Below are positions 1 through 64,000 of a stretch of DNA of 64,000 nucleotides, in pieces. How positions within the stretch are numbered: position 1 is the stretch's first letter; each line of letters begins with the position of its first letter. This DNA comes from a virus. The translations under genes and the position numbers were made by a program. The stretch lies in the IMG/VR virus record IMGVR_UViG_3300035698_004085, positions 64,001-128,000 of that record. The stretch is one strand, 5' to 3'. The notes below the pieces were generated by a model. That model ran no database searches. It saw only the letters and a program-made list of their open reading frames with translations, and was not told the origin of the DNA.

Positions 1-2
1 CT

Positions 3-179
3 GCGTATGCTCCTTATGCTATTTATGAGGATAACTACTATTATCTGGATGAGTCGTATGGATCTGTAGTAGTTATTAGGCTGGGAGATTCGAAGAAGTA
101 TGTTAATAGGGACGCTGTTAAAATCGAAGAGGAGATGTCTTATCGGACGCCTGTTCATTTTAGCGCGGATTTAATTTAA
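3..179 (+). CDS. 3' end of a hypothetical protein (runs off the window start)
   Basis: Open frame from 3 to TAA at 177-179, ending ...RTPVHFSADLI*, 9 nt before the next start. Confidence 0.55.
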   Translation, partial: AYAPYAIYEDNYYYLDESYGSVVVIRLGDSKKYVNRDAVKIEEEMSYRTPVHFSADLI

Positions 180-188
180 GGTTTAATT

Positions 189-1346
189 ATGCAGATACAG
201 GTATTCAAGAATAAGCTTTTAGTAGACTTTGACTTAATTTCGGAGTTTGGAAAAGCGGCTGAAAAAGCTATTAACGATATTAAGTTTATTTACCTTTCGT
301 ATGATGGTAAGGAATTTACTATGTTTTCTGAGGAGGGAAGCATGGGTTCTATTGTTGTAGCTAAGGTGAAAGTTGCTCCAGAAGAGATTAAGGGAGATTT
401 GCCTTATTTTTCAGCTGGCGTTGAGGCTATTCCTTTTTTATCTTTTGTGAAGAAGTTGTATAGTGGTTTTATTACTATTAAAATGGGGAAAAAGTCTAAG
501 TTGTTGTGTGAGGAAGACAATATTAAGGGATCTTTCCCAATTGTGAGTCCTAAAGCTTATTTTAGTCTTCCTACGGGTACTTCTTTGTCAGGTGAGCATA
601 AGGATTGGATTGTTAATAGTCTTATTGATTGTCTGTCATCGGTTGAAGAGGCTTCTAAGTCTTCAGCTTTGGGTCCTTTTCCTGGAATGCTTCTTGACAC
701 TACGGATTTTGCTTCAAGGATTTGTAAGTTTTCAAATATCTCTTTGTATTTGTCCTCAAATACTCCCGTTTTCGCAAAGAGTTGTAGGCTTGTGATTTCT
801 GACAATATTGCTAAGATTGCGAAAGCCTTTCAGAAATCAATCTCTGAAATTATTTTTACAGAAAATTCTATAGGTTTGTTTTTAAAGCACGGAACTGTGG
901 TATATAATACGCAGCCTGAGGATGCTTATCCTCTTTCGTATATTGCCGGGTTAAACCTTACTGATAGTGTGTGCATGATTCCTAATGACCTTTTAAATTA
1001 TGTGTTTGAAACTCCTCATTTACTGAATGCGGTAGACTTGGTTGCTACTACTTTGGGTGATGCGGAGTCTTGGGTTACTTTAGCTCAGGTTGGGGAGACA
1101 ACTGATAACAAGAATTTGGTGTGGAAGGTAAGTGGTCATTCGTTTAAGGGTCTTGAGGTTCAGGAAGAGGTTCTTAGCTCTTTGGGTAAGCCAATTGATC
1201 CTTTTTCGGTTAATAAGAAAAGAATGTTGAGATGTTTATCAGTATTTGAAGAGGAGGTTAAGGCGTATGATTTGAGTTCTTCTGCTCTTGCCTTATCAAA
1301 TGATTCTGGAACAAAAGTAGCGTTGTTAATTAAAGCGAACGTATGA
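189..1346 (+). CDS. Sliding clamp (DnaN/beta-clamp-like) protein
   Basis: 385 aa with an alternating beta/alpha pattern, C-terminal ALLIKA-type strand as in beta clamps, and location in an operon with PolA and DnaX; no exact motif proof. Confidence 0.55.
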   Translation: MQIQVFKNKLLVDFDLISEFGKAAEKAINDIKFIYLSYDGKEFTMFSEEGSMGSIVVAKVKVAPEEIKGDLPYFSAGVEAIPFLSFVKKLYSGFITIKMGKKSKLLCEEDNIKGSFPIVSPKAYFSLPTGTSLSGEHKDWIVNSLIDCLSSVEEASKSSALGPFPGMLLDTTDFASRICKFSNISLYLSSNTPVFAKSCRLVISDNIAKIAKAFQKSISEIIFTENSIGLFLKHGTVVYNTQPEDAYPLSYIAGLNLTDSVCMIPNDLLNYVFETPHLLNAVDLVATTLGDAESWVTLAQVGETTDNKNLVWKVSGHSFKGLEVQEEVLSSLGKPIDPFSVNKKRMLRCLSVFEEEVKAYDLSSSALALSNDSGTKVALLIKANV

Positions 1347-1359
1347 GAGGGATATTAGT

Positions 1360-2085
1360 ATGGCAAAATTGTTACCAAAGAAAATTCTAGATGAAGAAAT
1401 AGCGGCTAAGCTAGCCAGTTATTATAAATTGGATGACAGGAGTTTTGATTCCCGCGATTTGTTAGACTGGGAGTGTTTTTCACATCCTAGTTTAGAGTTG
1501 CATGAGTGTAATTCTAGATCTCTTCTTCCAGGAAGGCACGCATGTAAAAGTTGTGGAAATAAGCCTGGGAAAGTGTGTGACATCTCATGTGATATTCAAA
1601 ACTTCTGTTTAGCTGTTTATGCATGGCGTATGGGAATTGGTGGAGAAGATTTTGATGCTGCTATGGACAATAACTTATATAAACTAAGACCTGAAGCGCT
1701 ATATGCAAAAGTAATTAAGACATTTAGCAAAGAGGAGCTTGAAGAAGTAGTAGTTAAGAATGAAATTGCTATACCAGCTTTTGTTAAAGATTCTGAAGAG
1801 GAGGAGCCTGTGGAGTTATCATCTAGGAATAAGCGTATGTCTGAGGCTAAAAACTCAGCATTGGAATCTAAAAACGGGGATGACTTGTTGACTATTCAGG
1901 AAGCAGCTGAAGACTATGGTTGTACTTATGCAAATATCTATAATTACGTAAAGAACGGTAGAATTCCCTCTTTGAAGGATTCTGGCAAAGTAAAAGTGAA
2001 AAGGTCTGCTCTAGATCTGTTTAAATCTCGCACTCACGGAAAGCGAAAGCCCAGTACAAAGGAGAGAGCTAATTATGGTAGTTAA
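1360..2085 (+). CDS. DNA-binding protein: Cys-rich N-domain plus C-terminal excisionase-type HTH
   Basis: LLTIQEAAEDYGCTYANIYNYVKNGRIPSLK is an HTH_17/Xis-like pattern; CKSC and CDISC..C in the N-terminal part. Confidence 0.7.
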   Translation: MAKLLPKKILDEEIAAKLASYYKLDDRSFDSRDLLDWECFSHPSLELHECNSRSLLPGRHACKSCGNKPGKVCDISCDIQNFCLAVYAWRMGIGGEDFDAAMDNNLYKLRPEALYAKVIKTFSKEELEEVVVKNEIAIPAFVKDSEEEEPVELSSRNKRMSEAKNSALESKNGDDLLTIQEAAEDYGCTYANIYNYVKNGRIPSLKDSGKVKVKRSALDLFKSRTHGKRKPSTKERANYGS

Positions 2086-2344
2086 AGAAAAAGAGGGACG
2101 TGACTTTGTTCATGAGATTAAATCTGGAAGTGTAGTTATCGAAATCTACCGGAAGACTGAGCCTCATACTGGCAGGGTTTATTTTGATTATAGAGTTGGC
2201 AGGGAATTCTTTGTAGGAGACGATGAAACCGCTCGTGGTCCTTTTTGTCAGCAAAGAGACTTGAGGGATAATGTTAGAGCGCTAATTGATGTGCAAGAGT
2301 GGGTAAGTTCTCAGCATAGAGACATCAGAAATAATTCTTATTAG
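2075..2344 (+). CDS. Hypothetical protein
   Basis: 89-aa ORF overlapping the upstream stop, with an RBS. Confidence 0.6.
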   Translation: MVVKEKEGRDFVHEIKSGSVVIEIYRKTEPHTGRVYFDYRVGREFFVGDDETARGPFCQQRDLRDNVRALIDVQEWVSSQHRDIRNNSY

Positions 2345-2355
2345 GAGTTTTAGCT

Positions 2356-4563
2356 TTGTTTTTTAATAATGTAACAATTCCTTCTACTTATATGCTTGTA
2401 GACTCTCCTCGTAAGCTTGCGTGGCTTAGAGAGCGTTTATTGGCTTCTCCAGAGTTTGGGTTTGACATTGAGAATTCTCACCCCACTTTGAAAAACAAAG
2501 AGAAGGTAAGAGCTTATACTCGAACAACTACTATTTATATTTCTGGTATTTCTTTTGCTTGGGGAAGAACCGGCGTTCAAGATCCTTGGGAACCTGGAAA
2601 TGCTGCTTATATTCCCTTGACAAAAGCTGATGATTCTCCTTATTGGGGAGAGAGACAAGATGCAGTTGTTCAAGTTCTTAAATCAATACTAGAAACCGAT
2701 ATTCCAAAGGTTGCTCATAATGGTAAGTTCGATGTTTCCGAGCTAGCTAAAAGACTAGGAATTTATACTAGAGGTTTATGGTTTGACACAATGCTTGCTC
2801 ACGCTCTATTGGATGAGGAAAAGCTAGGAAGCTCTCATGCCCTTAAATCCGATTTTGATAAGCAGGGTCGTATTTTTAAGATGGGAGTTTCAGACTATTA
2901 CTTGAATACCGAAGCTAGTTGTTTTAAAGAAGACTTGGGATCTGCTCTGACTCACTATGATCCTCATTACAGAAGGTATTCCAAGGTTCCTCTTGACATT
3001 ATGTATCCTTATGCCTGTGCTGACTCTGATTTAACTTTTGCTTTAAGGCATGTGTTCTATCCCATGCTTCAAAAGGAAGAGACTCTCTGGGTTTTTCAAA
3101 ACGTGGTTATGCCGCTTCAACATTCAATTATGATGATGGAGATGCACGGTTGTCCTTTGAATATTACGAGAGCTAAATCAGTTGAAAAAGAGCAAAAGGA
3201 ATTGATGGTTAAATACGAGGCTGAAGTACATGCTTTGGCGGGAAAGATATTTAATGTAGGATCTGGAGAACAATTAGGAAATTTCCTGTTTGATGAACTA
3301 GACCTTCAACCTCGTCAACGTAATAAAAGAGGTTGGGTAGTAGATGTAGAAGCTCTTGATAAATTAGACCATCCAATTATCGAGCCAATAAAGCATTATA
3401 GAAGAGCGCAGAAGATTCAGTCTACTTATGCTAGCTCAGCTTTAGATCTAGTTCAAGAGATAACTAATGATGGTCATGTAGGTTGGGTACATCCTAGTAT
3501 TTGGCTAGACGGAGTAACAGGAAGACTTAAATGCCAAGATCCAAACCTTACAAATCTTCCAAGACCTGAGAATGGTGGAGATATTGTAAAGTCAATGTGG
3601 CAAGGCGGAGACGACTACGTATTCCTTTTTAAAGACTTCTCCCAAATTGAGCTACGGGTAATTGCTCATGTGTCTGGAGAACCAACTTGGATTGATGGTT
3701 TTAATGCCGGTTACGACATGCACGCAGCTATGGCAAAAACTATTTTTCATTTAGATTGCCCAGTGGACCAAGTTAAGGACCTTTATAAATCGGAAAGGTC
3801 TTACGCGAAGACTATTAACTTTGGAATTGCTTATGGTGAGTCTGTTTACGCTCTTGCAGAAAAGCTGGAGTTGACTTATGAAGAGGCTAATAAATTAGTT
3901 AATGAAGACTATTTTGGTGCTGCTCCTACTCTGAAAGCCTGGATAGACTATACTCATCAGTTCTCTGAGGACGAGGGCTACGTTTATAACATGTTTAAGC
4001 GGCGTAGGCATCTTCCTAACGCTCAGATCATAGTTCCTGACAGTGCTCCCTGGCCGAAGTACAATGACCGTCCTGCATGCTATAGGGACTGCGTGAAGCC
4101 TATGCATATTGGGTTTGCTCAAGGCGAGTGTGACCTTTATTCGATGCCTGAAGATCACTTGAAGGGTTTGATCCAGACTTATAAGAGAACTCACCATTTT
4201 AAGTGCAAGGAATGTCCTTATATTCGATCTTGCTTTATTAATTCTGAGGTTAAGTATCTTGACGGTACTAAGAAGAGAGCTTTGAGGCAGAGTGTTAACT
4301 CAATTATTCAAGGTTCTGCTGCTGATATGAGTTCGATGGCTTTAGTCTGGATCACTGAAGAGCTTAGAAGACAGAATGTAAGATCTCGCCCATGTTTGTA
4401 TATTCATGATGAGATTGGTTGCTATACGCATAAAGACGACGTTGAGAAAGCTGAGAGAATTATGGAAGACTGTATGGTTCGAAGATTAAAAGAGTTCACT
4501 AATTTTAGTGTGCCTATTGTGACTGACACTGAGATTGTTCAATGTTGGGGCGATAAGAAATAA
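2356..4563 (+). CDS. polA: DNA polymerase family A (3'-5' exonuclease plus polymerase)
   Basis: Exo motifs FDIE, AHNGKFD, FDTM and YACADS; motif A DFSQIELR, motif B RSYAKTINFGIAYG, NSIIQGSAAD, motif C IHDEI. Confidence 0.95.
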   Translation: MFFNNVTIPSTYMLVDSPRKLAWLRERLLASPEFGFDIENSHPTLKNKEKVRAYTRTTTIYISGISFAWGRTGVQDPWEPGNAAYIPLTKADDSPYWGERQDAVVQVLKSILETDIPKVAHNGKFDVSELAKRLGIYTRGLWFDTMLAHALLDEEKLGSSHALKSDFDKQGRIFKMGVSDYYLNTEASCFKEDLGSALTHYDPHYRRYSKVPLDIMYPYACADSDLTFALRHVFYPMLQKEETLWVFQNVVMPLQHSIMMMEMHGCPLNITRAKSVEKEQKELMVKYEAEVHALAGKIFNVGSGEQLGNFLFDELDLQPRQRNKRGWVVDVEALDKLDHPIIEPIKHYRRAQKIQSTYASSALDLVQEITNDGHVGWVHPSIWLDGVTGRLKCQDPNLTNLPRPENGGDIVKSMWQGGDDYVFLFKDFSQIELRVIAHVSGEPTWIDGFNAGYDMHAAMAKTIFHLDCPVDQVKDLYKSERSYAKTINFGIAYGESVYALAEKLELTYEEANKLVNEDYFGAAPTLKAWIDYTHQFSEDEGYVYNMFKRRRHLPNAQIIVPDSAPWPKYNDRPACYRDCVKPMHIGFAQGECDLYSMPEDHLKGLIQTYKRTHHFKCKECPYIRSCFINSEVKYLDGTKKRALRQSVNSIIQGSAADMSSMALVWITEELRRQNVRSRPCLYIHDEIGCYTHKDDVEKAERIMEDCMVRRLKEFTNFSVPIVTDTEIVQCWGDKK

Positions 4564-4573
4564 GGGAGGATTT

Positions 4574-5416
4574 ATGATTACTAATAAAAAAGCGTTTAAA
4601 AGGTTGATTCCATTCTTGACAAAAGAGGACCAGCGTAAGATTGGTCAAAACTTGTCAATGAGTGAGCTAGGAGACGTTCTGCTTAATGGGCATATGGCTA
4701 TGGAGACTGAGATTGAACAAGTAGAATCTCAGATTAAAGAGCTTAGAGCTTATGTGGTAGATGTTGACGCAGATCTTTATGAAGTAGAGTTCCTTATCAA
4801 CTTTTATAAGACTATTGTAAAGTCTTGTAAGGGTCTTGGGTTTATTTCTGAAAAGATTCATACTTGGCTAGATGAGTTTGTAGCAACTCGGATGGAGGAT
4901 TCTGAGGAAGAGCCTGACGTTTTTACAAAGGCAGCTGAAAAACATCTTAAAGGAGAGTTTCTATCAGATACCAATGAGTGTGAAGAGGAAGAGGCTTGTC
5001 CTTCAGACGTTGACTCTTGCGAGAATTGCGAATTTAGAGAGCAGTGTGAAGAAGACATTAAAGATGACGAATATGACCTTGAAGAAGATGAAGGTGACTG
5101 TGAATGTGATTGTGAGCGTGACTGCTGTTATCTAGAATGTTACAGCGGAGAGTGTAAAGAATGTAGCGATTCTTCTGAAGAAGTTGATATGTTTTCAGAT
5201 GATTTAGTTGTTGAAGCTGCTATGGAAGCCTCGGCAATGTGGATGCATGGAATTGTTGCCGATGAGCACTATTTTCATGTTGTCGGTTTTATAATTAAGC
5301 TTGCTGACAGGGTTGATACTTCTTTTAATATGGATGAAGCGGAAGACATTCTAATTAACTGTTCAAGAATTGCTAATCAGCATGACAATATTTGGTATGT
5401 GAAAGAAGAGGCATAA
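4574..5416 (+). CDS. Hypothetical protein with an acidic Cys-rich central region
   Basis: RBS GGAGG before ATG 4574; CENCEFREQC and CECDCERDCC tracts. Confidence 0.65.
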   Translation: MITNKKAFKRLIPFLTKEDQRKIGQNLSMSELGDVLLNGHMAMETEIEQVESQIKELRAYVVDVDADLYEVEFLINFYKTIVKSCKGLGFISEKIHTWLDEFVATRMEDSEEEPDVFTKAAEKHLKGEFLSDTNECEEEEACPSDVDSCENCEFREQCEEDIKDDEYDLEEDEGDCECDCERDCCYLECYSGECKECSDSSEEVDMFSDDLVVEAAMEASAMWMHGIVADEHYFHVVGFIIKLADRVDTSFNMDEAEDILINCSRIANQHDNIWYVKEEA

Positions 5417-5418
5417 GA

Positions 5419-6258
5419 ATGGGCGCAATTTCAGTTAATGGAAATCTGTATGAAATCGGAGTTCCTGTTATGCGGTGGGATGAACCCGGAGGATATAACG
5501 GCTATTCAACCAAGAAGTATGTAACGGAGGTTGAAGATCGTAAGACAGGAAAGGTTAAAAAGAAGGTTGTTAAGGGGAAACGCTATTCTAAAAGGGCGCT
5601 AACTCAAGCTGGTGCAATTAAGAAGGTGTCGAGTTTTACCATTCATCATACGGGCGGCTATACGCCTGGATCTTGCTTCAACACTCTTCATAATGATAGG
5701 AAATTATCGGTTCATTTTATTATAGATGACTTCGGAACTATTTATCAAACTCTAGATGTCATTGAAAAAGCTTGGCATGCTGGTTCTCAGAATAAGTGTA
5801 GTGTTGGGGTTGAGTGCTGTTTAAGACCTGATGCCAAGAAACATCCTGACGCATATAGAGCGTCAAAGTGTGCTCGATTAGGTCTTGCTCCACATGAGGA
5901 GATCATTAGTCAGCATATTCAAGGGTCTGACAAGTCTGTTTATGCTATGCCCAAAGATCAGGTTGAATCTCTGTCTAAGCTGGTAGCAGGAGTTTGGCAC
6001 GCTAGAAGTAAAGAACTTCCGCCTGACTATTCGTTAAAGGCTTATGTTCCTCCTATTTTTCCAGGAGTTGAAGGTGATATTCCGACTGATTTTAGCCCTG
6101 CTTATAAAAAGCATGTTGGATTGGTTTTACACGCTCATGTGTCTCCTCGTAAATGGGATGCAGCAGGATTGCGCTTGCGAGAGTTCGAGCTAAGCGTTGC
6201 TGAAGACTTTAGAAAGTTTCAGAAGGATGCAAGTTTAGGATTGTTCGATAATGACTAA
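5419..6258 (+). CDS. N-acetylmuramoyl-L-alanine amidase (Amidase_2 family; endolysin candidate)
   Basis: TIHHTGG, SVHFIID, AWHAG, SVGVE and HAHV..KWD zinc-amidase motifs. Confidence 0.85.
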   Translation: MGAISVNGNLYEIGVPVMRWDEPGGYNGYSTKKYVTEVEDRKTGKVKKKVVKGKRYSKRALTQAGAIKKVSSFTIHHTGGYTPGSCFNTLHNDRKLSVHFIIDDFGTIYQTLDVIEKAWHAGSQNKCSVGVECCLRPDAKKHPDAYRASKCARLGLAPHEEIISQHIQGSDKSVYAMPKDQVESLSKLVAGVWHARSKELPPDYSLKAYVPPIFPGVEGDIPTDFSPAYKKHVGLVLHAHVSPRKWDAAGLRLREFELSVAEDFRKFQKDASLGLFDND

Positions 6259-6490
6259 GTTTATACAGGTATGGGTGACACAGGCTTTTTTAAACAAAGG
6301 ATTATACGGGAGAGCTAAAATGAAAGAAGAACGAGTAATTAAATGGCAGTCTCCGGGAAGTGATGTTATTCATACAATTCCTGAAGTTGCTAAAGTTTGG
6401 TTTGAAACTAAAAGAGAATATGCGGAAATTTCCTTTGTAGAAGACGCTGAGGGAACTCCTACTATCTTTATTGAGGCGGAGGATCTATAA
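6251..6490 (+). CDS. Hypothetical protein
   Basis: ORF coupled to both neighbours. Confidence 0.5.
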   Translation: MTKFIQVWVTQAFLNKGLYGRAKMKEERVIKWQSPGSDVIHTIPEVAKVWFETKREYAEISFVEDAEGTPTIFIEAEDL

Positions 6491-6492
6491 TC

Positions 6493-6681
6493 ATGGATAA
6501 AGAGAAGAAGGCTTTACTGTTAGAGGCTATTACTTGGTATCTTAGGTTTCGTAAGTCAGAAGATACCCATTTTAAGTATGATCTTAAGGATATTATCTAT
6601 GAAATCTCTGATGATGCTGAGTTAGAGCTTTCAGATGATATGATTGATGAACTTGCTGCAGACTTTTTTGACGTGATTTAG
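6493..6681 (+). CDS. Small acidic hypothetical protein
   Basis: RBS GGAGG; 62-aa ORF. Confidence 0.55.
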   Translation: MDKEKKALLLEAITWYLRFRKSEDTHFKYDLKDIIYEISDDAELELSDDMIDELAADFFDVI

Positions 6682-6707
6682 TATATTGTTTTTAGAGGTA
6701 GTTTTAT

Positions 6708-7829
6708 ATGAGTTATTTATCAATTGCTAGGAAATATCGCCCAGACTTCTTTGGGCAAGTTTTTGGACAAACCACGTCTAAGCGGATCTTGGTTAATTCA
6801 ATTTTAATGAACCACGAGATCAATGCAATGCTTATTACGGGGATAAGAGGAACCGGTAAGACTACTCTGGCTAGAATTTATGCGAAATCGCTTAATTGTC
6901 TGAATTTTAAAAACGCTAATGAGCCTTGTAATGCTTGTGAGTCTTGTTTAGAAGCCAATAACGGCACACATCCAGACATTCATGAGTTTGATGCGGCTTC
7001 AAACAATGGTGTAGACTTTATTAGGGATCTTGAGCCTCTTGCTCGTCAACGAAGTGCTTATGAAAGGAAAGTAATAATCTTTGACGAAGTTCATATGTTT
7101 ACTCCGCAAGCACAGAATGCGTTTTTAAAACTGTTAGAAGAACCTCCTAAAAATTTGACATTTATTTTGGTTACAACGGAGGCTGAGAAGTTGTTAGGAA
7201 CGATTAGGTCTAGGTGTTTGAGCATGCCTTTAAAGCCCTTATCGCCTTTTGAAATTGAAGAGAGTATTAAGTATATTTTAACACAAGAAGGTAAAGAGAT
7301 CGATGAAGGTTTTGTGACTTCTTTAAGTTTGGTAGGAGGTGGAGCTTTGAGGGACGTTCAACAGATATTGGATAATGTGTTATTGGCAGCTGGACCTAAC
7401 GGAGAATTAAACGAGGCGTTATTAGAAGAAGCGGTTGGTATTATAACGGTTGCTCAGTATAAGAAGCTAGCTGCTGTTTTAACGTCATTAAACCTAAATA
7501 CTATGATTGGCGCGGTTAGAGAGTGGCATAATGCAGGGATGAATCTGTCTCAATTGTATACAGTGGGAATTCCTGCTTTATTGAGGGACTGTGCAGTCTG
7601 TTTGTCTGATTCTTATAGTGACGGTTTAACGCTTTATACCGGAATTCCTTACGAAATGTTTAAGTTGAAGTTAAATTTGAGCGTTGAGTATATTAAATTT
7701 ATTCAGGATGCTTGGGTAGAGTTCTTCGAAATGATGAAAGAAGCTTCCCATCCTAAAATTGTTTGGGAAATGTTCTTTGTTAAAATTTGTCAGCTTCCAG
7801 AAGAAGTTGTAGAAAAGAGTGATTATTAA
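6708..7829 (+). CDS. dnaX: DNA polymerase III gamma/tau-like clamp loader subunit
   Basis: ARKYRP, Walker A GIRGTGKTT, zinc motif C..PCNACESC, DAASNNGVD, DEVHM, NAFLKLLEEPP, TIRSRC. Confidence 0.93.
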   Translation: MSYLSIARKYRPDFFGQVFGQTTSKRILVNSILMNHEINAMLITGIRGTGKTTLARIYAKSLNCLNFKNANEPCNACESCLEANNGTHPDIHEFDAASNNGVDFIRDLEPLARQRSAYERKVIIFDEVHMFTPQAQNAFLKLLEEPPKNLTFILVTTEAEKLLGTIRSRCLSMPLKPLSPFEIEESIKYILTQEGKEIDEGFVTSLSLVGGGALRDVQQILDNVLLAAGPNGELNEALLEEAVGIITVAQYKKLAAVLTSLNLNTMIGAVREWHNAGMNLSQLYTVGIPALLRDCAVCLSDSYSDGLTLYTGIPYEMFKLKLNLSVEYIKFIQDAWVEFFEMMKEASHPKIVWEMFFVKICQLPEEVVEKSDY

Positions 7830-8488
7830 TGTTTGTAAATGATAAACAAGGATCTCAATGGGCTTTAGACGAAGGCTTGCGAGAGATGGCTAGAAGGCTG
7901 ATTCAGAAGCATGATGACTTGGTAGGGCATGTTAATTTGTCTCAAGTGGTTTTTATGAGGTTTACTGGATCAAAAAAGGCTAATTGGATGGGGAAATGCT
8001 TTTTGATTAATAAAGCGCCTCAGACTATTATTGCTAAATACGTCGTTAGCAAACTTGCTGAATATGGCTTGATGGATTTGTCTCAGATTGTGGGAATTGA
8101 ATCAGATTTGTTTGACCTTCACTATATTATTGCTATTAATGACGATGCAATTGGGGCTTCTCCTGCTTATCCTGATAAGATTGAAGAGATCACTTTGCTT
8201 CATGAGCTTATGCACATTTCTGAGTGTAACGAAAAGCTGGTTAAGCATAATAGTGAAGACTTTACTGAAATCCTGGATAAGTTTGGAGTTCACTGGGTTG
8301 AGGGTATCTTCGAGGAAGAAGAAGCGGTTAAAGCTGAGATTAAAGAACTAGCTGAGAGCCTTGTTGCAGCAGGAGCGTCTATCTCAACTGGTCCTCAAAA
8401 AGTGCGTAGGGATAATAAGGACATTCCAGTAATGCCTCAGTTTAATTTCCCTGCACCTGAGACAATGACTCCTGAAGAATCGAGCTAA
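7829..8488 (+). CDS. Putative phage metallopeptidase
   Basis: LLHELMH (HExxH) followed by KHNSEDFTEILDKFG. Confidence 0.7.
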   Translation: MFVNDKQGSQWALDEGLREMARRLIQKHDDLVGHVNLSQVVFMRFTGSKKANWMGKCFLINKAPQTIIAKYVVSKLAEYGLMDLSQIVGIESDLFDLHYIIAINDDAIGASPAYPDKIEEITLLHELMHISECNEKLVKHNSEDFTEILDKFGVHWVEGIFEEEEAVKAEIKELAESLVAAGASISTGPQKVRRDNKDIPVMPQFNFPAPETMTPEESS

Positions 8489-8491
8489 AGA

Positions 8492-9178
8492 ATGAGCGGA
8501 TTTAAAGTAAAGATAGACAAGGGGATTGTTCAAGTCGTTAGTGAGGATGATGTACCTGAAACGGACATTATAGATCTTTTAGAGTTTGATGAAGCTCAGA
8601 TGGAAGATCTTTATTTGAACCATGCGGCTACTCAATGTCGGTGGGAGCAAGTAGCTATCAATCTAAAAAACGAGTATGATAGATTCTCAGACAACTTTGA
8701 GAAAAAGTGGTGGGCGCACAATAAGCGTTTCGCCAAGTTAGTGTTAATTGGTTATGGAGAGAAGAAGCCAACGGTTGACGCAATTAAGGATACAGCTCTT
8801 TTAGTATATTCTCAAGATACGTCTGAACATGAACGAGAGAAGTATTTTGATTTAGCTTATAAAAACGGAATGACTGAGAAGGACTTAGAGGGAGGCGGAA
8901 AAGAGCAGTTTAAAAACGAAATGTTTAAATATCTACTAACGGAGCCTGCTTGGTATTTTGAGACAGTACTGGAGACTTCAAAATTAATGGAGAAGCATTT
9001 CTTAACAGTGCAAAATATAGCAAAGAGGTTGGATAGCAGAAGCTACCACATGAAAGAGTTAAAAGACTTGTTAATGGCTAAGAGATCAAACATTGGACCG
9101 ATGACTGAAAAAGAGACGAATAGAACAAAAGAGCTTCAACATATTATGACTGAAGCACATCAAGGAGGACAGAGATAA
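8492..9178 (+). CDS. Helical protein, possible UvsY-like recombination mediator
   Basis: Helical/coiled composition; directly precedes the SSB-like gene and RecA; function inferred from context only. Confidence 0.35.
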   Translation: MSGFKVKIDKGIVQVVSEDDVPETDIIDLLEFDEAQMEDLYLNHAATQCRWEQVAINLKNEYDRFSDNFEKKWWAHNKRFAKLVLIGYGEKKPTVDAIKDTALLVYSQDTSEHEREKYFDLAYKNGMTEKDLEGGGKEQFKNEMFKYLLTEPAWYFETVLETSKLMEKHFLTVQNIAKRLDSRSYHMKELKDLLMAKRSNIGPMTEKETNRTKELQHIMTEAHQGGQR

Positions 9179-10578
9179 TGACATACCCAGTACAATTTAA
9201 TATGCCTGTGGGCTTGGACAGTGTTAGCGCACCATCCGATACTTCAATTTATCGGTTTTACAAGCCGTTGCCCCATGAGAAGGGGAAAAAGGAGACTAAT
9301 GAACTGTTTATTCCTTTGTATGACCCTTCGAAGTGGCAGATGTTTAATCCAACGGCTGAAGTCGCTGCTCGATTTGGTCTTACTGGTGTGAATCCTCTTG
9401 CTCCTATTGGTGAGGAACCTGTATTTTATACGTGGTATTTTACTGTTGGCACTCACTCTATTTCAAATTTTAAGCGTAAAGATGGGTCTACCGGGTTTGC
9501 TTCGGTTATTTGTCCTGTTCGGCTAAACGACTATTTGGTACGTGAGTTGGGGCGTCGTCCTCTGTTCAACAATCCTAGATGTGCTCATTGTGAGGCTGAG
9601 AAGAAGGCTTGGGCTACTTTCAACGCTAAACGGGATGCTGTAATGGCTAACTTGGGCATTGACCGTAAGGAGCTTAAGACTGACGGATACAACAAGATTA
9701 TTGATGGAGATCCTGAGCTTTTTGAAAGTCGTAATTATGCTAAGTCTCTTAGGATGGTTGATAAGTACATTCTGAATGTATTTGATGTTGGTAAGCAAAA
9801 GGGTGAGCGCCCTATGGACTTTGACGGAGAAACTCTTGCGTATCAAACGTGGCTGACTCCTAAAGTTGTTGCTGAGGGTCTGATTGAGCTGATGCGAGAA
9901 GAGACTAAGGATGGTATTCCTCAATTCTTTATGCCTTCGGAGGATGGTAGCCTTCAGATCATTAAAGTTATTAAATCGACTGAGCGTTGTGTTACCGATT
10001 GGCGAGATACTTCTTACAACGTGCAAAAAGGTATTCGTAATAAGTTTGATGATGCTACGGCTGCTTATTTGACTAATATGGATGCAATGTCAGATCCTTC
10101 TGACCTTGTTTTAATGCTTCCGTATGAAGAAATGGCTATGTATGCTGGTGGCGATAACGCCGACTACAATACTCCTGTAGCAGCGCCTGTTGTAGCAGCG
10201 CCTGTTGTAGCAGCTCCCGTTGTAGCAGCGCCTGTTGTAGCAGCGCCTGTTGTAGCAGCGCCTGTTGTAGCACCTGTTGTAGCAGCTCCCGTTGTAGCAG
10301 CGCCTGTTGTAGCAGCGCCTGTTGTACCTGTTGCAGCCCCTTTTATCCCAGCCGCAGTACCAGCCGCAGCACCTGTACCAGTTGTACCTGTAATGCCAGT
10401 AACTGCGCCAGTTGTTCCTGCGAGTGTTCCTTTTTTACCTCCTTCGGCACAGCCTAGCGCAGCACCTGTTGCACCCGCTCCTGTTGTTCCTCAAGGACCT
10501 TCACCAACTGTTCCTGGTGTTCCTGATAGAACGCCTCCAGCCGGGTCACCTCCTCCTGGTCAAGTGCATAGTTGGTAA
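9178..10578 (+). CDS. Probable single-stranded DNA-binding protein (gp32-like) with a Pro/Ala/Val repeat tail
   Basis: H..SVICP...CAHCE zinc-type motif, YILNV strand, DTSYNV; adjacent to recA; about 130-aa PVVAA-rich tail. Confidence 0.6.
   Translation: MTYPVQFNMPVGLDSVSAPSDTSIYRFYKPLPHEKGKKETNELFIPLYDPSKWQMFNPTAEVAARFGLTGVNPLAPIGEEPVFYTWYFTVGTHSISNFKRKDGSTGFASVICPVRLNDYLVRELGRRPLFNNPRCAHCEAEKKAWATFNAKRDAVMANLGIDRKELKTDGYNKIIDGDPELFESRNYAKSLRMVDKYILNVFDVGKQKGERPMDFDGETLAYQTWLTPKVVAEGLIELMREETKDGIPQFFMPSEDGSLQIIKVIKSTERCVTDWRDTSYNVQKGIRNKFDDATAAYLTNMDAMSDPSDLVLMLPYEEMAMYAGGDNADYNTPVAAPVVAAPVVAAPVVAAPVVAAPVVAAPVVAPVVAAPVVAAPVVAAPVVPVAAPFIPAAVPAAAPVPVVPVMPVTAPVVPASVPFLPPSAQPSAAPVAPAPVVPQGPSPTVPGVPDRTPPAGSPPPGQVHSW
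10174..10325 (+). repeat. 15-bp coding tandem repeat (CCTGTTGTAGCAGCG, encodes PVVAA), about 10 units
   Basis: Directly visible tandem units, one of them 12 bp. Confidence 0.9.
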
Positions 10579-10596
10579 GGCTTTTTGAGGTTCTTT

Positions 10597-10626
10597 GAGG
10601 CTGCGAGTTTAGGCTCGCAGCCTTTC
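10597..10626 (+). terminator. Hairpin between the SSB-like gene and recA (terminator or processing site)
   Basis: AGGCTGCGAG-TTTAGG-CTCGCAGCCT followed by a short T tract. Confidence 0.6.
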
Positions 10627-10655
10627 TAGAGTTCCAAAATTCTTAAGGAGAATAA

Positions 10656-11672
10656 ATGGCAAAATCTAAAGTAAAAAAAGAAGATAAGCTTACGCGACTT
10701 GAACAAGTTATGGTTGATTACAATAAAGCTTCTGATGCTGAGGCTCAAATTACTTTATTAACTGATGACGCAATTATTGATAAAAGCGTTAAGCCCTTAC
10801 CTAGTGGTATTTTATCTCTTGATAAAGCTTTGGGCATTGGTGGTTATCCACAAGGAAGAATTGTAGAAGTGTTTGGTCCAGAATCTTCAGGAAAAACCAC
10901 AATAACTCTGCATGCAATTGCTGAGGCTCAGAGATTGGGTGGGATTGCAGCTTTTCTTGATCTCGAACACGCATTGGATCTAGCCTACGCAAAAAGCTTA
11001 GGTGTACAGGTTGATAAACTTCTGTTCTCACAGCCAAATTCGGGTGAGAGTGCTTTATCCGCCGTATCAACCCTAGCTAATATTTTGACTGCTGGGGATA
11101 TTATTGTAGTTGATTCTGTTTCAGCTTTGACGCCTCAAAAAGAGCTGGATGGGGAAATTGGTGATCAATTTATGGGGTTGCAGGCACGATTGATGTCTCA
11201 GGCAATGAGGATGCTTGTGGGTTCTATTAGTAAATCAGGCGTCATTGTGATGTTCGTGAATCAAATCAGAATGAAATTGAACGTTACGTATGGCTCTCCT
11301 GAGACAACTTCTGGAGGAAACGCACTTAAGTTCTCTGCCTCAGTGAGGTTAGATGTGCGGCGAACAGGATCTAACAAAAAGGGTGAAGAAATCATTAACA
11401 ATAAAACTAAAATTAAAGTTGTAAAAAACAAGGTAGCTCCACCTTTTAAGGAGGCACATACGATTATCAAGTTTGGAGAGGGGGTTCCTAGATCTTCAGA
11501 TGTTCTTAAGCTGGCGATTGACAACGGAATTGCTTCAAAGACTGGAGCATGGTTCAACTATGGTGATATAAAATTAGGACATGGTGAACCCGGAGCTGCC
11601 GATTTCCTTAAGGAGAATCCTGAATTATTGGACGAGATTGAAGCCAAAGTTAAGAAAGAATTAGGGATTTAA
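10656..11672 (+). CDS. recA: Recombinase RecA
   Basis: GGYPQGRIVEVFGPESSGKTT, VDSVSAL, QARLMSQA, GGNALKF, KNKVAPPF. Confidence 0.97.
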   Translation: MAKSKVKKEDKLTRLEQVMVDYNKASDAEAQITLLTDDAIIDKSVKPLPSGILSLDKALGIGGYPQGRIVEVFGPESSGKTTITLHAIAEAQRLGGIAAFLDLEHALDLAYAKSLGVQVDKLLFSQPNSGESALSAVSTLANILTAGDIIVVDSVSALTPQKELDGEIGDQFMGLQARLMSQAMRMLVGSISKSGVIVMFVNQIRMKLNVTYGSPETTSGGNALKFSASVRLDVRRTGSNKKGEEIINNKTKIKVVKNKVAPPFKEAHTIIKFGEGVPRSSDVLKLAIDNGIASKTGAWFNYGDIKLGHGEPGAADFLKENPELLDEIEAKVKKELGI

Positions 11673-11674
11673 GT

Positions 11675-12955
11675 ATGTTTGGTAAAGTTTTACACGGTGA
11701 TTGTATAGATGTTTTAAAAACTCTTGAGGATAACTCAGTAGACTCAGTAATTACAGATCCGCCTTATGGATTAAGTAAGGCTCCTGATATTGCTGAGGTT
11801 ATGAAGCATTGGATAGCGGGCACTAAGTACGACCACGCTTCTAATGGTTTTATGGGCAAGTCTTGGGATAGTTTTGTTCCAAATCCTGATATTTGGAAAG
11901 AGGTTTATAGGGTTCTGAAGCCTGGGGGTTTTGCTTTAGTCTTCGCGGGAAGTAGAACTCAGGATTTGATGGGTATTAGTCTAAGATTTGCAGGTTTTGA
12001 GATAAGAGATTGTCTTCAATGGCTGTACGGTTCTGGGTTTCCGAAATCTTACAACATCTCCAAGGGGGTTGATAAGGCGGCGGGGGTTGGAAGGGAAGTT
12101 GTGGGGACAAGACAGCACCCTACGCTTAAAGATACTAGTAAAATAGATCGTCATGGAAGCCAACAATTTCATGGGGATAATACAATTAGTGATGAGTGGA
12201 ACATCACAGCCCCCGCCACCGAAGAAGCTAAACAATGGGATGGTTGGGGAACTGCGCTTAAGCCAGCTTATGAGCCTATTATCGTTGCTATGAAACCTAT
12301 TGAGAAAACTTATGCTAATAATGCTCTAACCCACGGAGTGTCAGGGCTAAATATTGATGGGTGTAGGGTCGGCGTAGGCGAGAAAGTTCCCGGGGGCGGC
12401 AAGTCAAAAAGAGGTGAGCATGGAGGCGTAGTGTACGGAGATGGCGAAGCGCCTCAAAACGCAAAACCTCACACGAACGGTCGTTTCCCCGCCAACGTAA
12501 TTCACGACGGATCGGATGAAGTGATCGCGGGGTTTCCGTATACGACAAGCGGGGGCGGGGTGAAAAACCCGGTTGGTTCTAATGTCTACGGTGGAAATGC
12601 CTTACTCCCTTCAAAAACAAAGGGTGACGGGGCTTATTGTCCCCCCAGCAAAGGCTCCGCGTCCCGCTTCTTTTATTGTGCTAAGGCTACCAAGTCAGAG
12701 AGAAATGCAGCTATAGAGAATAAGCACCCTACAGTAAAGCCCTTAAAACTAATGGAGTATTTATGTACTCTAACTAAAACTCCTACAGGTGGAGTTGTAC
12801 TAGATCCTTTTGCAGGAAGTGGAACAACTGGAGTAGCTTGTGTAAGAACGGATAGGAGCTTTATTCTTATTGAAAGAGACGAAGAGTCTTATAAAATAGC
12901 GGATAAAAGAATAACACATGAGATTTCTGAAAAGAAAAGTAAATTAGAGATTTAA
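11675..12955 (+). CDS. DNA methyltransferase (N4-C/N6-A, beta class)
   Basis: TDPPY, HPTVKP, VLDPFAGSGTT. Confidence 0.92.
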   Translation: MFGKVLHGDCIDVLKTLEDNSVDSVITDPPYGLSKAPDIAEVMKHWIAGTKYDHASNGFMGKSWDSFVPNPDIWKEVYRVLKPGGFALVFAGSRTQDLMGISLRFAGFEIRDCLQWLYGSGFPKSYNISKGVDKAAGVGREVVGTRQHPTLKDTSKIDRHGSQQFHGDNTISDEWNITAPATEEAKQWDGWGTALKPAYEPIIVAMKPIEKTYANNALTHGVSGLNIDGCRVGVGEKVPGGGKSKRGEHGGVVYGDGEAPQNAKPHTNGRFPANVIHDGSDEVIAGFPYTTSGGGVKNPVGSNVYGGNALLPSKTKGDGAYCPPSKGSASRFFYCAKATKSERNAAIENKHPTVKPLKLMEYLCTLTKTPTGGVVLDPFAGSGTTGVACVRTDRSFILIERDEESYKIADKRITHEISEKKSKLEI

Positions 12956-12982
12956 GTATGTTTCAAAGGAGGAACTAGGCTT

Positions 12983-14083
12983 ATGGAACTTTATAAATTT
13001 ATTGTGTGGGCTGACTCGCACTGGGATAAGTTTGGGGCAAAATGTGTAACCCTTGATGATACTGACGTAGTAGAGCGTGCTATTTTCAAAAGGGCTAAAG
13101 AAGGAGGATTTGACTTCACCCTTTTTGCTGGTGATAGGTACCTCAAACGAGAGCCAGATGATGAAACTAAGGTAAGAGCAGATCGCGTAATCTTTGATTT
13201 GGTACATCCTGGTAATATCCCGCATTATCATCTTATTGGTAATCATGACTGGGTAAATAACACGATGCGCTGGCATACAGCAGAGTCTATGAAGCTATTC
13301 AACAATGTTCATGTAATGGATGAGGCTAAGACTCATTTGTTCAAGAATGTTAGAATTCACGCTTTACCAGCAGACTTTGAGTTTGATCTTAACAAGTTTC
13401 AAACAGATCCTTCTTGTTTAAACTTGTTTGTATTTCACGATATGCTTAGGGGGGCTTCTTTTAACGAAGAGAATACCGTTCTTATTGAAACGGGTATTGA
13501 ATCTGCGGCAATTGATCTTCCTCAATTTGATGTTGTGTTTGCTGGTGATATTCATATTAGGCAGCAGTTTAACCTTACTCATACCTTCGGAGGTTATCTA
13601 GGATCTGTAACGCAAAGGAACAGGGGAGACTCTAACATTGAAAGAGGCTGGACAGAAGTTACGGCAACTCGTAATTCTCCTAATACTAAGTGGTCTTTTG
13701 AGACTAGATTTGTTCCTACGCGAAACCTCTTTACCAGGGTAGCTTTCAATATTCAGGATGACACTTTGTTTGAGTCTATTCAAATTCCTGAAGAAGACAT
13801 GCTTGACCAGCTCGTTGAGGTCAAGTTAGCCGGTTCAAAGGCTAACGTAGACCGGATAGCTGATGATCCTAGATGGAAAAAGATGGAGAAGCAGTATAAG
13901 GCGCGTCTTATTGATATTCTTAGGGCGTATGAGGTTCAACAGTCTGACGTAGTAGTTGACTTAACCTCTTCTAACAGTATTTATAACGATGCTGAGCTTT
14001 ATCTGCAGAGTTCTTTTGCGAGCCTTGGTAGGTTAAAGGCAGACCAAATTATGGATGCGCTGAGAAAGATGAGGGAGGAATAA
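12983..14083 (+). CDS. SbcD/Mre11-like metallophosphoesterase nuclease subunit
   Basis: ADSH, AGD, IGNHD, GDIH, YLGS motifs; upstream of an SbcC-like ATPase. Confidence 0.88.
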   Translation: MELYKFIVWADSHWDKFGAKCVTLDDTDVVERAIFKRAKEGGFDFTLFAGDRYLKREPDDETKVRADRVIFDLVHPGNIPHYHLIGNHDWVNNTMRWHTAESMKLFNNVHVMDEAKTHLFKNVRIHALPADFEFDLNKFQTDPSCLNLFVFHDMLRGASFNEENTVLIETGIESAAIDLPQFDVVFAGDIHIRQQFNLTHTFGGYLGSVTQRNRGDSNIERGWTEVTATRNSPNTKWSFETRFVPTRNLFTRVAFNIQDDTLFESIQIPEEDMLDQLVEVKLAGSKANVDRIADDPRWKKMEKQYKARLIDILRAYEVQQSDVVVDLTSSNSIYNDAELYLQSSFASLGRLKADQIMDALRKMREE

Positions 14084-14087
14084 ACCG

Positions 14088-14270
14088 ATGAAGTTAGTAA
14101 ATTATAGATGCGCTAAGTGCGGTAAGGAATTTGAAGAGATTTTTAATGACACCGAAGACCAGCCTGAAGAGCTTCCAGGCAAGTGTAAGGATTGTGAAGG
14201 AAAAGTTGTTAAAACGTGGAATATTAAGTCGAACGCTCATGCGTGGAGATGGAACGATAACAGCTTATAA
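14088..14270 (+). CDS. FmdB-like zinc-ribbon protein
   Basis: YRCAKCGKEFE...CKDCEG. Confidence 0.75.
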   Translation: MKLVNYRCAKCGKEFEEIFNDTEDQPEELPGKCKDCEGKVVKTWNIKSNAHAWRWNDNSL

Positions 14271-14281
14271 GGAGATTTAGT

Positions 14282-16591
14282 ATGGCTGACCTGTTAAATA
14301 TTTATTCTGTTAACCCTACTGGAATGTTTAGTTTCGGTAGGTGCGCTGACTATGTACTCAGAAATAAAGGAATGGTTCACCTTTTAGGGCATAACGCCGA
14401 TAAAGGCGGAGACTCTAACGGATCTGGTAAGTCTTCTTTGTTCAATGCCCTATGTGAAGTTCTTTTTGGGGAGAATCCTACTGGAGAAAAGGGAGACTCA
14501 ATAGTAAACTCTGTGTGGGATAAGGGGATGGCTGGTAGAGTTCTGTTCACAAATTGGCAGGGTGACCATTATCGAGTTACTTATTGTCGTAAATGGAAAG
14601 AACAGTTTTATCCTTCTGATGTTGTAGCAGCTGACGGAAGTCATATTGCTTATGTAGGAACTTCTATTTTCTTTGAGAAGCACGAGAACGGAGTTTGGAT
14701 TGACCAGCGCGGAAACGGGATGCCAGATACTAGAAAGAAGATTTTAGAGACTATTGGTCTTTCTTATGATCGGTTCCTGGCAATTGCTTATATGAGTCCT
14801 AGAATTGGTGACCAGTTCTTGAGAGGGACTAATAAAGATCGTATGGATATTCTCTCAGGAATTACAGGCATTGAAGAGTGGGATAGAATTCTGGATAGAT
14901 GCCGTAAGAAAAAGAAGTCTTTAGGTCTTCAAATAACCGATCTTGATAAGAAGGCAGAACGTGAGAGAGGGGCTGTAGAGACTCTTAGAGAGCAGTTACA
15001 GAGCGCTCAAGCCTTTGACTGGGATCAACACATAAAGAGCTTAGAAGAGCAGCTACGCCAATCTAGGGGTGCTTGGGCTATTGCTAACAAGAACAGTCAA
15101 GCTTTAAGTGCTCAAATTACCGCATTAGAGGTTGAGCAATCTAATTCGTATGATCAAGAAAAGATTGTTAAGCTCAATAAGAAGATTGAGGAATTGACTG
15201 AGGAGCTGAGAAAGAATGAACTAGTTCTTTCAAGACCTGTTAATATTGAGGAAGACTCTAACCTAAGATTGACTTTGAATGGCGTTGTTACTCAGTTAAG
15301 TCAGGCTCAGTTTGCTTATACTAATAAACAGTCTGAAGGAGTTGTTTCAAATCCTCCTGTAGACAAAAAGTTGGAAGATGCGGTTACTGAGGCTAACGCG
15401 GGAAGGGATAAGTCTCAAGGTGCTTTAGGGGCACTGTTAGGTGAGTCTGGAGATCTTTTGAGCATGAAGGACTGCCCAACTTGCGGTAGTAGGGTTACTA
15501 AGGTTAAAAAAGATAAGATTCAAGAGAAGATAGATGGTCTTCAGGATGAGGTTGCTGCTTATGAGGGAGCGGCGAGTTTGGCTAGTGAGGTTGTTAAAGT
15601 TGCCAGGGATAAAATGGTTTCTGATCTTGAGAATCGCCGACAGCTAGAAATGGTAGATCTCCAAGTCAAGATTAAAGAGTTAGAAGCCAATAAATGCACA
15701 TGGGAATCTGCCCTTCAAGAAGATAAGTCTGCAAAACTAGTTAAAGCTGATGAGAATAGAGCTGAAGTAACCTTAGTCGTTACAGGACTACGTAACAAGA
15801 TTCAAGGGATTAGGGATGACATTCAAAAGGAGAGTGAAGTCTACCAACAATTTGATGCAACCCTAAAAGAACATCAAAGTCGGTTACCTGCTTTTCAACA
15901 AGAGATGAATGACCATCAAGCAGCTGGGGTTAATGTACAGGCTCAGGTTGACCAAGCTAACGTAAGTTTAGAGAATATTAAAGTCTTGGAATCCCAAATT
16001 AAAGAAAAGGGAAGGGAAGTTAAGTTCTTTGACGATGAGATTTTGCAAGTTAGAAATGATTTGTCTGTCTATTTATGGCTGATTGATAACATTCCTGCTA
16101 TTAAGCTGCATAAGATGTCTGTAGCAATGGCTGAGATCTCTGATTTAGCCAATAGTTATTTTAGTGACATGGGAGATTCTTTACGGGTTAGCATTACTTC
16201 TTTCGAGGAGAAAACCAAGAAAAAGAACGCTGCTGACATTAAAGACCTTATGAAGTCAGAGGTAAATATTGAGGTTACTGACGGAATTAAGAATATCTCG
16301 CCTAAGCTCTATTCAGACGGAGAGGTTGGTAGGATCTCTTTAGCGATTATTAGGGCTTTGCACGAAATGGCTCGAAAGTCTGGTCAAGGTTGTAATTTAA
16401 TGCTTATGGACGAGATCTTCTCGTTTGTAGATATGAATAATAGTCAACGAATTGCTGACTTCTTTAGTAAGTTAATGAAGCGAGGAACTGTGGTTGTTAC
16501 GGATAACTCAGGAAAGGTTAATGACTTGTTGAAGTTTGATAACGTTTGGACGGTAACCAAAACTAATGGACAATCGGTACTGGAGGTATAA
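14282..16591 (+). CDS. SbcC/Rad50-like ATPase
   Basis: Walker A NGSGKSS, coiled coils, zinc hook CPTC, signature YSDGE, Walker B LMLMDE. Confidence 0.92.
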   Translation: MADLLNIYSVNPTGMFSFGRCADYVLRNKGMVHLLGHNADKGGDSNGSGKSSLFNALCEVLFGENPTGEKGDSIVNSVWDKGMAGRVLFTNWQGDHYRVTYCRKWKEQFYPSDVVAADGSHIAYVGTSIFFEKHENGVWIDQRGNGMPDTRKKILETIGLSYDRFLAIAYMSPRIGDQFLRGTNKDRMDILSGITGIEEWDRILDRCRKKKKSLGLQITDLDKKAERERGAVETLREQLQSAQAFDWDQHIKSLEEQLRQSRGAWAIANKNSQALSAQITALEVEQSNSYDQEKIVKLNKKIEELTEELRKNELVLSRPVNIEEDSNLRLTLNGVVTQLSQAQFAYTNKQSEGVVSNPPVDKKLEDAVTEANAGRDKSQGALGALLGESGDLLSMKDCPTCGSRVTKVKKDKIQEKIDGLQDEVAAYEGAASLASEVVKVARDKMVSDLENRRQLEMVDLQVKIKELEANKCTWESALQEDKSAKLVKADENRAEVTLVVTGLRNKIQGIRDDIQKESEVYQQFDATLKEHQSRLPAFQQEMNDHQAAGVNVQAQVDQANVSLENIKVLESQIKEKGREVKFFDDEILQVRNDLSVYLWLIDNIPAIKLHKMSVAMAEISDLANSYFSDMGDSLRVSITSFEEKTKKKNAADIKDLMKSEVNIEVTDGIKNISPKLYSDGEVGRISLAIIRALHEMARKSGQGCNLMLMDEIFSFVDMNNSQRIADFFSKLMKRGTVVVTDNSGKVNDLLKFDNVWTVTKTNGQSVLEV

Positions 16592-16593
16592 GG

Positions 16594-16818
16594 ATGATTA
16601 AAAAAGGTGATAGAATAAAGATAGTGTCTGATGGTACGATAGAAGGTACTAAAGTTCTTAATTCTGATGGAGAGCTTATACCTAGAGTTCAGAAGTTGAC
16701 GGTTTCATTATCCGCTATTGATACTATTCCTAAAGCAAACTTAACTATTCTTATTCCTGAACTGGAATTGACAAATGTAGAAGTGACCGAAGTTGAAGAA
16801 GTTAAAATGGAGGTATAA
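16594..16818 (+). CDS. Hypothetical protein
   Basis: ORF with RBS within the operon. Confidence 0.55.
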   Translation: MIKKGDRIKIVSDGTIEGTKVLNSDGELIPRVQKLTVSLSAIDTIPKANLTILIPELELTNVEVTEVEEVKMEV

Positions 16819-16821
16819 ATA

Positions 16822-17403
16822 ATGGACGATGTCCTAAAAAGAAGAATGGAAAGATTCGATAACGTAGAGGAAGAGATTTCAGATGAGGTTACTAGCCCTT
16901 TAACTAGTCAGCACCCATCTCATATTCTTCAAGCCTCTGCAGGGATGTGCGGGATTGAAGAGCCTGCTAACGATGAAGAAGATGCTACTGCGTCAATGGG
17001 GTTAGTACAGAATCCTTTTTCTAAGGATGAGTCTCCAATGGTTTTGCTGAGGAGTGAGGGAGTTGAATACCTGGGAGGCTTTGGTGGAGATTATGATGAT
17101 GGAAGTATAGAGGTTATCTACCCTATGCGCTATATTGAGCAAATGGGTCCTCCTACAACTCCAGAAGCTGGTCCAGAACTTATGGTAGGCGCTCAAAAGG
17201 TGTTCTTAGCATTGTCTATTCCATCTTCTATGAAGTTTTCGTATAGTTACCTTTACTTTTTGCCTGCTGACACTCAAACCTCTAAAGAGGTTGTTTCTCT
17301 CTATGAAAGCGCTGTTAAATCTGCAATGGCTGGTGATTCTAACTTGGAGGCTCCTTCTGCTAAAGATGTATTAGCTTATGGCAGGGGAAATGACTCGCAA
17401 TAG
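16822..17403 (+). CDS. Hypothetical protein
   Basis: ORF with RBS GGAGG. Confidence 0.6.
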   Translation: MDDVLKRRMERFDNVEEEISDEVTSPLTSQHPSHILQASAGMCGIEEPANDEEDATASMGLVQNPFSKDESPMVLLRSEGVEYLGGFGGDYDDGSIEVIYPMRYIEQMGPPTTPEAGPELMVGAQKVFLALSIPSSMKFSYSYLYFLPADTQTSKEVVSLYESAVKSAMAGDSNLEAPSAKDVLAYGRGNDSQ

Positions 17404-17617
17404 AAGGGAAGAAAAGCCTAATTATAGAATAATGTTTTCTCGTGATGTTGAGAGAAACGATGTTAGACTATTAAATGGGTGTTTCTCAGGAAAATGGCTG
17501 AGAGAACTGTGGGCTGAGAGTCGTGAAGCAAAGGACTATATCTACAAGTATATCTCAACTGATTTGGACCCATTTTTACAAAGCATTTTAAAGTCTTTGT
17601 TGTGTTAGGAGTTTTGG

Positions 17618-18172
17618 ATGTCTGAAGATTTCGAAAGAGTGGTTATGGCAATAGATCCTTCTTTAACAGGATTTGCTATTGTTATTATCGGCGATACTGG
17701 AGTAATATTTTATAAGGAAATGTCTACAAAACCCGCTAAGACGCTTAAAAGCAGGTTTGCTAGGTATCAAAAGCTTGTTGACTTCGCTAAGGAGGCTAAT
17801 ACTACCTATCAACCAGACATTATCTTAATTGAGGGATATTCTTACGGGTCAAAAGGAAGATCTGTTATCTCGTTAGGGGAGCTTGGAGGAGTTTTAAGAG
17901 AAACTTTATTGTCTGATGCTAATCTTCCGCAATTTGTAGAAGTTCCACCAACAACTTTGAAGAAGTTTATTACAGGAAAAGGCAATGCTTCAAAAATAGT
18001 TGTTGCAACTTCCTTAGCAAAGAGGTATAATATGGCGTTTGAATCTGACAATCATGCCGACGCTTACGGGCTGGCAAGGATGGGTAGGTGCGTTATTGGA
18101 GCTGAAAAGTGCGAGACAAAAGCTCAGCAAGAAGCCGTAGACGTTGTTCTAAAAACATTGGGAGAAGGATAA
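17618..18172 (+). CDS. ruvC: Holliday junction resolvase (RuvC-like)
   Basis: MAIDPSLTGFA, ILIEGY, PPTTLKKFITGKGNASK, DNHADAYGLA. Confidence 0.88.
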   Translation: MSEDFERVVMAIDPSLTGFAIVIIGDTGVIFYKEMSTKPAKTLKSRFARYQKLVDFAKEANTTYQPDIILIEGYSYGSKGRSVISLGELGGVLRETLLSDANLPQFVEVPPTTLKKFITGKGNASKIVVATSLAKRYNMAFESDNHADAYGLARMGRCVIGAEKCETKAQQEAVDVVLKTLGEG

Positions 18173-18175
18173 AGA

Positions 18176-18460
18176 ATGGAGACATTTAAGACATTAGATA
18201 TTGGAGTGGTTAACTCCCTAAAAGAAGGTAAGGATATTGACCTTATTGATATTAGTCAAGATCTGATGGGAGACGTTATTAGGCATATGGCTATGGACGT
18301 TGAGCCTAGTCTGGAGTATGAGTTTATTATTAAAGGATTGATAGGATCGTTCGGTAGATCAAGCATTGAACTAAGAATTAATAAACGTCTAAAACCTGGA
18401 TCTATTAGGTTTCTAAAAGATAGTAAAGTAATAATTAGAGCGCAAAAACAGGAGGAATAG
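18176..18460 (+). CDS. Hypothetical protein
   Basis: 94-aa ORF with RBS. Confidence 0.55.
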   Translation: METFKTLDIGVVNSLKEGKDIDLIDISQDLMGDVIRHMAMDVEPSLEYEFIIKGLIGSFGRSSIELRINKRLKPGSIRFLKDSKVIIRAQKQEE

Positions 18461-18463
18461 AAA

Positions 18464-19690
18464 GTGACAAAAGAAGAAATGACCGTAGAAGAGAAACCAG
18501 CACTCCAAATTGACCCTCTTTCCCAGTCTTATAAAGCTACTGTTTCAGTTAGCTATGAGGAACTTAGAGAAGCTTGTGACGAATATTGGGATAAGAACAA
18601 GGAAGCCCTAGCCAAGGGTTACAAAGGCAAGAAAGGTAAAGGCGGTAAACTAGACTTTAAGAAGGCTAAACTGGCTCTAGAGGCTAATGTAGGGACTTCT
18701 AAGCTGTATAGACAAGTATTCTCAGAGAAGGCTAGCTCTGCAGTTGATGCTCTAGCTGATAAAGAGATCATGCTTATCACTGATTCAGCTGTTTTTAATT
18801 TTGAGCCTGACGCTGAGCCTACTGTGCTAATCATTTTCCATTATTGGCCAGAACTCATTAGAAATGGAGATCTAGACTTTGATCTAACCAGACTTGTTCC
18901 ACGCGACTTTGAACAAGCTTATGTTGAGAGGTGTAATGATCTTTCCCTTCAGAATCCTCTCCATCCACCTTTGGAGAATGACTCTGAAATTAGACCTAAT
19001 CATCGCGTTCTAATGGATGTTATTACGTCTTGTGAGGGAGAACCTTGTGAAGACGGAACTGTAAGAGGTCAATGGAATCAGGTTAAGGATCTGGCAGTAA
19101 CAGAACTTATTGAAGGAATTTGCGCTCATAAGAAGGGAGACTTGTTTGAAGTCTCTTTTGATAGTCCTTATGACGGAGATTCTAAGGGTAAGACTCTTGA
19201 TGCTCACGTAAAGATCCACGAGACGACTGAAGTGGTGTATATCAGCGTTGATTCTGATGAGCTTTATAAAATTGTTAATTGCGATACTAGAGAAGCTTTT
19301 AAAGAGAAGTTCGAGCAAGAGTACGCTGCTTACATGGATAATTCTGAGAAGCATCAGGCTTATAACCACATTATGGAGCAGGTTGTAATGTCTGGGAAGA
19401 TTGAGCCTCCACCTCAGCAATATTTGAATCTTCAGGTTGATTCTGCCATTAAGCGTCACTTTGAGCAATTTAAGGGTGACAAGGTTAAAGCGCTCCAGGT
19501 TGTAGGGGCTAAAAACGAGTCTGAGTTAGCAGAGTTGTTCCAGGGTAACTTCATTCAAGAGATTGTTAAGCAAATGGGCATTAAGTGGTATGCAAAAGAG
19601 TACGGCATTGATTCAGACGCTGAGAATGTAGCCAGTCATATGCTTACTCAAATCACTTGGAAAGACCCTGATCCTATTAAAGCTGACTAA
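18464..19690 (+). CDS. Trigger-factor-like chaperone (divergent)
   Basis: 408 aa; N-terminal YKATVSVSYEEL..GYKGKKGK resembles the GFRxGxxP ribosome-binding region; FKBP-like ELIEGICAHKKGD..VSFDSPY..GKTLDAHVKIHE; SDELY..REAFKE helical C-domain. Confidence 0.7.
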   Translation: MTKEEMTVEEKPALQIDPLSQSYKATVSVSYEELREACDEYWDKNKEALAKGYKGKKGKGGKLDFKKAKLALEANVGTSKLYRQVFSEKASSAVDALADKEIMLITDSAVFNFEPDAEPTVLIIFHYWPELIRNGDLDFDLTRLVPRDFEQAYVERCNDLSLQNPLHPPLENDSEIRPNHRVLMDVITSCEGEPCEDGTVRGQWNQVKDLAVTELIEGICAHKKGDLFEVSFDSPYDGDSKGKTLDAHVKIHETTEVVYISVDSDELYKIVNCDTREAFKEKFEQEYAAYMDNSEKHQAYNHIMEQVVMSGKIEPPPQQYLNLQVDSAIKRHFEQFKGDKVKALQVVGAKNESELAELFQGNFIQEIVKQMGIKWYAKEYGIDSDAENVASHMLTQITWKDPDPIKAD

Positions 19691-19764
19691 TTCCTGCTTT
19701 TTCTCTCCTCTTAGTATGTTATATACTAGTTCATTTTAAAATACAGTTTTAGAGAGGTAATGAC

Positions 19765-20361
19765 TTGAAGAAATTAATGAATTGTTCAACTCCTTATTGC
19801 GACAGTAGGATATTGGTAAGAGAGGTTGAGGAAGAAGACTACGTATTTTGTCCTAAGTGCAGGGGAGATCATTCTCTATGCGTTCTTAAAACACAGGTAG
19901 ACCATGATAAACCGATAAAAGAAGTTATTATGGATGCTAGAATATTCAAGAGCGCTAATGGAATGGCTGACTATGCTGGAGTGTCTTTTGTTTCGATGTA
20001 TAATTGGATCAAGAAGTACTTTAATATGTCTTTTCAGGAGTTTAGAAGGAAATACATTTGTAAGTCAGAGAAATGCTACTTGTTGAATATCAAAAGGTCT
20101 TCTTATAGTCGTAATGACTACATCCTTAAAAAGATTAGGTCAAGGAGTAATAGTTGTGCCTGTATTAACTCTTTAGAGCCTAACTATATAATGACTAATT
20201 GCCCACCTTCTACGGTTTCAGGTATTCTTAGGGGCGCTCCAAAGATCACTAAACTCTCCGATAATTTATTTGCATTATCCCCGAAACCTGTTAATTTTGG
20301 GTTTTTAAATCCTATAACCTTTGGTGATGTAACGCCTTTCCATTTTGTGGAAGCTGCTTAA
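19765..20361 (+). CDS. Zinc-ribbon/HTH hypothetical regulator
   Basis: CSTPYC...CPKC; MADYAGVSFVSMYNWIK HTH-like segment. Confidence 0.55.
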   Translation: MKKLMNCSTPYCDSRILVREVEEEDYVFCPKCRGDHSLCVLKTQVDHDKPIKEVIMDARIFKSANGMADYAGVSFVSMYNWIKKYFNMSFQEFRRKYICKSEKCYLLNIKRSSYSRNDYILKKIRSRSNSCACINSLEPNYIMTNCPPSTVSGILRGAPKITKLSDNLFALSPKPVNFGFLNPITFGDVTPFHFVEAA

Positions 20362-20405
20362 AATAATGGTTGAAAGTTTAAAAACCCAACTATTGTTGCT
20401 TTATA

Positions 20406-20741
20406 ATGGTAATCGTCATGGATAAAAAAGAATCAAAGTTTTTAGAAGAAATAGCCAAAAAAGCTGGGCTAGATCCTTCTAAAATGGATAAGAAAGCTTT
20501 TGGCAACCCTTTAGAGAACTCAATGTTCGCAAACGCGATTAAAGCTGCGTTAGTAGGGCTTGAAGTGGTTGCTATTGGTACTCTGGATATTAAACTAACT
20601 GCTATTGTTAAGCTTCTTCAATCTTGGATAAAAGACCGGGAAGAAGAACTGGCTCAAAAGCAGCAGCAAGAATATGGTTATCAGGAGAGTTATCAAGATG
20701 ACTCTTTTGGCTATAACGTAAACATTGGCGGTTATTATTAA
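20406..20741 (+). CDS. Hypothetical protein (start of the putative virion-protein cluster)
   Basis: ORF; contains a DKKAF linker-like motif. Confidence 0.55.
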   Translation: MVIVMDKKESKFLEEIAKKAGLDPSKMDKKAFGNPLENSMFANAIKAALVGLEVVAIGTLDIKLTAIVKLLQSWIKDREEELAQKQQQEYGYQESYQDDSFGYNVNIGGYY

Positions 20742-20754
20742 AATGGAGACTATA

Positions 20755-22095
20755 ATGAAAAAGAAAGCGAAAAGAATAATGAAAAAGAAAAGTGAACATC
20801 ACATGTGGAATGCTCAGTCAGACGATAATGGGCAAGTAACCATCAACCGGAATACTGCTGAGCGTGAAGAGTTTGAGGAGTCGGACTTCCTCATGGCTGT
20901 TACAGCAAGTTCTTGGGGATTCTTTGGCGCAAGTCTTGTAGACCAGTTTTCAAAGAAGGTTACAGCTGCTGAGAAATCTCGTTTCCAGTTAGTTGCCAAG
21001 ACTTTAAAAGCTTCTGGCGAAAAGCCTCCCCGTGTTAGATCTTGGGAAGAGCTTCGCAAGGCTTTTGGTAATGATGAGATGTCTGAGGCTCGTGAGTTCA
21101 TTTCTGACGGAATGAAGGTTCGTCAAGCTTCTAAGTTCCTTAATCTTCCTTTTATTATTGCTGCGGATCTTGTAGACGAGATTGAAGTAGTTGGTAAAAA
21201 GGCTATGAAGGATATTGTTAAACGAGTCAAAAAAGGCGATAAAAAGGTCGTAAAAGACTACGGAAAGGTTGCATCTTCTGTTAAAAGGCTGTATGATGAG
21301 GCTTTAAGAGAGGGTAATACTAAGATTGCTATTGATGATTCTGCTAAAGACTATTGGACTCAGTATTATGGTGAATACGGTGAGCAGTTGGTAGGCGAGG
21401 TTAAAAAGCGGGTTAAAGCTGATGTTGCTTACGAGTGGTTAAGACGTAATGGCGTTGATGAGGCTGCAGCAGCTTATTGGGCAAATTATTATACAGATGG
21501 AGACTATGGTAAAGACATGGTAAAAACTCCTGAGAAAAGAACTACTCCTAAAGCTAGTAGGAAGAAAGCTCAAGATGTTGATGAGATGAAAGAGGCTCTT
21601 GAGATTTATATTAATGAATATGGAACCGAAGAGGGTTTTGTACAGTGGTTTTTAACTGGAGTTCGATCAACGGCTAGTAAGAAAGCTCAAGACGTTAATG
21701 AGATGAAAGAGGCTCTTGATATTTATATTAATGAATATGGAACCGAAGAGGGATTTGTACAGTGGTTTTTAACCGGAGTTCGATCAGCATCTAGGAAGAA
21801 AGCTCAAGATGTTGATGAGATGAAAGAGGCTCTTGAGATTTATATTAATGAATATGGAACCGAAGATGGTTTTGTACAGTGGTTTTTAACCGGAGTTCGC
21901 TCAGCATCTAGGAAGAAAGCTAATTTGTTCGAGGACCTTAAGAGTACGCTAGTGAAAGAGGTTGGAGACTATATTAATTCTCTTCCTGCTGAAGAACAAG
22001 ATGCTGCTATGGACTTAGCTGGGCAACAAATGCAAAATTTAGTAGGGGAGTTAATGGATTATCGAGATTCTAGCATGGGAGGAGATGTTTACTAA
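20755..22095 (+). CDS. Modular acidic protein with a triplicated 39-aa unit and KKAQ linkers (putative processed virion protein)
   Basis: Start placed at GGAG-N6-ATG 20755; three KKAQDVDEMKEALEIYINEYGTEEGFVQWFLTGVRS units. Confidence 0.7.
   Translation: MKKKAKRIMKKKSEHHMWNAQSDDNGQVTINRNTAEREEFEESDFLMAVTASSWGFFGASLVDQFSKKVTAAEKSRFQLVAKTLKASGEKPPRVRSWEELRKAFGNDEMSEAREFISDGMKVRQASKFLNLPFIIAADLVDEIEVVGKKAMKDIVKRVKKGDKKVVKDYGKVASSVKRLYDEALREGNTKIAIDDSAKDYWTQYYGEYGEQLVGEVKKRVKADVAYEWLRRNGVDEAAAAYWANYYTDGDYGKDMVKTPEKRTTPKASRKKAQDVDEMKEALEIYINEYGTEEGFVQWFLTGVRSTASKKAQDVNEMKEALDIYINEYGTEEGFVQWFLTGVRSASRKKAQDVDEMKEALEIYINEYGTEDGFVQWFLTGVRSASRKKANLFEDLKSTLVKEVGDYINSLPAEEQDAAMDLAGQQMQNLVGELMDYRDSSMGGDVY
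21562..21921 (+). repeat. 117-bp coding tandem repeat, three units plus a partial fourth
   Basis: AAGAAAGCT recurs at 21562, 21679, 21796 and 21913. Confidence 0.92.
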
Positions 22096-22574
22096 TGAAA
22101 TTTGAAATGACAGAAAAATCGTTTAGCAGAATTGCTCAAGTTATGGATGAGGGCGTTCATACTGATAAGAAGGCTCAATCCTCAGTTGGCGGGGATCTGG
22201 GTATAGATGAGTTCACCCAAGGATATATTGAGGCTGCTTTTTGGACTGAAGATGAGAGTGAGGAGCTAGAAGACTTAGGTTTTTATGATATTGCACCAGA
22301 AGCTTTAAAGTCTGTTAGTGAGGAGTGTGACAAGTTTCAGTCCGATAACTCAAACCTTCTTTCTGAATATTATGCTGAGCGTGAGGGGGAAACGGAGGGT
22401 ACTCCAGAAGCTAATGCCGGTCATGATTTTTGGTTAACAAGAAATGGTCATGGAGTAGGCTTCTGGGATAGAGGACTTTCTGAATATCTGGGAGATGCTC
22501 TAACTGAGGCTGCTGATGCCTACGGAGAGTCTTATATGTATGCTGGTGATGACAACAAAGTGTATTTTGATTAG
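22095..22574 (+). CDS. Acidic phage protein with a GHDFWLTRNGHG domain
   Basis: N-terminal leader plus KKAQ, then a compact acidic domain whose motif I recognise from uncharacterised phage proteins. Confidence 0.65.
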   Translation: MKFEMTEKSFSRIAQVMDEGVHTDKKAQSSVGGDLGIDEFTQGYIEAAFWTEDESEELEDLGFYDIAPEALKSVSEECDKFQSDNSNLLSEYYAEREGETEGTPEANAGHDFWLTRNGHGVGFWDRGLSEYLGDALTEAADAYGESYMYAGDDNKVYFD

Positions 22575-22577
22575 ACT

Positions 22578-22814
22578 ATGAATCCTTTTTCAACAACCAA
22601 TCTTCAAAAACTTGCCAATTCTAATTCCTGGCACTACTCTGAAGAAGAGGTTGTTGAAGTATTAGACAGGGTTGATGCTTTAGCTGCTAGAATGTATGAT
22701 TTTAAAACAATGCTAGAGTCTGAAGAAGATGAAGCGAGAAAGCAGGGGCTACTCGATGACTTCAACTTTACGTTAGACAAGATTGAAGAGTCTTTAAAGT
22801 GGTTTGGGGGTTAG
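22578..22814 (+). CDS. Small acidic helical protein
   Basis: ORF followed by a terminator. Confidence 0.55.
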   Translation: MNPFSTTNLQKLANSNSWHYSEEEVVEVLDRVDALAARMYDFKTMLESEEDEARKQGLLDDFNFTLDKIEESLKWFGG

Positions 22815-22848
22815 TTTCCTAGCTGCTTTAACAGGCTAGTTTACATAG

Positions 22849-22878
22849 GGGCTGAGAACTTAGGTTCTCAGCCCTTTC
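22849..22878 (+). terminator. Intrinsic terminator
   Basis: GGGCTGAGAAC-TTAG-GTTCTCAGCCC-TTT. Confidence 0.75.
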
Positions 22879-22915
22879 TCGTATATTATAGATAACCTTA
22901 AAAGGAGGGTTAATA

Positions 22916-23377
22916 ATGGCTGAGTATAAATTCTGGGATGAGAGTCGAAACCTACAGGCTAAAATCTATTCAGGGTTTCCTGGCGTTGGAAAATCTTATT
23001 ATTTTATAAAATCGAATACTGGGGTTTTGGATAGTGATAGTAGCCACTTCGATAAGAAAGATTTCCCAAATAACTATATTCAACACATAAAGGATAACCT
23101 GAATATTGCAGACATCATATTTGTTAGTAGCCATAAAGAGGTTAGGGATGCTCTAGTTGAAGAAGAACTAGACTTTACGTTAGTGTATCCTGATTTGAGT
23201 TTGAAGCAAGAGTATTTAGAGCGATATAACGAAAGAGGAAGCCGTCAACTGTTTATGAATCTTATCTCTACTAATTGGGAGAATTGGTTATTAGAGCTTA
23301 TGCGGCAGGAGAAGTGCCGACATATTGTATTAAAGTCTGGTGAATTTATGTCAGATGCTCTTAAAAAAGAAGAATAA
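22916..23377 (+). CDS. P-loop NTPase/kinase-like protein
   Basis: SGFPGVGKS Walker A, LDSDSS. Confidence 0.7.
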   Translation: MAEYKFWDESRNLQAKIYSGFPGVGKSYYFIKSNTGVLDSDSSHFDKKDFPNNYIQHIKDNLNIADIIFVSSHKEVRDALVEEELDFTLVYPDLSLKQEYLERYNERGSRQLFMNLISTNWENWLLELMRQEKCRHIVLKSGEFMSDALKKEE

Positions 23378-23380
23378 ATA

Positions 23381-23701
23381 ATGCACGAATCAATTGACGA
23401 TAAAGTTAAAGAACTTGAAGACAAGATAAAGAGCGCTGCTGAAATAACTCCAGAAGATGCAAAAGTCATGGAATTCTTCAGCTTTGTTAATAAGGTCAAT
23501 CAGGCAAAAGCTGAGGTTAAGGACAATGGGGAAGAGGTAGACCCTTGCCCAGACGGGTTAGAGGATTGTGATGACCTTGTGTGCCCAGAGTGTTCAGGTG
23601 CATTAGTCACTGTATCTTTTTCCTTGCCAATTCAGGTTGAATGTTCAGAATGCGGAGAACTCTTTAAATTAAGGGACCTTATAATATCTCAAAAAGATTA
23701 A
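23381..23701 (+). CDS. Zinc-ribbon hypothetical protein
   Basis: CPEC...CSEC. Confidence 0.6.
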   Translation: MHESIDDKVKELEDKIKSAAEITPEDAKVMEFFSFVNKVNQAKAEVKDNGEEVDPCPDGLEDCDDLVCPECSGALVTVSFSLPIQVECSECGELFKLRDLIISQKD

Positions 23702-23780
23702 TGTGGTTTAAGAAAACCAAAGGGTTCAGTGGTAATATAGGGATATTGAAAAGCTAAAACTTTATTTTAGGAGATTGATT

Positions 23781-25385
23781 ATGCACCGAAATTCACGTCA
23801 AGACTTAGCAAATCTGAGCAATCAAAAAGTTGCAGGTATGAACTATTTTAAGCTCGCTCAAAACTTTGCAAAAGATATTAATGTACAGGCTGCACAAGAT
23901 CGCAGTTACGAGGAAGCTTATTACCGCAATGACGGCTCTTTGCATGAGACTCACGTTGATACCCTAAAGAGGGTTATTGCTGAAGAGCTTGCTAAAGAGA
24001 ATGCTGATATTCAGGGTACTTTACCTGTTGCTTCGGTATTTGAGGCATATCAGGTTGCTAAAAAGGCTTCTGAGGAGTTTAGTAGGGACGTTGGCGTAAT
24101 TGCTTTAGTAGGTCATCTCCAGACTAAATGGAAGCGTGATAAGACTGCAAATATGAATGCTTCAGACTTTTATAAGCTGAAAGAGTACTACAAGTTCAAT
24201 TATCCTAAGAGTGCCGCTTCTGATATTATGGAAGACATTGCTAAAAAGGGTTATGCAACTCTTGAGACAAGTAAGCTTATGGAGATTGCCTCTCAGATTG
24301 AATGCCAGGATGACTATGAGTACCAGATTCGAGCAAATCACTTGACGGCTAATAGCATCTCCAATAAAAAGGCTAGACAGTTTATTCTTGCTCTGGTTAA
24401 TGGGGAAGATTCTATAGGACAAGGCTCTGCTCCTGAAGATCGCTATATCAACAACATTGAATTCTACTGGGATGAAGATTCTAATCCTGATGATGTGGGT
24501 TGGGTATGGGTTTCTAAAGATGGAGACGCTAGGGCAGTTCCTGGAAATGAAGGTAGAGATCCAAATATTACTGATGAAGATCTTTATGAAGCGTTTTTTC
24601 AAGATCCCGCAAGCAGCTTTATGCCTGGAATAACTGGGACACGGGAGGGTGAGAATCGCTCCCCTTTTAGGCGTGAGGCTCAGTCTGGAATTTTAGGTCC
24701 TCCAGAAGAGAAGCCTGGAGCACAGCAGTACTTTCAAGAGGACTTTCATTCTTTTGATGGATTTTTAGAAGCTATTGAGCAAACTAATGATGGTTTTTTG
24801 TCTTGGTTGGAGATACCGCCTACTCAGGAAGAGTTTGATGCAGTGTTATCTATCTTAAGCGACGTTGGGTATTCTCAAGAGTCTTCCAAGATTAAAGAAG
24901 TAGTACCTGAAAACTATGAAAAGTGGATTTATGGGGATGTGTATAGCTCTCCTGAAATGGCAGTACTTGTAGAATATGGTCAGTCTCTTCAACCAATGGC
25001 AGCAGGAATGCGTGAGGCAGTTGAAGACGTGTTTGGAGAGTACTTTGATAAGGGAGCTTCTAAGAAGGCACAAGAGGGCTATGGAGAAGATGACTATGAG
25101 ACTTATGAGTCGTCCAATCCTTCTAAAATGTCTGATGATGAGCTTTATGAAGAGATAAGGGCTTTGGGACCTAAGAAGCTTTATCAAATGGAGATGAACC
25201 AGGATTTTCCAACTTTAACTTATCCAAACTTTATGGAAGTTTTTGAAAAGGTTATGTCTGACGAAGAATGGTATGAGCTTTTTCAAGATTGGATGGAAGA
25301 AGCTGAAGGCGACCCTGTAAATACTGAAATGGATACTGGGCAAGAGTATGGTAACCCTGGGGTTCCTAGCGATGCAGCTTGGTAG
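23781..25385 (+). CDS. Modular acidic protein with RREAQ/KKAQ linkers (putative virion protein)
   Basis: RBS AGGAG; acidic blocks separated by FRREAQ and ASKKAQ. Confidence 0.7.
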   Translation: MHRNSRQDLANLSNQKVAGMNYFKLAQNFAKDINVQAAQDRSYEEAYYRNDGSLHETHVDTLKRVIAEELAKENADIQGTLPVASVFEAYQVAKKASEEFSRDVGVIALVGHLQTKWKRDKTANMNASDFYKLKEYYKFNYPKSAASDIMEDIAKKGYATLETSKLMEIASQIECQDDYEYQIRANHLTANSISNKKARQFILALVNGEDSIGQGSAPEDRYINNIEFYWDEDSNPDDVGWVWVSKDGDARAVPGNEGRDPNITDEDLYEAFFQDPASSFMPGITGTREGENRSPFRREAQSGILGPPEEKPGAQQYFQEDFHSFDGFLEAIEQTNDGFLSWLEIPPTQEEFDAVLSILSDVGYSQESSKIKEVVPENYEKWIYGDVYSSPEMAVLVEYGQSLQPMAAGMREAVEDVFGEYFDKGASKKAQEGYGEDDYETYESSNPSKMSDDELYEEIRALGPKKLYQMEMNQDFPTLTYPNFMEVFEKVMSDEEWYELFQDWMEEAEGDPVNTEMDTGQEYGNPGVPSDAAW

Positions 25386-25404
25386 ATAAAAGGAATATAT
25401 AAAA

Positions 25405-28400
25405 ATGAAGAAATTATCTGTAAAACAAATTAAAGAACTCCTCTTGAATGGTAAAGAAGTTACCATGAATAAGTGGGCAATTCTTATTAATGAGAATGAT
25501 GAAGTTGCGGTATATGCTCCTGACGGAACTGGTATTGCAGCTTCTTTAATGCTCCTTGACCAAGAGATTGGTAGATTTGTTAGAGCAGCTGGGATGCCGG
25601 ATACGACACCTAAGCCGGTATCCTATCCTGCTACCGAATCTCCTAAGTCAGTTCTAAAAGATGATTCTTCAACTGGTCATCCTACTAAGGACCCTTCAGT
25701 CGTTAAGCAACCCGTTCCCCAAGGTGACAAGCCTAACAAGGGTATGGACAGCGATTCTTCAGAGGGTCACCCTACTAAGGACCCTGCTATTGACAAGCTT
25801 CCGCAGCCTAATAAAGAGCGCGGAGGATTGCCCAATAAAGACCTGGGCAAAGATACTTCTCAAGACTCTACAAATTGGGGAGATAAGCAATCTCGTAAGA
25901 AGAAGTCTAGAGAGCAAGTCTCTTACGGTTTTGCTATCTCTGACGGGTTTGATGAATATTCAGATAATGAGTTTGACTCTGAGGGAGTTACTCAGGCAGC
26001 AATGCAGGTTGAGAGAAACATTTTAAATTGGCTGAATTCAAATATTGGTAATGCTAGAGATGAGGGTCATGGCTCGGATGGTGATTTGATTGGTAGTATT
26101 TTTGTGGATGTTGGAACGGGAGAAGAAGAGTTTATTAAAGACGGTAATGAGCATCTAGGGGAAGAGCCTTATTCAGTAGGTAAGGGGGACTTCCCATTTG
26201 ATCCGTTTGAAGGAGTTGAGGATGCTTATATAAGCGCGTTTATTCCTAGTCTTTCTTTCTTTGGTGAGGGAGATTCTACTAATAGAGTCTATAGTCGCAA
26301 AGCTTTCACTGACGAGCTGTTTGGCGTAGAGATTAATGAAGAGCCTGAAAAGAGCTTTAATGATGGAGAAGATCTTCCCAATATGAATGAAATATTCTCA
26401 GAAATGGGATCTGGAGAAGTTGATGAAGCTGACGAAGATTCTGACGAAGAGGGCATTGAAGTTGAGGTTAAGCTAGAAGTTGATGCTAAGAAGAAAAGAT
26501 CTCAAATGAGAAATCAGTTTGATGGAGTTGCTGTCAGGATCGTAGGGGGTGATACCTTCTTAGAGCTAAATAACGATGAGGTTTATGTAGGCGTTGTACA
26601 CGATAGTTCAAGCATGACTCCTTCTGCTGCTGTTTATATTCAGCAAGGTTGGGGTAGTGAGGACGAAGTTCTTCAAGAGGCATATGCCGAGTTGGAAACA
26701 TCAGATTCTGACAGTCTTTCACCTGAAGAGTCGGAAGAGCGTTGGACTACTCAAGATGCTGAAGGCTATGATCCTTTAACTGAGGCTTATGATGGGTGGG
26801 CGTTTACGACTACTGCTAAAGAGCTTCAATCCATGATTGAGTCTCAAAGTAATCAATATAATAAAGAGAAATTCTCTGAAATAGAGTTTGAAGCTCCTGA
26901 AGAAGATGATGAAGACGAGTATGATGACGACGATAACTATGATGCTGAAGATGCAGCAGGGAAGCTAAATGCCTCAAACAAGATTGCAGACACGTTTGAC
27001 CAAGAGCCTGCTGCGGGACCTTCTTATATGGATTTGGTACATGCCAAGCCTCATGAAGATATGTTAAGAGACATTGGAGATCCTGATAAATGGGCTGCTA
27101 ATCGCATGCTAGAAGCTATGTCTGAGCCTGATGAAAAGAAGTGTAAAGACTGTGGCAAAGTAAAATGCGAATGTGACAAGAAAGAGAAGAAGTCTAGGAA
27201 AAGAGTTTCTAGAGAAGTTGTTTGGGAAGTATCTGAAGAAGATGTTGGGCAAGGAGTAGAGGACAATCCTGTATTTGAGCCTTTAGGGGTTATACAAGAC
27301 AGAGATATTGGTAAGCGCATATATAATATTAATGGAGTTTATCAAGTAGAAAATGATTCACAGCTAGAGAAAAGACTAAATGCATCCCGTAAACAAGCTG
27401 GTCCCAAGATTAAAGAGAATTGGGGAGATGGTGGAACTTATTCAAGGGATTTAGAAGCTGAGTCTGGTGAAGAGCTTTATCACATTGTAAGGTCCCTTGG
27501 ACAAGATGATGATTACGATTGGTCAGGCTATAGTGGAGCAGGCGTTCCTATAATGGATGACGACAATGCTAATGAGATGGAAACCGGCATTATGGCAGGT
27601 AAAATTCCACCTCAATTTTTATCCAAGAATGATAAAGGAAAAGATAAGGATGCAGATGAGAAAGACTCAGAATGCGATAAGTCAGATAAAGAAGCCGTAG
27701 ACGACAATGCTAAAGAGTATTGGGGCAAGTATTTCAAAGACTACGGCAAGGATCTTACTAAGGATCCTAATGACTCTAATAGCACTAATGATGGTAGCCG
27801 GGCTGATACTGATGATTATTCTCCTGCTGTTAGTACTCAACCTAAGCCAACTGGTCAACAGCAAGTGGACAAGAAGATTAAAGCTCGAAAAGCTAAGCGT
27901 AAAGCACAGGAGGTATTAGACAGTGCTGATACTATGAGCGAACTTATGCAAAAGTTTGATGAGGCACTTGCTATATGGGTTCAGGAATATGGGTCTGATG
28001 CTGGATTCAACGAGTGGTTTACTCAGCAAGTGGCTAGCAAGACTGCTAAGCGTAAAGCACAGGATTATCAGTCTGAATTAGAAGATTCCCTAATGTCTGC
28101 TGCTCAACAGGGTGATGTAGAACAACTAAGATGGTTGGTTGAAACTGAGGGAGCTTTGGGGTTAGATAATGCTCTTCAACAGGCTACTTCAGCGGGACAA
28201 CAAGGCGCTGTAGAATATCTTCAATCCGCATTGGGTACAACGGCTTCTCGTAAAGCTCAGAATGCACCTCCTGGCTCTGCTCCCGCTCCTGCTGCTCCCG
28301 CTGATCCTGCGGGTGAGACTGCACCTCCTGCTGGTGGCGCTCCTGCTCCAGCGGCTCCTGCTCCAGCGGCTCCTGCTCCCTCTACCAAGCCTGCTCCGGG

Positions 28401-29061
28401 TGCTGGCGATGAGGGTTTAAAGTCTTTGGGATTCACTGATCAAGAGATTCAGACAATGACTCCTGAAGTTAAGACTAAGATTCTTCAAGTTCAAAAGGGA
28501 CCTGCTCCAGCCGCTCCAGGTGCTAAGTCTCCCGCAGCTCCGACCGCACCTTCCGCTCCAGGGGCACCCGCTGCACCTGCTGCTCCCGCCGCACCTGCAG
28601 CTCCTCCTGCACCGTCTAAACCTGTAGCAACTCGTTTAGCAAGGCAAGTAAAGGATTCTGCTAAGGTTAAGAGAGCATTTGCAATGTTGTCACAAGTTGC
28701 GCCAGCTCCGGTTGCGCCAGCTCCTACAACTCCTGCACCTGCTCCCGCTGCACCTGCTCCCGCTGCACCTGCTCCCGCTGCACCTGCTCCAAGTGCTCCT
28801 AAGGCACCCGCTGAGGGTCCGTCTTCCGAGTTTGATACGAGTACTGGTGCGGGTTCTGGACAGCCTACAGTAGAGGCTATGGCTCTTCTGAATGAGATTA
28901 GGCTAAAGCCTGTATCCGCAGAGACTCCTGCGCAAGTTTCCTCAATTAAAGCCCAAGAGTTAGTACAGAGACTATTGAGTGAGGTTGGATTACCAATTAG
29001 TGAGGCTAGAACTGCTTTAGGTCTTCAAAAAGACGAATCTTTTGACAAATTGTTTGAATAA
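25405..29061 (+). CDS. 1218-aa modular acidic protein with basic linkers, an ankyrin-like pair and Ala/Pro tracts (putative virion polyprotein)
   Basis: About nine basic linkers; LMSAAQQGDVEQLRWLVE/ALQQATSAGQQGAVEYL ankyrin-like; (APA)n tracts. Confidence 0.75.
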   Translation: MKKLSVKQIKELLLNGKEVTMNKWAILINENDEVAVYAPDGTGIAASLMLLDQEIGRFVRAAGMPDTTPKPVSYPATESPKSVLKDDSSTGHPTKDPSVVKQPVPQGDKPNKGMDSDSSEGHPTKDPAIDKLPQPNKERGGLPNKDLGKDTSQDSTNWGDKQSRKKKSREQVSYGFAISDGFDEYSDNEFDSEGVTQAAMQVERNILNWLNSNIGNARDEGHGSDGDLIGSIFVDVGTGEEEFIKDGNEHLGEEPYSVGKGDFPFDPFEGVEDAYISAFIPSLSFFGEGDSTNRVYSRKAFTDELFGVEINEEPEKSFNDGEDLPNMNEIFSEMGSGEVDEADEDSDEEGIEVEVKLEVDAKKKRSQMRNQFDGVAVRIVGGDTFLELNNDEVYVGVVHDSSSMTPSAAVYIQQGWGSEDEVLQEAYAELETSDSDSLSPEESEERWTTQDAEGYDPLTEAYDGWAFTTTAKELQSMIESQSNQYNKEKFSEIEFEAPEEDDEDEYDDDDNYDAEDAAGKLNASNKIADTFDQEPAAGPSYMDLVHAKPHEDMLRDIGDPDKWAANRMLEAMSEPDEKKCKDCGKVKCECDKKEKKSRKRVSREVVWEVSEEDVGQGVEDNPVFEPLGVIQDRDIGKRIYNINGVYQVENDSQLEKRLNASRKQAGPKIKENWGDGGTYSRDLEAESGEELYHIVRSLGQDDDYDWSGYSGAGVPIMDDDNANEMETGIMAGKIPPQFLSKNDKGKDKDADEKDSECDKSDKEAVDDNAKEYWGKYFKDYGKDLTKDPNDSNSTNDGSRADTDDYSPAVSTQPKPTGQQQVDKKIKARKAKRKAQEVLDSADTMSELMQKFDEALAIWVQEYGSDAGFNEWFTQQVASKTAKRKAQDYQSELEDSLMSAAQQGDVEQLRWLVETEGALGLDNALQQATSAGQQGAVEYLQSALGTTASRKAQNAPPGSAPAPAAPADPAGETAPPAGGAPAPAAPAPAAPAPSTKPAPGAGDEGLKSLGFTDQEIQTMTPEVKTKILQVQKGPAPAAPGAKSPAAPTAPSAPGAPAAPAAPAAPAAPPAPSKPVATRLARQVKDSAKVKRAFAMLSQVAPAPVAPAPTTPAPAPAAPAPAAPAPAAPAPSAPKAPAEGPSSEFDTSTGAGSGQPTVEAMALLNEIRLKPVSAETPAQVSSIKAQELVQRLLSEVGLPISEARTALGLQKDESFDKLFE

Positions 29062-29088
29062 TAAATACCCAAAGGAGGGATATTTAAA

Positions 29089-29832
29089 ATGACTGAAAAA
29101 CTAAGAGTATTTAATAAGACACATGGTGCAATATCGTTTAACGTGCTTCCTGCATTAGACGACTCTATTTGGGCAATGTCTGAGCATCATCGGCGCAAGA
29201 AGATTCGTTCTTCTGGGATTCCTGTATTGGTACAGAAGCAGACTTCTCAAGATCTTGTAGACACTACAAAGCGCTCTATTGAAGAGATTAAGAAAAGCCC
29301 AGACTTTATTCAAATCATGAAGAAGTCCGTTTTCGACGTTCTAGAGGATTCTTCAATTGTGGTTGAAGAGGTTTTAGTACCTGCTGGTGTAACCGTTGAT
29401 GAAGTTAAGGTTGAAGACATTCTAACTGAGGATGAGCTTGAGAAAGAGATAGTTGGGGTACCTGAAGTGACAGAAACTGAGATTTCAAACACTCAAGATG
29501 TGGTAATAGAACCGGTTATTGATACAGCTTCGAATTTCCCTATGGTAGAGCTTGAGAAAGAACCAGTTTTAACTCCTGCGTATAATGCCGCACCTGTAGT
29601 TGTTGAATCCGAAAAAGAAGAAGAAGAATCTCAAGATGATACTAAGAAGATTTCAGTTCCTCCTTCAGCTCCAGTTGCTCCGATAATGCCTCAGATGCCT
29701 GCAATGCCAGTAGAAGAGAAGCCTAAAGTAAGAAGAGGACGACCACCGAAGTCAGAGGTTAAACCTAAAAACAAAGGTGGAAGACCCAAGAATAGCCCTA
29801 ACAAGCCCAAAGCTCCTAAAGTAAAGGAGTAA
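29089..29832 (+). CDS. Hypothetical protein with AT-hook-like C-terminus
   Basis: RRGRPPK and KGGRPKN motifs. Confidence 0.6.
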   Translation: MTEKLRVFNKTHGAISFNVLPALDDSIWAMSEHHRRKKIRSSGIPVLVQKQTSQDLVDTTKRSIEEIKKSPDFIQIMKKSVFDVLEDSSIVVEEVLVPAGVTVDEVKVEDILTEDELEKEIVGVPEVTETEISNTQDVVIEPVIDTASNFPMVELEKEPVLTPAYNAAPVVVESEKEEEESQDDTKKISVPPSAPVAPIMPQMPAMPVEEKPKVRRGRPPKSEVKPKNKGGRPKNSPNKPKAPKVKE

Positions 29833-29835
29833 TAT

Positions 29836-30456
29836 ATGCTAGTAAAGGCACATAATTCACCTGATAAATACTTAGAAGATTTTGGCTTAGCCGAAGGTAG
29901 ACAAGTTCATTTCTACGAGAGTGGTCCTGAATATCTTGGCAAGGTGGCTATTTCGTTAGTTCATCACGTTTTAGCAATGTGGGCTGAAAAACCACTAAAA
30001 GTAAGATGCGATATAGCTGACTCAGAAGAATCAAAGAGATCAGGGCTTCAAACCTATGATTCTCTAGATGAAAATGCTGGCTTATTCTTTCCTTATATTC
30101 CTTATACTGAGGTTACCTTTCATCAAGGATCTGTCTCATACCCATTAGACATTATTTTCCTGAAGGATGAAGAGATAATCAAGATTCAGTCAGATACTAA
30201 AGTAGGATCATCTGATAGATGGTCTTGTGCTGAGGTTTCTGGAGTAATCGAGGTTAATGCAGGCTTTTGCAAAGCTAATAAGGTAGCAGTAGGTGATAGA
30301 ATCGTTTTACAAGCTGTATCTGAACAAGACATTAAAGAGGTAGAAGAAGAGAACTTTCTAATGCTGGCTTATGGATCTGAGGATTCTCATGACGCTAAGT
30401 TCTCCTATATGCCAAATTCAGTTAATCTATCTTCAGCTATAGCAGATATGCTTTAA
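29836..30456 (+). CDS. DUF192-family protein
   Basis: IADSEESKRSGLQ..GLFF..FHQGSVSYPLDIIFL..VIEVNAG..GD pattern. Confidence 0.8.
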   Translation: MLVKAHNSPDKYLEDFGLAEGRQVHFYESGPEYLGKVAISLVHHVLAMWAEKPLKVRCDIADSEESKRSGLQTYDSLDENAGLFFPYIPYTEVTFHQGSVSYPLDIIFLKDEEIIKIQSDTKVGSSDRWSCAEVSGVIEVNAGFCKANKVAVGDRIVLQAVSEQDIKEVEEENFLMLAYGSEDSHDAKFSYMPNSVNLSSAIADML

Positions 30457-30466
30457 ACCAGGAGTT

Positions 30467-30832
30467 TTGATGTTAGATATTAAATCAGACCAATTGCTCT
30501 ACCCATATCGAATCTATCTTAAGGGAGGGCATGTTATAGTAGTATGGCTTCCTTTTGAAGATTCAAAGGATTGTGGAGTTGAGCTTTTAAAAGTGAAGAA
30601 GTCTAAGACTACGGGAATGATGCTTTATGGATTTAGACAAAACCTTCAGCCTTATGACATTTTTATGGATGCTTCAGAAATAGTAGGATTTGACAGAGCG
30701 CTAACAACGGATGCTAGATCACTCGATATGAACGCTGCAAGGTTAAAGCAAGCTGCTCAGTCAAACCACGTGAATAACTCCAAAAAGGGTAAGGTAACTG
30801 TTGGACAGACAGTTAAGAAAACAAGGAATTAA
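30467..30832 (+). CDS. Hypothetical protein
   Basis: ORF with RBS AGGAG. Confidence 0.55.
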   Translation: MMLDIKSDQLLYPYRIYLKGGHVIVVWLPFEDSKDCGVELLKVKKSKTTGMMLYGFRQNLQPYDIFMDASEIVGFDRALTTDARSLDMNAARLKQAAQSNHVNNSKKGKVTVGQTVKKTRN

Positions 30833-30833
30833 T

Positions 30834-32423
30834 ATGATACCTACATTTAATGAATTAATGCAGAATGAGAAAGTTAGGAATCATCCCTTACTTGCAGGAT
30901 ATAATAACCTGCCTAACGTTAGAGAAGGTATTCTAAAGCACTCACAATCGCTTGAGGATGAGTTCTCTCAGTCTACCAACCCTTTAAAGGAAGATCCTGA
31001 GTTAGACCTTCAATCGACTATTCATGAGGCTGCTAGGTTAGTGGAGGATTCCTTAGCTCAGTTTGATTTTCCTCTTCTTCCTAAGATCTCTTATAACAAT
31101 ACAAGAGATCTCAAGTATGCTCGTCATAATGAGGCTCAAGTGTCTCAAGGGTTAGTCCTGTTCAACGTTGAAATGAAAGCTGCTTCTGGTATTAAGAAAA
31201 CAGCTCTAATTCCCGTAGCAATCTCAGGAGGAACTTTAGTTCCTCCTTCTGTCATGGAAGTTGATGGAAGCATGTATACGCTTTCTCAATCATCTGTTAA
31301 TACTATTTTAGGAAGGTTGACTTCGTATGAGTTGCCTCAGCTAAGAGAGCAGTTTGATCCTCCTATGAATAGAGATGAGCGAAGTATAGCTGTTGACATG
31401 AGGAATGAAGCAGGTTGGAAAACTAGAACTAAAAACCCTGAGCACTATATGATGCAAGAGGTTAAACAAGCTAGGCGAAGAGCGCAAATGGGGTTGGAGA
31501 GCTACCTAAGCGTTGTAGAGGACTGGGCTGCTGATCAAGGGCTGAGCATAGAAGGTACTCCTAGTTTTGCAGAAGGTGAAATGGGATTGTCGCTAAGTGA
31601 TGGTAGTAAGATAGTTGTGACTAAGGGAGATGAAGCAGGGTCTGAGGTATTATGGGTTTCGGACCTTACTAATCCGAATAATGATGACACAATAACGTTA
31701 ACTGCGCGTAATAAGAATGCTGCTGGCAAGAAAGCTGTTAAATCTACTCCAAGTGCTTATGGAATCGTTATGGAAGCAATGATAGAGGCTGAAGAGAGCG
31801 GAGAAGATACGTTCCCGCGTCCTTATCATTATGTGCTGGCTAACTACATCTTAAAGCACGTTAACACTGCGTCTAAAGACGCTTGGGAGCCTCACCTTAT
31901 TAATCAGGGATTCTGTATCAATCCTTACGGATATAATAGACATCGGTTTCATAAAGGTGGCAGAGTTAGTCAGAGTGAGATTGAAGAATATTATGAGGAT
32001 GGTGGTCCTAACAAAAAGCAGTGTAAGGGTTGTGGCAAACTGTTTGATGTTAGGGAGCTAGACGACAAAGGTAACTGCGAGGACTGTGCTCCTTCAGCTA
32101 AGAACGCTAAATATCGAAGGAGTGCTCAACATGAGAAGACGCAAGAGTTTGATAAAGAGATTGATTTTGAGTTGGACGAGGATGAAGGGATATCTGAAGC
32201 AGTTCCTGGAGGGAATAGCCGCTTTTATACGGATACAAAAACCCCAATTGAGCCAAGCGATAAGGTAAGATTTCCTCATTCTAAAGGTCCAATGCGTGGA
32301 GTAATTGTAGAAATAAGCGAAGATGAAAACACTATAATTATTGAGTCTAAGGGTGACCAATACAGGGTTGAGGTAGATAGCGTAGAGCCACTTCCCGCAA
32401 CATTCAAAAAGATGTATCGATAG
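30834..32423 (+). CDS. Modular protein with basic linkers, a zinc finger and a C-terminal SH3/KOW-like domain
   Basis: ARRRAQ and YRRSAQ linkers; CKGC..CEDC; IEPSDKVRF..RGVIVEI. Confidence 0.65.
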   Translation: MIPTFNELMQNEKVRNHPLLAGYNNLPNVREGILKHSQSLEDEFSQSTNPLKEDPELDLQSTIHEAARLVEDSLAQFDFPLLPKISYNNTRDLKYARHNEAQVSQGLVLFNVEMKAASGIKKTALIPVAISGGTLVPPSVMEVDGSMYTLSQSSVNTILGRLTSYELPQLREQFDPPMNRDERSIAVDMRNEAGWKTRTKNPEHYMMQEVKQARRRAQMGLESYLSVVEDWAADQGLSIEGTPSFAEGEMGLSLSDGSKIVVTKGDEAGSEVLWVSDLTNPNNDDTITLTARNKNAAGKKAVKSTPSAYGIVMEAMIEAEESGEDTFPRPYHYVLANYILKHVNTASKDAWEPHLINQGFCINPYGYNRHRFHKGGRVSQSEIEEYYEDGGPNKKQCKGCGKLFDVRELDDKGNCEDCAPSAKNAKYRRSAQHEKTQEFDKEIDFELDEDEGISEAVPGGNSRFYTDTKTPIEPSDKVRFPHSKGPMRGVIVEISEDENTIIIESKGDQYRVEVDSVEPLPATFKKMYR

Positions 32424-32875
32424 GAGTATTAGGATGAACCGCATTAATGGTATTTCAAATGAAGGTCTTCTAAGATTAAAAGCTCAACAAGGTTGGGAGC
32501 CTGGAGATCGGGTCGATGAATACTCAGACGAGGAGTGGGCTAGAGTGCAAAAGGGTGAGGCACCTTTTTTGAATGAAACATTAGGCTTAGCGGTAGAGGA
32601 TTTGAGCTGGAAGGTAGAGCGTCTTCCTAGTGAAGATCAGGATCTATATCAGAGTATTATGTATCGTTATGACATTAGGACCGGACCGGGTGAAACTATA
32701 TCTGGGCTTGTTGACTCTTTGCCAGAAAAAGAGAAATCACAATTCCGGCAAGATATAGCTATGGCGTTTGGCGATATAGTGCCAGATTTAAAAAATAGGT
32801 AGATAGGAGTATTAGGATGAAACGCATTAATGGTATTTCAAATGAAGGTCTTCTAAGATTAAAAGCTCAACAAGG
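32419..32875 (+). repeat. 74-bp direct repeat (32419-32492 and 32802-32875) covering RBS and leader
   Basis: GATAGGAGTATTAGGATGAA(C/A)CGCATTAATGG...CAACAAGG, one mismatch. Confidence 0.93.
32434..32802 (+). CDS. Leader-plus-cargo acidic protein
   Basis: MNRINGISNEGLLRLKAQ leader. Confidence 0.75.
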   Translation: MNRINGISNEGLLRLKAQQGWEPGDRVDEYSDEEWARVQKGEAPFLNETLGLAVEDLSWKVERLPSEDQDLYQSIMYRYDIRTGPGETISGLVDSLPEKEKSQFRQDIAMAFGDIVPDLKNR

Positions 32876-33275
32876 AGAGCTTTCAGATCCTGAAGAAGAG
32901 TCGAAGTCTATACGGCTTAGCCAGATGCTGGATTCTGAGTTAACCAAATCTACTGAAGAGCTTTATAACTCTCTTCGTGAAGCTTTTCAAGGAGTAGAGG
33001 GTGGGCGTTATTTGCAGGTTGCTGACGAGTTTGAAGCAGCTGTAGTGCAGGAGATTGAGCGTCAGTTTGAACAACTTCACGAATGGGCTGCTATTGAACT
33101 AGACGTTGATATTAACTGGAAAGACCTTCGTAGCTTATCAGAAACAGCTAAAGCTGCCTTTGATAATGCTTTTATGCAGGTATATGACTCTGGAATGACT
33201 GATAACGATTTGTATAATGTGGCTCAAGCTGCGTTTGACGAGGTTGTAAATGACCTTGAATGGTTTTTAAAGTAA
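32817..33275 (+). CDS. Leader-plus-cargo acidic protein
   Basis: MKRINGISNEGLLRLKAQ leader. Confidence 0.75.
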   Translation: MKRINGISNEGLLRLKAQQGELSDPEEESKSIRLSQMLDSELTKSTEELYNSLREAFQGVEGGRYLQVADEFEAAVVQEIERQFEQLHEWAAIELDVDINWKDLRSLSETAKAAFDNAFMQVYDSGMTDNDLYNVAQAAFDEVVNDLEWFLK

Positions 33276-34486
33276 TGAAAAAAGCTCAAGAAGATAATTT
33301 AGGATATGACCAAGAGTATACAATGCTCCTATTTGGTTATGACGTAGCTATTGTACCTTCAGATATGGGTCCTGATTATTTTTATGTAACTTTACACGAG
33401 TTAGGCGCTGAAGTTTTTGGTGAGGACATCCCAATTCCGCCAATTCAGCCAAACGAAACTAACGAAGAGAGTATTAACAACGTTGCTCAAACCGCTATTG
33501 ATATGTTTGAATCTCAACGCGGAACATTAGGTGAAGGAGCAGGAGCTATGGAAGCATCTGTAAAGAAGCTAGCATTTATGTGGCAAAGTGATATGGAATC
33601 TTTCTATATGAAATTAAAAGGCACTCCTTACGAGGAAATGGCTTACAATCTTATAGAACGATATTACGAAGTAGAAGTTGAAGAAGCTGCATATGTTGAT
33701 GCTGCGAGCGATGAGCGAGCAGAGTGTGCCAATATTGAGCATCAGCTTAAAATGCTCAATCTGCAAAGAATGCAAATGTCTAAGGCAGATACTAAAGTCA
33801 TTATTATCCAGGCAACTTATAAAGAATCTTGGATAGGTGATGCAGAAGAGATTCAGCGCTTCTTAGACAAATTCATTAGCTCACCTCTTGAAGGATCTGT
33901 CGTAAAGCTAATTAGTAGCTATCTAGACCTTAAAGAAGTTATTCGTAAACAAGAAATGGGGATAGAAGATTTCTGGGAGAGTAGATCAGACATTCGTAGC
34001 CAAATGGAAAGCTTGGAAATGGAAGCTCTTCAAGTAAATGTCGTAGAGAAGATCCCAACTAGCGGTCTAGATGCTTTCCCAGCAATGGGTGAAGAGATAG
34101 CTGAGTTAATGGACGGCGTAGCAATGGACGAACCTCTTGAGCCTATGTCAGACCTAATGCCTTTTACAGCTGGCAAAGATCCTGAAGAAGAGGATGAATT
34201 TATTCCAGTAGAAGATCGCATTGAAGAGCTTGGAGAGTTTCATAAAGGTTTAGACGTTGCTGAAGTAATTCCTCCTGAGAATAAGAGCTTTGAAATCGGT
34301 GATGAAGTAAAGCTGTCTAAAGAGTTTGAAGTCTTCAATGTAGCAGGGGCTTTAACAGTGCTTTCTAAAGGCGCTCTCGGAGTTGTTGAGAGCTTAGGAG
34401 ACGGAACAGCTGAGAACTATGTAGTAAGGTTCTTAGAAGATCAGGTATGTATACCAATTCCTTCTAAAATATTAACGAAGAAATAG
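33275..34486 (+). CDS. Acidic protein starting MKKAQ with a C-terminal SH3-like domain
   Basis: TAATG-coupled start; FEIGDEVKL..KGALGVVE..YVVRF. Confidence 0.65.
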   Translation: MKKAQEDNLGYDQEYTMLLFGYDVAIVPSDMGPDYFYVTLHELGAEVFGEDIPIPPIQPNETNEESINNVAQTAIDMFESQRGTLGEGAGAMEASVKKLAFMWQSDMESFYMKLKGTPYEEMAYNLIERYYEVEVEEAAYVDAASDERAECANIEHQLKMLNLQRMQMSKADTKVIIIQATYKESWIGDAEEIQRFLDKFISSPLEGSVVKLISSYLDLKEVIRKQEMGIEDFWESRSDIRSQMESLEMEALQVNVVEKIPTSGLDAFPAMGEEIAELMDGVAMDEPLEPMSDLMPFTAGKDPEEEDEFIPVEDRIEELGEFHKGLDVAEVIPPENKSFEIGDEVKLSKEFEVFNVAGALTVLSKGALGVVESLGDGTAENYVVRFLEDQVCIPIPSKILTKK

Positions 34487-34605
34487 CGGGTCGTACTCAA
34501 CTTATAGCTTTGGGTTACCGCACGTTATTCGGCAGACTTTGTAAGTTCTGTTATAGGAAAGTTTCGCTTAAAAACTGGCAATTAACGTAGATTGATAAGG
34601 AGACT

Positions 34606-37476
34606 ATGGAGCGTATGACAATTAAAACTCGTAAACATGACGTTGAAATTAAGAATACTGAAGGCGAGACAATATTTGAAAGGAAAGGTTTTGAGATACC
34701 TGAAGCTTGGGGGGATCGAGCTGCTTTGATAGTAGCCTCTAAGTATGCTACGAATTCCGAAACAAGTGCTATTCAAATTATTGATAGAGTGGTTAATACG
34801 ATAACTGCTTGGGGGATTGAGCATGACTATTTCTCTTCTCCCATAGATGCTTTAGGAAATGAAGAGAGCACAGACTATTACAAATTCAGTAAAAGTCTAA
34901 AAGAAATTCTGATAGATCAAAGAGCAGCCTTCAACACCCCCGTAAATATGAATCTAGGTGCTCCTGGACATGACCAACAGGCTGCTGCTTGCTTCTTAGG
35001 ACATGTTGAAGACACCATGGAAGATATTGCTCAACACGTTACCAGAGCAACTAAGGTTTTTAAATCAGGATCAGGCATTGGCTTAAACGTCTCAAACATA
35101 AGAGGCGAGGGTGAAAAACTCTCGAATAAGGGCAGTTCCAGCGGGATAATTTCCTTTATGAGAATGTGGGATAAAGCTAGTGGGACTGTAAAATCTGGTG
35201 GACGCTCAAGAAGGGCAGCAGTCCTATTAAGCATGGAGCCTAGTCACCCAGACATTCAAGAATTCATCCACTGTAAGTCTGATGAAGAGAAGAAAGCTAG
35301 AGTTTTAATTGACGCTGGAATATCTGTCGAAGAAGCATACTCGACAATCGATTTCCAGAATGCTAACCACTCCATTGCTGTCTCAGATAAGTTTATGAAA
35401 GCTGTAGAGAACAATGAAGACTGGGAACTTACTAATAGAGCTGATAAAAAGGTTGCGAAGGTTCTAAAAGCGCAAGATTTGTTTAATGAGGTATGCGAAC
35501 AAGCGTGGAATACTGGAGATCCCGGTCTTCAGTTTCTGGACAGAATTAATTATGACAATCCAGTGCAAGATACCGGAATCATTGAAGTAAGCAACCCTTG
35601 TCAACCTGCTGAAGCGACTGTATTGACTCCTATGGGGATAAAAACTTTTGCAGATATTGATGTAGGCTCAATTATTTGGTCTGGTAAAAATTGGACAAAT
35701 GTGGTTAAGAAAGTGGCGACAGGAGTTAAGCCTGTTTTTAAGTATAGGACAACGGCGGGTTATTTTTTAGGAACAGAGGATCATCAAGTTATTCAAAACG
35801 GAAAAAGGGTTAAAGCAAAAGAAGCTAAAACTATAGATATTGCCGAAGAGCCTATGAGTTTAAGTTCTTCGTCGGAAAAGACTTCTAAAATTGTAGAAAT
35901 AACCAAGATGGGAGATATGCCTGTCTGGGATATTACTGTAGAGTCTGAAGACCATACATACTGGACAGGTGGGCTACTTGTGTCTAATTGCGGGGAAATA
36001 TATGGCATACGATGGACTTCTTGTAACTTATGTTCAATTAATATCTTAAAGTATCTGAAAAAGGATAATACGTTTGATTTAGTAAAGCTTCAAGCTGATG
36101 TTAATTTATTGGTTATGGCTCAAGACATACTCATAGAAGGCGCGTATTACCCTACTGAGGACTTTAAGAGGGTTTCCCACAGTACTCGTCCTATAGGTTT
36201 AGGTCTGACGAACCTTGGGGCACTCCTGATGATCATGGGGTATCCTTACGATAGTGATGAGGCAAGAGGGCTTGCTAAAGATCTGTATGAGCAAATTAGT
36301 AAGTTTGCAGCTTTGCAGAGTATAGATCTGGCAAAGAAGTTTGGCAGCTTTTCTGAAATTGAAGTTGGTAAAAACAGGGAATATGTAGCTCAAGTAATGG
36401 GGAGAGTTACTGGAGACTTAGGCATTTATGATGCAGTTGTTCAACACGGGATAAGGAATTCTCAGGTAACTACTAGTATGCCCGCTGGCACCGTTTCGTT
36501 TATGTTAGACGCAGACTCAACAGGAACTGAGCCTTTATTCGCATTATCTTCGGTTAAGCAATTAACTGGCGGTGGTTTTATGGAGATAGTACCTGATTGT
36601 GTTCAAGAAGCGTTGGGTAGATTTGAAACTAAAACGGTTGGGTCACTAAGGGGTAAGCAAACAGATCTATCTGTATCAAGTTTATCAGAAGAGGATAAAA
36701 GGGTTTTCGCAACGGCTAATGAAATTTCAGTTGAAGGACATATTAGGATGATGGCAGCTCTTCAATCGAGAATTTCTTCTGGTATAAGCAAGACTGTTAA
36801 CTTACCTGCTTCAGCTACGGTTGAGGATGTTAAAAATGCTTATATGATGGCTTGGAAAGAAGGGTTAAAGGGGATCACAATTTATAGAGACGGTTCAAAG
36901 AGTATGCAACCATTAACTGCTAAGAAAGACGAGAAAGACACTGGAGTAAAAACGCTGGTCAAAAAGGATGGAGAGGAGAGGCGCACTATTAGACGAAGAC
37001 TACCTGATGAACGAAAGTCTATTACTCACAAATTTGATATTGGAGGTTTTGAAGGATATATAACAGCGGGTATGTACGAGGATGGGACTCCTGGAGAGTT
37101 GTTTATTAGGGCTTCTACTCTGGGGTCAGCTGCTAGCGGTTTATTAGACTCTTTTTCTATTGCTATTTCTATGGCTTTGCAGTATGGAGTTCCGCTAGAG
37201 CATTTGGTTGAGAAGCTTAAAAATGTAAGGTTTGAGCCTGCGGGGGTTACTAGAAATGCTCAATTGCCTATCGCTAAGAGCATTGTTTCTTATGTGTTTA
37301 CTTGGCTTGAGCGGAAGTTTTTAGAGGTTGAGGTAAAGCCTGACTCGATTCCTCCGATTGACTATGAAAAGGCTGAGCCTTCAGGGGATCTATGTACTAG
37401 TTGTGGCTCTTTAATGCAGCGTCTTGGGGGATGCTGGTACTGCAGCTCTTGTTCTAGTTCAACCGGTTGCTCGTAG
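34606..37476 (+). CDS. nrdJ: Class II (B12-dependent) ribonucleotide reductase with an intein and a C-terminal TSCPD-like domain
   Basis: AAFNTP, AAACF, GSGIG, KSGGRSRRAA, GDPG, NP|CGE, SCNL, RPIGLG, PAGTVSF, GISKTVN, GLKGITIYRDGSK; RRRLPDERKSITHKF. Confidence 0.93.
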   Translation: MERMTIKTRKHDVEIKNTEGETIFERKGFEIPEAWGDRAALIVASKYATNSETSAIQIIDRVVNTITAWGIEHDYFSSPIDALGNEESTDYYKFSKSLKEILIDQRAAFNTPVNMNLGAPGHDQQAAACFLGHVEDTMEDIAQHVTRATKVFKSGSGIGLNVSNIRGEGEKLSNKGSSSGIISFMRMWDKASGTVKSGGRSRRAAVLLSMEPSHPDIQEFIHCKSDEEKKARVLIDAGISVEEAYSTIDFQNANHSIAVSDKFMKAVENNEDWELTNRADKKVAKVLKAQDLFNEVCEQAWNTGDPGLQFLDRINYDNPVQDTGIIEVSNPCQPAEATVLTPMGIKTFADIDVGSIIWSGKNWTNVVKKVATGVKPVFKYRTTAGYFLGTEDHQVIQNGKRVKAKEAKTIDIAEEPMSLSSSSEKTSKIVEITKMGDMPVWDITVESEDHTYWTGGLLVSNCGEIYGIRWTSCNLCSINILKYLKKDNTFDLVKLQADVNLLVMAQDILIEGAYYPTEDFKRVSHSTRPIGLGLTNLGALLMIMGYPYDSDEARGLAKDLYEQISKFAALQSIDLAKKFGSFSEIEVGKNREYVAQVMGRVTGDLGIYDAVVQHGIRNSQVTTSMPAGTVSFMLDADSTGTEPLFALSSVKQLTGGGFMEIVPDCVQEALGRFETKTVGSLRGKQTDLSVSSLSEEDKRVFATANEISVEGHIRMMAALQSRISSGISKTVNLPASATVEDVKNAYMMAWKEGLKGITIYRDGSKSMQPLTAKKDEKDTGVKTLVKKDGEERRTIRRRLPDERKSITHKFDIGGFEGYITAGMYEDGTPGELFIRASTLGSAASGLLDSFSIAISMALQYGVPLEHLVEKLKNVRFEPAGVTRNAQLPIAKSIVSYVFTWLERKFLEVEVKPDSIPPIDYEKAEPSGDLCTSCGSLMQRLGGCWYCSSCSSSTGCS
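35599..35988 (+). mobile_element. Mini-intein (130 aa) in RNR at the thiyl-radical Cys
   Basis: Starts CQPAEATV, block B TEDH, block F VWDITVESEDHTY, ends LVSN before the +1 Cys; excision restores NPCGE. Confidence 0.9.
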
Positions 37477-37610
37477 TGAAGTCTTTAGTATTTTGTGGCT
37501 TTCTTTTGGTATCCGCATAAGAGCGTTATGGAAGCCCTATACAAAAAAGCAAGTATTCTACAGGGTCCCCTCTCCTAAATAACTTTCTTTAATTTTTCTT
37601 CATATTTTTG

Positions 37611-37639
37611 TTGACAGCCGTTCTCAGGTTTGCTAAGCT
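37611..37639 (+). promoter_or_regulatory. Sigma70-type early promoter
   Basis: TTGACA-N17-TAAGCT with extended TG. Confidence 0.85.
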
Positions 37640-37678
37640 GTATTCATGGCAAGGGAAACCACAACAAAGGAAAAGAAA

Positions 37679-37903
37679 ATGTCTAAACATTGTCACGCGC
37701 AAATAGAGTATTTGAATGAGGAAAAAGTTTCGGTAGAGTCGCTTGTAGGCTTTAACCCCTTGGCCAAGGATGACAGAGAATTTGTCCATGCCTTGTTGGA
37801 CGAGTTTCTGGATCATTTGGCAAGTCGATTTGACAATAACTCAGACGCAGGGGGTGAGCAGATCGATGCTCGATTCATCGTTTTTGACGGTTTTGAGAGT
37901 TGA
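37679..37903 (+). CDS. Hypothetical early protein
   Basis: First ORF after the promoter, RBS AAGGA. Confidence 0.55.
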   Translation: MSKHCHAQIEYLNEEKVSVESLVGFNPLAKDDREFVHALLDEFLDHLASRFDNNSDAGGEQIDARFIVFDGFES

Positions 37904-37916
37904 AAGGAAATTAAAA

Positions 37917-38192
37917 ATGACTGATTTTCATAGTAAAATGATTAATCTTGAGATACCAAAAGGTGTATTGCCGGTTTTGGATCGTGGGGCATCTTATCGA
38001 CTTGGGCACAAAGACGCAAGGCATGCAGCAGCTGAGATTGCTTTGGAGGCTGACTCGGAGATTGAGGAGCTTCGGCTGGCTCTTCTGGGTGCTGCTAGTA
38101 CTTTGGAAATCTTTGCAAAATATTCTAGGGATTCTGAAATTGATGATGTTAAAAAAGTAGTGGAGAATATTGAAAAAGTTTTGTGGAAATAA
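37917..38192 (+). CDS. Hypothetical protein
   Basis: RBS AAGGA; YRLGHKDARHAAAEIA motif. Confidence 0.55.
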   Translation: MTDFHSKMINLEIPKGVLPVLDRGASYRLGHKDARHAAAEIALEADSEIEELRLALLGAASTLEIFAKYSRDSEIDDVKKVVENIEKVLWK

Positions 38193-38792
38193 TATAGAAG
38201 GAGAAGACAAACACTAACGCAGGAACAACAAACAACGGGAGCAAGACAATGAGAAGCGTACATACCAGAATGATGAACTTTCAGTACGAGACTGGTTACG
38301 TTAAAGGGCAGGTGGACGCAAAGTGCGCAGCAGCTAAGACTTATTTGAGAGTAAATAAAGAGATCTCTTCTCTCAATTCGACGATTGAAGATCTCAAAAA
38401 GGAGCTTCACGAGGCTTATAAAGACCTTGCTGCAGCTGAGGGAGTTTAAAAATGGATGATTGTAAAATATGTGTTTATGCGGAACAGTGCGAAATCTATA
38501 ATAATTTAAAAAAGAAAAAGGACTGTATTATTCATCTTCCAGTATGGCTAGAAATAGACGGGTATATTGAGTTTGATAAGAAAGGTGTTAAAAATGAAAG
38601 ACAGGATTGAAGGGCATGGGTATAAAGCTCTTAAAAAGGCTTCGGAGATTATGGAGCATACTAAAGAGTTGAATGCTTTTAAGGTTGATACTCTGACTAA
38701 GGAGTCTAAGAGCCTTCAAGAGTACGTAGAGTATTTGGAGGATGAACTGGATAAAGCAGGAATTAATTATTACAAAAGATAGATAATAGAAC

Positions 38793-38821
38793 TTGACAAA
38801 AATGTAAAAGTGTAGTAAGTT
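38793..38821 (+). promoter_or_regulatory. Sigma70-type early promoter
   Basis: TTGACA-N17-TAAGTT. Confidence 0.75.
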
Positions 38822-38874
38822 AGTGTTTACTTGGCAGCATTGCTAATAGCTTCTAAATTTAAGGAGAGATAATT

Positions 38875-39753
38875 ATGAAGGGAATTAAAGCGGTTTATAA
38901 GATTAACCACAACACCTTTGCTTCAGGTGACGTTGGAGGTTCTACTTATACAGAGTTTAAAGTTGGTGAAACCTACGAGTTAGAAGGTCCGGTTAAGCTT
39001 TGTACTAACGGGTTTCACTTTTTCCGAGAGACAGACCTTTGTTTTGGTGTTGACTTTTACAAGCAATATACCGGGAATAGTAATAAGGAAACGGTATTGT
39101 TAGAGGTTGAAGCTCTAGGAGACATTGATAGCGATACGTATAAGGTATGTACTAACAAACTAAAAATTGTCCGATATATCCCCAAAAAAGAATGGGGGAA
39201 ACTGCTGGACAATAAACATAACTCAGGGTTTAATAACTCAGGGGATAGTAACTCAGGGTATAGAAACTCAGGGGATAGTAACTCAGGGGATAGTAACTCA
39301 GGGGATAGTAACTCAGGGGATAGTAACTCAGGATCTAGTAACTCAGGGGATAGAAACTCAGGGTCTAGAAACTCAGGGTACTATAACTCAGGATATGCTA
39401 ACTCAGGGGATTGTAACTCAGGGTCTAGAAACTCAGGGAGTTATAACTCAGGGTCTAATAACTCAGGGTCTAGAAACTCAGGGAGTTATAACTCAGGGTC
39501 TAATAACTCAGGGTATTTTAACAGTAATATTCCAACTGTTGTTAGAGTGTTCAACAAAGAGTGTGCTAGAGCTATTTGGTATCAGGCGTCTAAACCTAGT
39601 TTCTTTAATAAGTTAGACATTGTTAATAACTCTTATAAAAAAGCGTGGCAAGAGGCTTATAAGGGAGCTACTAAAGAGGATAAAGACCTTCTTCAAGCTC
39701 TTCCGAACTTTGATGCGGAAATCTTTGAAGAAATTACTGGAATTAAAATTTAA
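38875..39753 (+). CDS. NSGxx pentapeptide-repeat protein, copy 1
   Basis: LCTNGFHF N-domain, 20 NSGxx units, LPNFDAEIFEEITGI C-terminus. Confidence 0.88.
   Translation: MKGIKAVYKINHNTFASGDVGGSTYTEFKVGETYELEGPVKLCTNGFHFFRETDLCFGVDFYKQYTGNSNKETVLLEVEALGDIDSDTYKVCTNKLKIVRYIPKKEWGKLLDNKHNSGFNNSGDSNSGYRNSGDSNSGDSNSGDSNSGDSNSGSSNSGDRNSGSRNSGYYNSGYANSGDCNSGSRNSGSYNSGSNNSGSRNSGSYNSGSNNSGYFNSNIPTVVRVFNKECARAIWYQASKPSFFNKLDIVNNSYKKAWQEAYKGATKEDKDLLQALPNFDAEIFEEITGIKI
39220..39519 (+). repeat. 15-bp tandem repeat AACTCAGG(G/A)-N6, 20 units
   Basis: Directly visible. Confidence 0.95.
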
Positions 39754-39763
39754 GGAGAAAAAG

Positions 39764-40327
39764 ATGTCGGGAATGACTAAAGCAGAATTGACAAAAGAGC
39801 TGAACCGGGTTAAGAAAGATCTTACGGAGAGTCTTGCCCATATGGGAACTCAGTACGATGAACTTGAAAATCTTACGGAGTTCTGTGATGAGCAGATAGA
39901 GGCTAAAGAAGATATTCAAAGTGAGATTGAGGCTCTTAAAGGAGACTATGTTGCAATGACCCAATATTCGTCAACCAAGGAGGACGAAGTTATTGAGCTA
40001 GAGAAAGAGCTTCAGACTTGGAAGGATCGTGCGTTTACTCAAGAGTTTCTTAGAAAGAACGATAAAGAGAATAAAGATATTGTGGATGCTGAGAGATCTG
40101 CAGCTACGATTAGGTCTACCAAGTATCAGCGTCGGTTGTCGCAAGCTTTGGAAATGTTGGAGATTCTAGCTGATAAAACCAATCATAAGTTTATGCTGTG
40201 TCCTTCTTGCACTTCTGGTGTTCTGTATTCTGAGGGAGATGAGGAGTATGAGGGTCTTAGATCTGCTACTAGAGCTTCTCGTCTTTGTCCTTCTTGTCTA
40301 GCTTCAATGAAGAATCCTTGGGAGTAG
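39764..40327 (+). CDS. Coiled-coil protein with a C-terminal zinc finger
   Basis: CPSC...CPSC; RBS AAGGAG. Confidence 0.6.
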   Translation: MSGMTKAELTKELNRVKKDLTESLAHMGTQYDELENLTEFCDEQIEAKEDIQSEIEALKGDYVAMTQYSSTKEDEVIELEKELQTWKDRAFTQEFLRKNDKENKDIVDAERSAATIRSTKYQRRLSQALEMLEILADKTNHKFMLCPSCTSGVLYSEGDEEYEGLRSATRASRLCPSCLASMKNPWE

Positions 40328-40331
40328 AACT

Positions 40332-40691
40332 ATGGATAAAGTTAATTGTAAAACCTGCGTGTATTATCGATATTGGATTTTGCACTTGTTTAATACTGGT
40401 CATAAGTGTATGGCTACGGAGCTTCCTTCACATTTTGACCCAATTGAAGGGGAAACACGTATGTTTGCAAGTTGCCGAGAAGTTAACGCAACAGGTGAGT
40501 GTAAGAAGTGGGAAGGATACCCTACGATTAATCCTGAGCGTGCGAAGCCTCAACCTTTGAAAGTTATGCGACCCTTAAAAGAAGTTGTTTTCTTCTGTTG
40601 GTTGAGTGATCTGTTCTACCCTTTGACAGAAGGATTTAAGAATACTTGGAAACAAGCTTTTCGAAATAGTGAGGCTGACCTGGATGCCTAA
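40332..40691 (+). CDS. Cys-rich hypothetical protein
   Basis: CKTCVYY..C..C..C. Confidence 0.55.
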   Translation: MDKVNCKTCVYYRYWILHLFNTGHKCMATELPSHFDPIEGETRMFASCREVNATGECKKWEGYPTINPERAKPQPLKVMRPLKEVVFFCWLSDLFYPLTEGFKNTWKQAFRNSEADLDA

Positions 40692-41487
40692 ATCATTCAT
40701 CAAGTGGGCTGGCGGAAAAGCCCAGATGCTTAAGTACATTAAGCCTCTAGTTCCAAAGTTTGACCAATATTATGAGCCATTTGTAGGTGGTGGCGCAGTC
40801 TTTTGGTCAATTTGTCCTGAAGACTATAAGAAGGCTCTTCTAAGCGATTCTAATGGAGAATTGATGACAGCGTACAAGGTTATTAGGGATGACGTAGAAG
40901 ACCTTATAACGTTGCTCAGGAAGTATCCTAATGATAAGGACTTCTTTCTCCAGATGAGAGCTATTATGCCTAATGACCTTGATCCGATTCCCAGGGCAGC
41001 TCGATTTATCTATTTGAATAAGACCTGTTTCAATGGACTTTATAGAGTTAACAAGAGTGGTGGTTTTAACTCCCCCTTTGGTAAGTATAAGAATCCTAAG
41101 ATTTGCGATGAGGATACTTTAAGATCTTGTAATAGAGCTTTGCAAGGGATTGAGCTGACTGCTACGTATTTTCAAAACGTTTTGCCAGAGGTTGAGGGGG
41201 CAAAGTCTTTTGTATATCTTGATCCGCCTTATGTTCCTATTGACAAGACAAGCTTTGTCAGTTATTCTAAAAAGGGATTTGGTCTGGAGCAGCATGAGGA
41301 GCTGGCTAAGATGATTGAAGGGATGGATAAGCGAGGGGTTAAGGTGCTTTTGTCTAATTCTGACACGGAATGGTGTAGAGAAAGATATAAAGGCTTGACA
41401 ATTACCGAGGTTCACGGTAGAAGATCAATTAACTCGAATGGTAAGGGTAGAGGAAACGTTGGAGAATTGTTGATAAGGAATTATTAA
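40684..41487 (+). CDS. dam: DNA adenine methyltransferase (Dam family)
   Basis: KWAGGK, EPFVGGGAV, FNGLYRVN, YLDPPY, ELLI. Confidence 0.93.
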   Translation: MPKSFIKWAGGKAQMLKYIKPLVPKFDQYYEPFVGGGAVFWSICPEDYKKALLSDSNGELMTAYKVIRDDVEDLITLLRKYPNDKDFFLQMRAIMPNDLDPIPRAARFIYLNKTCFNGLYRVNKSGGFNSPFGKYKNPKICDEDTLRSCNRALQGIELTATYFQNVLPEVEGAKSFVYLDPPYVPIDKTSFVSYSKKGFGLEQHEELAKMIEGMDKRGVKVLLSNSDTEWCRERYKGLTITEVHGRRSINSNGKGRGNVGELLIRNY

Positions 41488-41768
41488 AATGAGTAAGCCT
41501 TCTACGTTTAAGGTGGACTGGGAAAATATTAAAGATGACTCTCTTAGTTTTCCTGATCTGAAGTTTGAGGCGTCTAAGAGAGGTCTTATTTGTGAGATCC
41601 TTATTGATCAGAAGAAGTATGTTGGAGAAGATCCAGTAGGCTATGGCTGTTCAAACAGAGCAACTATTAAAATTGGTAGTGGAGACTATGTAGCTTATGC
41701 TTGTAAGAGTTGTTCTGATCTGATTAAGAATGAGTTTGATCGTGTAACTTTTCCTTGGGAGCTATAAA

Positions 41769-42092
41769 ATGAAAAAGCCAACTAGACAACTTATTAATCG
41801 AATGCGAAAAAAGGCTAAGACAAGCCCCTGTAGGTTTAAAATAGTTGCATTTGGCTTTAATCATAAGGGTGAGTGCGTTGCTCAAGAGACAAATGCTTTC
41901 AGGTTTACCAGTAAGGGTGGAGGTTTACATGCCGAGATGGTTGTCATGAAATACGCCCAAAGGAAGAATATTAAAAGCATCTTCATTTTGAGAGTTGGCA
42001 GGGCTGGAGACATTTTGCCAATAGATCCTTGTTCAACGTGTCAAGAAAAAGCTGATGAATTGGGTATTAAGATTACAACGGTAGGAGTTTAA
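41769..42092 (+). CDS. Cytidine deaminase-like zinc protein
   Basis: LHAE...PCSTC. Confidence 0.8.
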   Translation: MKKPTRQLINRMRKKAKTSPCRFKIVAFGFNHKGECVAQETNAFRFTSKGGGLHAEMVVMKYAQRKNIKSIFILRVGRAGDILPIDPCSTCQEKADELGIKITTVGV

Positions 42093-42104
42093 GGAGAGAT
42101 AATT

Positions 42105-42968
42105 ATGAAGGGGATTAAAGCGGTTTATAAGGTTAATCACAACACTTTTGCTTCAGGCGACGTTGGAGGTTCCTCTTACACAGAATTTAAAGTTGGTGAA
42201 ACCTACGAGCTAGAAGGTCCGGTTAAGCTTTGTAATAATGGATTTCACTTTTTCCGAGAGACAGACCTTTGCTTTGGTGTTGACTTTTACAAGCAATATG
42301 CCGGGAATAGTAATAAGGAAACGGTCTTTTTAGAGGTTGAGTCTATAGGAGATATTGATAGCGATACGTATAAGGTATGTACTAACAAACTTAAAATTGT
42401 CCGATATATCCCCAAAAAAGAATGGGGGAAATTGCTGGACAATAAACATAACTCAGGGTTTAATAACTCAGGGGATAGTAACTCAGGGGATAGTAACTCA
42501 GGGGATAGAAACTCAGGGTCTAGTAACTCAGGGAATAGAAACTCAGGGTATAGAAACTCAGGGGGCTATAACTCAGGGGACTATAACTCAGGGGACTATA
42601 ACTCAGGGGACTATAACTCAGGGGACTATAACTCAGGGGACTATAACTCAGGGTATAGAAACTCAGGGGATAGTAACTCAGGGTCTTGTAACTCAGGGAA
42701 CTATAACTCAGGGTCTAGAAACTCAGGGTATTTTAATAGGACTACTCCAACGATTATTAGAGTGTTCGAAAAAGACTGTGACAGAGATATTTGGGACAGG
42801 GCGACTAAGCCTTATTTTTTCCTTATCTTAGATGCTCATGAAAATGGCTATAAAGAAGCGTGGCAAGAGGCTTATAAGACAGCTACTAAAGAGGATAAAG
42901 ATCTTCTTCAAGCTCTTCCGAACTTTGATGCGGAAATCTTTGAAGATATTACTGGAATTAAAATTTAA
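42105..42968 (+). CDS. NSGxx pentapeptide-repeat protein, copy 2
   Basis: Near-identical to 38875-39753; 19 units. Confidence 0.88.
   Translation: MKGIKAVYKVNHNTFASGDVGGSSYTEFKVGETYELEGPVKLCNNGFHFFRETDLCFGVDFYKQYAGNSNKETVFLEVESIGDIDSDTYKVCTNKLKIVRYIPKKEWGKLLDNKHNSGFNNSGDSNSGDSNSGDRNSGSSNSGNRNSGYRNSGGYNSGDYNSGDYNSGDYNSGDYNSGDYNSGYRNSGDSNSGSCNSGNYNSGSRNSGYFNRTTPTIIRVFEKDCDRDIWDRATKPYFFLILDAHENGYKEAWQEAYKTATKEDKDLLQALPNFDAEIFEDITGIKI
42450..42734 (+). repeat. 15-bp tandem repeat AACTCAGGG-N6, 19 units
   Basis: Directly visible. Confidence 0.95.
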
Positions 42969-43189
42969 GGAGAAAAAGGGGAAAGAAGCTTTATTAGGAT
43001 GCTTTGGATAAGTCTTTACACGCTAGGGTTTTTGGTTGTAGGGGTAGTATCTTATAATTCAGCTAAGAAGCATCTTATTTGGGAGAGTGATGCTCACTTG
43101 TTTGCGTTGTTAATGGCTATGCTCAACCCAATTGTATTAATAGTTTGCATTATGATGTTTTTTAAATTTGTGATAACGGAGGTCAAAAG

Positions 43190-43660
43190 ATGAGCTGTAT
43201 AATATTTCCTGAGAATTCCAGGTTAGGTGATAGATTTAAACCGGAAGTAGTTACACCTATTCCTAGGGATTTCTTGATTCAAAAAGGTCAAGATTCTGTT
43301 GGGAACGTTCGTTATTATAGAGAGCTAGACAATGGCAAGACGGAAGTAACTCATTATCAGCTTACTCAACTTCGTAAAAAAGAAGGAAAGATAGATGTTG
43401 GCGATACTGTTCAGTTTGTTATTCACAATGAGTACATTAAAGAGTGGGCTTATTCTCAGGATCGGGTTTCTGGAGAGTTAGTATGGATTCCTGTTGACAG
43501 AGAGCTAAAAGTGAAAGACAAGGGGCTTTATGAAATCGTCTCAATGACTGACCTTCTTTTTGTTCAAGGTTTTGTGGAGTTATGGGGGAAGATCATTTTA
43601 AAACCAATTAACCCAAAGCTTGATACTTCGGAATCCGCTAAGACTGCCACTTCTCTTTAA
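43190..43660 (+). CDS. Hypothetical protein
   Basis: 156-aa ORF, ATGA-coupled. Confidence 0.55.
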   Translation: MSCIIFPENSRLGDRFKPEVVTPIPRDFLIQKGQDSVGNVRYYRELDNGKTEVTHYQLTQLRKKEGKIDVGDTVQFVIHNEYIKEWAYSQDRVSGELVWIPVDRELKVKDKGLYEIVSMTDLLFVQGFVELWGKIILKPINPKLDTSESAKTATSL

Positions 43661-43716
43661 AATCCCTAAACATAGTAAATTATAATCCCTAGAACTTTTA
43701 ACGAAGGAGTTAAATT

Positions 43717-44274
43717 TTGCGAAAATTGATAATTCTGGCTATGACTCTATTTTTGATTATGAGCGCACAGTTGAATGCTAACGCCCCAGCTGGAGCACAA
43801 ACACTTGAACAAGAGGTTGAAGCGGCTATTGCAGCCCTTATCCAGGAGAAGCCTAACCATAGGCTACTAAAAAGCCCTAAGAAGATGAGAGAGATGTCTA
43901 GCGCGGCTATAAGGGCATCTGAGATAACTGGTACTGACTGGAAAGTCTCAATTGTTATTGCGAGATATGAAACATCGTTCCATAAGGAACTGGTAGGAAC
44001 TATTGGCGAGCGAGGAGTTATGCAAGTCTCTCCGTACAGTAAGAGAAGGTGTGCAGAGTACTTAGGAAGAAAGGTAGACTTGAGTAATTTGGATGACCAA
44101 TTTATTTGTGGGAATTTAACGTTTGAGAATGCTTTAGACTTCTGTAAGACGGATGATCTTAAGGAGGGTCTTTCTTATTATGCTACGGGAAAGACGTGTA
44201 AGCCAAAGACTCGGACGCTTAAGTGGATCGTAAGGCGTCGTTATGACAAGATTCAAGAACTTAAAAACCTGTAA
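43717..44274 (+). CDS. Secreted lytic transglycosylase (SLT-like)
   Basis: Signal peptide; IARYETSF catalytic Glu, GERGVMQV, LSYYATG. Confidence 0.8.
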   Translation: MRKLIILAMTLFLIMSAQLNANAPAGAQTLEQEVEAAIAALIQEKPNHRLLKSPKKMREMSSAAIRASEITGTDWKVSIVIARYETSFHKELVGTIGERGVMQVSPYSKRRCAEYLGRKVDLSNLDDQFICGNLTFENALDFCKTDDLKEGLSYYATGKTCKPKTRTLKWIVRRRYDKIQELKNL

Positions 44275-44303
44275 TTTCTTTTCAAACTTTCTTCACATTT
44301 TTG

Positions 44304-44332
44304 TTGACAGACCTTTTTAAAGGTGTTAAGCT
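44304..44332 (+). promoter_or_regulatory. Sigma70-type early promoter
   Basis: TTGACA-N17-TAAGCT with extended TG. Confidence 0.85.
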
Positions 44333-44375
44333 GTTTTTAGACGGTGAGGGAAACACAATTTTTGAAAGGTTAATA

Positions 44376-44762
44376 ATGAAAACTCTCAGAAAACAGCTTA
44401 TCAATTACGAACAGTCTGCGAAGCTAAGGTTAGACCTCGTTAAAGAGGACCTAAAAATTGAGAATGTTAGCTCTCAAGCAATTATGTACTACTTGGGTAG
44501 TCTAATTCACGAGGAAGAGTACTTCAGTCTGATAACGGGTCTTATTGATGCGTTTGATAATGCCGCTATTGCTGGCAAGGAAAGCCTAAAACACTTTTTT
44601 CTGGATCTTATAATTGTAACTAACGATACCATGTGTGAGGCTGGGACGTACGAGGATGATGAAATGAGTATGATGGCGCAGGAGTATAAAAGAGGCGCTA
44701 AAAAAGATTTTATCAGAACGCTTCGTAACCTTGAGTTTCACTCGGATGAAGTAGACTTTTGA
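44376..44762 (+). CDS. Hypothetical early protein
   Basis: ATG after AAAGG, downstream of the promoter. Confidence 0.55.
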   Translation: MKTLRKQLINYEQSAKLRLDLVKEDLKIENVSSQAIMYYLGSLIHEEEYFSLITGLIDAFDNAAIAGKESLKHFFLDLIIVTNDTMCEAGTYEDDEMSMMAQEYKRGAKKDFIRTLRNLEFHSDEVDF

Positions 44763-45066
44763 AAGGGAAGAACAATGGGAATTATAGTAGAAATCATCTT
44801 TTGTCCACTTTTGGCACTTGCTTGGGTGGCTGGCACTCTCTGTTATAGTCTTATTAAAATGTTCAAGAAAGGGTTTTGGAGTTAAAAAATGGAAGTAATT
44901 AACTGTGCAATTTGTGGAAAAGGTCTTAAGCGCTCTGATTTTACCATGACAGATCTGGAGAACGAGAAGAAGGCTGTCTACTATCAATCGTTTGGCGCTG
45001 CTTGTCTGTCGCATAAGGGAGTCGCCAAGATGTTTACTGAGGTTCTCGAAAAAGCTGAAAAAGAAC

Positions 45067-45095
45067 TTGACAAACTAACCTCATAGTGTTAAGCT
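45067..45095 (+). promoter_or_regulatory. Sigma70-type early promoter (overlaps the 3' end of ORF 44889-45086)
   Basis: TTGACA-N17-TAAGCT. Confidence 0.85.
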
Positions 45096-45174
45096 TTATT
45101 CATGGACAGGGAAACCCTCAATCTTCAGAGCATATAACTTTGATCCATAAAGGTCAATAAAGAAGGGATTTAAA

Positions 45175-45456
45175 ATGAAAACGATTATGATTCTGGCGTG
45201 CTTGGTTGCTTCAACGTTGTTTATCACATTTATGGGATGCACTGACAATATGATGGCACGTTCTTGGGGAGGTGAAAGTAACGTTAACCTTCCTTGTGGC
45301 GAGAAGTTGTCAATGGTTACCTGGAAGAACAATGATCTTTGGCTAATGACTCGTGAAATGATGGAGGAAGAGAGTGCGAAAAGTTATAAATTCGCAGAGT
45401 CTTCCTCATGGGGCATGATGGAAGGCCAAATAATTATTAAGGAATGCGTGAAGTAA
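45175..45456 (+). CDS. Putative lipoprotein
   Basis: Signal peptide with lipobox-like FMGC; CTDNMMARSWGG..TWK..LW. Confidence 0.7.
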   Translation: MKTIMILACLVASTLFITFMGCTDNMMARSWGGESNVNLPCGEKLSMVTWKNNDLWLMTREMMEEESAKSYKFAESSSWGMMEGQIIIKECVK

Positions 45457-45735
45457 GATGTTTCAATGGCTTAATAAATGTTGGTTTCATCCACGGAGCA
45501 AATATGAGACAGTGGATACGGCTACTTGCACGATAACTACGTATGACAGTTGGTTTAACAAGAAATTGTACTCGTATCCTGCGGTTATAAAGCTTTGTCG
45601 ATGTAAGAAATGTGGGAAAGAAGCTGCGTTCTATGTTGACGGGTCTGAGTATGAACAAGTCGATGTAGACTATGCTAAGATTAAGCATGGGTTGAAAAGT
45701 CCTGAGAAGGAGAAATAATTTATTTTTAAAATAAG

Positions 45736-45764
45736 TTGACATTCTCAGATTCTTGTGATAATAT
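45736..45764 (+). promoter_or_regulatory. Promoter for the first ncRNA operon
   Basis: TTGACA-N17-TAATAT; boxA-like GATTCTTTGACAA at 45779-45791. Confidence 0.8.
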
Positions 45765-45806
45765 AGTAAATTCGGTTAGATTCTTTGACAATTTAATATT
45801 TTGTTT

Positions 45807-45905
45807 CGGGATGTGGTGGAATTGGTTATACACTCCAGTTGTCTGGTGAGGGATCATCTATAGCGCAGTAGACCCCTTTTTCAAGTTCAAATCTTGGCGT
45901 CCCGA
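45807..45905 (+). ncRNA. tRNA-like RNA A (no canonical anticodon loop, long variable arm)
   Basis: Acceptor CGGGATG/CGTCCCG-A, D arm GTG..CAC, T arm TCAAG-TTCAAAT-CTTGG; anticodon arm CCAG-TTGT-CTGG has only a 4-nt loop. Confidence 0.75.
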
Positions 45906-45916
45906 TAACGTCTCCT

Positions 45917-46010
45917 GGTGATTTATGTTGGATATGGAGGTAGCTCCTCCCATTAGGTTCAATTCCTACCTGTAATGGTATAGAATCAGGTTCAAATCCT
46001 GAAATCACCT
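45917..46010 (+). ncRNA. tRNA-like RNA B with a second internal T-loop hairpin
   Basis: Acceptor GGTGATT/AATCACC, T arm TCAGG-TTCAAAT-CCTGA; internal CCATTA/TAATGG stem around GG-TTCAATT-CC. Confidence 0.65.
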
Positions 46011-46042
46011 TAACGTTGACAGGCAGCGGGAGAAGTTTTTAT

Positions 46043-46199
46043 GCGTGGGTGGCGCAATATACAGACGCACTGGTTATAAAGCTTTGTAAGGGCTGTGTCC
46101 TGGGATGGTTTGCTCTTCAGTTTATCTGGGAGGACAGAGGTTTGACTCCTCACGCATTATAACTAGCTTACATTGTAGGTGAAAACCCTGCCCCACGCT
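46043..46199 (+). ncRNA. tRNA-like RNA C with a ~75-nt structured domain replacing the anticodon loop
   Basis: Acceptor GCGTGGG/CCCACGC, D arm GCG..CGC, 10-bp CTGGTTATAA/TTATAACTAG stem, T arm GTAGG-TGAAAAC-CCTGC. Confidence 0.75.
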
Positions 46200-46208
46200 C
46201 AATTTTAT

Positions 46209-46563
46209 GGGCTTGACTTGGATTCGACTTTTGTTAATGAAGCGTACGATGCATGTTCCGCTTTTATTAGTCAGCGGGTTAAAAAGGCTTTTAAATTATA
46301 GTTGACGAAGACTATTACGAAATGGCAGAAGCGGCTTAAACCCCTCTGTCCGTCAATACTAGGGAGTGCTACATAACTAGTTGCGGCGTCATTTTTGTGG
46401 CTCGCTTGTTGCGTAGGTAATTGGGCAAAACAAGTTAAAAATACCATTTGCAAACCTGGAGAATGACTTCTAATAAGTTCTTCAGGTAGCCTGATTAGGA
46501 AAAGCATGTAACGAATTGTATGCGGAGAACAAAAACACGGGGGATCGAAACCCCCCAAGTCCA
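46209..46563 (+). ncRNA. ssrA: tmRNA; tag (A)DEDYYEMAEAA
   Basis: 5' GGGCTTGA..GGATTCGAC; acceptor GGGCTTG/CAAGTCC-A with G3.U70; T arm; resume context ATAGTT-GAC; tag ORF 46304-46339 ending AA-stop. Confidence 0.93.
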
Positions 46564-46744
46564 CAAGTAGCTGATTTTATTAGCTTAAAAGGACTTTAAG
46601 CTGGTTAGTGATTGACCTAAAGATCCTCATAAGTAAGGACGCTAAAGCGACCTTCAACCAGTAGTATCTCAGTACGCTAATGAATCACGGAATAAGGAGT
46701 TTCAGGGCTTTTACCTTATTCTGAATCTTTTAAAGCCCATTTTC

Positions 46745-46817
46745 GACCACTTAGCTCAGCTGGTAGAGCATTTGTTTGTTAAATAAAAGGTCAAAGGTTC
46801 AACTCCTTTAGTGGTCG
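46745..46817 (+). tRNA. tRNA-Asn(GTT)
   Basis: Full cloverleaf; loop TT-GTT-AA; discriminator G. Confidence 0.88.
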
Positions 46818-46942
46818 CAGCTCACCTGCCATGCGTAGGAGGAGTATCGAGATCGTCAGGCTTGGGAAGTCCACTGGCGCTCTTAGCAAAATCCTATCTA
46901 CCTAGTGTAGAAAAGGCTAGGACGATGTTTTGCAACGTCCTC

Positions 46943-47104
46943 GTAAACAAGTTCTTTGTAATGATGGGGCAAAGTAGGGTAAAGCTGCCTGAAAACGTCT
47001 CCCAAAGTCTGTTCGCGGCAGATGTTCGTGAGTTCGAATCTCACCCCTTAGCAGTGCGTTGGGGGTTCACACGAGGAATGTGGCTTTACAAAGTTCTTGT
47101 TTAC
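46943..47104 (+). ncRNA. Circularly permuted tRNA mimic (Y RNA/YrlA-like architecture)
   Basis: Terminal stem GTAAACAAG-TT-CTTTGTAA / TTACAAAG-TT-CTTGTTTAC enclosing T arm, closed acceptor-like hairpin and D-like arm in that order; T tract follows. Confidence 0.7.
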
Positions 47105-47124
47105 ATTTTTTAAAGGAGGAAATT

Positions 47125-47447
47125 ATGAGTATAGACTACCATACCTGCCCAGTTTGTGGTTCAATCTTACCTGGAAGAAAACTTCATTTTGTGATCATAA
47201 ATGTCTTAGAGACTTCTATATGAAAACAGACTGGAGCAGAGTTAGGAAAGTAGTTTATGCTAGGGATGGTGGGATTTGTATGATTTGTGGTCTTCCTATA
47301 AAGGGGACTTATCATGTAGACCATATTATGCCTTTGGTCAAGGGAGGTGATGAATGGGATTTAGAGAACCTTCAATTGTCTTGTCCTACTTGTAACTTAA
47401 AAAAAGGAACTAAGCTTGTTTCTTCTAACAAAAAGGAGATGGACTAA
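47125..47447 (+). pseudogene. HNH endonuclease interrupted by a -1 frameshift at 47178-47181
   Basis: RBS GGAGG-ATG 47125 MSIDYHTCPVCGSILPGRK continues in the -1 frame as TSFCDHKC..RDGGICMICG..HVDHIMP..NLQLSCPTCN. Confidence 0.7.
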
Positions 47448-47684
47448 TGTCTACTGGAGATTTTGACGATAACTACTATAAAAAGCATTTTGGTAATGCT
47501 ATTTACGTGTCTCCTTTACTACCTGAGACGGTACCAGAACCCTGGGTAGAGCTTATTAAGGCTTTAGAAGAGCGTATAGACGCCTTAGAGAAGAAGGTGG
47601 AGTCTCACGAGAAGCTTAATTCCAGTACAAGAACTAGCAATAGTCTTCATACTCCATTATTCGGAAATTAAATTAAAAAAGAAC

Positions 47685-47713
47685 TTGACAACTCAGCTTT
47701 TAAGTGTTATGCT
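47685..47713 (+). promoter_or_regulatory. Sigma70-type early promoter
   Basis: TTGACA-N17-TATGCT. Confidence 0.85.
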
Positions 47714-47756
47714 TTCTTTAATGGATGAGGGAACATTCAACGAAAGGGAAAGTAAG

Positions 47757-47948
47757 ATGGCTACTGAGTTTAGCGTAGGTGACTCGGTTATTGCAATTGG
47801 GCTTGGGAATAAGAGTGGAGAGATTCTTAGTATTGGTGGGTCTTCTACTTATCCCGTTTACATTGTTGATCTGGGTTTGTCGCATTTAGGAATTAAGCCT
47901 GTTCAACTTTTGTCAGAAGAATTAGAAAAAGAACTTGACAACTCCTGA
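47757..47948 (+). CDS. Small SH3/KOW-like protein
   Basis: FSVGDSV..GEIL..YIVDL. Confidence 0.55.
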   Translation: MATEFSVGDSVIAIGLGNKSGEILSIGGSSTYPVYIVDLGLSHLGIKPVQLLSEELEKELDNS

Positions 47949-47963
47949 AAAAGGGAGTAAGCT
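47935..47963 (+). promoter_or_regulatory. Promoter for the second ncRNA operon
   Basis: TTGACA-N17-TAAGCT; boxA-like GGTTCATTGATAA at 47985-47997. Confidence 0.8.
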
Positions 47964-48001
47964 AGTATGTAGAGATTGAGAAACGGTTCATTGATAATTG
48001 A

Positions 48002-48427
48002 ATAGCTGCTAAACAAAGTCTTGGGATGACTTTTAAAATAAACTCACACTGGTGGAGGATGCCGGGAGGCGTCCCTAAATAGAAGTCCAAAGGATACTGA
48101 TGACTGCTTAAAAGCCGTATCCAGATCTAAAGTGCTGGTACAAACCCTTTGAAGGTTGTAGAAGTCAGAGAATTAACTCTAGCCCATTACGTGCTAAATG
48201 ATGCTTAATAGGCGTTATAAAGACATCGGAGATGACCGACAGCACTCAACAACGTTCCGTTAGTCAGCGGATAGTTAGGAGAGACGCCTAATGAAGAAAA
48301 GAATTGACATTCTTAAAAAACTCTCTTCTTGAGTAAAGACGCAGTAGTTGCGATAGTCTACAGTGGTGAGTAGGCGCTATAACCAAGCGGTGGAGCACTT
48401 TGCATTGAAGCCGTCTGGTCTACTCGT
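48002..48427 (+). ncRNA. Large structured ncRNA candidate (~425 nt)
   Basis: No ORF of 60 aa or more; more than ten hairpins plus long-range pairs (GTGCTG/CAGCAC, CACTG/CAGTG, GAGTAGGC/GTCTACTC). Confidence 0.65.
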
Positions 48428-48432
48428 TTTAT

Positions 48433-48545
48433 CCTTGGGTAGCTAAGAGCATGACCTTGACAAGCATTCTAGGTGTAGGTTGAGATAATCATGGCGAAAA
48501 GCGGGGTGCGCAGCCTCAATGTTGGTTCAAGTCCAGCCCCAGGGT
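48433..48545 (+). ncRNA. tRNA-like RNA E with a ~50-nt hairpin inserted in the D loop
   Basis: Acceptor CCTTGGG/CCCAGGG, TA-GCT..AGC, T arm GTTGG-TTCAAGT-CCAGC, 5-nt anticodon loop GCGCA. Confidence 0.72.
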
Positions 48546-48548
48546 CTA

Positions 48549-48710
48549 GAGACGTGGTAAAATCCAGAATAAGGGGTGTTCAGTTGAGAGTGCATGGATG
48601 TGTATTCGGAGCTGACTTAAATTAGTCGAGACTCTGGTTGTTTCGCTAATGTAAAAATACAATTCCACAACAGCGTAAGTGTGGATCTGACTAGCCCTAA
48701 CTATGTCTCG
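48549..48710 (+). ncRNA. Multibranch ncRNA candidate
   Basis: Closing stem GAGACGTGGT/ACTATGTCTC with internal helices. Confidence 0.55.
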
Positions 48711-48898
48711 TTTAATATATTTCGAAAGCTGTGATTGTTTGAATTGTTGCGTCAGGTTAGGATGCGTTGAGTAAGCTTTTTATCACAGTGTTGTTTCTCT
48801 GGAGGCTTACTCTCATGGGCGTTGGTCCGTCTTCAAGCTCGGGACCCCGGAAATACAATCCTAACACGCTTGATCTTTTTAACAAAAAGGATAATGAT

Positions 48899-49234
48899 AT
48901 GAAAATAGTAGGAATAGTTTTTATAATTTTAGTTTGTCTATTCTGTGTATTTTATTCAGGATTCAATGTAGGAGATAGCGTTAGTAGGTTTAGGGTTGCA
49001 GAGTACGAAAAAGCTATTCAAAAACTAGAAACTAAATACGATAGATGCACTAAGTGCAAATTAATTGTTATTCCAGTGAAAACGGATACTGAATGTAAGG
49101 AGCTAGAAGGACAGTACGCAGCTATTCAAAAGTGGTGTGACCCAGATTGCCCAGAACAACTGGAAGCGTGTCAGATTGCCTTAGAGAGACTGTGGGGCTA
49201 TCCTTCTTATAAGTTGCTCGAACAGGAGATTTAA
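48899..49234 (+). CDS. Membrane-anchored hypothetical protein
   Basis: AAGGA-ATG MKIVGIVFIILVCLF hydrophobic N-terminus. Confidence 0.6.
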   Translation: MKIVGIVFIILVCLFCVFYSGFNVGDSVSRFRVAEYEKAIQKLETKYDRCTKCKLIVIPVKTDTECKELEGQYAAIQKWCDPDCPEQLEACQIALERLWGYPSYKLLEQEI

Positions 49235-49236
49235 TA

Positions 49237-49294
49237 ACTCGCACAGTGAAACGCTGAGGAGCGTCTAAGCTTACTCTTACTGATGAGTGCGGGT
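49237..49294 (+). ncRNA. Hammerhead ribozyme (type II topology)
   Basis: ACTCGCAC-AGT-GAAA-CGCT(GAGG)AGCG-TC-TAAG(CTTACT)CTTA-CTGATGA-GTGCGGGT; GUC cleavage predicted after 49265. Confidence 0.85.
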
Positions 49295-49329
49295 AACAGG
49301 TTTTTGCATACTTCACCTAAAGAAAGTAT

Positions 49330-49473
49330 GATAGCATAGTGACTGTCCGTAAGTTTTTATAGTAGCGGGGGTTATCGGCTTACCGCGCTTAAGAGCTTGA
49401 CAGGCTAGAGCAGACATGTCTAGAAGATGAGATTTGACTAATATCTCAGGAGTGACACTCCGCGCTATGTTAT
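49330..49473 (+). ncRNA. Multibranch ncRNA candidate
   Basis: Closing stem ATAGCATAGTG/CGCTATGTTAT with four internal arms, followed by a T tract. Confidence 0.55.
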
Positions 49474-49518
49474 TTTATTCTCTTTCCTAATTTATTTTAA
49501 ATTCTTTTCATTATTTTG

Positions 49519-49547
49519 TTGACAATTGATCTAAGCAGTGTTAAGCT
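49519..49547 (+). promoter_or_regulatory. Sigma70-type early promoter
   Basis: TTGACA-N17-TAAGCT. Confidence 0.85.
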
Positions 49548-49810
49548 GTGTTTAGAAGGTTTGGGAAACACTATTGAAAGGAAAAGACAATGTACGGATG
49601 TGGATGCGAAGAATGTAATATCCTGGGAGAATGGTTTTGGCTTCATGACTCTGTTCATGCTAAGGATCTTTACGACATTGACGGTCTAATGTGCTGGTAT
49701 GCTTTTCCAGAGGATGATAAGAAAGAACTTGCACATCAACAAGGCATGCTTAAGGGTTTGGAATTTAGATATAACGAGATCAAAGGAACCAAACATTTTA
49801 AATAAACTTC

Positions 49811-49839
49811 TTGACAACGCTCCCAAAGTGTAGTAACCT
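49811..49839 (+). promoter_or_regulatory. Sigma70-type early promoter
   Basis: TTGACA-N17-TAACCT. Confidence 0.75.
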
Positions 49840-50139
49840 TGTTTTGGCGATTAAGAAAGGTAATTAAGAATGGACATGCGTAAGGAATATAGCGAAAGAG
49901 AACTAGCGTTATTTATCCACTTTGGTTATGAGTACATGATCGATATTGGAACTGATGCACTTCAGCCTGATACGTTTTATCAACTAATGGTTGAAGTAGC
50001 ATTTTTAAACAATATGAAAGGACCTAAGGTAGACTCATTGAGACGTTGTTACTTTGCGCTTAAAAACAGAACATGCTACCGAGGTACTCCTGAGTGGGAC
50101 GCAATGATTAAGCTCAGTAGTTAAGAAAGCTAATTAAGA

Positions 50140-50661
50140 ATGGAAGATTATAAAAAGACTTTTAAAGATTTCTGGAAAGACCTTGTAACGAACGATGATG
50201 GGTCCTTAAACGTGGATCAAATCATGAGAGAGCTGCATGACTACAGTAGGGTTATGGATAATGTCTCCAAAGTGTATATGCACATAACTAATAGGAGCAT
50301 GTCTAAGCCTAATTATTGTTCAGAAGACGTAATTATGGAGTTTGAATCTGTTCAGGAACAGAACTGGGAAAAGTTTTTAAAAGAAGAGATTGAATACCGT
50401 CAGACTGAGTTTGAAGATCTCAACCAAGATTATCTAGATCTTGAGAAGAAGATGCTCAAGGCTAATGGCTGGGTTCCTGAAAAGGGCGATAAGGTTAGGT
50501 TTTGGTTTGACGATGAGAAGTATGAAGGAATCGTTACTTTCATTGAGCGCGCTGGCGGACCTGGAGATGAGGAGTTCGCTATGATTGATTTTGTTAATGA
50601 GGAAGGCGGCGAGGATGGTTGTGTTGTATCTTTTTCTGCAATCATTGAGATACTGGAGTAA
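50140..50661 (+). CDS. Hypothetical protein with a C-terminal Tudor/SH3-like domain
   Basis: KGDKVRFWFDDEKYEGIVT. Confidence 0.6.
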   Translation: MEDYKKTFKDFWKDLVTNDDGSLNVDQIMRELHDYSRVMDNVSKVYMHITNRSMSKPNYCSEDVIMEFESVQEQNWEKFLKEEIEYRQTEFEDLNQDYLDLEKKMLKANGWVPEKGDKVRFWFDDEKYEGIVTFIERAGGPGDEEFAMIDFVNEEGGEDGCVVSFSAIIEILE

Positions 50662-51162
50662 CAGTCATGAATGAATTCAAATGGAAATATAACAAAGAGG
50701 GTAGCTATGACTTGGAAACCACTAAAGATGGTTATAATGCTTCTGTTAAAAGAGGTAACATAGCTTGGTCAGGTACCGTAACTTACCCTGATAAAACTGA
50801 AGGGTTTCTTACAGGTTTGATGTATTTTGAAGACAATGCGCGAAATGGTTGCCAAAATGCAATCTTGGCAGATCGTTGGAGGAAAGACAATGAATAAGGA
50901 TATTAGTGAATACTCAGCAAGAGAGCTTAAAAAGGCGCTGGAGCGTAAAGAGAGGGAGGATAAGAAGATTCCTGCAGAGAAGGCTGAGTTTCATCCATCC
51001 CGCCTTGTGGAAACTATTAGGTTTGCTATGAGAGCGATCGTAGATCAAGGTTACTCAAAAGACCATGAATACTATATTTATGAAGAAGCAATGCAGATGA
51101 TTTATGGTGACGATATTTGGGCGTGGATGCGTGAGAATAACGAGGGTTGTTAAATGAGTTTT

Positions 51163-51248
51163 GCGCGGATGGGGGAATGGTCTACCCAGGAGATTCAAAA
51201 TCTCCCGCCTGTAAGGGCTTGCAAGTTCGAATCTTGTTCCGCGTACCA
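51163..51248 (+). tRNA. tRNA-Leu(CAA)
   Basis: Cloverleaf with a long variable arm, loop TT-CAA-AA, encoded ACCA. Confidence 0.93.
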
Positions 51249-51249
51249 T

Positions 51250-51324
51250 AGAGAACTAGGCTAATTGGCTTAAGCCACCAGCTTTTGGTGTTGGGTATTC
51301 GGGGTTCAAATCCCCGGTTCTCTA
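51250..51324 (+). tRNA. tRNA-Gln(TTG)
   Basis: AGAGAAC/GTTCTCT acceptor, loop TT-TTG-GT, T arm CGGGG-TTCAAAT-CCCCG. Confidence 0.88.
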
Positions 51325-51344
51325 ATCAATGAAAGGAAATTATT

Positions 51345-51656
51345 ATGGCAAAAAAGAAACAAGAAGTAAGACTAACCGTTGACTCCATGTACCCTTATGA
51401 TCTAGAAGGGAGCATAGATGACGCTATTGAACATCTTCAAGAGGTTAAAGAAGCTAGCAAAAAGCATACTGATCTTCGGTTAAACTTTGTTCAGACTTGT
51501 GATGACGAGTGGGAGTTTGAAGTTATAGCTTATCGGCTAGAAACTGACAAAGAGTGCGACAAGAGAATCGCCAAAGAGAAAGAGCGAAAAGAACGAGAGG
51601 CTGAGCATAGGCGTCAAGAGTTTCAAAAGCTAAAGAAAGAGTTTGAAAATGAGTAA
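51345..51656 (+). CDS. Hypothetical protein
   Basis: RBS; YRLETDKE followed by a coiled tail. Confidence 0.6.
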   Translation: MAKKKQEVRLTVDSMYPYDLEGSIDDAIEHLQEVKEASKKHTDLRLNFVQTCDDEWEFEVIAYRLETDKECDKRIAKEKERKEREAEHRRQEFQKLKKEFENE

Positions 51657-52218
51657 GCATCAGAAACTCAGCATCTTTATTAGCCTTATTCTCAGGCATA
51701 AGCCAGGAACGGTAGGAATGGCTCTCGATGAGAACGGTTGGGCAGTTGTTGATGACCTTATCCTTGGAGTTAACCTAAACTCTAAACACTTGCTTAACCG
51801 AATGATCCTCAATGAAATTGTTGCTAGTGACGATAAGCAACGGTATTCATTCAACGAGGACCAATCGATGATTAGAGCTAATCAAGGTCACAGCGTTAAT
51901 GTAGACATTAAATTCGAGGAAAAAGATCCTCCAGATATTCTTTATCACGGCACGAACGCTGAAGCTCTTGACTCAATCTATAGAAAAGGTCTTAAGTCAA
52001 TGAAGCGTCATGATGTTCATTTGTCTGCTGATTTCGACGAGTCTTATCGAGTGGCTAATAGGCGTAAGAATAAGTATCCTATTGTTTTGGTGATTGCTGC
52101 TTCTGAAATGAAAGAGAAAGGCTTTGTATTCAATCTTTCCGAGAATAAGGTTTGGCTAACTAAAAAGATTCCCAGTCATTATATTATGGGAATTTATGAT
52201 TTGGAGGATCGGGGATGA
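51649..52218 (+). CDS. kptA: RNA 2'-phosphotransferase (KptA/Tpt1)
   Basis: SLILRH, DKQRY, IRANQGHS, LYHGT, RHDVHLS, NKVWL. Confidence 0.93.
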   Translation: MSKHQKLSIFISLILRHKPGTVGMALDENGWAVVDDLILGVNLNSKHLLNRMILNEIVASDDKQRYSFNEDQSMIRANQGHSVNVDIKFEEKDPPDILYHGTNAEALDSIYRKGLKSMKRHDVHLSADFDESYRVANRRKNKYPIVLVIAASEMKEKGFVFNLSENKVWLTKKIPSHYIMGIYDLEDRG

Positions 52219-52676
52219 AGAACTCTAACCCTCTTCAACATGTTATAGACTATGCAACCAAAGCTCATGAAGGACAAACGGATAAAGCTGGACAACCTTA
52301 CATTAGACACCCGTTAAGGGTGGCTAGGCGCTGTTCACTATTTGGAGACGACATTGCTAAGGTAGCTTTGCTTCATGACGTTGTAGAGGACACTGAGAAG
52401 ACCTTAAAGCAGGTTGTTAAAGATATGGAGCTTACTAAAGCCGAAAAGAAGGCTTTGGACGCTATTACAAAGAGGGATAAAGAGGAGTATACTAAATATC
52501 TTTCAAGGGTTTCGAATAGTAAGATTGCTTGGCTGGTAAAGATTTATGATCTGGAAGATAATATGAGCGATGAGCGAATGTCTCAGCTTCCAGAAGACGT
52601 CCAAGAGAGACTTTTGAAGAAGTATAATTTTGCTTTAAAGACTTTGGCTCTAGGATCTTGGATGAAGAATGAGTAG
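52215..52676 (+). CDS. HD-domain hydrolase (SpoT/Mesh1-like, stand-alone)
   Basis: AHEGQTDKAGQPYIRHP, LLHDVVEDT, VKIYDLEDN. Confidence 0.85.
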   Translation: MKNSNPLQHVIDYATKAHEGQTDKAGQPYIRHPLRVARRCSLFGDDIAKVALLHDVVEDTEKTLKQVVKDMELTKAEKKALDAITKRDKEEYTKYLSRVSNSKIAWLVKIYDLEDNMSDERMSQLPEDVQERLLKKYNFALKTLALGSWMKNE

Positions 52677-52716
52677 CTAAGTAAGTTTTTGTAGCACATG
52701 TAGTATATTATTGTGC

Positions 52717-53166
52717 ATGAGCAAAAAATGTAATAGGTGTAAAGAAACGTTTGAAGCAGAGTTATTCCCAGTCAGGGTTAAAAGAGGTAAAAAGACGTTA
52801 GGTCCTTACTGCAAGATTTGTGAAAGGGAATATCAAAATGAGCATTATCACAAGCACAAGGAGAGAAATCGAGAATTAAGAAGGAAAAGCGTTAAAGCTA
52901 TAAGAATAAGAAATAAGCAGTACTTATGGGGTGCTAAGGAAGCTCAAGGCTGTATAGACTGTGGAGAGTCAGAGCCTATTATCTTAGAGGGTCATCATAC
53001 TGGAGACGGAAAGATAAATCACTTATCGGATATGGCTAACGATTGCGTATCTATAGAAACTCTTCAAGCGGAGATTGATAAGTGTGTTATGTTGTGCGCT
53101 AATTGTCACAGAAAAAGAACAGCTAAAGAGAAAAACTGGCATAAGGACATAAAGAAAAATGAGTGA
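52717..53166 (+). CDS. HNH-type homing endonuclease
   Basis: CNRC..CKIC zinc domain; CIDCGE..LEGHH..KCVMLCANCHR. Confidence 0.8.
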   Translation: MSKKCNRCKETFEAELFPVRVKRGKKTLGPYCKICEREYQNEHYHKHKERNRELRRKSVKAIRIRNKQYLWGAKEAQGCIDCGESEPIILEGHHTGDGKINHLSDMANDCVSIETLQAEIDKCVMLCANCHRKRTAKEKNWHKDIKKNE

Positions 53167-53834
53167 ATTAGACGAAAAAGAAGCTGAAGAGTATATGGAT
53201 TACGCTTCAATGGGGTTTAATACATGGTTTTATATGTTGCCTTATGACGACTTCTCTTTAGACTATGATAACGCTACTCCAGTTTACTGGAGCGTGGAGA
53301 CTGGTGAATGGCTTTAGTATATTATATTCCTTTTTTGTTAACGGTTAGTGTTATGCTTTGGTTTTGTTTATACGGAAAGATGAAGACAGATGAAAAAGAT
53401 ACTAGGGATTGAATCAACTTTCTATATTCCTTTTTGGTCAGAAGACAACTTTTTGGCCAAACTTGAGACTTGGCCAGAGTATCTTGGCATAAGAGAAGTT
53501 GAAACCGTTACAGTAAGACCCTGGCTCTTCTTTAGTTCCTTTACTATTATTGTTTGGGGTGATGCCTCAGCGATTAACCGGTTTACTAATTATATGAGAA
53601 ACGGAGAGTAATCATGGAAAAGGTATTCTATCCTACAGCAGAAGACTATCAAGATCTGGAAGATTTTATGATGGAAGGATTTTCAGAGATAACTATTAAA
53701 GATTTGGTTAAGCCTTTTATGCTTGAAGGTCCTGTTTATCCTCCTTATTCAGCCGTATGTTAAAGAACCTGAAGATATTACTCCAATTATTACTTGGAAG
53801 ACTCCGAGAAATACGACTTATTAATATTAAAAAC

Positions 53835-53863
53835 TTGACAATCCTTATTAAAGGTGTTAAGAT
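53835..53863 (+). promoter_or_regulatory. Promoter for tRNA-Ile
   Basis: TTGACA-N17-TAAGAT. Confidence 0.8.
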
Positions 53864-53878
53864 CTTGATAATTAAGAC

Positions 53879-53949
53879 AGACTAGTAGCTCAACGGTAGA
53901 GCGCGTGCCTTATAAGCGCGTGACGGCGGTTCAATTCCTCCCTAGTCTA
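53879..53949 (+). tRNA. tRNA-Ile(TAT)
   Basis: AGACTAG/CTAGTCT acceptor, GCTC..GAGC D arm, loop CT-TAT-AA. Confidence 0.88.
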
Positions 53950-54064
53950 AGCAACGAACCTCTAAAGCCTCTCTAAAGAAGCTCAAACCAGACCTGAATT
54001 AACAGGTATCACTGTTAGGACGCTAACGGAGTGAGGTCATTTTAAAGTGCTTGGGCGGCACGGT

Positions 54065-54118
54065 TGCCCCAATGTTTGGCGAGTTTTTACCTTTCGCGCC
54101 AGATGTTGGGGCATTTTT
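54065..54118 (+). terminator. Intrinsic terminator
   Basis: TGCCCCAATGTTTGGCG...CGCCAGATGTTGGGGCA-TTTTT. Confidence 0.75.
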
Positions 54119-54171
54119 ATTTAAGCTTTAAACTCTAAATCACAAATTCTTAAACTATTCAATAAATTCTC

Positions 54172-54200
54172 TTGACAAACCCTTTCCCGCGTGTTAAGCT
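54172..54200 (+). promoter_or_regulatory. Sigma70-type early promoter
   Basis: TTGACA-N17-TAAGCT. Confidence 0.85.
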
Positions 54201-54534
54201 TGGTTTAACAAATGGAGGAACGAAATGCTAGACGAGATAGTAGACCAAGAGCCAATCTATGATGCAAGAGCTTTTTCAGAGATTAAGAAGAGGTGGGATC
54301 AAGCAACTTATGAAGACGCTAGGGATATGATTCACACTGATAGAATTGTTGTGACTATTCCTGGAGTAACTTATAGAGAGTTCTACAAACATGCTCTGGA
54401 CAAGGGGTATCATAGTGTTAGCCTCTCATTTCAATTTAACATCATGAAAGTTGGCGAGCACAAAACGCCAGGATTTCATGAGCTAGTAGACAATTGGTTG
54501 AAAGAAAACCCAAAAGACTAAGAAAGGATCTAAA

Positions 54535-54648
54535 ATGAGCACAAGTTACAAGAAGCGCAAGAAGGCACGTCAACAGGATAATGCTTCTAAAAAGCACGAC
54601 AGAAATCGTAGGCGCAATCGTCTTAAGAAGTACAACCTAAAAGGATGA
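54535..54648 (+). CDS. 37-aa highly basic peptide (not in the ORF track)
   Basis: AAGGA RBS; MSTSYKKRKKARQQDNASKKHDRNRRRNRLKKYNLKG; fills the intergenic gap exactly. Confidence 0.6.
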   Translation: MSTSYKKRKKARQQDNASKKHDRNRRRNRLKKYNLKG

Positions 54649-54652
54649 GACA

Positions 54653-55168
54653 ATGACTAGAGACAAAGAGGTGCTAACTAAAGAAGAGAGCATTGCGAGA
54701 AGTAACGCAAAATATCAGCAACGCACAGACAAAGCTGCTGAGAAGAAAGCGAGAGATCTAGAGAATTCCCACTTGCTTGAGGAAATGGGCTATGAAATTG
54801 TTTACTGGCATCAAATGATTGATCATAGTGAAGACTATCCTGTTATTGATTTTGGTACAGTTTCGTTAGCTTATAAGGTTCACGTACTTACCAATACTTT
54901 TATGGTCTTTTATACAATTAGATCTACCAAGGACTACTTCTCGCGTCCAGTTGCTCGTGAGGAGCTTGCTAGAGGGGTTGAGCAGGGAGCATATGAGGCT
55001 GACAATGGGTTTACCTTCATAGCTGACCAAATGAATTCTAACATTGCTGAGGAGTATTTGGTTAAGCTTTACTTTGCTCAGTTTGTTATGGATAATAAAG
55101 CATTCTTTCCCCCTAAATTTGTCAAGGGGTTTTTGAAATGTCGTGAACTTTATGGGATGGTTAACTAA
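54653..55168 (+). CDS. Hypothetical protein
   Basis: 171-aa ORF with RBS. Confidence 0.6.
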   Translation: MTRDKEVLTKEESIARSNAKYQQRTDKAAEKKARDLENSHLLEEMGYEIVYWHQMIDHSEDYPVIDFGTVSLAYKVHVLTNTFMVFYTIRSTKDYFSRPVAREELARGVEQGAYEADNGFTFIADQMNSNIAEEYLVKLYFAQFVMDNKAFFPPKFVKGFLKCRELYGMVN

Positions 55169-56327
55169 GGAGGAATAAAATGACTAACGTAGCAGTAAAC
55201 AAGGATCTAGAAGCTAAGACAGGACTCAAAATGAGATCTCGTAAATTCCCATGTAAGGGTGGTGGCTGCAGACACCATGAAAGCGGTTGATATTTGTATT
55301 ACAGTGAGACTGACTATCAAATGATTTTTGAGTGTGAACCTAACCCTTGTCAGAAGTTTGGGAGAAAGAGTTATTCTAATGTATAAGAACTACTACAACT
55401 TTTCTTCGTATCAGCATTATACGGCAGATACCTCTTCTCTAGAACGGTTGCTTGGTCCAGATCATAAAAAAATTATAAACGAAGGTGCTAAAGCGTTTTT
55501 AAATCCTAATAAGGAGGAAACTATGTCTGAAAATGAAATTGTATTTTGGGACTGTGATGAGGCGCAAGAGTATCTGACTCATACTAAAATGGACAACGCC
55601 GTTGAATATCACCTTGATGCCCTTGATAATCTCCCTTTGGGTGAGGTTATCAACGTCTTCGGGTTTAAGAAAGAGCGCTTAAGCCCTGAAAATGAACTAG
55701 GACTTGTAGGGGTTTTTGGGGTTCTTGAGTCTTTTCTGGATAACTTAGATGCTAATTATGGAGGAGAAGATTCGGCTGGACCTACGCCTAAGATGATTCA
55801 AGCCGAAAAAGTCTTTATTGAAGCAGTATTAGCTGAATATGAAGTGTGGCGATGCTATTGGAGCGATACTGAAAGGATTGATGTTACAGAATGGGTTACA
55901 AAGAATAGACCTAATTGGCTTGAGCATGAATAGATATTGGGTAAGTTGGTGGAGCGGCAATTACGTAGAAGAGGGTTGTACAGAACCTCCGTTTATGTAT
56001 TGGGTGTCTGGTCAACGTGATAGAGGAGACACTGAGGAGACTGAGAGAGATGAGTGCTCAATTTGCGCTGTGGTTGATTCAGAGTCTAAAGACTCTGTTT
56101 GGGAATTGATAGCTATTCATTTTCCAGATTATGAAGAACGCTTTTGCACATTAAAGCCAAATGACTATGTTCCTGGCAATAGGTTTCCAAAGGAGTGAAA
56201 GATGCTTGAGACTATAATTCTAGGGATTTGGCTTGTTGGAATGTATTGTGTTTGTACGTCTTATGGTGAGCCTGAGTATGAGCTTTCAGAGTATGGAAAA
56301 TATTGGGAAAGAATTATGTGATTTTAC

Positions 56328-56356
56328 TTGACATTTCTGTTGAAGTAGGTTAAGAT
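56328..56356 (+). promoter_or_regulatory. Sigma70-type early promoter
   Basis: TTGACA-N17-TAAGAT. Confidence 0.75.
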
Positions 56357-56780
56357 GGGTTTAGAAAGAGAGTTGTAGAATGGAATGTCCAATTTGTAAT
56401 GAAGAACTTGTTTATCAGGATTACTATGGAAGGGTCTTTGCTCGTCAAGATAGTAAAAAGAAGGGTGATATTTTCAAGTGTCCTAATGGAGTATCTCAAG
56501 ACGGATCATGCGATTCAAGCATGTTCTTTGTAGCAGGAGCTTTCTATACGGATGAAACTGGAGAACTTTACGAGGGTTATCCTTGTTAACGGAGAAGAAT
56601 GATGAGTGATTTTACTAAAGGGTCTGTTATGGTTTCAAAAGAGTTGTGTGATAAGCTAATTGCCTCAGAAAGAATTAGAGCCAATAACTTAGAAGACAAG
56701 GTAAGAAGTCTTGAAGAACGGAACCAGAAACTAACTAAGTCGGTAAGTGTCCTTACAAAGTACATCAAGGAGAATGGAGA

Positions 56781-57869
56781 ATGCTAGAAACATTATATTC
56801 AAAAGGCAAGAAAGAAGAGATCAGAGTTTGGCGAGTCTGGACAGAAGGAGCTTCAATTCTTTCTGAGCATGGAACTTTAGAAGGCAAGATGCAAATTGAC
56901 GAGAAGATTGCTAAACCTAAGAACGTTGGTAGAGCTAATGAAACGACTCCTGCTCAGCAAGCGGTGAGCCAAGCTGAGTCAATGTGGAAGAAGAAACTTG
57001 ATAAGGGATATTTCCCAAGTATTGAAGAGGCTAAGACTACTAAGGTTTTCTTGCCAATGCTTGCTTCCAAGTTTGAGGATAAGAAGCACAACCTTACTTA
57101 CCCTTGTGATGTTCAACCCAAATTGGACGGAGTAAGGTGCTTGGCATTCTGGGAGGGAGACAAGGTTAAACTGCTTTCAAGAGGAGGCAAGGAGTATAAC
57201 GTTCCTCACCTCAAGAAAGAGCTTGAGAGAGTGTTGACCGATAAAACTCAAGTATTGGATGGAGAGATTTACATTCATGGTGCTTCCCTTCAAGAGGTTA
57301 ATCGTCTTGTCAAGAAGAATCGACCAGAATCTGTAAACCTTCAATATTGGATCTATGATACTTTTTTGATTGACGGAGAAGTTGAGTGGTGGCATACTCG
57401 CTTGTCCGATTTAGAAATGTTCTTTGAGAATTATGAAGGAAGTATATTAGAGCAAACGACAACAACTACAGCACAAGATGAAGCACGAGTTTATGAGCTT
57501 CAAGGGATTTACGTTGAGGCAGGATTTGAGGGAGCTATTGTTAGAGAAGGATCTGCCCCGTATGCTTTGGGCAATCGTTCTTCTAAGCTTCTAAAGGTTA
57601 AGTCGTTCAAGGATGAGGAATTCCCCATTGTCGGATTTGGGGAAGGTGAGGGAAGATTTGAAAGCTGCGTTATCTGGGTTTGCCAAACTCCAGAGGGCAA
57701 AACGTTTAAAGTAGTGCCAAAGGGAACTATTGAACAAAAGAAGAAATGGTTTAGCGAAGCCGAGAAATATATTGACCAGTATCTGAAGGTCAAATTCTTT
57801 TCGTACACAGAGGATAACCTCCCTCAGTTCCCTGTAGGGCTAGACATTAGGCTTGAGGAGGATATGTAA
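56781..57869 (+). CDS. ATP-dependent DNA ligase
   Basis: QPKLDGVRC (KxDG), LDGEIY, IYD, GFEGAIVR, LLKVK, QFPV. Confidence 0.93.
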   Translation: MLETLYSKGKKEEIRVWRVWTEGASILSEHGTLEGKMQIDEKIAKPKNVGRANETTPAQQAVSQAESMWKKKLDKGYFPSIEEAKTTKVFLPMLASKFEDKKHNLTYPCDVQPKLDGVRCLAFWEGDKVKLLSRGGKEYNVPHLKKELERVLTDKTQVLDGEIYIHGASLQEVNRLVKKNRPESVNLQYWIYDTFLIDGEVEWWHTRLSDLEMFFENYEGSILEQTTTTTAQDEARVYELQGIYVEAGFEGAIVREGSAPYALGNRSSKLLKVKSFKDEEFPIVGFGEGEGRFESCVIWVCQTPEGKTFKVVPKGTIEQKKKWFSEAEKYIDQYLKVKFFSYTEDNLPQFPVGLDIRLEEDM

Positions 57870-58378
57870 TGTCTCCTGAATACTTTATGCTTTTGTGGCT
57901 ACTTTTAAGTTTATGCACTACTCCTCTTGCTATGCTAACTGCTTACAAAATGGATTCTTATGCAGATGGAGGCTATCCCCCTGGGAACATTATAAGGGTT
58001 AAAGACGTTGCATATGCCTTTATGTGCTGCCTCGTAACGGGTCCTATCGCTCTAATTCTTTGCTCGATGGTCTGGTTCAGTTGGGGTTTATGGTATTTAT
58101 TCTCAAAAATACCTAAGGATAACTCTGTATTTAAGTTCTTTAATGTGAAAATAATCGAGAAACGCTGAAAGGATATGTAAAATGGGAAATAAGACTTGTA
58201 AGGCTCTAATCGTTGGATCACACAGATACGTTGATAGGCTCTCTATCAGAAATCACGAAGGGCATGATCTAAGACCGGCATTAAGCGAAGCAGGATTCAA
58301 GGAGGAAGAAAAGGTTGTAATTATTACTCAAGAAGAGTATGACTATCTCCTTCTCCAGGAAGCACAAGGACCTTCAGC

Positions 58379-58900
58379 ATGATTGATCCTCCCAATAGGC
58401 TGACTAAAGATACTATGTTCATGAGTCTCGCTTATCTTACAGCGATGCGCTCGCCTGACGATTCTACAAAGATTGGTGCAGTAGTAGTAGGTCCTGATGA
58501 TGAGGTACGCTCAATGGGCTATAACGGGCTTCCTAGAGGATGTGATGACTTTGATAGTAACCGGCATGAAAAGCCTGAGAAATACTATTGGTTTGAGCAT
58601 TCTGAGAGAAATAGTATATATGCCGCAGCAAGAATGGGAACGCCGTTAAAAGGCTGTAGAATGTATACTCAGGATGTTCCTTGTGCTGATTGTGCAAGGG
58701 CTATTATTCAATCTGGGATAGTAGAGGTTATCGTTCATGAGCAATTTAGCGAGTTTCAAGATAATAATAAATGGGTAGAAAGCAAGTTAAGAACCTTGAC
58801 AATGTTTGACGAATGTGGTATAAGCCTGAGAGAATGGGTAGGCGAGATACCTCAAATGTATGGTAGGAAGAATAACCAGTTTGTTTTTGGAGATGACTAA
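58379..58900 (+). CDS. dCMP deaminase
   Basis: GAVVV, GYNGLPRG, HSERN, PCADCARAIIQSGI. Confidence 0.92.
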   Translation: MIDPPNRLTKDTMFMSLAYLTAMRSPDDSTKIGAVVVGPDDEVRSMGYNGLPRGCDDFDSNRHEKPEKYYWFEHSERNSIYAAARMGTPLKGCRMYTQDVPCADCARAIIQSGIVEVIVHEQFSEFQDNNKWVESKLRTLTMFDECGISLREWVGEIPQMYGRKNNQFVFGDD

Positions 58901-59561
58901 ATGACTTTTATAACGATATTAATGTGGTGGGGAATTCTTGGGTTAATAGGATCACTGTCTTGGGCAGCATTGTCTATTTATGTACAGAGAAAATTTATGT
59001 TTGTCGATTTCTTAATAGCCTTAGTCCTTCTCTCTTCAGGACCTTTAGGAGTTGTTAGTATGATCTGTTCTAGTACCAAAACAGTAATTCAGCATTTTAA
59101 TAAGAAAAGGGAGAAGAGTAAATGATTTATATTATGTGTTTACTAATTAGCGTTAGTGTAGCGGGAGTTGTCTTAGCAATCAAAGCAAAAGACTATTCTC
59201 CAGAGGCAAACGCTGCGTTAGGAGTTGTTGTAGTGTCTAGCATTATCTTGTTTTTCTGTTCTCTGGCGTTTATTTCTAATTATCGAAACAGCGTTAAAAC
59301 AGTACAAGAGAATAAAGCTACTCAACAAACCCTTGACAAATCCAGGGCCAAAGGTTTCACCCAAGAAGCGGAAAGGGTGGAGGCGATTGGCAGGATCATT
59401 GACCATAACAGTAAGTTAGCGACTGCTCAGTACTGGAATAATAATTGGTTCTTTGACTCCATGATTGACGATACTGTTGACAAAATTAAGCCTGTTGAGT
59501 AGTTCGTCAACGGTTCGCTAACTCCTTTTTAATTTATTTTCAAACTTTCTTTACATTTTTG

Positions 59562-59590
59562 TTGACAACGCTTTTTGTTGGTGTTAAGCT
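59562..59590 (+). promoter_or_regulatory. Sigma70-type early promoter
   Basis: TTGACA-N17-TAAGCT. Confidence 0.85.
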
Positions 59591-60251
59591 TTATTCAGGA
59601 CAGGGAAACCACAAACAACGGGAGAATCAAAATGAAAAACTCAAAAGTCAAACAATGGTTCTGTATTGGTTGTGATGATGGTCCTTGTCTCAGAAAAGCG
59701 GAGCATCAGCCTTGTGACATACAGTGTCCTTACGCTGAAACCAATAGTCATGAGTGCTCTTGGCAAGAAGTTCCTAAAGGTAAGACTGCCCAACAAGCGG
59801 TGAATAACGCTTTTCATAAGAAATTCGATGAAAGGATAAACATCCCAGAGGAATCTATTAAGTTTATACGAGATGATGAGTGCCTAAGGTGTGGTGGAAC
59901 CGTTGTTTCAGGAGATGAAGCACATCAAGGGTACGACGGCTATCCTTATTGCGAAGACTGTGGAGAGGTTTAAAAATGGCTAACGTAAGTAAATGTGAAT
60001 GTGGTCGTAGGAAGTCTAACTTCTTGAGCAGGTGTAACTCTTGCCAAAAGGTTTGGGACGATGAGCGTATTTCCCAAGCTTTGGCAATAGTTGAGAAAGG
60101 TGTTTGCCCAGAATGCGGTCAAGGGCTTAAGAGAAACCTATCTATTGCCGGTTGGTGGCAATGTAAGCAATTTGGTGCTGAAGGCTTTAGAATCGACGCT
60201 AACAAGCCTTCTTGTAGCTTTCAAACGTTTACTGTTTAAAGGAGAATCAAA

Positions 60252-60557
60252 ATGAAGAATAAGCATATCCATAGCATGTTTGAAATTCTGGAGGCTGAGC
60301 TTTTTGCTCAAGAGTTGCCCTTGCATTTCTTTGACCGGATTAACAAGGTCAAGAAAGACTTTCAGGAGCGTTGCCTTCAAGATTTGTCAGAATTGAGCGA
60401 AGAAGAAAAAGCCGTTTTGGAAGAGAACATGACAACTAGAGGACGTATCCGCGCCATTAAGTCATATCGTGAGAGAACTGGAGCATCTTTGTCAGACGCG
60501 AAAAGCGTAGTTGACAAGTATTTCTTCGCACTTCTCGAAAAGAACAAGGAGAACTGA
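60252..60557 (+). CDS. Protein with a ribosomal bL12 C-terminal-domain-like motif
   Basis: RIRAIKSYRERTGASLSDAKSVVD matches KI.vIK.vR..TG.gLkeAK..V[ED]. Confidence 0.7.
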   Translation: MKNKHIHSMFEILEAELFAQELPLHFFDRINKVKKDFQERCLQDLSELSEEEKAVLEENMTTRGRIRAIKSYRERTGASLSDAKSVVDKYFFALLEKNKEN

Positions 60558-61250
60558 AAAATGACACAGCTAGTAAACTATGATCAATTGTATATTTCTT
60601 TTAACGAAGGACCGTTTGTGGTTGTAAAAAAAGAAAAGCAGTATAGGATAGAGGAGCAAAGTTGTAAAGACTCTATTAAGTCTTGTTTACCTCATGAGCC
60701 TTCTACTCATAAACTGTTGGATAGTCTAGGGCTAAGCGGGTGGACTCCTGATCCACTGCTGGCTATGAACGTTTGTAACAAGCTGAACGGTCGGTTACCT
60801 CAGAAGTCTGAACAGCTCAAGCTTAAGGATCTCATCAAGGCTGCTCAAGACTTCGTTGAGTATGGAGAAAATGGTGGGCGAGAGGACGGAGACAACGGGC
60901 TTGACTACATCTACTATACGGAGAAGTTTGACGCTCTAAAGGCTGCTGTAAAAGCATTGAAGGAGAATTAAGATGATTATTCGCTGGACGACAAAGCGTG
61001 TATATAAGCATGATGGGGCAAAGCTCGGGTCAGGACTTCGTAAGTGGAAAAGAGTGTTAAAGACTACACTATGGATCTTGTTTATCCCAATCTTTACTAA
61101 AACTGTTGACCCAGGATTTAGGAGGTAATTAAGGTAGACGAACTACTTAAATAACTTTGCCTCAATAAATATAAAATAAGTAACTTTAAGCTAGACAACA
61201 GTGTGTGAAGTATAATATAGTAGATTCAAGAAGCTAAAGGAGCTTAAGCT

Positions 61251-61592
61251 GTGGAATTAACCTCAAAAATCGCTAGGAAAAAGGTCAATACTGATATGTG
61301 GGCAACGATAATTGATAAATATGCCCAAGATATGAGCCAAGCACCTGAACAAATCGACCCAACTGCTATTCAAATGGGTCAAAGCATTTATGACGGCACT
61401 GGAACAGAATATGTCGTTATTGAGGATGATCCTACCACAACTGATAAAACCGTAATGCCAGCAGACCAATCAGGCTCAGACTTACCAGAAGGAGTCAAGA
61501 CTGTTCAGGATACGGAACTTTCTTCAGAATTCAACGTGCAACCTGCTGAAGGAATAGTAGCAAGCATTGAACCAGAGTTTGTAAGGGGATAA
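61251..61592 (+). CDS. Acidic protein with a basic N-terminus and a DKYAQ motif
   Basis: RBS AAGGAG; opens the second leader-cargo cluster. Confidence 0.6.
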   Translation: MELTSKIARKKVNTDMWATIIDKYAQDMSQAPEQIDPTAIQMGQSIYDGTGTEYVVIEDDPTTTDKTVMPADQSGSDLPEGVKTVQDTELSSEFNVQPAEGIVASIEPEFVRG

Positions 61593-61878
61593 AGAAGATG
61601 TTAAAGCAAAGAGGAATAAGTGAAGAAGGCTTAAAGAGAATAAGTAAGGTTATCGGACAAGCTAGTTCTTCATTTGAAGAGGACCTTGCTAACTTTATAT
61701 GGGAGAGCGACGGAACTAAAGAAGAAATACTACAAGAGCTTAAAGTCGAATATCCAAACGCTACCTTATCACAAATTATGAAAGCCTGGGACGTAGCTTA
61801 CTACTAGCTATTAACTCGTAAGAGGATAAAGAAGATGTTAAAGCAAAGAGGAATAAGTGAAGAAGGCTTAAAGAGAAT
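61587..61878 (+). repeat. 55-bp identical direct repeat (61587-61641 and 61824-61878) covering RBS and leader
   Basis: GGATAAAGAAGATGTTAAAGCAAAGAGGAATAAGTGAAGAAGGCTTAAAGAGAAT occurs twice. Confidence 0.93.
61598..61807 (+). CDS. Leader-plus-cargo acidic protein
   Basis: MLKQRGISEEGLKRI leader. Confidence 0.72.
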   Translation: MLKQRGISEEGLKRISKVIGQASSSFEEDLANFIWESDGTKEEILQELKVEYPNATLSQIMKAWDVAYY

Positions 61879-62062
61879 TGCCAATTCATCTATTGCTCAA
61901 CCCGCGCTTGAGCAGCTTAGGCAAGATATGAACACTTCCATTAAATCCTTGTATGAAGGTTTAACATCAGAAGAAGATAGACTTACTCTCGATGACCTTT
62001 ATGATGAATTTATGGCAGGAATTCAAGAATTAATTAGTTACCCAGCAAACGAAGAATATTAA
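61835..62062 (+). CDS. Leader-plus-cargo acidic protein
   Basis: MLKQRGISEEGLKRI leader. Confidence 0.72.
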   Translation: MLKQRGISEEGLKRIANSSIAQPALEQLRQDMNTSIKSLYEGLTSEEDRLTLDDLYDEFMAGIQELISYPANEEY

Positions 62063-62072
62063 GGAATATAAA

Positions 62073-62339
62073 ATGAAGTTACTAGAACAAAGAGGAATCA
62101 CTAACGAAGGTATCAAGAGACTATCTAAAGTAGTTAAAAAGTCTGGAGCTTCTGAGATAGTTAACCAGATTATGCAAGCAGTTGATCCTCTTATTAACGA
62201 CCTTTTCTTACAACTTCCTGATTCTGCGTCAGAAGATCAGTTAGACGAGCTATATACTGGATTCCTTCGGGAACTTAACGAAATTGTATCTCCAGGATCT
62301 CTGGATGATCTTAAAAACTCTGATGAGATAGGATATTAA
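62073..62339 (+). CDS. Leader-plus-cargo acidic protein
   Basis: MKLLEQRGITNEGIKRL leader; cargo resembles that of 61835 (LDELYTGF vs LDDLYDEF). Confidence 0.72.
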   Translation: MKLLEQRGITNEGIKRLSKVVKKSGASEIVNQIMQAVDPLINDLFLQLPDSASEDQLDELYTGFLRELNEIVSPGSLDDLKNSDEIGY

Positions 62340-62340
62340 A

Positions 62341-62814
62341 ATGAAATTGCATGGAATAGACGTAGATGGAATGAAGAGAATCGCTAAGAAAGCCCAGATG
62401 GAAGATTCTGGTCCTAGCCCTAGCTTACACCAGGAGTTGGTAGATGCAGGTATCCCAGTAGAGAACCATGAGTCTGACTTGTATTTCCCAGTTACTCCTG
62501 AAACTCAAGCAATTGTAGAAAGCTCTGAGTTCGGTCAAAGTGTAGAAACTTTTACAGACAATATTGACGGAGAACAATGGTTTGATGCTCCTTTCCAGTA
62601 CGATCCTTCTCTAGGTAATAAAATGGCATCTGAGAAAGAAGCTGCATCAGACGATGAAACCTGGGATAAGCTTGACCTTATTCGTACAGCCTTAGACGAT
62701 ACTGAAATTGTGGACAATCTTATTAAAGGTCTGTCCTCTGAAGAAGCTAATAGCTCACTAGACTATATTATTCAAATGTATGATCTTTCTTCAGAAGAAG
62801 GAATGGAGTATTAA
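62341..62814 (+). CDS. Leader-plus-cargo acidic protein (two modules)
   Basis: MKLHGIDVDGMKRIAKKAQ leader; internal ASEKEAA linker. Confidence 0.72.
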   Translation: MKLHGIDVDGMKRIAKKAQMEDSGPSPSLHQELVDAGIPVENHESDLYFPVTPETQAIVESSEFGQSVETFTDNIDGEQWFDAPFQYDPSLGNKMASEKEAASDDETWDKLDLIRTALDDTEIVDNLIKGLSSEEANSSLDYIIQMYDLSSEEGMEY

Positions 62815-62815
62815 A

Positions 62816-63220
62816 ATGAAGTTGCACGGAGTTACGCCTGAAGGAATGAAACGTTTAGCTAAGGTTGCTCAAATGGATGAAGAACCCATGATGGGCGGGG
62901 GCTTGTCAGACGTAGAAGACTTAGTTCTATTTATAGATAATTCAGGCGAGCTTTATCCTCAAACGCAAGAGATTCAAAAGAGTCTTATTCAAAAAATTCA
63001 ACGCGGAGTTTATGATTCAGATCAGGCACCTCAGCTTTGGAGCTATCTAGTAGAAGCTGGCGCAAAACAGTACGTTCAAGAAATGAACGACGGAATGTCT
63101 TGGTTTCAAAAATTCCCCCCAGAAGTTAGACAAGAAGCGGCTCAAATGATGGCTGAAGAGTTTGATGAAGAAATCTCTTTTGCTGGAGACGAAGATCTTA
63201 ACGAGCACTTCGGAGTCTAA
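62816..63220 (+). CDS. Leader-plus-cargo acidic protein
   Basis: MKLHGVTPEGMKRLAKVAQ leader. Confidence 0.72.
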   Translation: MKLHGVTPEGMKRLAKVAQMDEEPMMGGGLSDVEDLVLFIDNSGELYPQTQEIQKSLIQKIQRGVYDSDQAPQLWSYLVEAGAKQYVQEMNDGMSWFQKFPPEVRQEAAQMMAEEFDEEISFAGDEDLNEHFGV

Positions 63221-63226
63221 GCTATA

Positions 63227-63793
63227 ATGACTTTACCTCGCACCAAAGGTCTTTCTGAAGCAAGTTATAATAGGCTTGCTGCAACCTATTTTGGAGAAGA
63301 TGATCCTTATTCTGAGAAGGTTGTTAAGAAACAAGACGCCTGGATGCGCATGAAGGATAAAAAAGAAACCAATCTCGAAAATTGGAAAAGCCAAGCTAAC
63401 GGAAAACCAACCAATTATCCTCATAAAGAATCTTCCTCAAAAACTGATGAAATAGATAATTCAGAAAACTTAACACCTGTTTCATCAAACTCGACCTTGA
63501 CTAAATCTAGGTCAAAATCACCCTTAGCCTCTAAGCAAAACTCTCATACATCTCGCACAGTTAAGTCTCAATCTGACCCTCTTTCTGACTCCCCTATCCT
63601 TGATAATAGCTTTGATTTTTCGAGTTTTCCAGAAGAAGGAAAAATAGGATTCTCAGAGGCTAAATCTCTTATCTTAGAAATGATTCAGCAGGGCTTTGAA
63701 GACGTTGACATACTTATTCAGGTGAACGAACGATTCACCAAAGACGTTTCTGACATGGCTTTGCAAGAATGTCGTAGAAAAGGACTTATTTAA
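63227..63793 (+). CDS. Protein with a divergent leader and an SRTVKSQ linker
   Basis: MTLPRTKGLSEASYNRLAA. Confidence 0.6.
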   Translation: MTLPRTKGLSEASYNRLAATYFGEDDPYSEKVVKKQDAWMRMKDKKETNLENWKSQANGKPTNYPHKESSSKTDEIDNSENLTPVSSNSTLTKSRSKSPLASKQNSHTSRTVKSQSDPLSDSPILDNSFDFSSFPEEGKIGFSEAKSLILEMIQQGFEDVDILIQVNERFTKDVSDMALQECRRKGLI

Positions 63794-63940
63794 AATGACT
63801 GCATGGATTAAAGACAGAGTATGGACTTACCCAACCTTAATTATCCCAGCTACTTTAGTTGTTATTGCTCAAATAGCGAGTCTTATCGCGTACTTAGCCT
63901 AGTTTCTCTCCCTCTTTCTTAAAGAATTCCTAAAAAGAAC

Positions 63941-63969
63941 TTGACAACCCCTGTTTAATGTAGTAAGCT
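63941..63969 (+). promoter_or_regulatory. Sigma70-type early promoter
   Basis: TTGACA-N17-TAAGCT. Confidence 0.8.
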
Positions 63970-64000
63970 GCTCTTGGTAACTTAATTACTAGGAGATTTT

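What the first reader, a model, noticed from the sequence alone, without database searches (positions are those of the whole stretch)
45807..48545. A family of anticodon-less tRNA scaffolds: intact acceptor and T arm, with foreign domains grafted into other arms
Seen: four RNAs (45807-45905, 45917-46010, 46043-46199, 48433-48545) keep a fully paired 7-bp acceptor stem stacked on a 5-bp T arm with a 7-nt loop, yet none has a 7-nt anticodon loop. A has a 4-nt loop and a ~33-nt variable arm; B and C carry structured domains on the anticodon arm; E has a ~50-nt hairpin in the D loop and a 5-nt anticodon loop. The inserts are themselves base-paired and too short for group I introns, so this does not look like random decay. 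Inferred: natural tRNA-scaffolded RNAs cut out by RNase P/Z, acting as decoys for tRNA-targeting defences or as stable carriers of aptamer-like domains. I know of no described family that covers this set.
Basis: partly seen in the sequence, partly recalled or inferred. Interest (0 to 1): 0.85.

Follow-up and report, generated by a model that had tools for sequence, protein, structure and literature searches.

The report
Anticodon-less tRNA-shaped phage RNA genes
A 175-kb phage carries four genes that keep a tRNA's acceptor stem and T arm but cannot read codons; one belongs to a large, poorly described family of leucine-tRNA-shaped phage RNAs whose job is unknown.

Summary
All four elements have a fully paired 7-bp acceptor stem abutting a 5-bp T stem with a 7-nt loop. 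That motif occurs 7 times in the genome against 0.17 per shuffled genome. No element has a standard anticodon stem-loop, and ARAGORN and Rfam do not accept any as a tRNA.

The four are not one family.
- A (45807-45905) is a clear member of a large phage-specific group of leucine-tRNA-shaped RNAs without an anticodon. A model built only from other phages scores it 50.6 bits (E 5e-14), above the phage's own tRNA-Leu. Phage T5 RNA1 and an unannotated Bacillus phage Eldridge element also fit.
- B and E match only through the acceptor and T arm (about 20 bits).
- C is weaker (14 bits) and lacks the canonical T-loop and D-loop residues.

The inserts fold no better than shuffled sequence. No diverged relative of this phage exists, so insert covariation cannot be tested. 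Splicing to ordinary tRNAs is unsupported.

Precedents exist: T4 species 1 RNA and T5 RNA1/RNA2, both of unknown function. Earlier notes of this scan reported the same leucine-frame family in other phages; I re-derived it independently here.

A keeps nearly the whole minimal set for LeuRS charging. Function remains unknown.

The parts
45736..45764 (+). Sigma-A-type promoter about 43 nt upstream of A (TTGACA, 17 nt, TAATAT, with TG before the second hexamer). It probably drives A, B, C, the tmRNA and tRNA-Asn as one precursor.
   Evidence: 10 of 12 consensus matches. No + strand terminator-like site before 48503. That this is one transcription unit is inferred.
45807..45905 (+). Element A, a 99-nt RNA in a leucine-tRNA frame. 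Acceptor 45807-45813 / 45898-45904; U8 G9; 3-bp D stem with a GAAUUGG-type loop. A 4-bp stem capped by a 4-nt loop (CCAG-UUGU-CUGG, 45835-45846) stands where the anticodon arm should be. A 34-nt variable-arm domain (45847-45880) follows, then the T arm (45881-45897) and discriminator A.
   Evidence: R1 (built from 63 IMG/VR elements, none from this phage): 50.6 bits, E 5e-14, full length. ARAGORN makes no default call. MFE is a cloverleaf.
45917..46010 (+). Element B, a 94-nt tRNA-derived RNA with a perfect acceptor and canonical T arm, U8 A9 and discriminator U. Its interior is ambiguous. One fold has a D-position arm carrying the hairpin GGAGG-UAGCU-CCUCC plus a 4-bp/6-nt hairpin. The other contains a second T-loop-like hairpin, UAGG-UUCAAUU-CCUA.
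   Evidence: Minihelix scan. R1 gives 20.9 bits through the acceptor and T arm only. MFE z-score -2.6. ARAGORN -ps80 calls it tRNA-???.
46043..46199 (+). Element C, a 157-nt divergent tRNA-like RNA. It has a 7-bp acceptor and a Leu-like D arm of the right length but without G18G19. Its T loop is the non-canonical UGAAAAC. Its anticodon stem is extended to 10 bp (CUGGUUAUAA/UUAUAACUAG) and carries about 77 nt, including the hairpin GAGG-UUUGACU-CCUC. Discriminator U.
   Evidence: Sequence and MFE. R1 gives 14.1 bits, E 0.0025, at exactly these ends, but only with filters off. No Rfam tRNA hit.
48433..48545 (+). Element E, a 113-nt class-I tRNA frame with a hairpin of about 50 nt inserted in the D loop. 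Its anticodon arm is shortened to GGGGU-GCGCA-GCCUC. The T arm is canonical and the discriminator is U.
   Evidence: Rfam tRNA 24 bits (gathering score 29) with a 50-nt D-loop insertion. R1 20.4 bits. Minihelix scan. MFE.
47935..47963 (+). One copy of the phage's repeated promoter motif (AAAAAGAACTTGACAA ... TAAGCT). It probably drives the ORF-free stretch 47965-48898 that contains E.
   Evidence: Repeat families D1, D2 and D4. Function is inferred by analogy with the copies at 45066 and 47685.
46209..46566 (+). Context: a phage-encoded tmRNA 10 nt downstream of C.
   Evidence: ARAGORN. Rfam RF00023, 78.7 bits.
46745..46818 (+). Context: a true tRNA-Asn(GTT) in the same array.
   Evidence: 70.9 bits.

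Best explanation
The four elements are tRNA-derived RNA genes that cannot decode. They sit in the phage's stable-RNA transcription units.

A is a true member of a large, phage-specific family that keeps the upper body of a class-II leucine tRNA: the acceptor stem, U8-G9, the 3-bp D stem with a GAAUUGG loop, the T arm and discriminator A73. In this family the anticodon and variable arms are replaced by unrelated sequence. T5 RNA1 and an unannotated element of Bacillus phage Eldridge belong to it.

B and E are intact acceptor/T-arm frames of other or unrecognisable tRNA types, with rebuilt D and anticodon regions. C is a divergent, elbow-less relative of the Leu frame.

Inferred mechanism:
1. 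The RNAs are transcribed from the promoter at 45736-45764 (A, B, C) or from a repeated phage promoter (E).
2. They are released by the host's tRNA-maturation enzymes: RNase P at the 5' end and RNase Z plus the CCA-adding enzyme at the 3' end. None encodes CCA.
3. They accumulate as stable L-shaped RNAs.

A retains almost exactly the set of elements that E. coli LeuRS needs to charge a tRNA-Leu lacking both anticodon and variable arms. My best specific guess is therefore that A can be leucylated but cannot enter decoding. It would act through a tRNA-binding partner (LeuRS, EF-Tu, a transferase or a tRNA-sensing defence) rather than on the ribosome. What it actually does is unknown.
For: Beyond chance:
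- The acceptor/T-arm motif occurs 7 times in the genome against 0.17 per shuffle, and the sites cluster with the true tRNAs.

Family membership of A:
- The pattern GGAATTGG-N55-85-GGTTCRANTCC gave 119 matches in IMG/VR. 87 have a perfect and 7 a 6/7 acceptor pairing.
- The 84 unique sequences carry 74 distinct middles and 46 different acceptor sequences. ARAGORN calls only 2 of them.
- In 120 hits of the same pattern in bacterial and archaeal genomes, only 4 pair.
- The D and T stems, which were not used for selection, are 97-99% paired and covary.
- Model R1, built from 63 of these, scores A at 50.6 bits (E 5e-14). The phage's true tRNA-Leu scores 34.7, T5 RNA1 47.2, and Eldridge 30849-30946 52.1.
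- The Eldridge element is 98 nt and ARAGORN does not call it as a tRNA. It has the same 4-bp/4-nt cap in the anticodon position (CCCG-CGAU-CGGG against A's CCAG-UUGU-CUGG). Both database records show no annotated feature there.

Integrity of A:
- All 15 frame base pairs are intact, as are U8, A14, A15, G18G19, the T loop UUCAAAU and A73.

LeuRS logic:
- It also states that charging depends on A73 and the D/T-loop tertiary pairs.
- A73 is kept in 68 of 84 family members.

Expression context:
- A strong promoter lies 43 nt upstream, with no + strand terminator before 48503.
- The overlapping small ORFs have no convincing protein family match: five have none and one has a single marginal hit, E 0.061.

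Other frames elsewhere:
- Non-Leu frames with cargo also occur in other phages, for example four conserved 133-nt class-I elements.
Against: - There is no expression, end-mapping or charging data.
- The only other contigs carrying this phage are identical across the array, so there is no covariation for any insert.
- The inserts fold no better than shuffles.
- B, C and E have no detectable relatives. They have U73 and no Leu-type D loop, so the LeuRS argument does not apply to them. They could be decaying genes.
- C lacks G18G19 and the canonical T loop.
- A's D loop is one nucleotide longer than the family consensus, and the position equivalent to A20a is U. Charging by LeuRS is therefore not assured.
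- The family set was selected with a pattern that fixes GGAATTGG and the T-loop core. Similarity in those bases is by construction.
Confidence: 0.6

Rival explanations
1. Some or all of the elements, B, C and E above all, are decaying tRNA pseudogenes left by duplication in the tRNA array. They are transcribed only because they lie in the operon and have no function of their own.
For: - B, C and E have no relatives.
- They have no recognisable D arm (B), no elbow residues (C), or a disrupted D loop (E).
- Their R1 scores of 14-21 bits come from generic tRNA parts.
- The inserts fold no better than shuffled sequence.
Against: - Every acceptor and T stem is still fully paired (28 + 20 pairs, at most one G-U per stem), while the middles are completely remodelled. 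Neutral decay would hit the stems as well.
- The middles are longer than in tRNAs, not eroded.
- A, with the same general design, belongs to a conserved family.
- A lytic-type 175-kb phage retains about 3.7 kb of ORF-poor RNA array.
Confidence: 0.25
2. The elements serve only as processing punctuation. Their tRNA-like shapes recruit RNase P and RNase Z to cut the polycistronic precursor, freeing the tmRNA, tRNA-Asn and neighbouring RNAs, as plant-mitochondrial t-elements do. The excised pieces themselves would have no role.
For: - A, B and C lie in tandem directly upstream of the tmRNA, with C ending 10 nt before it.
- There is one promoter and no terminator in between.
- Only the acceptor/T-arm minihelix, the part RNase P and RNase Z need, is conserved in all four.
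Against: - The tmRNA and tRNAs carry their own RNase P and RNase Z determinants and need no extra punctuation.
- This reading does not explain why A keeps the complete Leu-type D arm and A73.
- It does not explain why the family shows conserved middles moved between different frames. In one search, cluster 2 carries the same middle on two different acceptor stems.
Confidence: 0.1
3. One reading: the RNAs are decoys that soak up anticodon nucleases such as PrrC, RloC or PARIS AriB.
For: - Phage tRNAs are known to counter tRNA-cutting defences (eLife 2023, PMC10264068; Nature 2024, PMC11464382; listed).
- The elements lie in a tRNA array.
Against: - These nucleases cut the anticodon loop or arm. 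The bacterial Schlafen cuts the anticodon arm (PMC13056530). That target is missing here.
- An uncuttable RNA cannot replace a depleted tRNA in translation.
- Competitive binding through the elbow alone is possible but untested.
Confidence: 0.07
4. The inserts are introns, and the elements mature into ordinary decoding tRNAs.
For: - A Tpt1/KptA RNA 2'-phosphotransferase gene lies at 51643-52218. In fungi and plants this enzyme finishes tRNA splicing.
- ARAGORN in intron mode can force a fit.
Against: - Removing the inserts restores no 5-bp stem with a 7-nt U33 loop in any element.
- A's anticodon arm is shortened, not interrupted.
- ARAGORN's forced 'introns' give arbitrary anticodons. A becomes Tyr(ata) on a Leu frame, and the 74 family calls scatter over nearly all amino acids.
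- There is no group I intron or other ribozyme hit at E<10.
- The inserts are 30-77 nt.
- The genome has no RtcB and no RNA ligase. The only nucleotidyl-transferase hit is the DNA ligase.
Confidence: 0.03

Closest known systems
Phage T5 RNA1 (NC_005859 30501-30644, misc_RNA 'tRNA-like stable RNA with unknown functions'), and T5 RNA2 and RNA3
   Same: T5 RNA1 has the same Leu-type frame as A: UG, a 3-bp D stem, a GAAUUGGUAGAC loop, a canonical T arm and a paired acceptor. A long structured middle replaces the anticodon arm. It lies inside the phage tRNA cluster, which also holds HNH endonuclease genes. It scores 47.2 bits on the same model that gives A 50.6.
   Different: The middle domains are unrelated in sequence and size (144 against 99 nt). 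A caps the anticodon stem with a 4-nt loop and enlarges the variable arm. T5 RNA2 and RNA3 have other frames. Like B, C and E, they match only generically. The function of all of them is unknown.
Phage T4 species 1 RNA (rnaC) and species 2 RNA (rnaD)
   Same: Both are small stable RNAs encoded at the end of the T4 tRNA cluster, next to a homing endonuclease gene. The 3' 92 nt of rnaC has a canonical T arm (CCGGG-UUCGAAU-CCCGG) abutting a 7-bp acceptor-like helix, and it has no anticodon loop.
   Different: rnaC has no Leu-type D arm and scores only 22.4 bits on R1. rnaD shows no tRNA-like features in its fold. Sequence is not shared.
Unannotated 98-nt element of Bacillus phage Eldridge (KU253712.1 30849-30946)
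   Same: This is the closest in design to A. It is 98 against 99 nt, has a Leu frame, and has a 4-bp/4-nt cap in the anticodon position followed by a second domain of about 35 nt. It lies upstream of a tRNA-Asn in a long ORF-poor region. It scores 52.1 bits on R1 and ARAGORN does not call it. Eldridge shares a lipoprotein (43% identity) with this phage.
   Different: There is no sequence similarity outside the frame. The acceptor sequences differ. Only one such element was found in Eldridge.
Canonical class II tRNA-Leu (Rfam RF00005), including this phage's own tRNA-Leu(CAA) at 51163-51248
   Same: A shares the acceptor, D arm, T arm and A73. A's T arm (CAAGTTCAAATCTTG) is nearly identical to that of the phage tRNA-Leu (CAAGTTCGAATCTTG).
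   Different: A has no 5-bp/7-nt anticodon stem-loop. The Rfam tRNA model does not report A at E<10, and ARAGORN makes no call.
Engineered tRNA scaffolds for RNA expression; tmRNA tRNA-like domain; MALAT1 mascRNA; gammaherpesvirus tRNA-like/miRNA units; plant-mitochondrial t-elements; Bacillus cereus 'tRNA-Other' (all from my own knowledge, not tested here)
   Same: In each case a tRNA-shaped part without decoding function is used for processing by RNase P/Z, for stability, or for binding tRNA-recognising proteins.
   Different: None is homologous to these elements. They come from other organisms and other transcription systems. Only tmRNA is present here, as a separate and complete gene.

Membership tests
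Phage anticodon-less tRNA-Leu-frame RNAs (T5 RNA1 type; not in Rfam) | A 7-bp acceptor stem directly abutting a 5-bp T stem with a canonical UUCRANN loop | tested here: met
   A, B and E meet it. C has the stems, but its loop is UGAAAAC.
Phage anticodon-less tRNA-Leu-frame RNAs (T5 RNA1 type; not in Rfam) | Class-II Leu D arm: U8 G9, a 3-bp D stem and a GAAUUGG-type loop of 11-12 nt | tested here: met
   Met for A only (TG-GTG-GAATTGGTTATA-CAC). C keeps the length and 7 of 12 loop bases but has no GG. B and E do not meet it.
Phage anticodon-less tRNA-Leu-frame RNAs (T5 RNA1 type; not in Rfam) | A significant full-length score on a covariance model built from independent members | tested here: met
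   A scores 50.6 bits, E 5e-14. B scores 20.9 and E 20.4, through the acceptor and T arm only. C scores 14.1, and only with filters off. By this test B, C and E are not members.
Phage anticodon-less tRNA-Leu-frame RNAs (T5 RNA1 type; not in Rfam) | No 5-bp/7-nt anticodon stem-loop, with a foreign middle in its place | tested here: met
   ARAGORN makes no default call. A has a 4-bp/4-nt cap and a 34-nt second domain.
Phage anticodon-less tRNA-Leu-frame RNAs (T5 RNA1 type; not in Rfam) | Discriminator A73 (68 of 84 members) | tested here: met
   A has A73. B, C and E have U73.
Canonical tRNA (Rfam RF00005) | Score at or above the gathering threshold (29 bits), with a 7-nt anticodon loop carrying U33 | tested here: not met
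   E scores 24 bits. A, B and C are not reported at E<10. The loops are 4, 6 and 5 nt, or absent. E's alternative 7-nt loop has G33.
Intron-bearing tRNA (group I intron or enzymatic splicing) | A recognisable intron or splice motif whose removal restores a canonical cloverleaf, plus a ligation pathway | tested here: not met
   There is no intron or ribozyme family at E<10. No canonical loop can be restored. ARAGORN's intron mode gives arbitrary anticodons. No RtcB or RNA ligase is present, and Tpt1 stands alone.
YrlA / bacterial Y RNA | The 5' and 3' ends form a Ro-binding helix, the tRNA-like module is internal, and a Ro (TROVE) gene is linked | tested here: not met
   In these elements the ends form the acceptor stem itself. 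The genome has no TROVE domain.
Two-piece (permuted) tmRNA | Rfam RF04321 at its gathering score of 47 bits | tested here: not met
   A 20.2-bit hit (E 0.32) spans C's inner hairpin and the start of the tmRNA. A complete one-piece tmRNA follows at 78.7 bits.
LeuRS substrate (functional test, not a family) | A73, U8:A14, A15, G18G19 and the T-loop pairs retained; actual charging | not testable with these tools
   The sequence elements are present in A, and the requirement is as stated in PMC9976931. A20a is not conserved in A. Charging needs a biochemical assay.

The most novel reading that the evidence does not exclude
Phages of many lineages, this isolated Firmicute-type phage included, maintain a class of tRNA-shaped RNAs that keep just the parts LeuRS needs for charging and swap the rest. 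The RNAs would be leucylated (or would bind LeuRS or EF-Tu tightly) without ever decoding. They would serve a non-ribosomal purpose, for example:
- feeding an aminoacyl-transferase;
- masking amino-acid starvation signals;
- blinding a defence that senses or cuts tRNA.

B, C and E would be further frames of the same strategy, built on other tRNA types, including a D-loop graft.
Probability: 0.2. Interest if true: 0.85.

Novelty: new member of a known kind. Interest (0 to 1): 0.6.

Why it matters
Stable tRNA-like RNAs of phages T4 and T5 have been known for decades without a function. This window shows that the same design occurs in a phage with no close relatives. In the viral collection such leucine-frame RNAs are common and almost never annotated, while the same pattern in cellular genomes is nearly all chance.

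The frame keeps close to the minimal set of elements that LeuRS needs. That turns an old puzzle into a direct experiment: are these RNAs charged, and what binds them?

For annotation, tRNA finders skip these genes, so long 'non-coding' stretches in phage tRNA regions are probably full of them.

Tried and rejected
**Looking for relatives to get covariation**
- Neighbouring lipoprotein in IMG/VR: nothing.
- A 287-aa neighbour: 37 loci at 31-51% identity, without a comparable array.
- DNA polymerase A: best hit 28%.
- The 5.8-billion-protein search: only the phage itself and one 53% hit on a 631-bp contig.
- The three other contigs carrying the phage are identical across the array.

**Sequence searches**
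- blastn of the array, the tmRNA and the Eldridge element against 50,697 phage records. The array gave only a tRNA match, the tmRNA nothing, and the Eldridge element only its own records.
- An exact 21-mer of B in IMG/VR: none.
- blastn of all the elements against every fetched locus: none.
- The array against the Eldridge RNA region: no significant similarity.

**Other checks**
- R1 on five more Bacillus and Brevibacillus phages: only ordinary tRNAs.
- tRNA-repair genes of phage Izhevsk (RNase Z-like, nucleotidyltransferase, tRNA ligase, RNA ligase): no homologues in this genome.
- RtcB, Rnl2-type ligase and Ro/TROVE: absent.
- Intron reading: rejected.
- Promoter inside E's insert: the TTGACA and GATAAT boxes are 21 nt apart, and the scan does not list them.
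- Coding potential of the overlapping small ORFs: five have no PHROG match and one has a single marginal hit, E 0.061.
- Literature: I found no paper describing the family. A 2023 survey of viral structured RNAs mentions tRNA-like candidates only in general terms, and a 2026 preprint on bacterial tRNA mimics concerns other motifs.
- The T4 genome review PMC150520 is not held.

Full report
**Setting**

The window is bases 64001-128000 of a 175,002-bp viral record with direct terminal repeats. Its genes point to a large phage of Firmicutes:
- a small lipoprotein next to the array is 43-54% identical to proteins of Bacillus phages such as Izhevsk and Eldridge;
- the promoters are sigma-A-like.

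The phage is isolated. Its DNA polymerase A finds nothing above 28% identity in IMG/VR. The only other contigs carrying it are identical across the array.

The region 45736-49500 is poor in ORFs. It holds a tmRNA (46209-46566), tRNA-Asn (46745) and an HNH endonuclease gene. Three more tRNAs lie at 51-54 kb.

**The observation**

All four elements have a fully paired 7-bp acceptor stem that runs straight into a 5-bp T stem with a 7-nt loop. A, B and E have the canonical loop UUCAAAU or UUCAAGU. C has UGAAAAC.

I scanned the genome for this minihelix with a strict UUCRANN loop.
- It finds 7 sites. Six lie on the + strand between 45.8 and 51.3 kb: A, B, E and three true tRNAs.
- Thirty dinucleotide-preserving shuffles of the genome give a mean of 0.17 sites.

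So A, B and E are tRNA-derived beyond reasonable doubt.

None is accepted as a tRNA.
- ARAGORN at default settings calls none.
- The Rfam tRNA model gives E 24 bits, below its gathering score of 29, with a 50-nt insertion in the D loop. It gives nothing for A, B or C at E<10.
- With a relaxed threshold, ARAGORN reports A and B at exactly the stated coordinates as 'tRNA-???' with 4-base anticodons.

The minimum-energy folds are cloverleaf-like.

Some details need correction.
- B's extra domain falls in the D-arm position in the best fold, with a 4-bp/6-nt hairpin where the anticodon arm should be.
- E can be drawn with a 7-nt loop on a 4-bp stem, but that loop has G at position 33.
- The inserts are not more stable than shuffled sequence. 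Z-scores are -0.7 to -1.6 for the inserts alone and -1.2 to -2.6 for whole elements.

**What A is**

A's 5' part reads CGGGAUG-UG-GUG-GAAUUGGUUAUA-CAC. That is the D arm of a bacterial class-II tRNA-Leu. The long variable arm fits the same origin. T5 RNA1 shows the same frame.

I then asked whether such frames with an over-long middle are common.
- The pattern GGAATTGG, 55-85 bases, GGTTCRANTCC excludes normal tRNA-Leu, whose spacing is about 41-47 bases.
- 87 of them have a perfect 7-bp acceptor pairing at the expected offsets, and 7 have six of seven.
- The 84 unique sequences carry 74 distinct middles and 46 different acceptor sequences. 68 have A73. ARAGORN calls only 2.
- In intron mode ARAGORN forces fits whose anticodons scatter over almost all amino acids, so these are not intron-bearing tRNA-Leu genes.
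- As a control, the same pattern in 596 Gb of bacterial and archaeal genomes gave 120 hits, of which only 4 pair. The family is therefore strongly enriched in viral contigs.

On an alignment of 63 members, the D stem and the outer T-stem pairs were not used for selection. They are 97-99% paired with many double changes.

A covariance model built from these 63 (R1) gave the following scores:

| Sequence | R1 score |
|---|---|
| A | 50.6 bits, E 5e-14, full length |
| This phage's tRNA-Leu(CAA) | 34.7 bits |
| B | 20.9 bits |
| E | 20.4 bits |
| C | 14.1 bits, filters off only |
| T5 RNA1 | 47.2 bits |
| Eldridge 30849-30946 | 52.1 bits |

The Eldridge element is 98 nt. ARAGORN does not call it, and both database records leave it unannotated. 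It shares A's design: a 4-bp stem with a 4-nt loop in the anticodon position, then a second domain of about 35 nt, upstream of a tRNA-Asn. Outside the frame the two share no sequence.

**What B, C and E are**

They match R1 and Rfam only through parts common to all tRNAs.
- **E** is a class-I frame (UAGCU...AGC D stem, 5-nt variable region). A hairpin of about 50 nt replaces the GG part of the D loop, and the anticodon arm is 15 nt long.
- **B** has a perfect acceptor and T arm but no recognisable D arm. One of its competing folds contains a second T-loop-like hairpin.
- **C** keeps a Leu-like D arm of the right length but has lost G18G19 and the UUC of the T loop, which together form the elbow. 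Its anticodon stem is extended to 10 bp and carries about 77 nt.

All three have U73. I found no relatives for any of them.

Comparable non-Leu frames do exist in other phages.
- Four contigs carry a conserved 133-nt class-I frame. Its anticodon stem is extended to about 12 bp and topped by a module with a T-arm-like and a D-arm-like part.
- One Leu frame carries an insert in its D loop.

So B, C and E fit a wider habit of phage tRNA clusters. Whether they are functional or decaying cannot be settled here. The fully paired stems argue for constraint. The lack of relatives and of any fold-energy signal leaves the question open.

**Mechanism**

Shown:
- the tRNA-derived frames;
- the lack of a decoding loop;
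- A's membership of the Leu-frame family;
- a strong promoter 43 nt upstream of A, with no + strand terminator-like site before 48503;
- no encoded CCA;
- no convincing protein family for the overlapping small ORFs, with one marginal hit at E 0.061.

Inferred:
- co-transcription with the tmRNA and tRNA-Asn;
- release by RNase P, RNase Z and the CCA-adding enzyme.

The most specific lead concerns A. A review of tRNA identity states three things about E. coli LeuRS (PMC9976931):
- it ignores the anticodon and the variable arm;
- minimal tRNA-Leu molecules lacking both arms are still charged;
- charging needs A73 and the D/T-loop tertiary pairs.

Those are the parts the family conserves. A has all of them except a clean A20a. 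I therefore think A is most likely chargeable with leucine yet unable to decode. This is a prediction, not a result.

The decoy idea for anticodon nucleases is weak, because the loop they cut is absent.

Splicing is rejected:
- there is no intron family hit;
- no canonical loop can be restored;
- the genome has no RtcB or RNA ligase, although a lone Tpt1 gene lies 5.5 kb away.

A Y-RNA reading fails on topology and on the absence of Ro.

**Comparison and novelty**

The kind is known. T4 species 1 RNA and T5 RNA1/RNA2/RNA3 are annotated stable tRNA-like RNAs of unknown function in tRNA clusters that, as here, also hold homing endonuclease genes.

I found no Rfam family and no paper that describes the Leu-frame family as such.

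Earlier notes of this scan report the same family in other phages and pointed me to the T5 record. I had already seen the Leu-type D arm in A and C, and I re-derived the family with my own pattern, control and model.

This window adds a new member in an isolated phage (A), plus three unusual tRNA-derived singletons. The D-loop graft (E) is the most distinctive of these.

**Verdict**

- Observation: confirmed.
- Interpretation: partly supported.
- Function: unknown.
- Interest: moderate to high for the family, moderate for this instance.

Noticed in passing
window 51643-52218 (and 52215-52676): A Tpt1/KptA RNA 2'-phosphotransferase gene (Pfam E 3e-43) lies directly after tRNA-Leu and tRNA-Gln, followed by an HD-domain protein. 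The genome has no RtcB and no RNA ligase that would create its usual substrate.
   Followed up: partly
window 46209-46566: A complete phage-encoded one-piece tmRNA with tag peptide DEDYYEMAEAA begins 10 nt after element C.
   Followed up: partly
window 45583-45598 and 46072-46087: An exact 16-nt repeat, GGTTATAAAGCTTTGT, occurs once inside ORF 45458-45718 and once as the 5' strand of C's extended anticodon stem. Only about 0.003 such repeats are expected by chance in 5 kb. It may mark a recombination scar or an RNA-RNA pairing site.
   Followed up: no
window 45058-45100, 47676-47718, 47925-47963, 53836-53862, 54173-54200: A repeated phage promoter motif, AAAAAGAACTTGACAA, then about 17 nt, then (TG)TTAAGCT or TATGCT, stands in front of both small ORFs and RNA units.
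   Followed up: partly
window 47097-47447: An HNH endonuclease gene sits inside the RNA array, as segB does in the T4 tRNA cluster and hegA/C/D in the T5 tRNA cluster.
   Followed up: partly
window 46819-47096, 47965-48432, 48546-48898, 49235-49500: There are further ORF-free stretches in the array. The first contains a perfect T-arm-like hairpin, GUGAG-UUCGAAU-CUCAC, at 47028-47044 (R1 local hit, 9.3 bits). No Rfam family matches any of them at E<10.
   Followed up: no
window 45861-45868 and 48507-48513: The hairpin loop of A's variable-arm domain (UAGCGCAG) and E's anticodon-position loop (UGCGCAG) share GCGCAG. This may be chance.
   Followed up: no
L241:1501-1598 (Bacillus phage Eldridge KU253712.1 30849-30946): An unannotated 98-nt Leu-frame RNA scores 52.1 bits on R1. 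It lies in a 2.4-kb stretch where the record lists only one small hypothetical ORF (135 nt). That stretch also holds tRNA-Asn, Trp and Met, which the record does not list.
   Followed up: partly
L158:5933-6065(-), L213:1132-1264(+), L222:3225-3357(+), L219:2122-2255(+): Four IMG/VR contigs share a 133-nt class-I tRNA frame. Its anticodon stem is extended to about 12 bp and capped by a module with a T-arm-like hairpin, a short closed helix and a D-arm-like segment, that is, a permuted tRNA-like unit nested in a tRNA. Base changes between the copies keep the pairing.
   Followed up: partly
L167:7179-7283, L183, L209, L231 (cluster 2): The same conserved middle domain sits on two different acceptor stems (AGUGGUA... 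and AGUCAGG...). Apparent compensatory changes (GCGU/ACGU to GUGU/ACAC) suggest that cargo is under selection and moves between frames.
   Followed up: no
L173:5302-5469(-): A 168-nt Leu-frame element carries an insertion inside the D loop, between GAA and UUGG. This is the nearest parallel to E's D-loop graft.
   Followed up: no

What the first reader, a model, noticed from the sequence alone, without database searches (positions are those of the whole stretch)
61587..63793. Tandem array of six genes sharing the same N-terminal leader, 29 kb from cluster 1
Seen: MLKQRGISEEGLKRI (twice, 55 bp identical including the RBS), MKLLEQRGITNEGIKRL, MKLHGIDVDGMKRIAKKAQ, MKLHGVTPEGMKRLAKVAQ and the divergent TKGLSEASYNRLAA. 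All align with GISNEGLLRLKAQ at 32.4 and 32.8 kb, giving G[IVL][STD]x[ED]G[LIM]xR[LI]; MTEKSFSRIAQ (22095) is a weaker match. The leader is not a hydrophobic Sec/Tat signal, and the cargoes are acidic and mostly unrelated. Inferred: at least eight proteins addressed to the prohead, trimmed at the K-x-A motif and injected as a variable payload, possibly DNA-mimic or anti-defence proteins. A RiPP-like leader/core reading is less likely because no modifying enzymes are adjacent.
Basis: partly seen in the sequence, partly recalled or inferred. Interest (0 to 1): 0.82.

Follow-up and report, generated by a model that had tools for sequence, protein, structure and literature searches.

The report
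Portable leader tag on phage cargo
A 175-kb uncultured phage and its relatives put the same ~20-residue basic N-terminal tag on dozens of otherwise unrelated small acidic proteins, one of them a known restriction-enzyme blocker (ArdA); the tag most likely loads them into the virus head for injection, as in phage T4, but this has not been measured.

Summary
Six tandem genes (window 61598-63793) and two at 32434-33275 share an N-terminal motif, roughly M-x(2-5)-G-I-[STD]-x-[ED]-G-[LMF]-x-R-[IL]-[AS]-[KQ]. It is conserved at the amino-acid level, through different codons. Four further genes in the genome carry its core.

The tag is modular:
- In relatives it precedes complete, unrelated domains: ArdA, DUF7249 and DUF5662.
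- One cargo module of gene D exists without the leader in another phage.
- 37 members from about nine phage lineages fall into 34 cargo clusters, and 35 of 37 are acidic.

In relatives the genes sit at hot spots inside the late capsid/lysis gene block; one contig carries ten. The leader core resembles the clade-wide conserved start of the major capsid protein.

Best reading (about 0.5): a capsid-loading tag analogous to the T4 internal-protein targeting sequence or the N-terminus of P1 DarB, carrying a fast-changing anti-defence payload. It is not a member of the T4 family. There is no [LI]xE site and the head lineage is different.

Packaging, injection and the proposed cut at K-x-A are untested. 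[KR]xAQ is enriched threefold, but no cleavage can be shown.

Earlier notes from this scan describe similar leader arrays in other, T4-like phages.

The parts
61211..61221 (+). Candidate promoter element (TATAATATAGT) in the only real intergenic gap upstream of the array
   Evidence: TATAATATA occurs 3 times in 175 kb, always intergenic: here, upstream of the structural-block gene g20665, and upstream of g150599. The sigma-70 scan gives a 10/12 match at 61192-61221, but site counts are at background level. Weak evidence.
61251..61592 (+). Upstream acidic ORF (113 aa, GTG start) in the same operon; not a family member
   Evidence: pI 4.05. Its N-terminus is not among the top PSSM scores.
61581..61641 (+). 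RBS-plus-leader cassette of gene A; 98% identical to 61818-61878 (gene B)
   Evidence: Identity drops to random on both flanks.
61598..61807 (+). Gene A, 69 aa: leader plus acidic orphan cargo, ends in Tyr-Tyr
   Evidence: (41 bits)
61835..62062 (+). Gene B, 75 aa: leader plus cargo paralogous to C, ends NEEY
62073..62339 (+). Gene C, 88 aa: leader plus cargo paralogous to B, ends EIGY
62341..62814 (+). Gene D, 157 aa: leader, then module 1 (aa 28-89), then module 2 (aa 108-157); ends GMEY
   Evidence: Module 1 is 49% identical to a leaderless 73-aa protein at L012:10049-10267 and resembles free-standing 86-aa proteins in the Atlas. Module 2 is 38-48% identical to the cargoes of leader genes in L013, L050 and L055.
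62816..63220 (+). Gene E, 134 aa: leader plus acidic helical orphan cargo
   Evidence: The AF2 model has low confidence (pLDDT 53): helix at 8-18, coil at 19-32, then a helical body.
63227..63793 (+). Gene F, 188 aa: divergent leader plus Ser/Lys-rich cargo
   Evidence: 31 bits; core PSSM score 13.3
32407..32492 (+). RBS-plus-leader cassette of X1; 93% identical to 32790-32875 (X2)
32434..32802 (+). Gene X1, 122 aa: leader plus acidic orphan cargo
32817..33275 (+). Gene X2, 152 aa: same leader, unrelated acidic cargo
   Evidence: The Atlas gave nothing usable.
33260..34486 (+). 408-aa very acidic protein (net -48) starting with a possible leader remnant, M-K-K-A-Q
   Evidence: It reuses the AAAGCTCAA codons found at the end of the X1/X2 leader. 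Inference only.
22095..22574 (+). Gene Y, 159 aa: weak leader (core S-F-S-R-I-A-Q) plus a complete phrog_1915 domain
   Evidence: phrog_1915 E = 8e-36, aa 37-157 aligned to profile 9-139 of 141. Core PSSM score 16.7, rank 5 of 240.

Best explanation
The ~20 N-terminal residues form a portable address tag. A short turn (G-I-S/T/D) and a helix N-cap box (S/T/D-x-x-E/D) are followed by a basic amphipathic helix with the core G-phi-x-R-[IL]-[AS]-[KQ]. A Gly/Pro/Ser/acid-rich linker and an acidic cargo follow.

The tag is most likely recognised during head assembly, possibly by the same partner that recognises the similar N-terminus of the major capsid protein (NPY-[KR]-x-[IL]-[AS]). Tagged proteins would then be enclosed in the prohead and leave with the DNA at the next infection. 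The payload would be a fast-changing set of anti-defence proteins, ArdA among them.

The RBS-plus-leader cassette also acts as a recombination handle that lets new cargoes be swapped in.

Shown: the tag's existence, its modularity, peptide-level selection, cargo diversity, the ArdA cargo, and the location of these genes in the late block in relatives.

Inferred: capsid loading, injection, and any removal of the tag.
For: 1. Modularity.
- ArdA starts at aa 28, which is profile position 1.
- DUF7249 starts at aa 23 and DUF5662 at aa 40.
- Y is a weak leader plus a complete phrog_1915 domain.
- D's first module has a leaderless homologue.
- 37 members form 34 cargo clusters.

2. Peptide-level selection is shown by synonymous variation.

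3. Sharp RBS-plus-leader identity blocks are joined to unrelated bodies.

4. In every close relative the genes sit at hot spots inside the conserved block from the major capsid protein to g19390. L055 carries ten of them. This genome's g17853 sits in the same block.

5. An anti-restriction protein encoded among late genes is useful to the incoming genome only if it is carried in the particle. This is an inference; the precedents are T4 Ip1-3 (PMC12373910) and P1 Dar (PMC9024508).

6. The capsid protein N-terminus is conserved clade-wide as NPY[KR]x[IL][AS]. In L015, L016 and L021 it scores 12.6-13.6 on a PSSM built from leaders only, above all 228 null N-termini.

7. The only strong non-family PSSM hit in the proteome lies in the scaffold-like protein.

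8. Distant relatives without the capsid-protein motif also showed no leader genes.
Against: - There are no virion data for any member.
- This genome's own capsid protein scores only 5.0 on the PSSM, rank 21 of 240.
- The three high-scoring capsid proteins are orthologues, so they amount to about one observation.
- One extra PSSM hit is within chance expectation, 2.6 +/- 1.5.
- I/L co-variation between capsid protein and leaders is not significant by lineage, 2/2 against 1/7.
- Accessory genes often accumulate near lysis cassettes whatever their function, so position is weak evidence.
- In this genome most members lie far from the head genes, among small accessory genes of unknown timing.
- Promoter evidence is thin.
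- No cleavage motif could be tied to the protease.
- Both structure models are low-confidence.
Confidence: 0.5

Rival explanations
1. The tag is a shared docking helix for a partner outside the virion. Candidates are a host protein such as a nuclease, the nucleoid or RNA polymerase, or a phage chaperone or regulator. The proteins would act in the cytoplasm after being expressed and would never be packaged.
For: Most members in this genome lie among small accessory genes far from the head genes. The cargoes are acidic and could be DNA mimics that act on their own. One relative's cargo has a borderline PcrA/UvrD Tudor domain, a fold known to bind RNA polymerase, at 23.6 bits against a cut-off of 23.9. 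No packaging data exist.
Against: ArdA needs no extra helix to act, according to established knowledge of the family. It is hard to see why about 34 unrelated proteins would need the same partner unless that partner is part of a delivery or sorting route. The genes lie in the late block in all close relatives. The core resembles the capsid protein N-terminus.
Confidence: 0.25
2. The conserved unit is a nucleotide cassette (RBS plus the first codons) that provides strong or regulated translation and a recombination handle. The encoded peptide would have no function of its own.
For: A/B and X1/X2 are identical at the nucleotide level exactly over the RBS plus leader. D and E share the junction TATTAAAATGAA.
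Against: Across the other pairs the peptide is conserved while the DNA is not. A and X1 share 7 residues at 38% nucleotide identity, and C and E share 9 residues with 7 through different codons. The peptide is also conserved in relatives of different GC content.
Confidence: 0.07
3. The tag is loaded into the head as in the best explanation and is then clipped off by the prohead protease after the Ala or Gln of a [KR]-x-A-Q site. The same site would cut the large acidic proteins at window 20.7-32.4 kb into pieces.
For: [KR]xAQ occurs 38 times against 12.8 +/- 3.7 in shuffles, and KKAQ 7 times against 0.65. It ends the leader in D, E, X1/X2, Y and g135742. Inside the large proteins it recurs in a constant context, [ST]-A-x-[KR]-K-A-Q-[DE]. 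The G001 homologue of the 1218-aa protein has R-x-A-Q sites in the equivalent inter-block region. Those large genes lie directly upstream of the terminase and head genes in Rctr197k.
Against: Several counts come from a recent tandem triplication. A, C, F and many relatives' leaders lack the site. This phage's capsid protein has none. The protease's specificity is unknown. Positional conservation was not demonstrable.
Confidence: 0.2
4. The proteins are one paralogous family and the 'leader' is an integral part of a shared fold. Alternatively, it is a secretion or RiPP leader.
For: B and C are full-length paralogues.
Against: There are 34 cargo clusters among 37 members. The tag precedes complete ArdA, DUF7249 and DUF5662 domains. 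It has no hydrophobic core. No modifying enzymes are adjacent, and the cargoes are folded domains.
Confidence: 0.03

Closest known systems
Capsid targeting sequence (CTS) of T4-type internal proteins Ip1, Ip2, Ip3 and Alt
   Same: A short N-terminal leader is shared by proteins with no other homology. The genes sit in hyper-variable loci, and the leader-coding DNA is reused between genes. The cargoes inhibit restriction enzymes and, in T4, are injected with the DNA (PMC12373910, PMC9024508).
   Different: The leader sequence is unrelated and has no conserved [LI]-x-E protease site. The head lineage is not T4: the capsid protein is phrog_2522, and the protease is found only by phrog_18299 with no Pfam match. 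The cargoes are acidic, whereas T4 IPs are basic (from my own knowledge). ArdA targets type I enzymes, whereas the T4 Ips target type IV. Packaging has not been shown here.
Phage P1 Dar system (the N-terminal 30 residues of DarB act as a capsid-targeting signal)
   Same: Anti-restriction proteins against type I systems are built into the head through an N-terminal signal and delivered with the DNA (PMC9024508).
   Different: P1 Dar proteins show no shared consensus leader (stated in PMC9024508). DarB is a 250-kDa enzyme, not a small acidic protein. There is no sequence similarity to this leader.
ArdA antirestriction proteins (Pfam PF07275) of plasmids, transposons and phages
   Same: One relative's tagged protein (L013:10656-11423) contains a complete ArdA domain, 118 bits against a cut-off of 27.
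   Different: Ordinary ArdA proteins start at the domain. This one carries a 27-residue leader and lies among late head genes. The window's own genome has no ArdA.
Propeptide-bearing ejection and inner-body proteins of giant phages (phiKZ, SPN3US)
   Same: Many head-internal proteins are processed by the prohead protease, and the payload is large and variable (PMC5694885, PMC7411985; I read the abstracts only).
   Different: From my own knowledge, those propeptides end in S/A/G-x-E and do not share one leader. No homology to them was found here.

Membership tests
T4-type CTS / internal protein system | One N-terminal leader shared by otherwise non-homologous proteins | tested here: met
   37 members form 34 cargo clusters. 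X1 and X2 share 19 of 20 leader residues and nothing else.
T4-type CTS / internal protein system | Leader sequence of the T4 type ending in the gp21 cleavage motif [LI]-x-E | tested here: not met
   The leader alignments show no conserved [LI]-x-E. The S/T/D-x-x-E/D element varies (D-V-D, T-P-E, S-D-Q, S-N-K) and fits a helix N-cap.
T4-type CTS / internal protein system | T4-type head: gp23-like capsid protein and gp21-like (Peptidase S77) prohead protease | tested here: not met
   The capsid protein matches phrog_2522 and weakly the HK97-type Phage_capsid family. The protease matches only phrog_18299, with no Pfam or PDB sequence match. The nearest deposited phage is Rctr197k.
T4-type CTS / internal protein system | Proteins are physically packaged in the head, processed and injected | not testable with these tools
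   The phage is uncultured, and no proteomic data were found.
T4-type CTS / internal protein system | Cargo counteracts host restriction | tested here: inconclusive
   One relative's cargo is ArdA. No cargo in this window has a recognisable function.
ArdA (PF07275), for the relative's protein L013:10656-11423 | Match to the family model above the curated cut-off over the whole domain | tested here: met
   118.4 bits against a cut-off of 27; aa 28-191 align to profile positions 1-152 of 155.
Sec/Tat signal peptide | Hydrophobic core of about 10 or more residues after a basic N-region | tested here: not met
   The maximum 9-residue Kyte-Doolittle mean in the first 30 aa is 1.3 or less, and mostly below 0.8.
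RiPP precursor | Short core peptide with adjacent modifying enzymes | tested here: not met
   The cargoes are 45-230 aa and include complete folded domains. No enzyme genes are adjacent.

The most novel reading that the evidence does not exclude
The tag works by mimicking the conserved N-terminal arm of the major capsid protein. Any protein carrying it would be co-assembled on the scaffold or protease like a capsid subunit. That would be a head-loading route in a non-T4, HK97-fold phage lineage that needs no T4-style protease site. A second signal, the acidic C-terminus ending in Tyr found on a third of members, would act in retention or ejection. The tag would then index a large catalogue of unknown injected anti-defence proteins.
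Probability: 0.2. Interest if true: 0.8.

Novelty: new variant of a known kind. Interest (0 to 1): 0.62.

Why it matters
If the tag is a head-loading signal, the T4 strategy of carrying anti-defence proteins in the particle would have arisen independently in an unrelated group of large phages, with a different signal.

The tag then becomes a search handle. Anything behind it is a candidate injected counter-defence protein. At least 33 of the cargoes found here have no known relatives.

Pre-loaded ArdA against type I restriction would be a new delivery mode for that family.

A defined ~20-residue tag could also be used to load foreign proteins into phage heads, as has been done with T4 and P1.

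Tried and rejected
- Pfam and PHROGs on all window members gave no family except phrog_1915 for Y.
- blastn of the array against deposited phages found nothing.
- The leader profile on Rctr197k gave no clear member.
X2 as a query found nothing.
- The word-filtered search of 5.8 billion proteins with the leader returned only the window's own proteins.
- The exhaustive search gave two high-scoring hits, P0007 and P0010. I rejected both as eukaryote-like repeat proteins whose scores are inflated by repetition.
A 61%-identical orthologue in L013 was used instead.
- Sigma-70 promoter and terminator scans were at background level. An intergenic k-mer search gave only the 3-copy TATAATATA.
- ArdA, DUF7249 and DUF5662 are absent from this genome.
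- Protease family assignment through Pfam and PDB gave nothing.
- The Atlas look-up for X2 gave nothing usable.
- AF2 single-sequence models were of low confidence, so no fold search was made on them.
- The leader profile against PDB gave nothing.
- Pfam on ten more relatives' cargoes gave nothing.
- I considered SAP/HeH, helix-turn-helix and a MinD-like membrane-targeting helix by eye. I dropped all three: no family model matched, and the leader lacks the first helix or the hydrophobic face those motifs need.
- I/L co-variation between the capsid N-terminus and the leaders is not significant by lineage.
Full report
**What is there.** The window is bases 64001-128000 of a complete 175,002-bp phage record with direct terminal repeats. 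Nearly all its genes lie on one strand. The window holds replication and nucleotide-metabolism genes. The head genes lie elsewhere in the genome: protease at 8900-9844, a scaffold-like gene at 9847-11691, the major capsid protein at 12498-13706, and terminase at 162353-164497.

At window 61598-63793 six tightly packed ORFs (A-F; 69, 75, 88, 157, 134 and 188 aa) begin with the same motif. So do X1 and X2 at 32434-33275. The strict motif occurs eight times in the six-frame translation of the whole genome, always at these N-termini.

A 7-residue core PSSM, G-phi-x-R-[IL]-[AS]-x, applied to the first 28 residues of all 240 predicted proteins gives a clean gap. Twelve proteins score 13.3 or more, and the next best scores 9.8. 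The four additions are Y (window 22095), genome ORFs 135742 and 136188, and ORF 17853 inside the structural block.

**Is it more than chance, and at what level is it conserved?**
- A profile built only from this genome's sequences recovers an outside protein, P0011. It matches at residues 1-27 with E = 1.2e-4 against 1.84 billion proteins.
- The same kind of profile recovers leader genes in related contigs.
- Two stronger hits in that search, P0007 and P0010, are eukaryote-like repeat proteins and are coincidental.
- Conservation is on the peptide. C and E share 9 of 16 core residues, 7 through different codons. A and X1 share 7 residues at 38% nucleotide identity.
- A/B and X1/X2, by contrast, share nucleotide-identical blocks covering exactly the RBS plus leader (61 nt and 86 nt), with random flanks. 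That is the signature of cassette duplication or gene conversion onto unrelated bodies.

**The tag is modular.**
- In contig L013 (IMG/VR, capsid protein about 67% identical) four leader genes lie together. One is a 27-residue leader followed by a complete ArdA domain: PF07275, E = 5.8e-34, aa 28-191 aligned to profile positions 1-152 of 155.
- In the complete 188.6-kb relative G001 the leader precedes DUF7249/phrog_871, which starts at aa 23, and DUF5662, which starts at aa 40.
- Y is a weak leader plus a full phrog_1915 domain.
- D consists of three parts. After the leader comes module 1, 49% identical to a leaderless 73-aa protein in L012 (E = 4e-19). Module 2 follows and is shared with the cargoes of leader genes in L013, L050 and L055.
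- Thirty-seven members from about nine lineages fall into 34 cargo clusters. Of the 37, 35 have pI below 5.5.
- The first 22 residues are net positive in 24 of 25 members examined, and the remainder is net -4 to -50. There is no hydrophobic core.
- The S/T/D-x-x-E/D element fits a helix N-cap. Two AF2 models, both of low confidence, show a helix at about residues 8-20, then coil, then the body.

**Where the genes sit.** In all close relatives with enough flank, the leader genes lie on the same strand 2-10 kb downstream of the capsid protein gene. They occupy a few hot spots between conserved genes of the late block. These hot spots follow the homologues of g15188, g15544, g16341, g16751 and g18341. 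L055 has ten such genes. g15188 to g15878 look like a lysis cassette (small membrane proteins); this is my inference from the sequences.

Other relatives, like this genome, have few or none beside the head genes. This genome keeps most of its members in two accessory loci. The cargo families seen in relatives are absent here, so the payload turns over completely while the tag persists.

**Link to head assembly.**
- The capsid protein of the whole clade begins M-x(1-4)-N-P-Y-[KR]-x-[IL]-[AS].
- On the leader-only PSSM, the capsid N-termini of L015, L016 and L021 score 12.6-13.6, above all 228 null N-termini. This genome's own scores 5.0, rank 21 of 240.
- More distant relatives (capsid protein 47-55% identical, Rctr197k included) lack both the motif and detectable leader genes.
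- Proteome-wide, the only strong PSSM hit outside the family is an internal site of the scaffold-like protein. One such hit is within chance expectation.
- A relaxed motif that I defined after seeing the data is almost confined to N-termini: 10 of 16 occurrences. Those ten include the capsid protein and the protease.

These observations point the same way, but they are few, partly post hoc and phylogenetically dependent.

**Cleavage.** [KR]xAQ is enriched threefold. It ends the leader in several members. It also recurs in a constant context inside the large acidic proteins at window 20.7-32.4 kb. The Rctr197k homologues of those proteins lie directly upstream of its terminase and head genes.

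Against cleavage: part of the excess is a recent tandem triplication. Many leaders lack the site. This phage's capsid protein has none. The protease cannot be assigned to a family of known specificity. Positional conservation could not be shown. I therefore treat cleavage as open.

**A second feature.** Twelve of 37 members end in Tyr, usually after acidic residues. In this genome the count is 5 of 12 members against 10 of 228 other genes (Fisher p = 3e-4). I have no explanation for this.

[quoted passage not shown] The first 30 residues of P1 DarB are a capsid-targeting signal (PMC9024508).

The present system has the same logic but fails the sequence, protease-site and head-lineage criteria for the T4 family. 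It works like a CTS system, if it is one at all, without being a member of that family.

Earlier notes of this scan describe similar leader arrays in other, mostly T4-like, phages. They also flagged the K-K-A-Q linker in this genome. I used those notes as leads only.

**Verdict.** The tag is a modular, peptide-level address on a highly variable acidic payload that includes ArdA. Capsid loading is the best-supported reading, at about 0.5, but it is unproven. Trimming at K-x-A is not established.

Noticed in passing
window 20725-32423 (genes at 20725, 23775, 25405, 30801): Large, very acidic proteins (net charge down to -99) carry repeated modules ending in [ST]-A-x-[KR]-K-A-Q-[DE]. One of these is a 39-aa cassette present three to four times in the gene at 20725. 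Their Rctr197k homologues sit directly upstream of that phage's terminase and head genes.
   Followed up: partly
all family members; window 61598-62814 for A-D: C-terminal Tyr after acidic residues (NEEY, EIGY, GMEY, EEEEY, REEY, GGEEY) occurs in 12 of 37 members. In this genome it occurs in 5 of 12 members against 10 of 228 other genes (p = 3e-4). Two cluster-1 genes (window 20406 and 20725) also end in Tyr. Unexplained.
   Followed up: partly
genome 2458-7329 (L001:2458-7329), outside the window: A 1623-aa ORF whose middle matches the Rctr197k gene next to its protease carries two sets of intein/Hint domains and LAGLIDADG domains. A head gene, probably the portal, appears to be interrupted by inteins.
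   Followed up: no
window 29836-30456: A DUF192 (COG1430) protein, E = 5e-18, lies among the large acidic proteins and is conserved in Rctr197k.
   Followed up: no
genome 15188-16339 (L001), outside the window: Three small membrane or lipoprotein-like ORFs between capsid-proximal genes look like a holin/spanin lysis cassette embedded in the structural block. In relatives the leader genes are inserted between them.
   Followed up: partly
window 61211-61219; genome 20600-20660 and 150540-150598: TATAATATA occurs exactly three times in 175 kb, each time 30-60 nt upstream of a gene start. It is a possible promoter without a -35 element, shared by the array and a structural-block gene.
   Followed up: partly
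L010 (Rctr197k) around record position 143,800: An unannotated frame encodes G-L-S-D-E-G-Y-A-R-L-H-A-V, the best but weak (12.6 bits) leader-like match in that phage. It lies in a gap between annotated genes.
   Followed up: no
window 63795-63902: A 35-aa hydrophobic ORF directly follows gene F. A near-consensus TTGACA-type element follows at about 63941.
   Followed up: no
L015:5712-6008: The cargo of one relative's leader gene has a borderline PcrA/UvrD Tudor domain, 23.6 bits against a cut-off of 23.9. In helicases this fold binds RNA polymerase.
   Followed up: no
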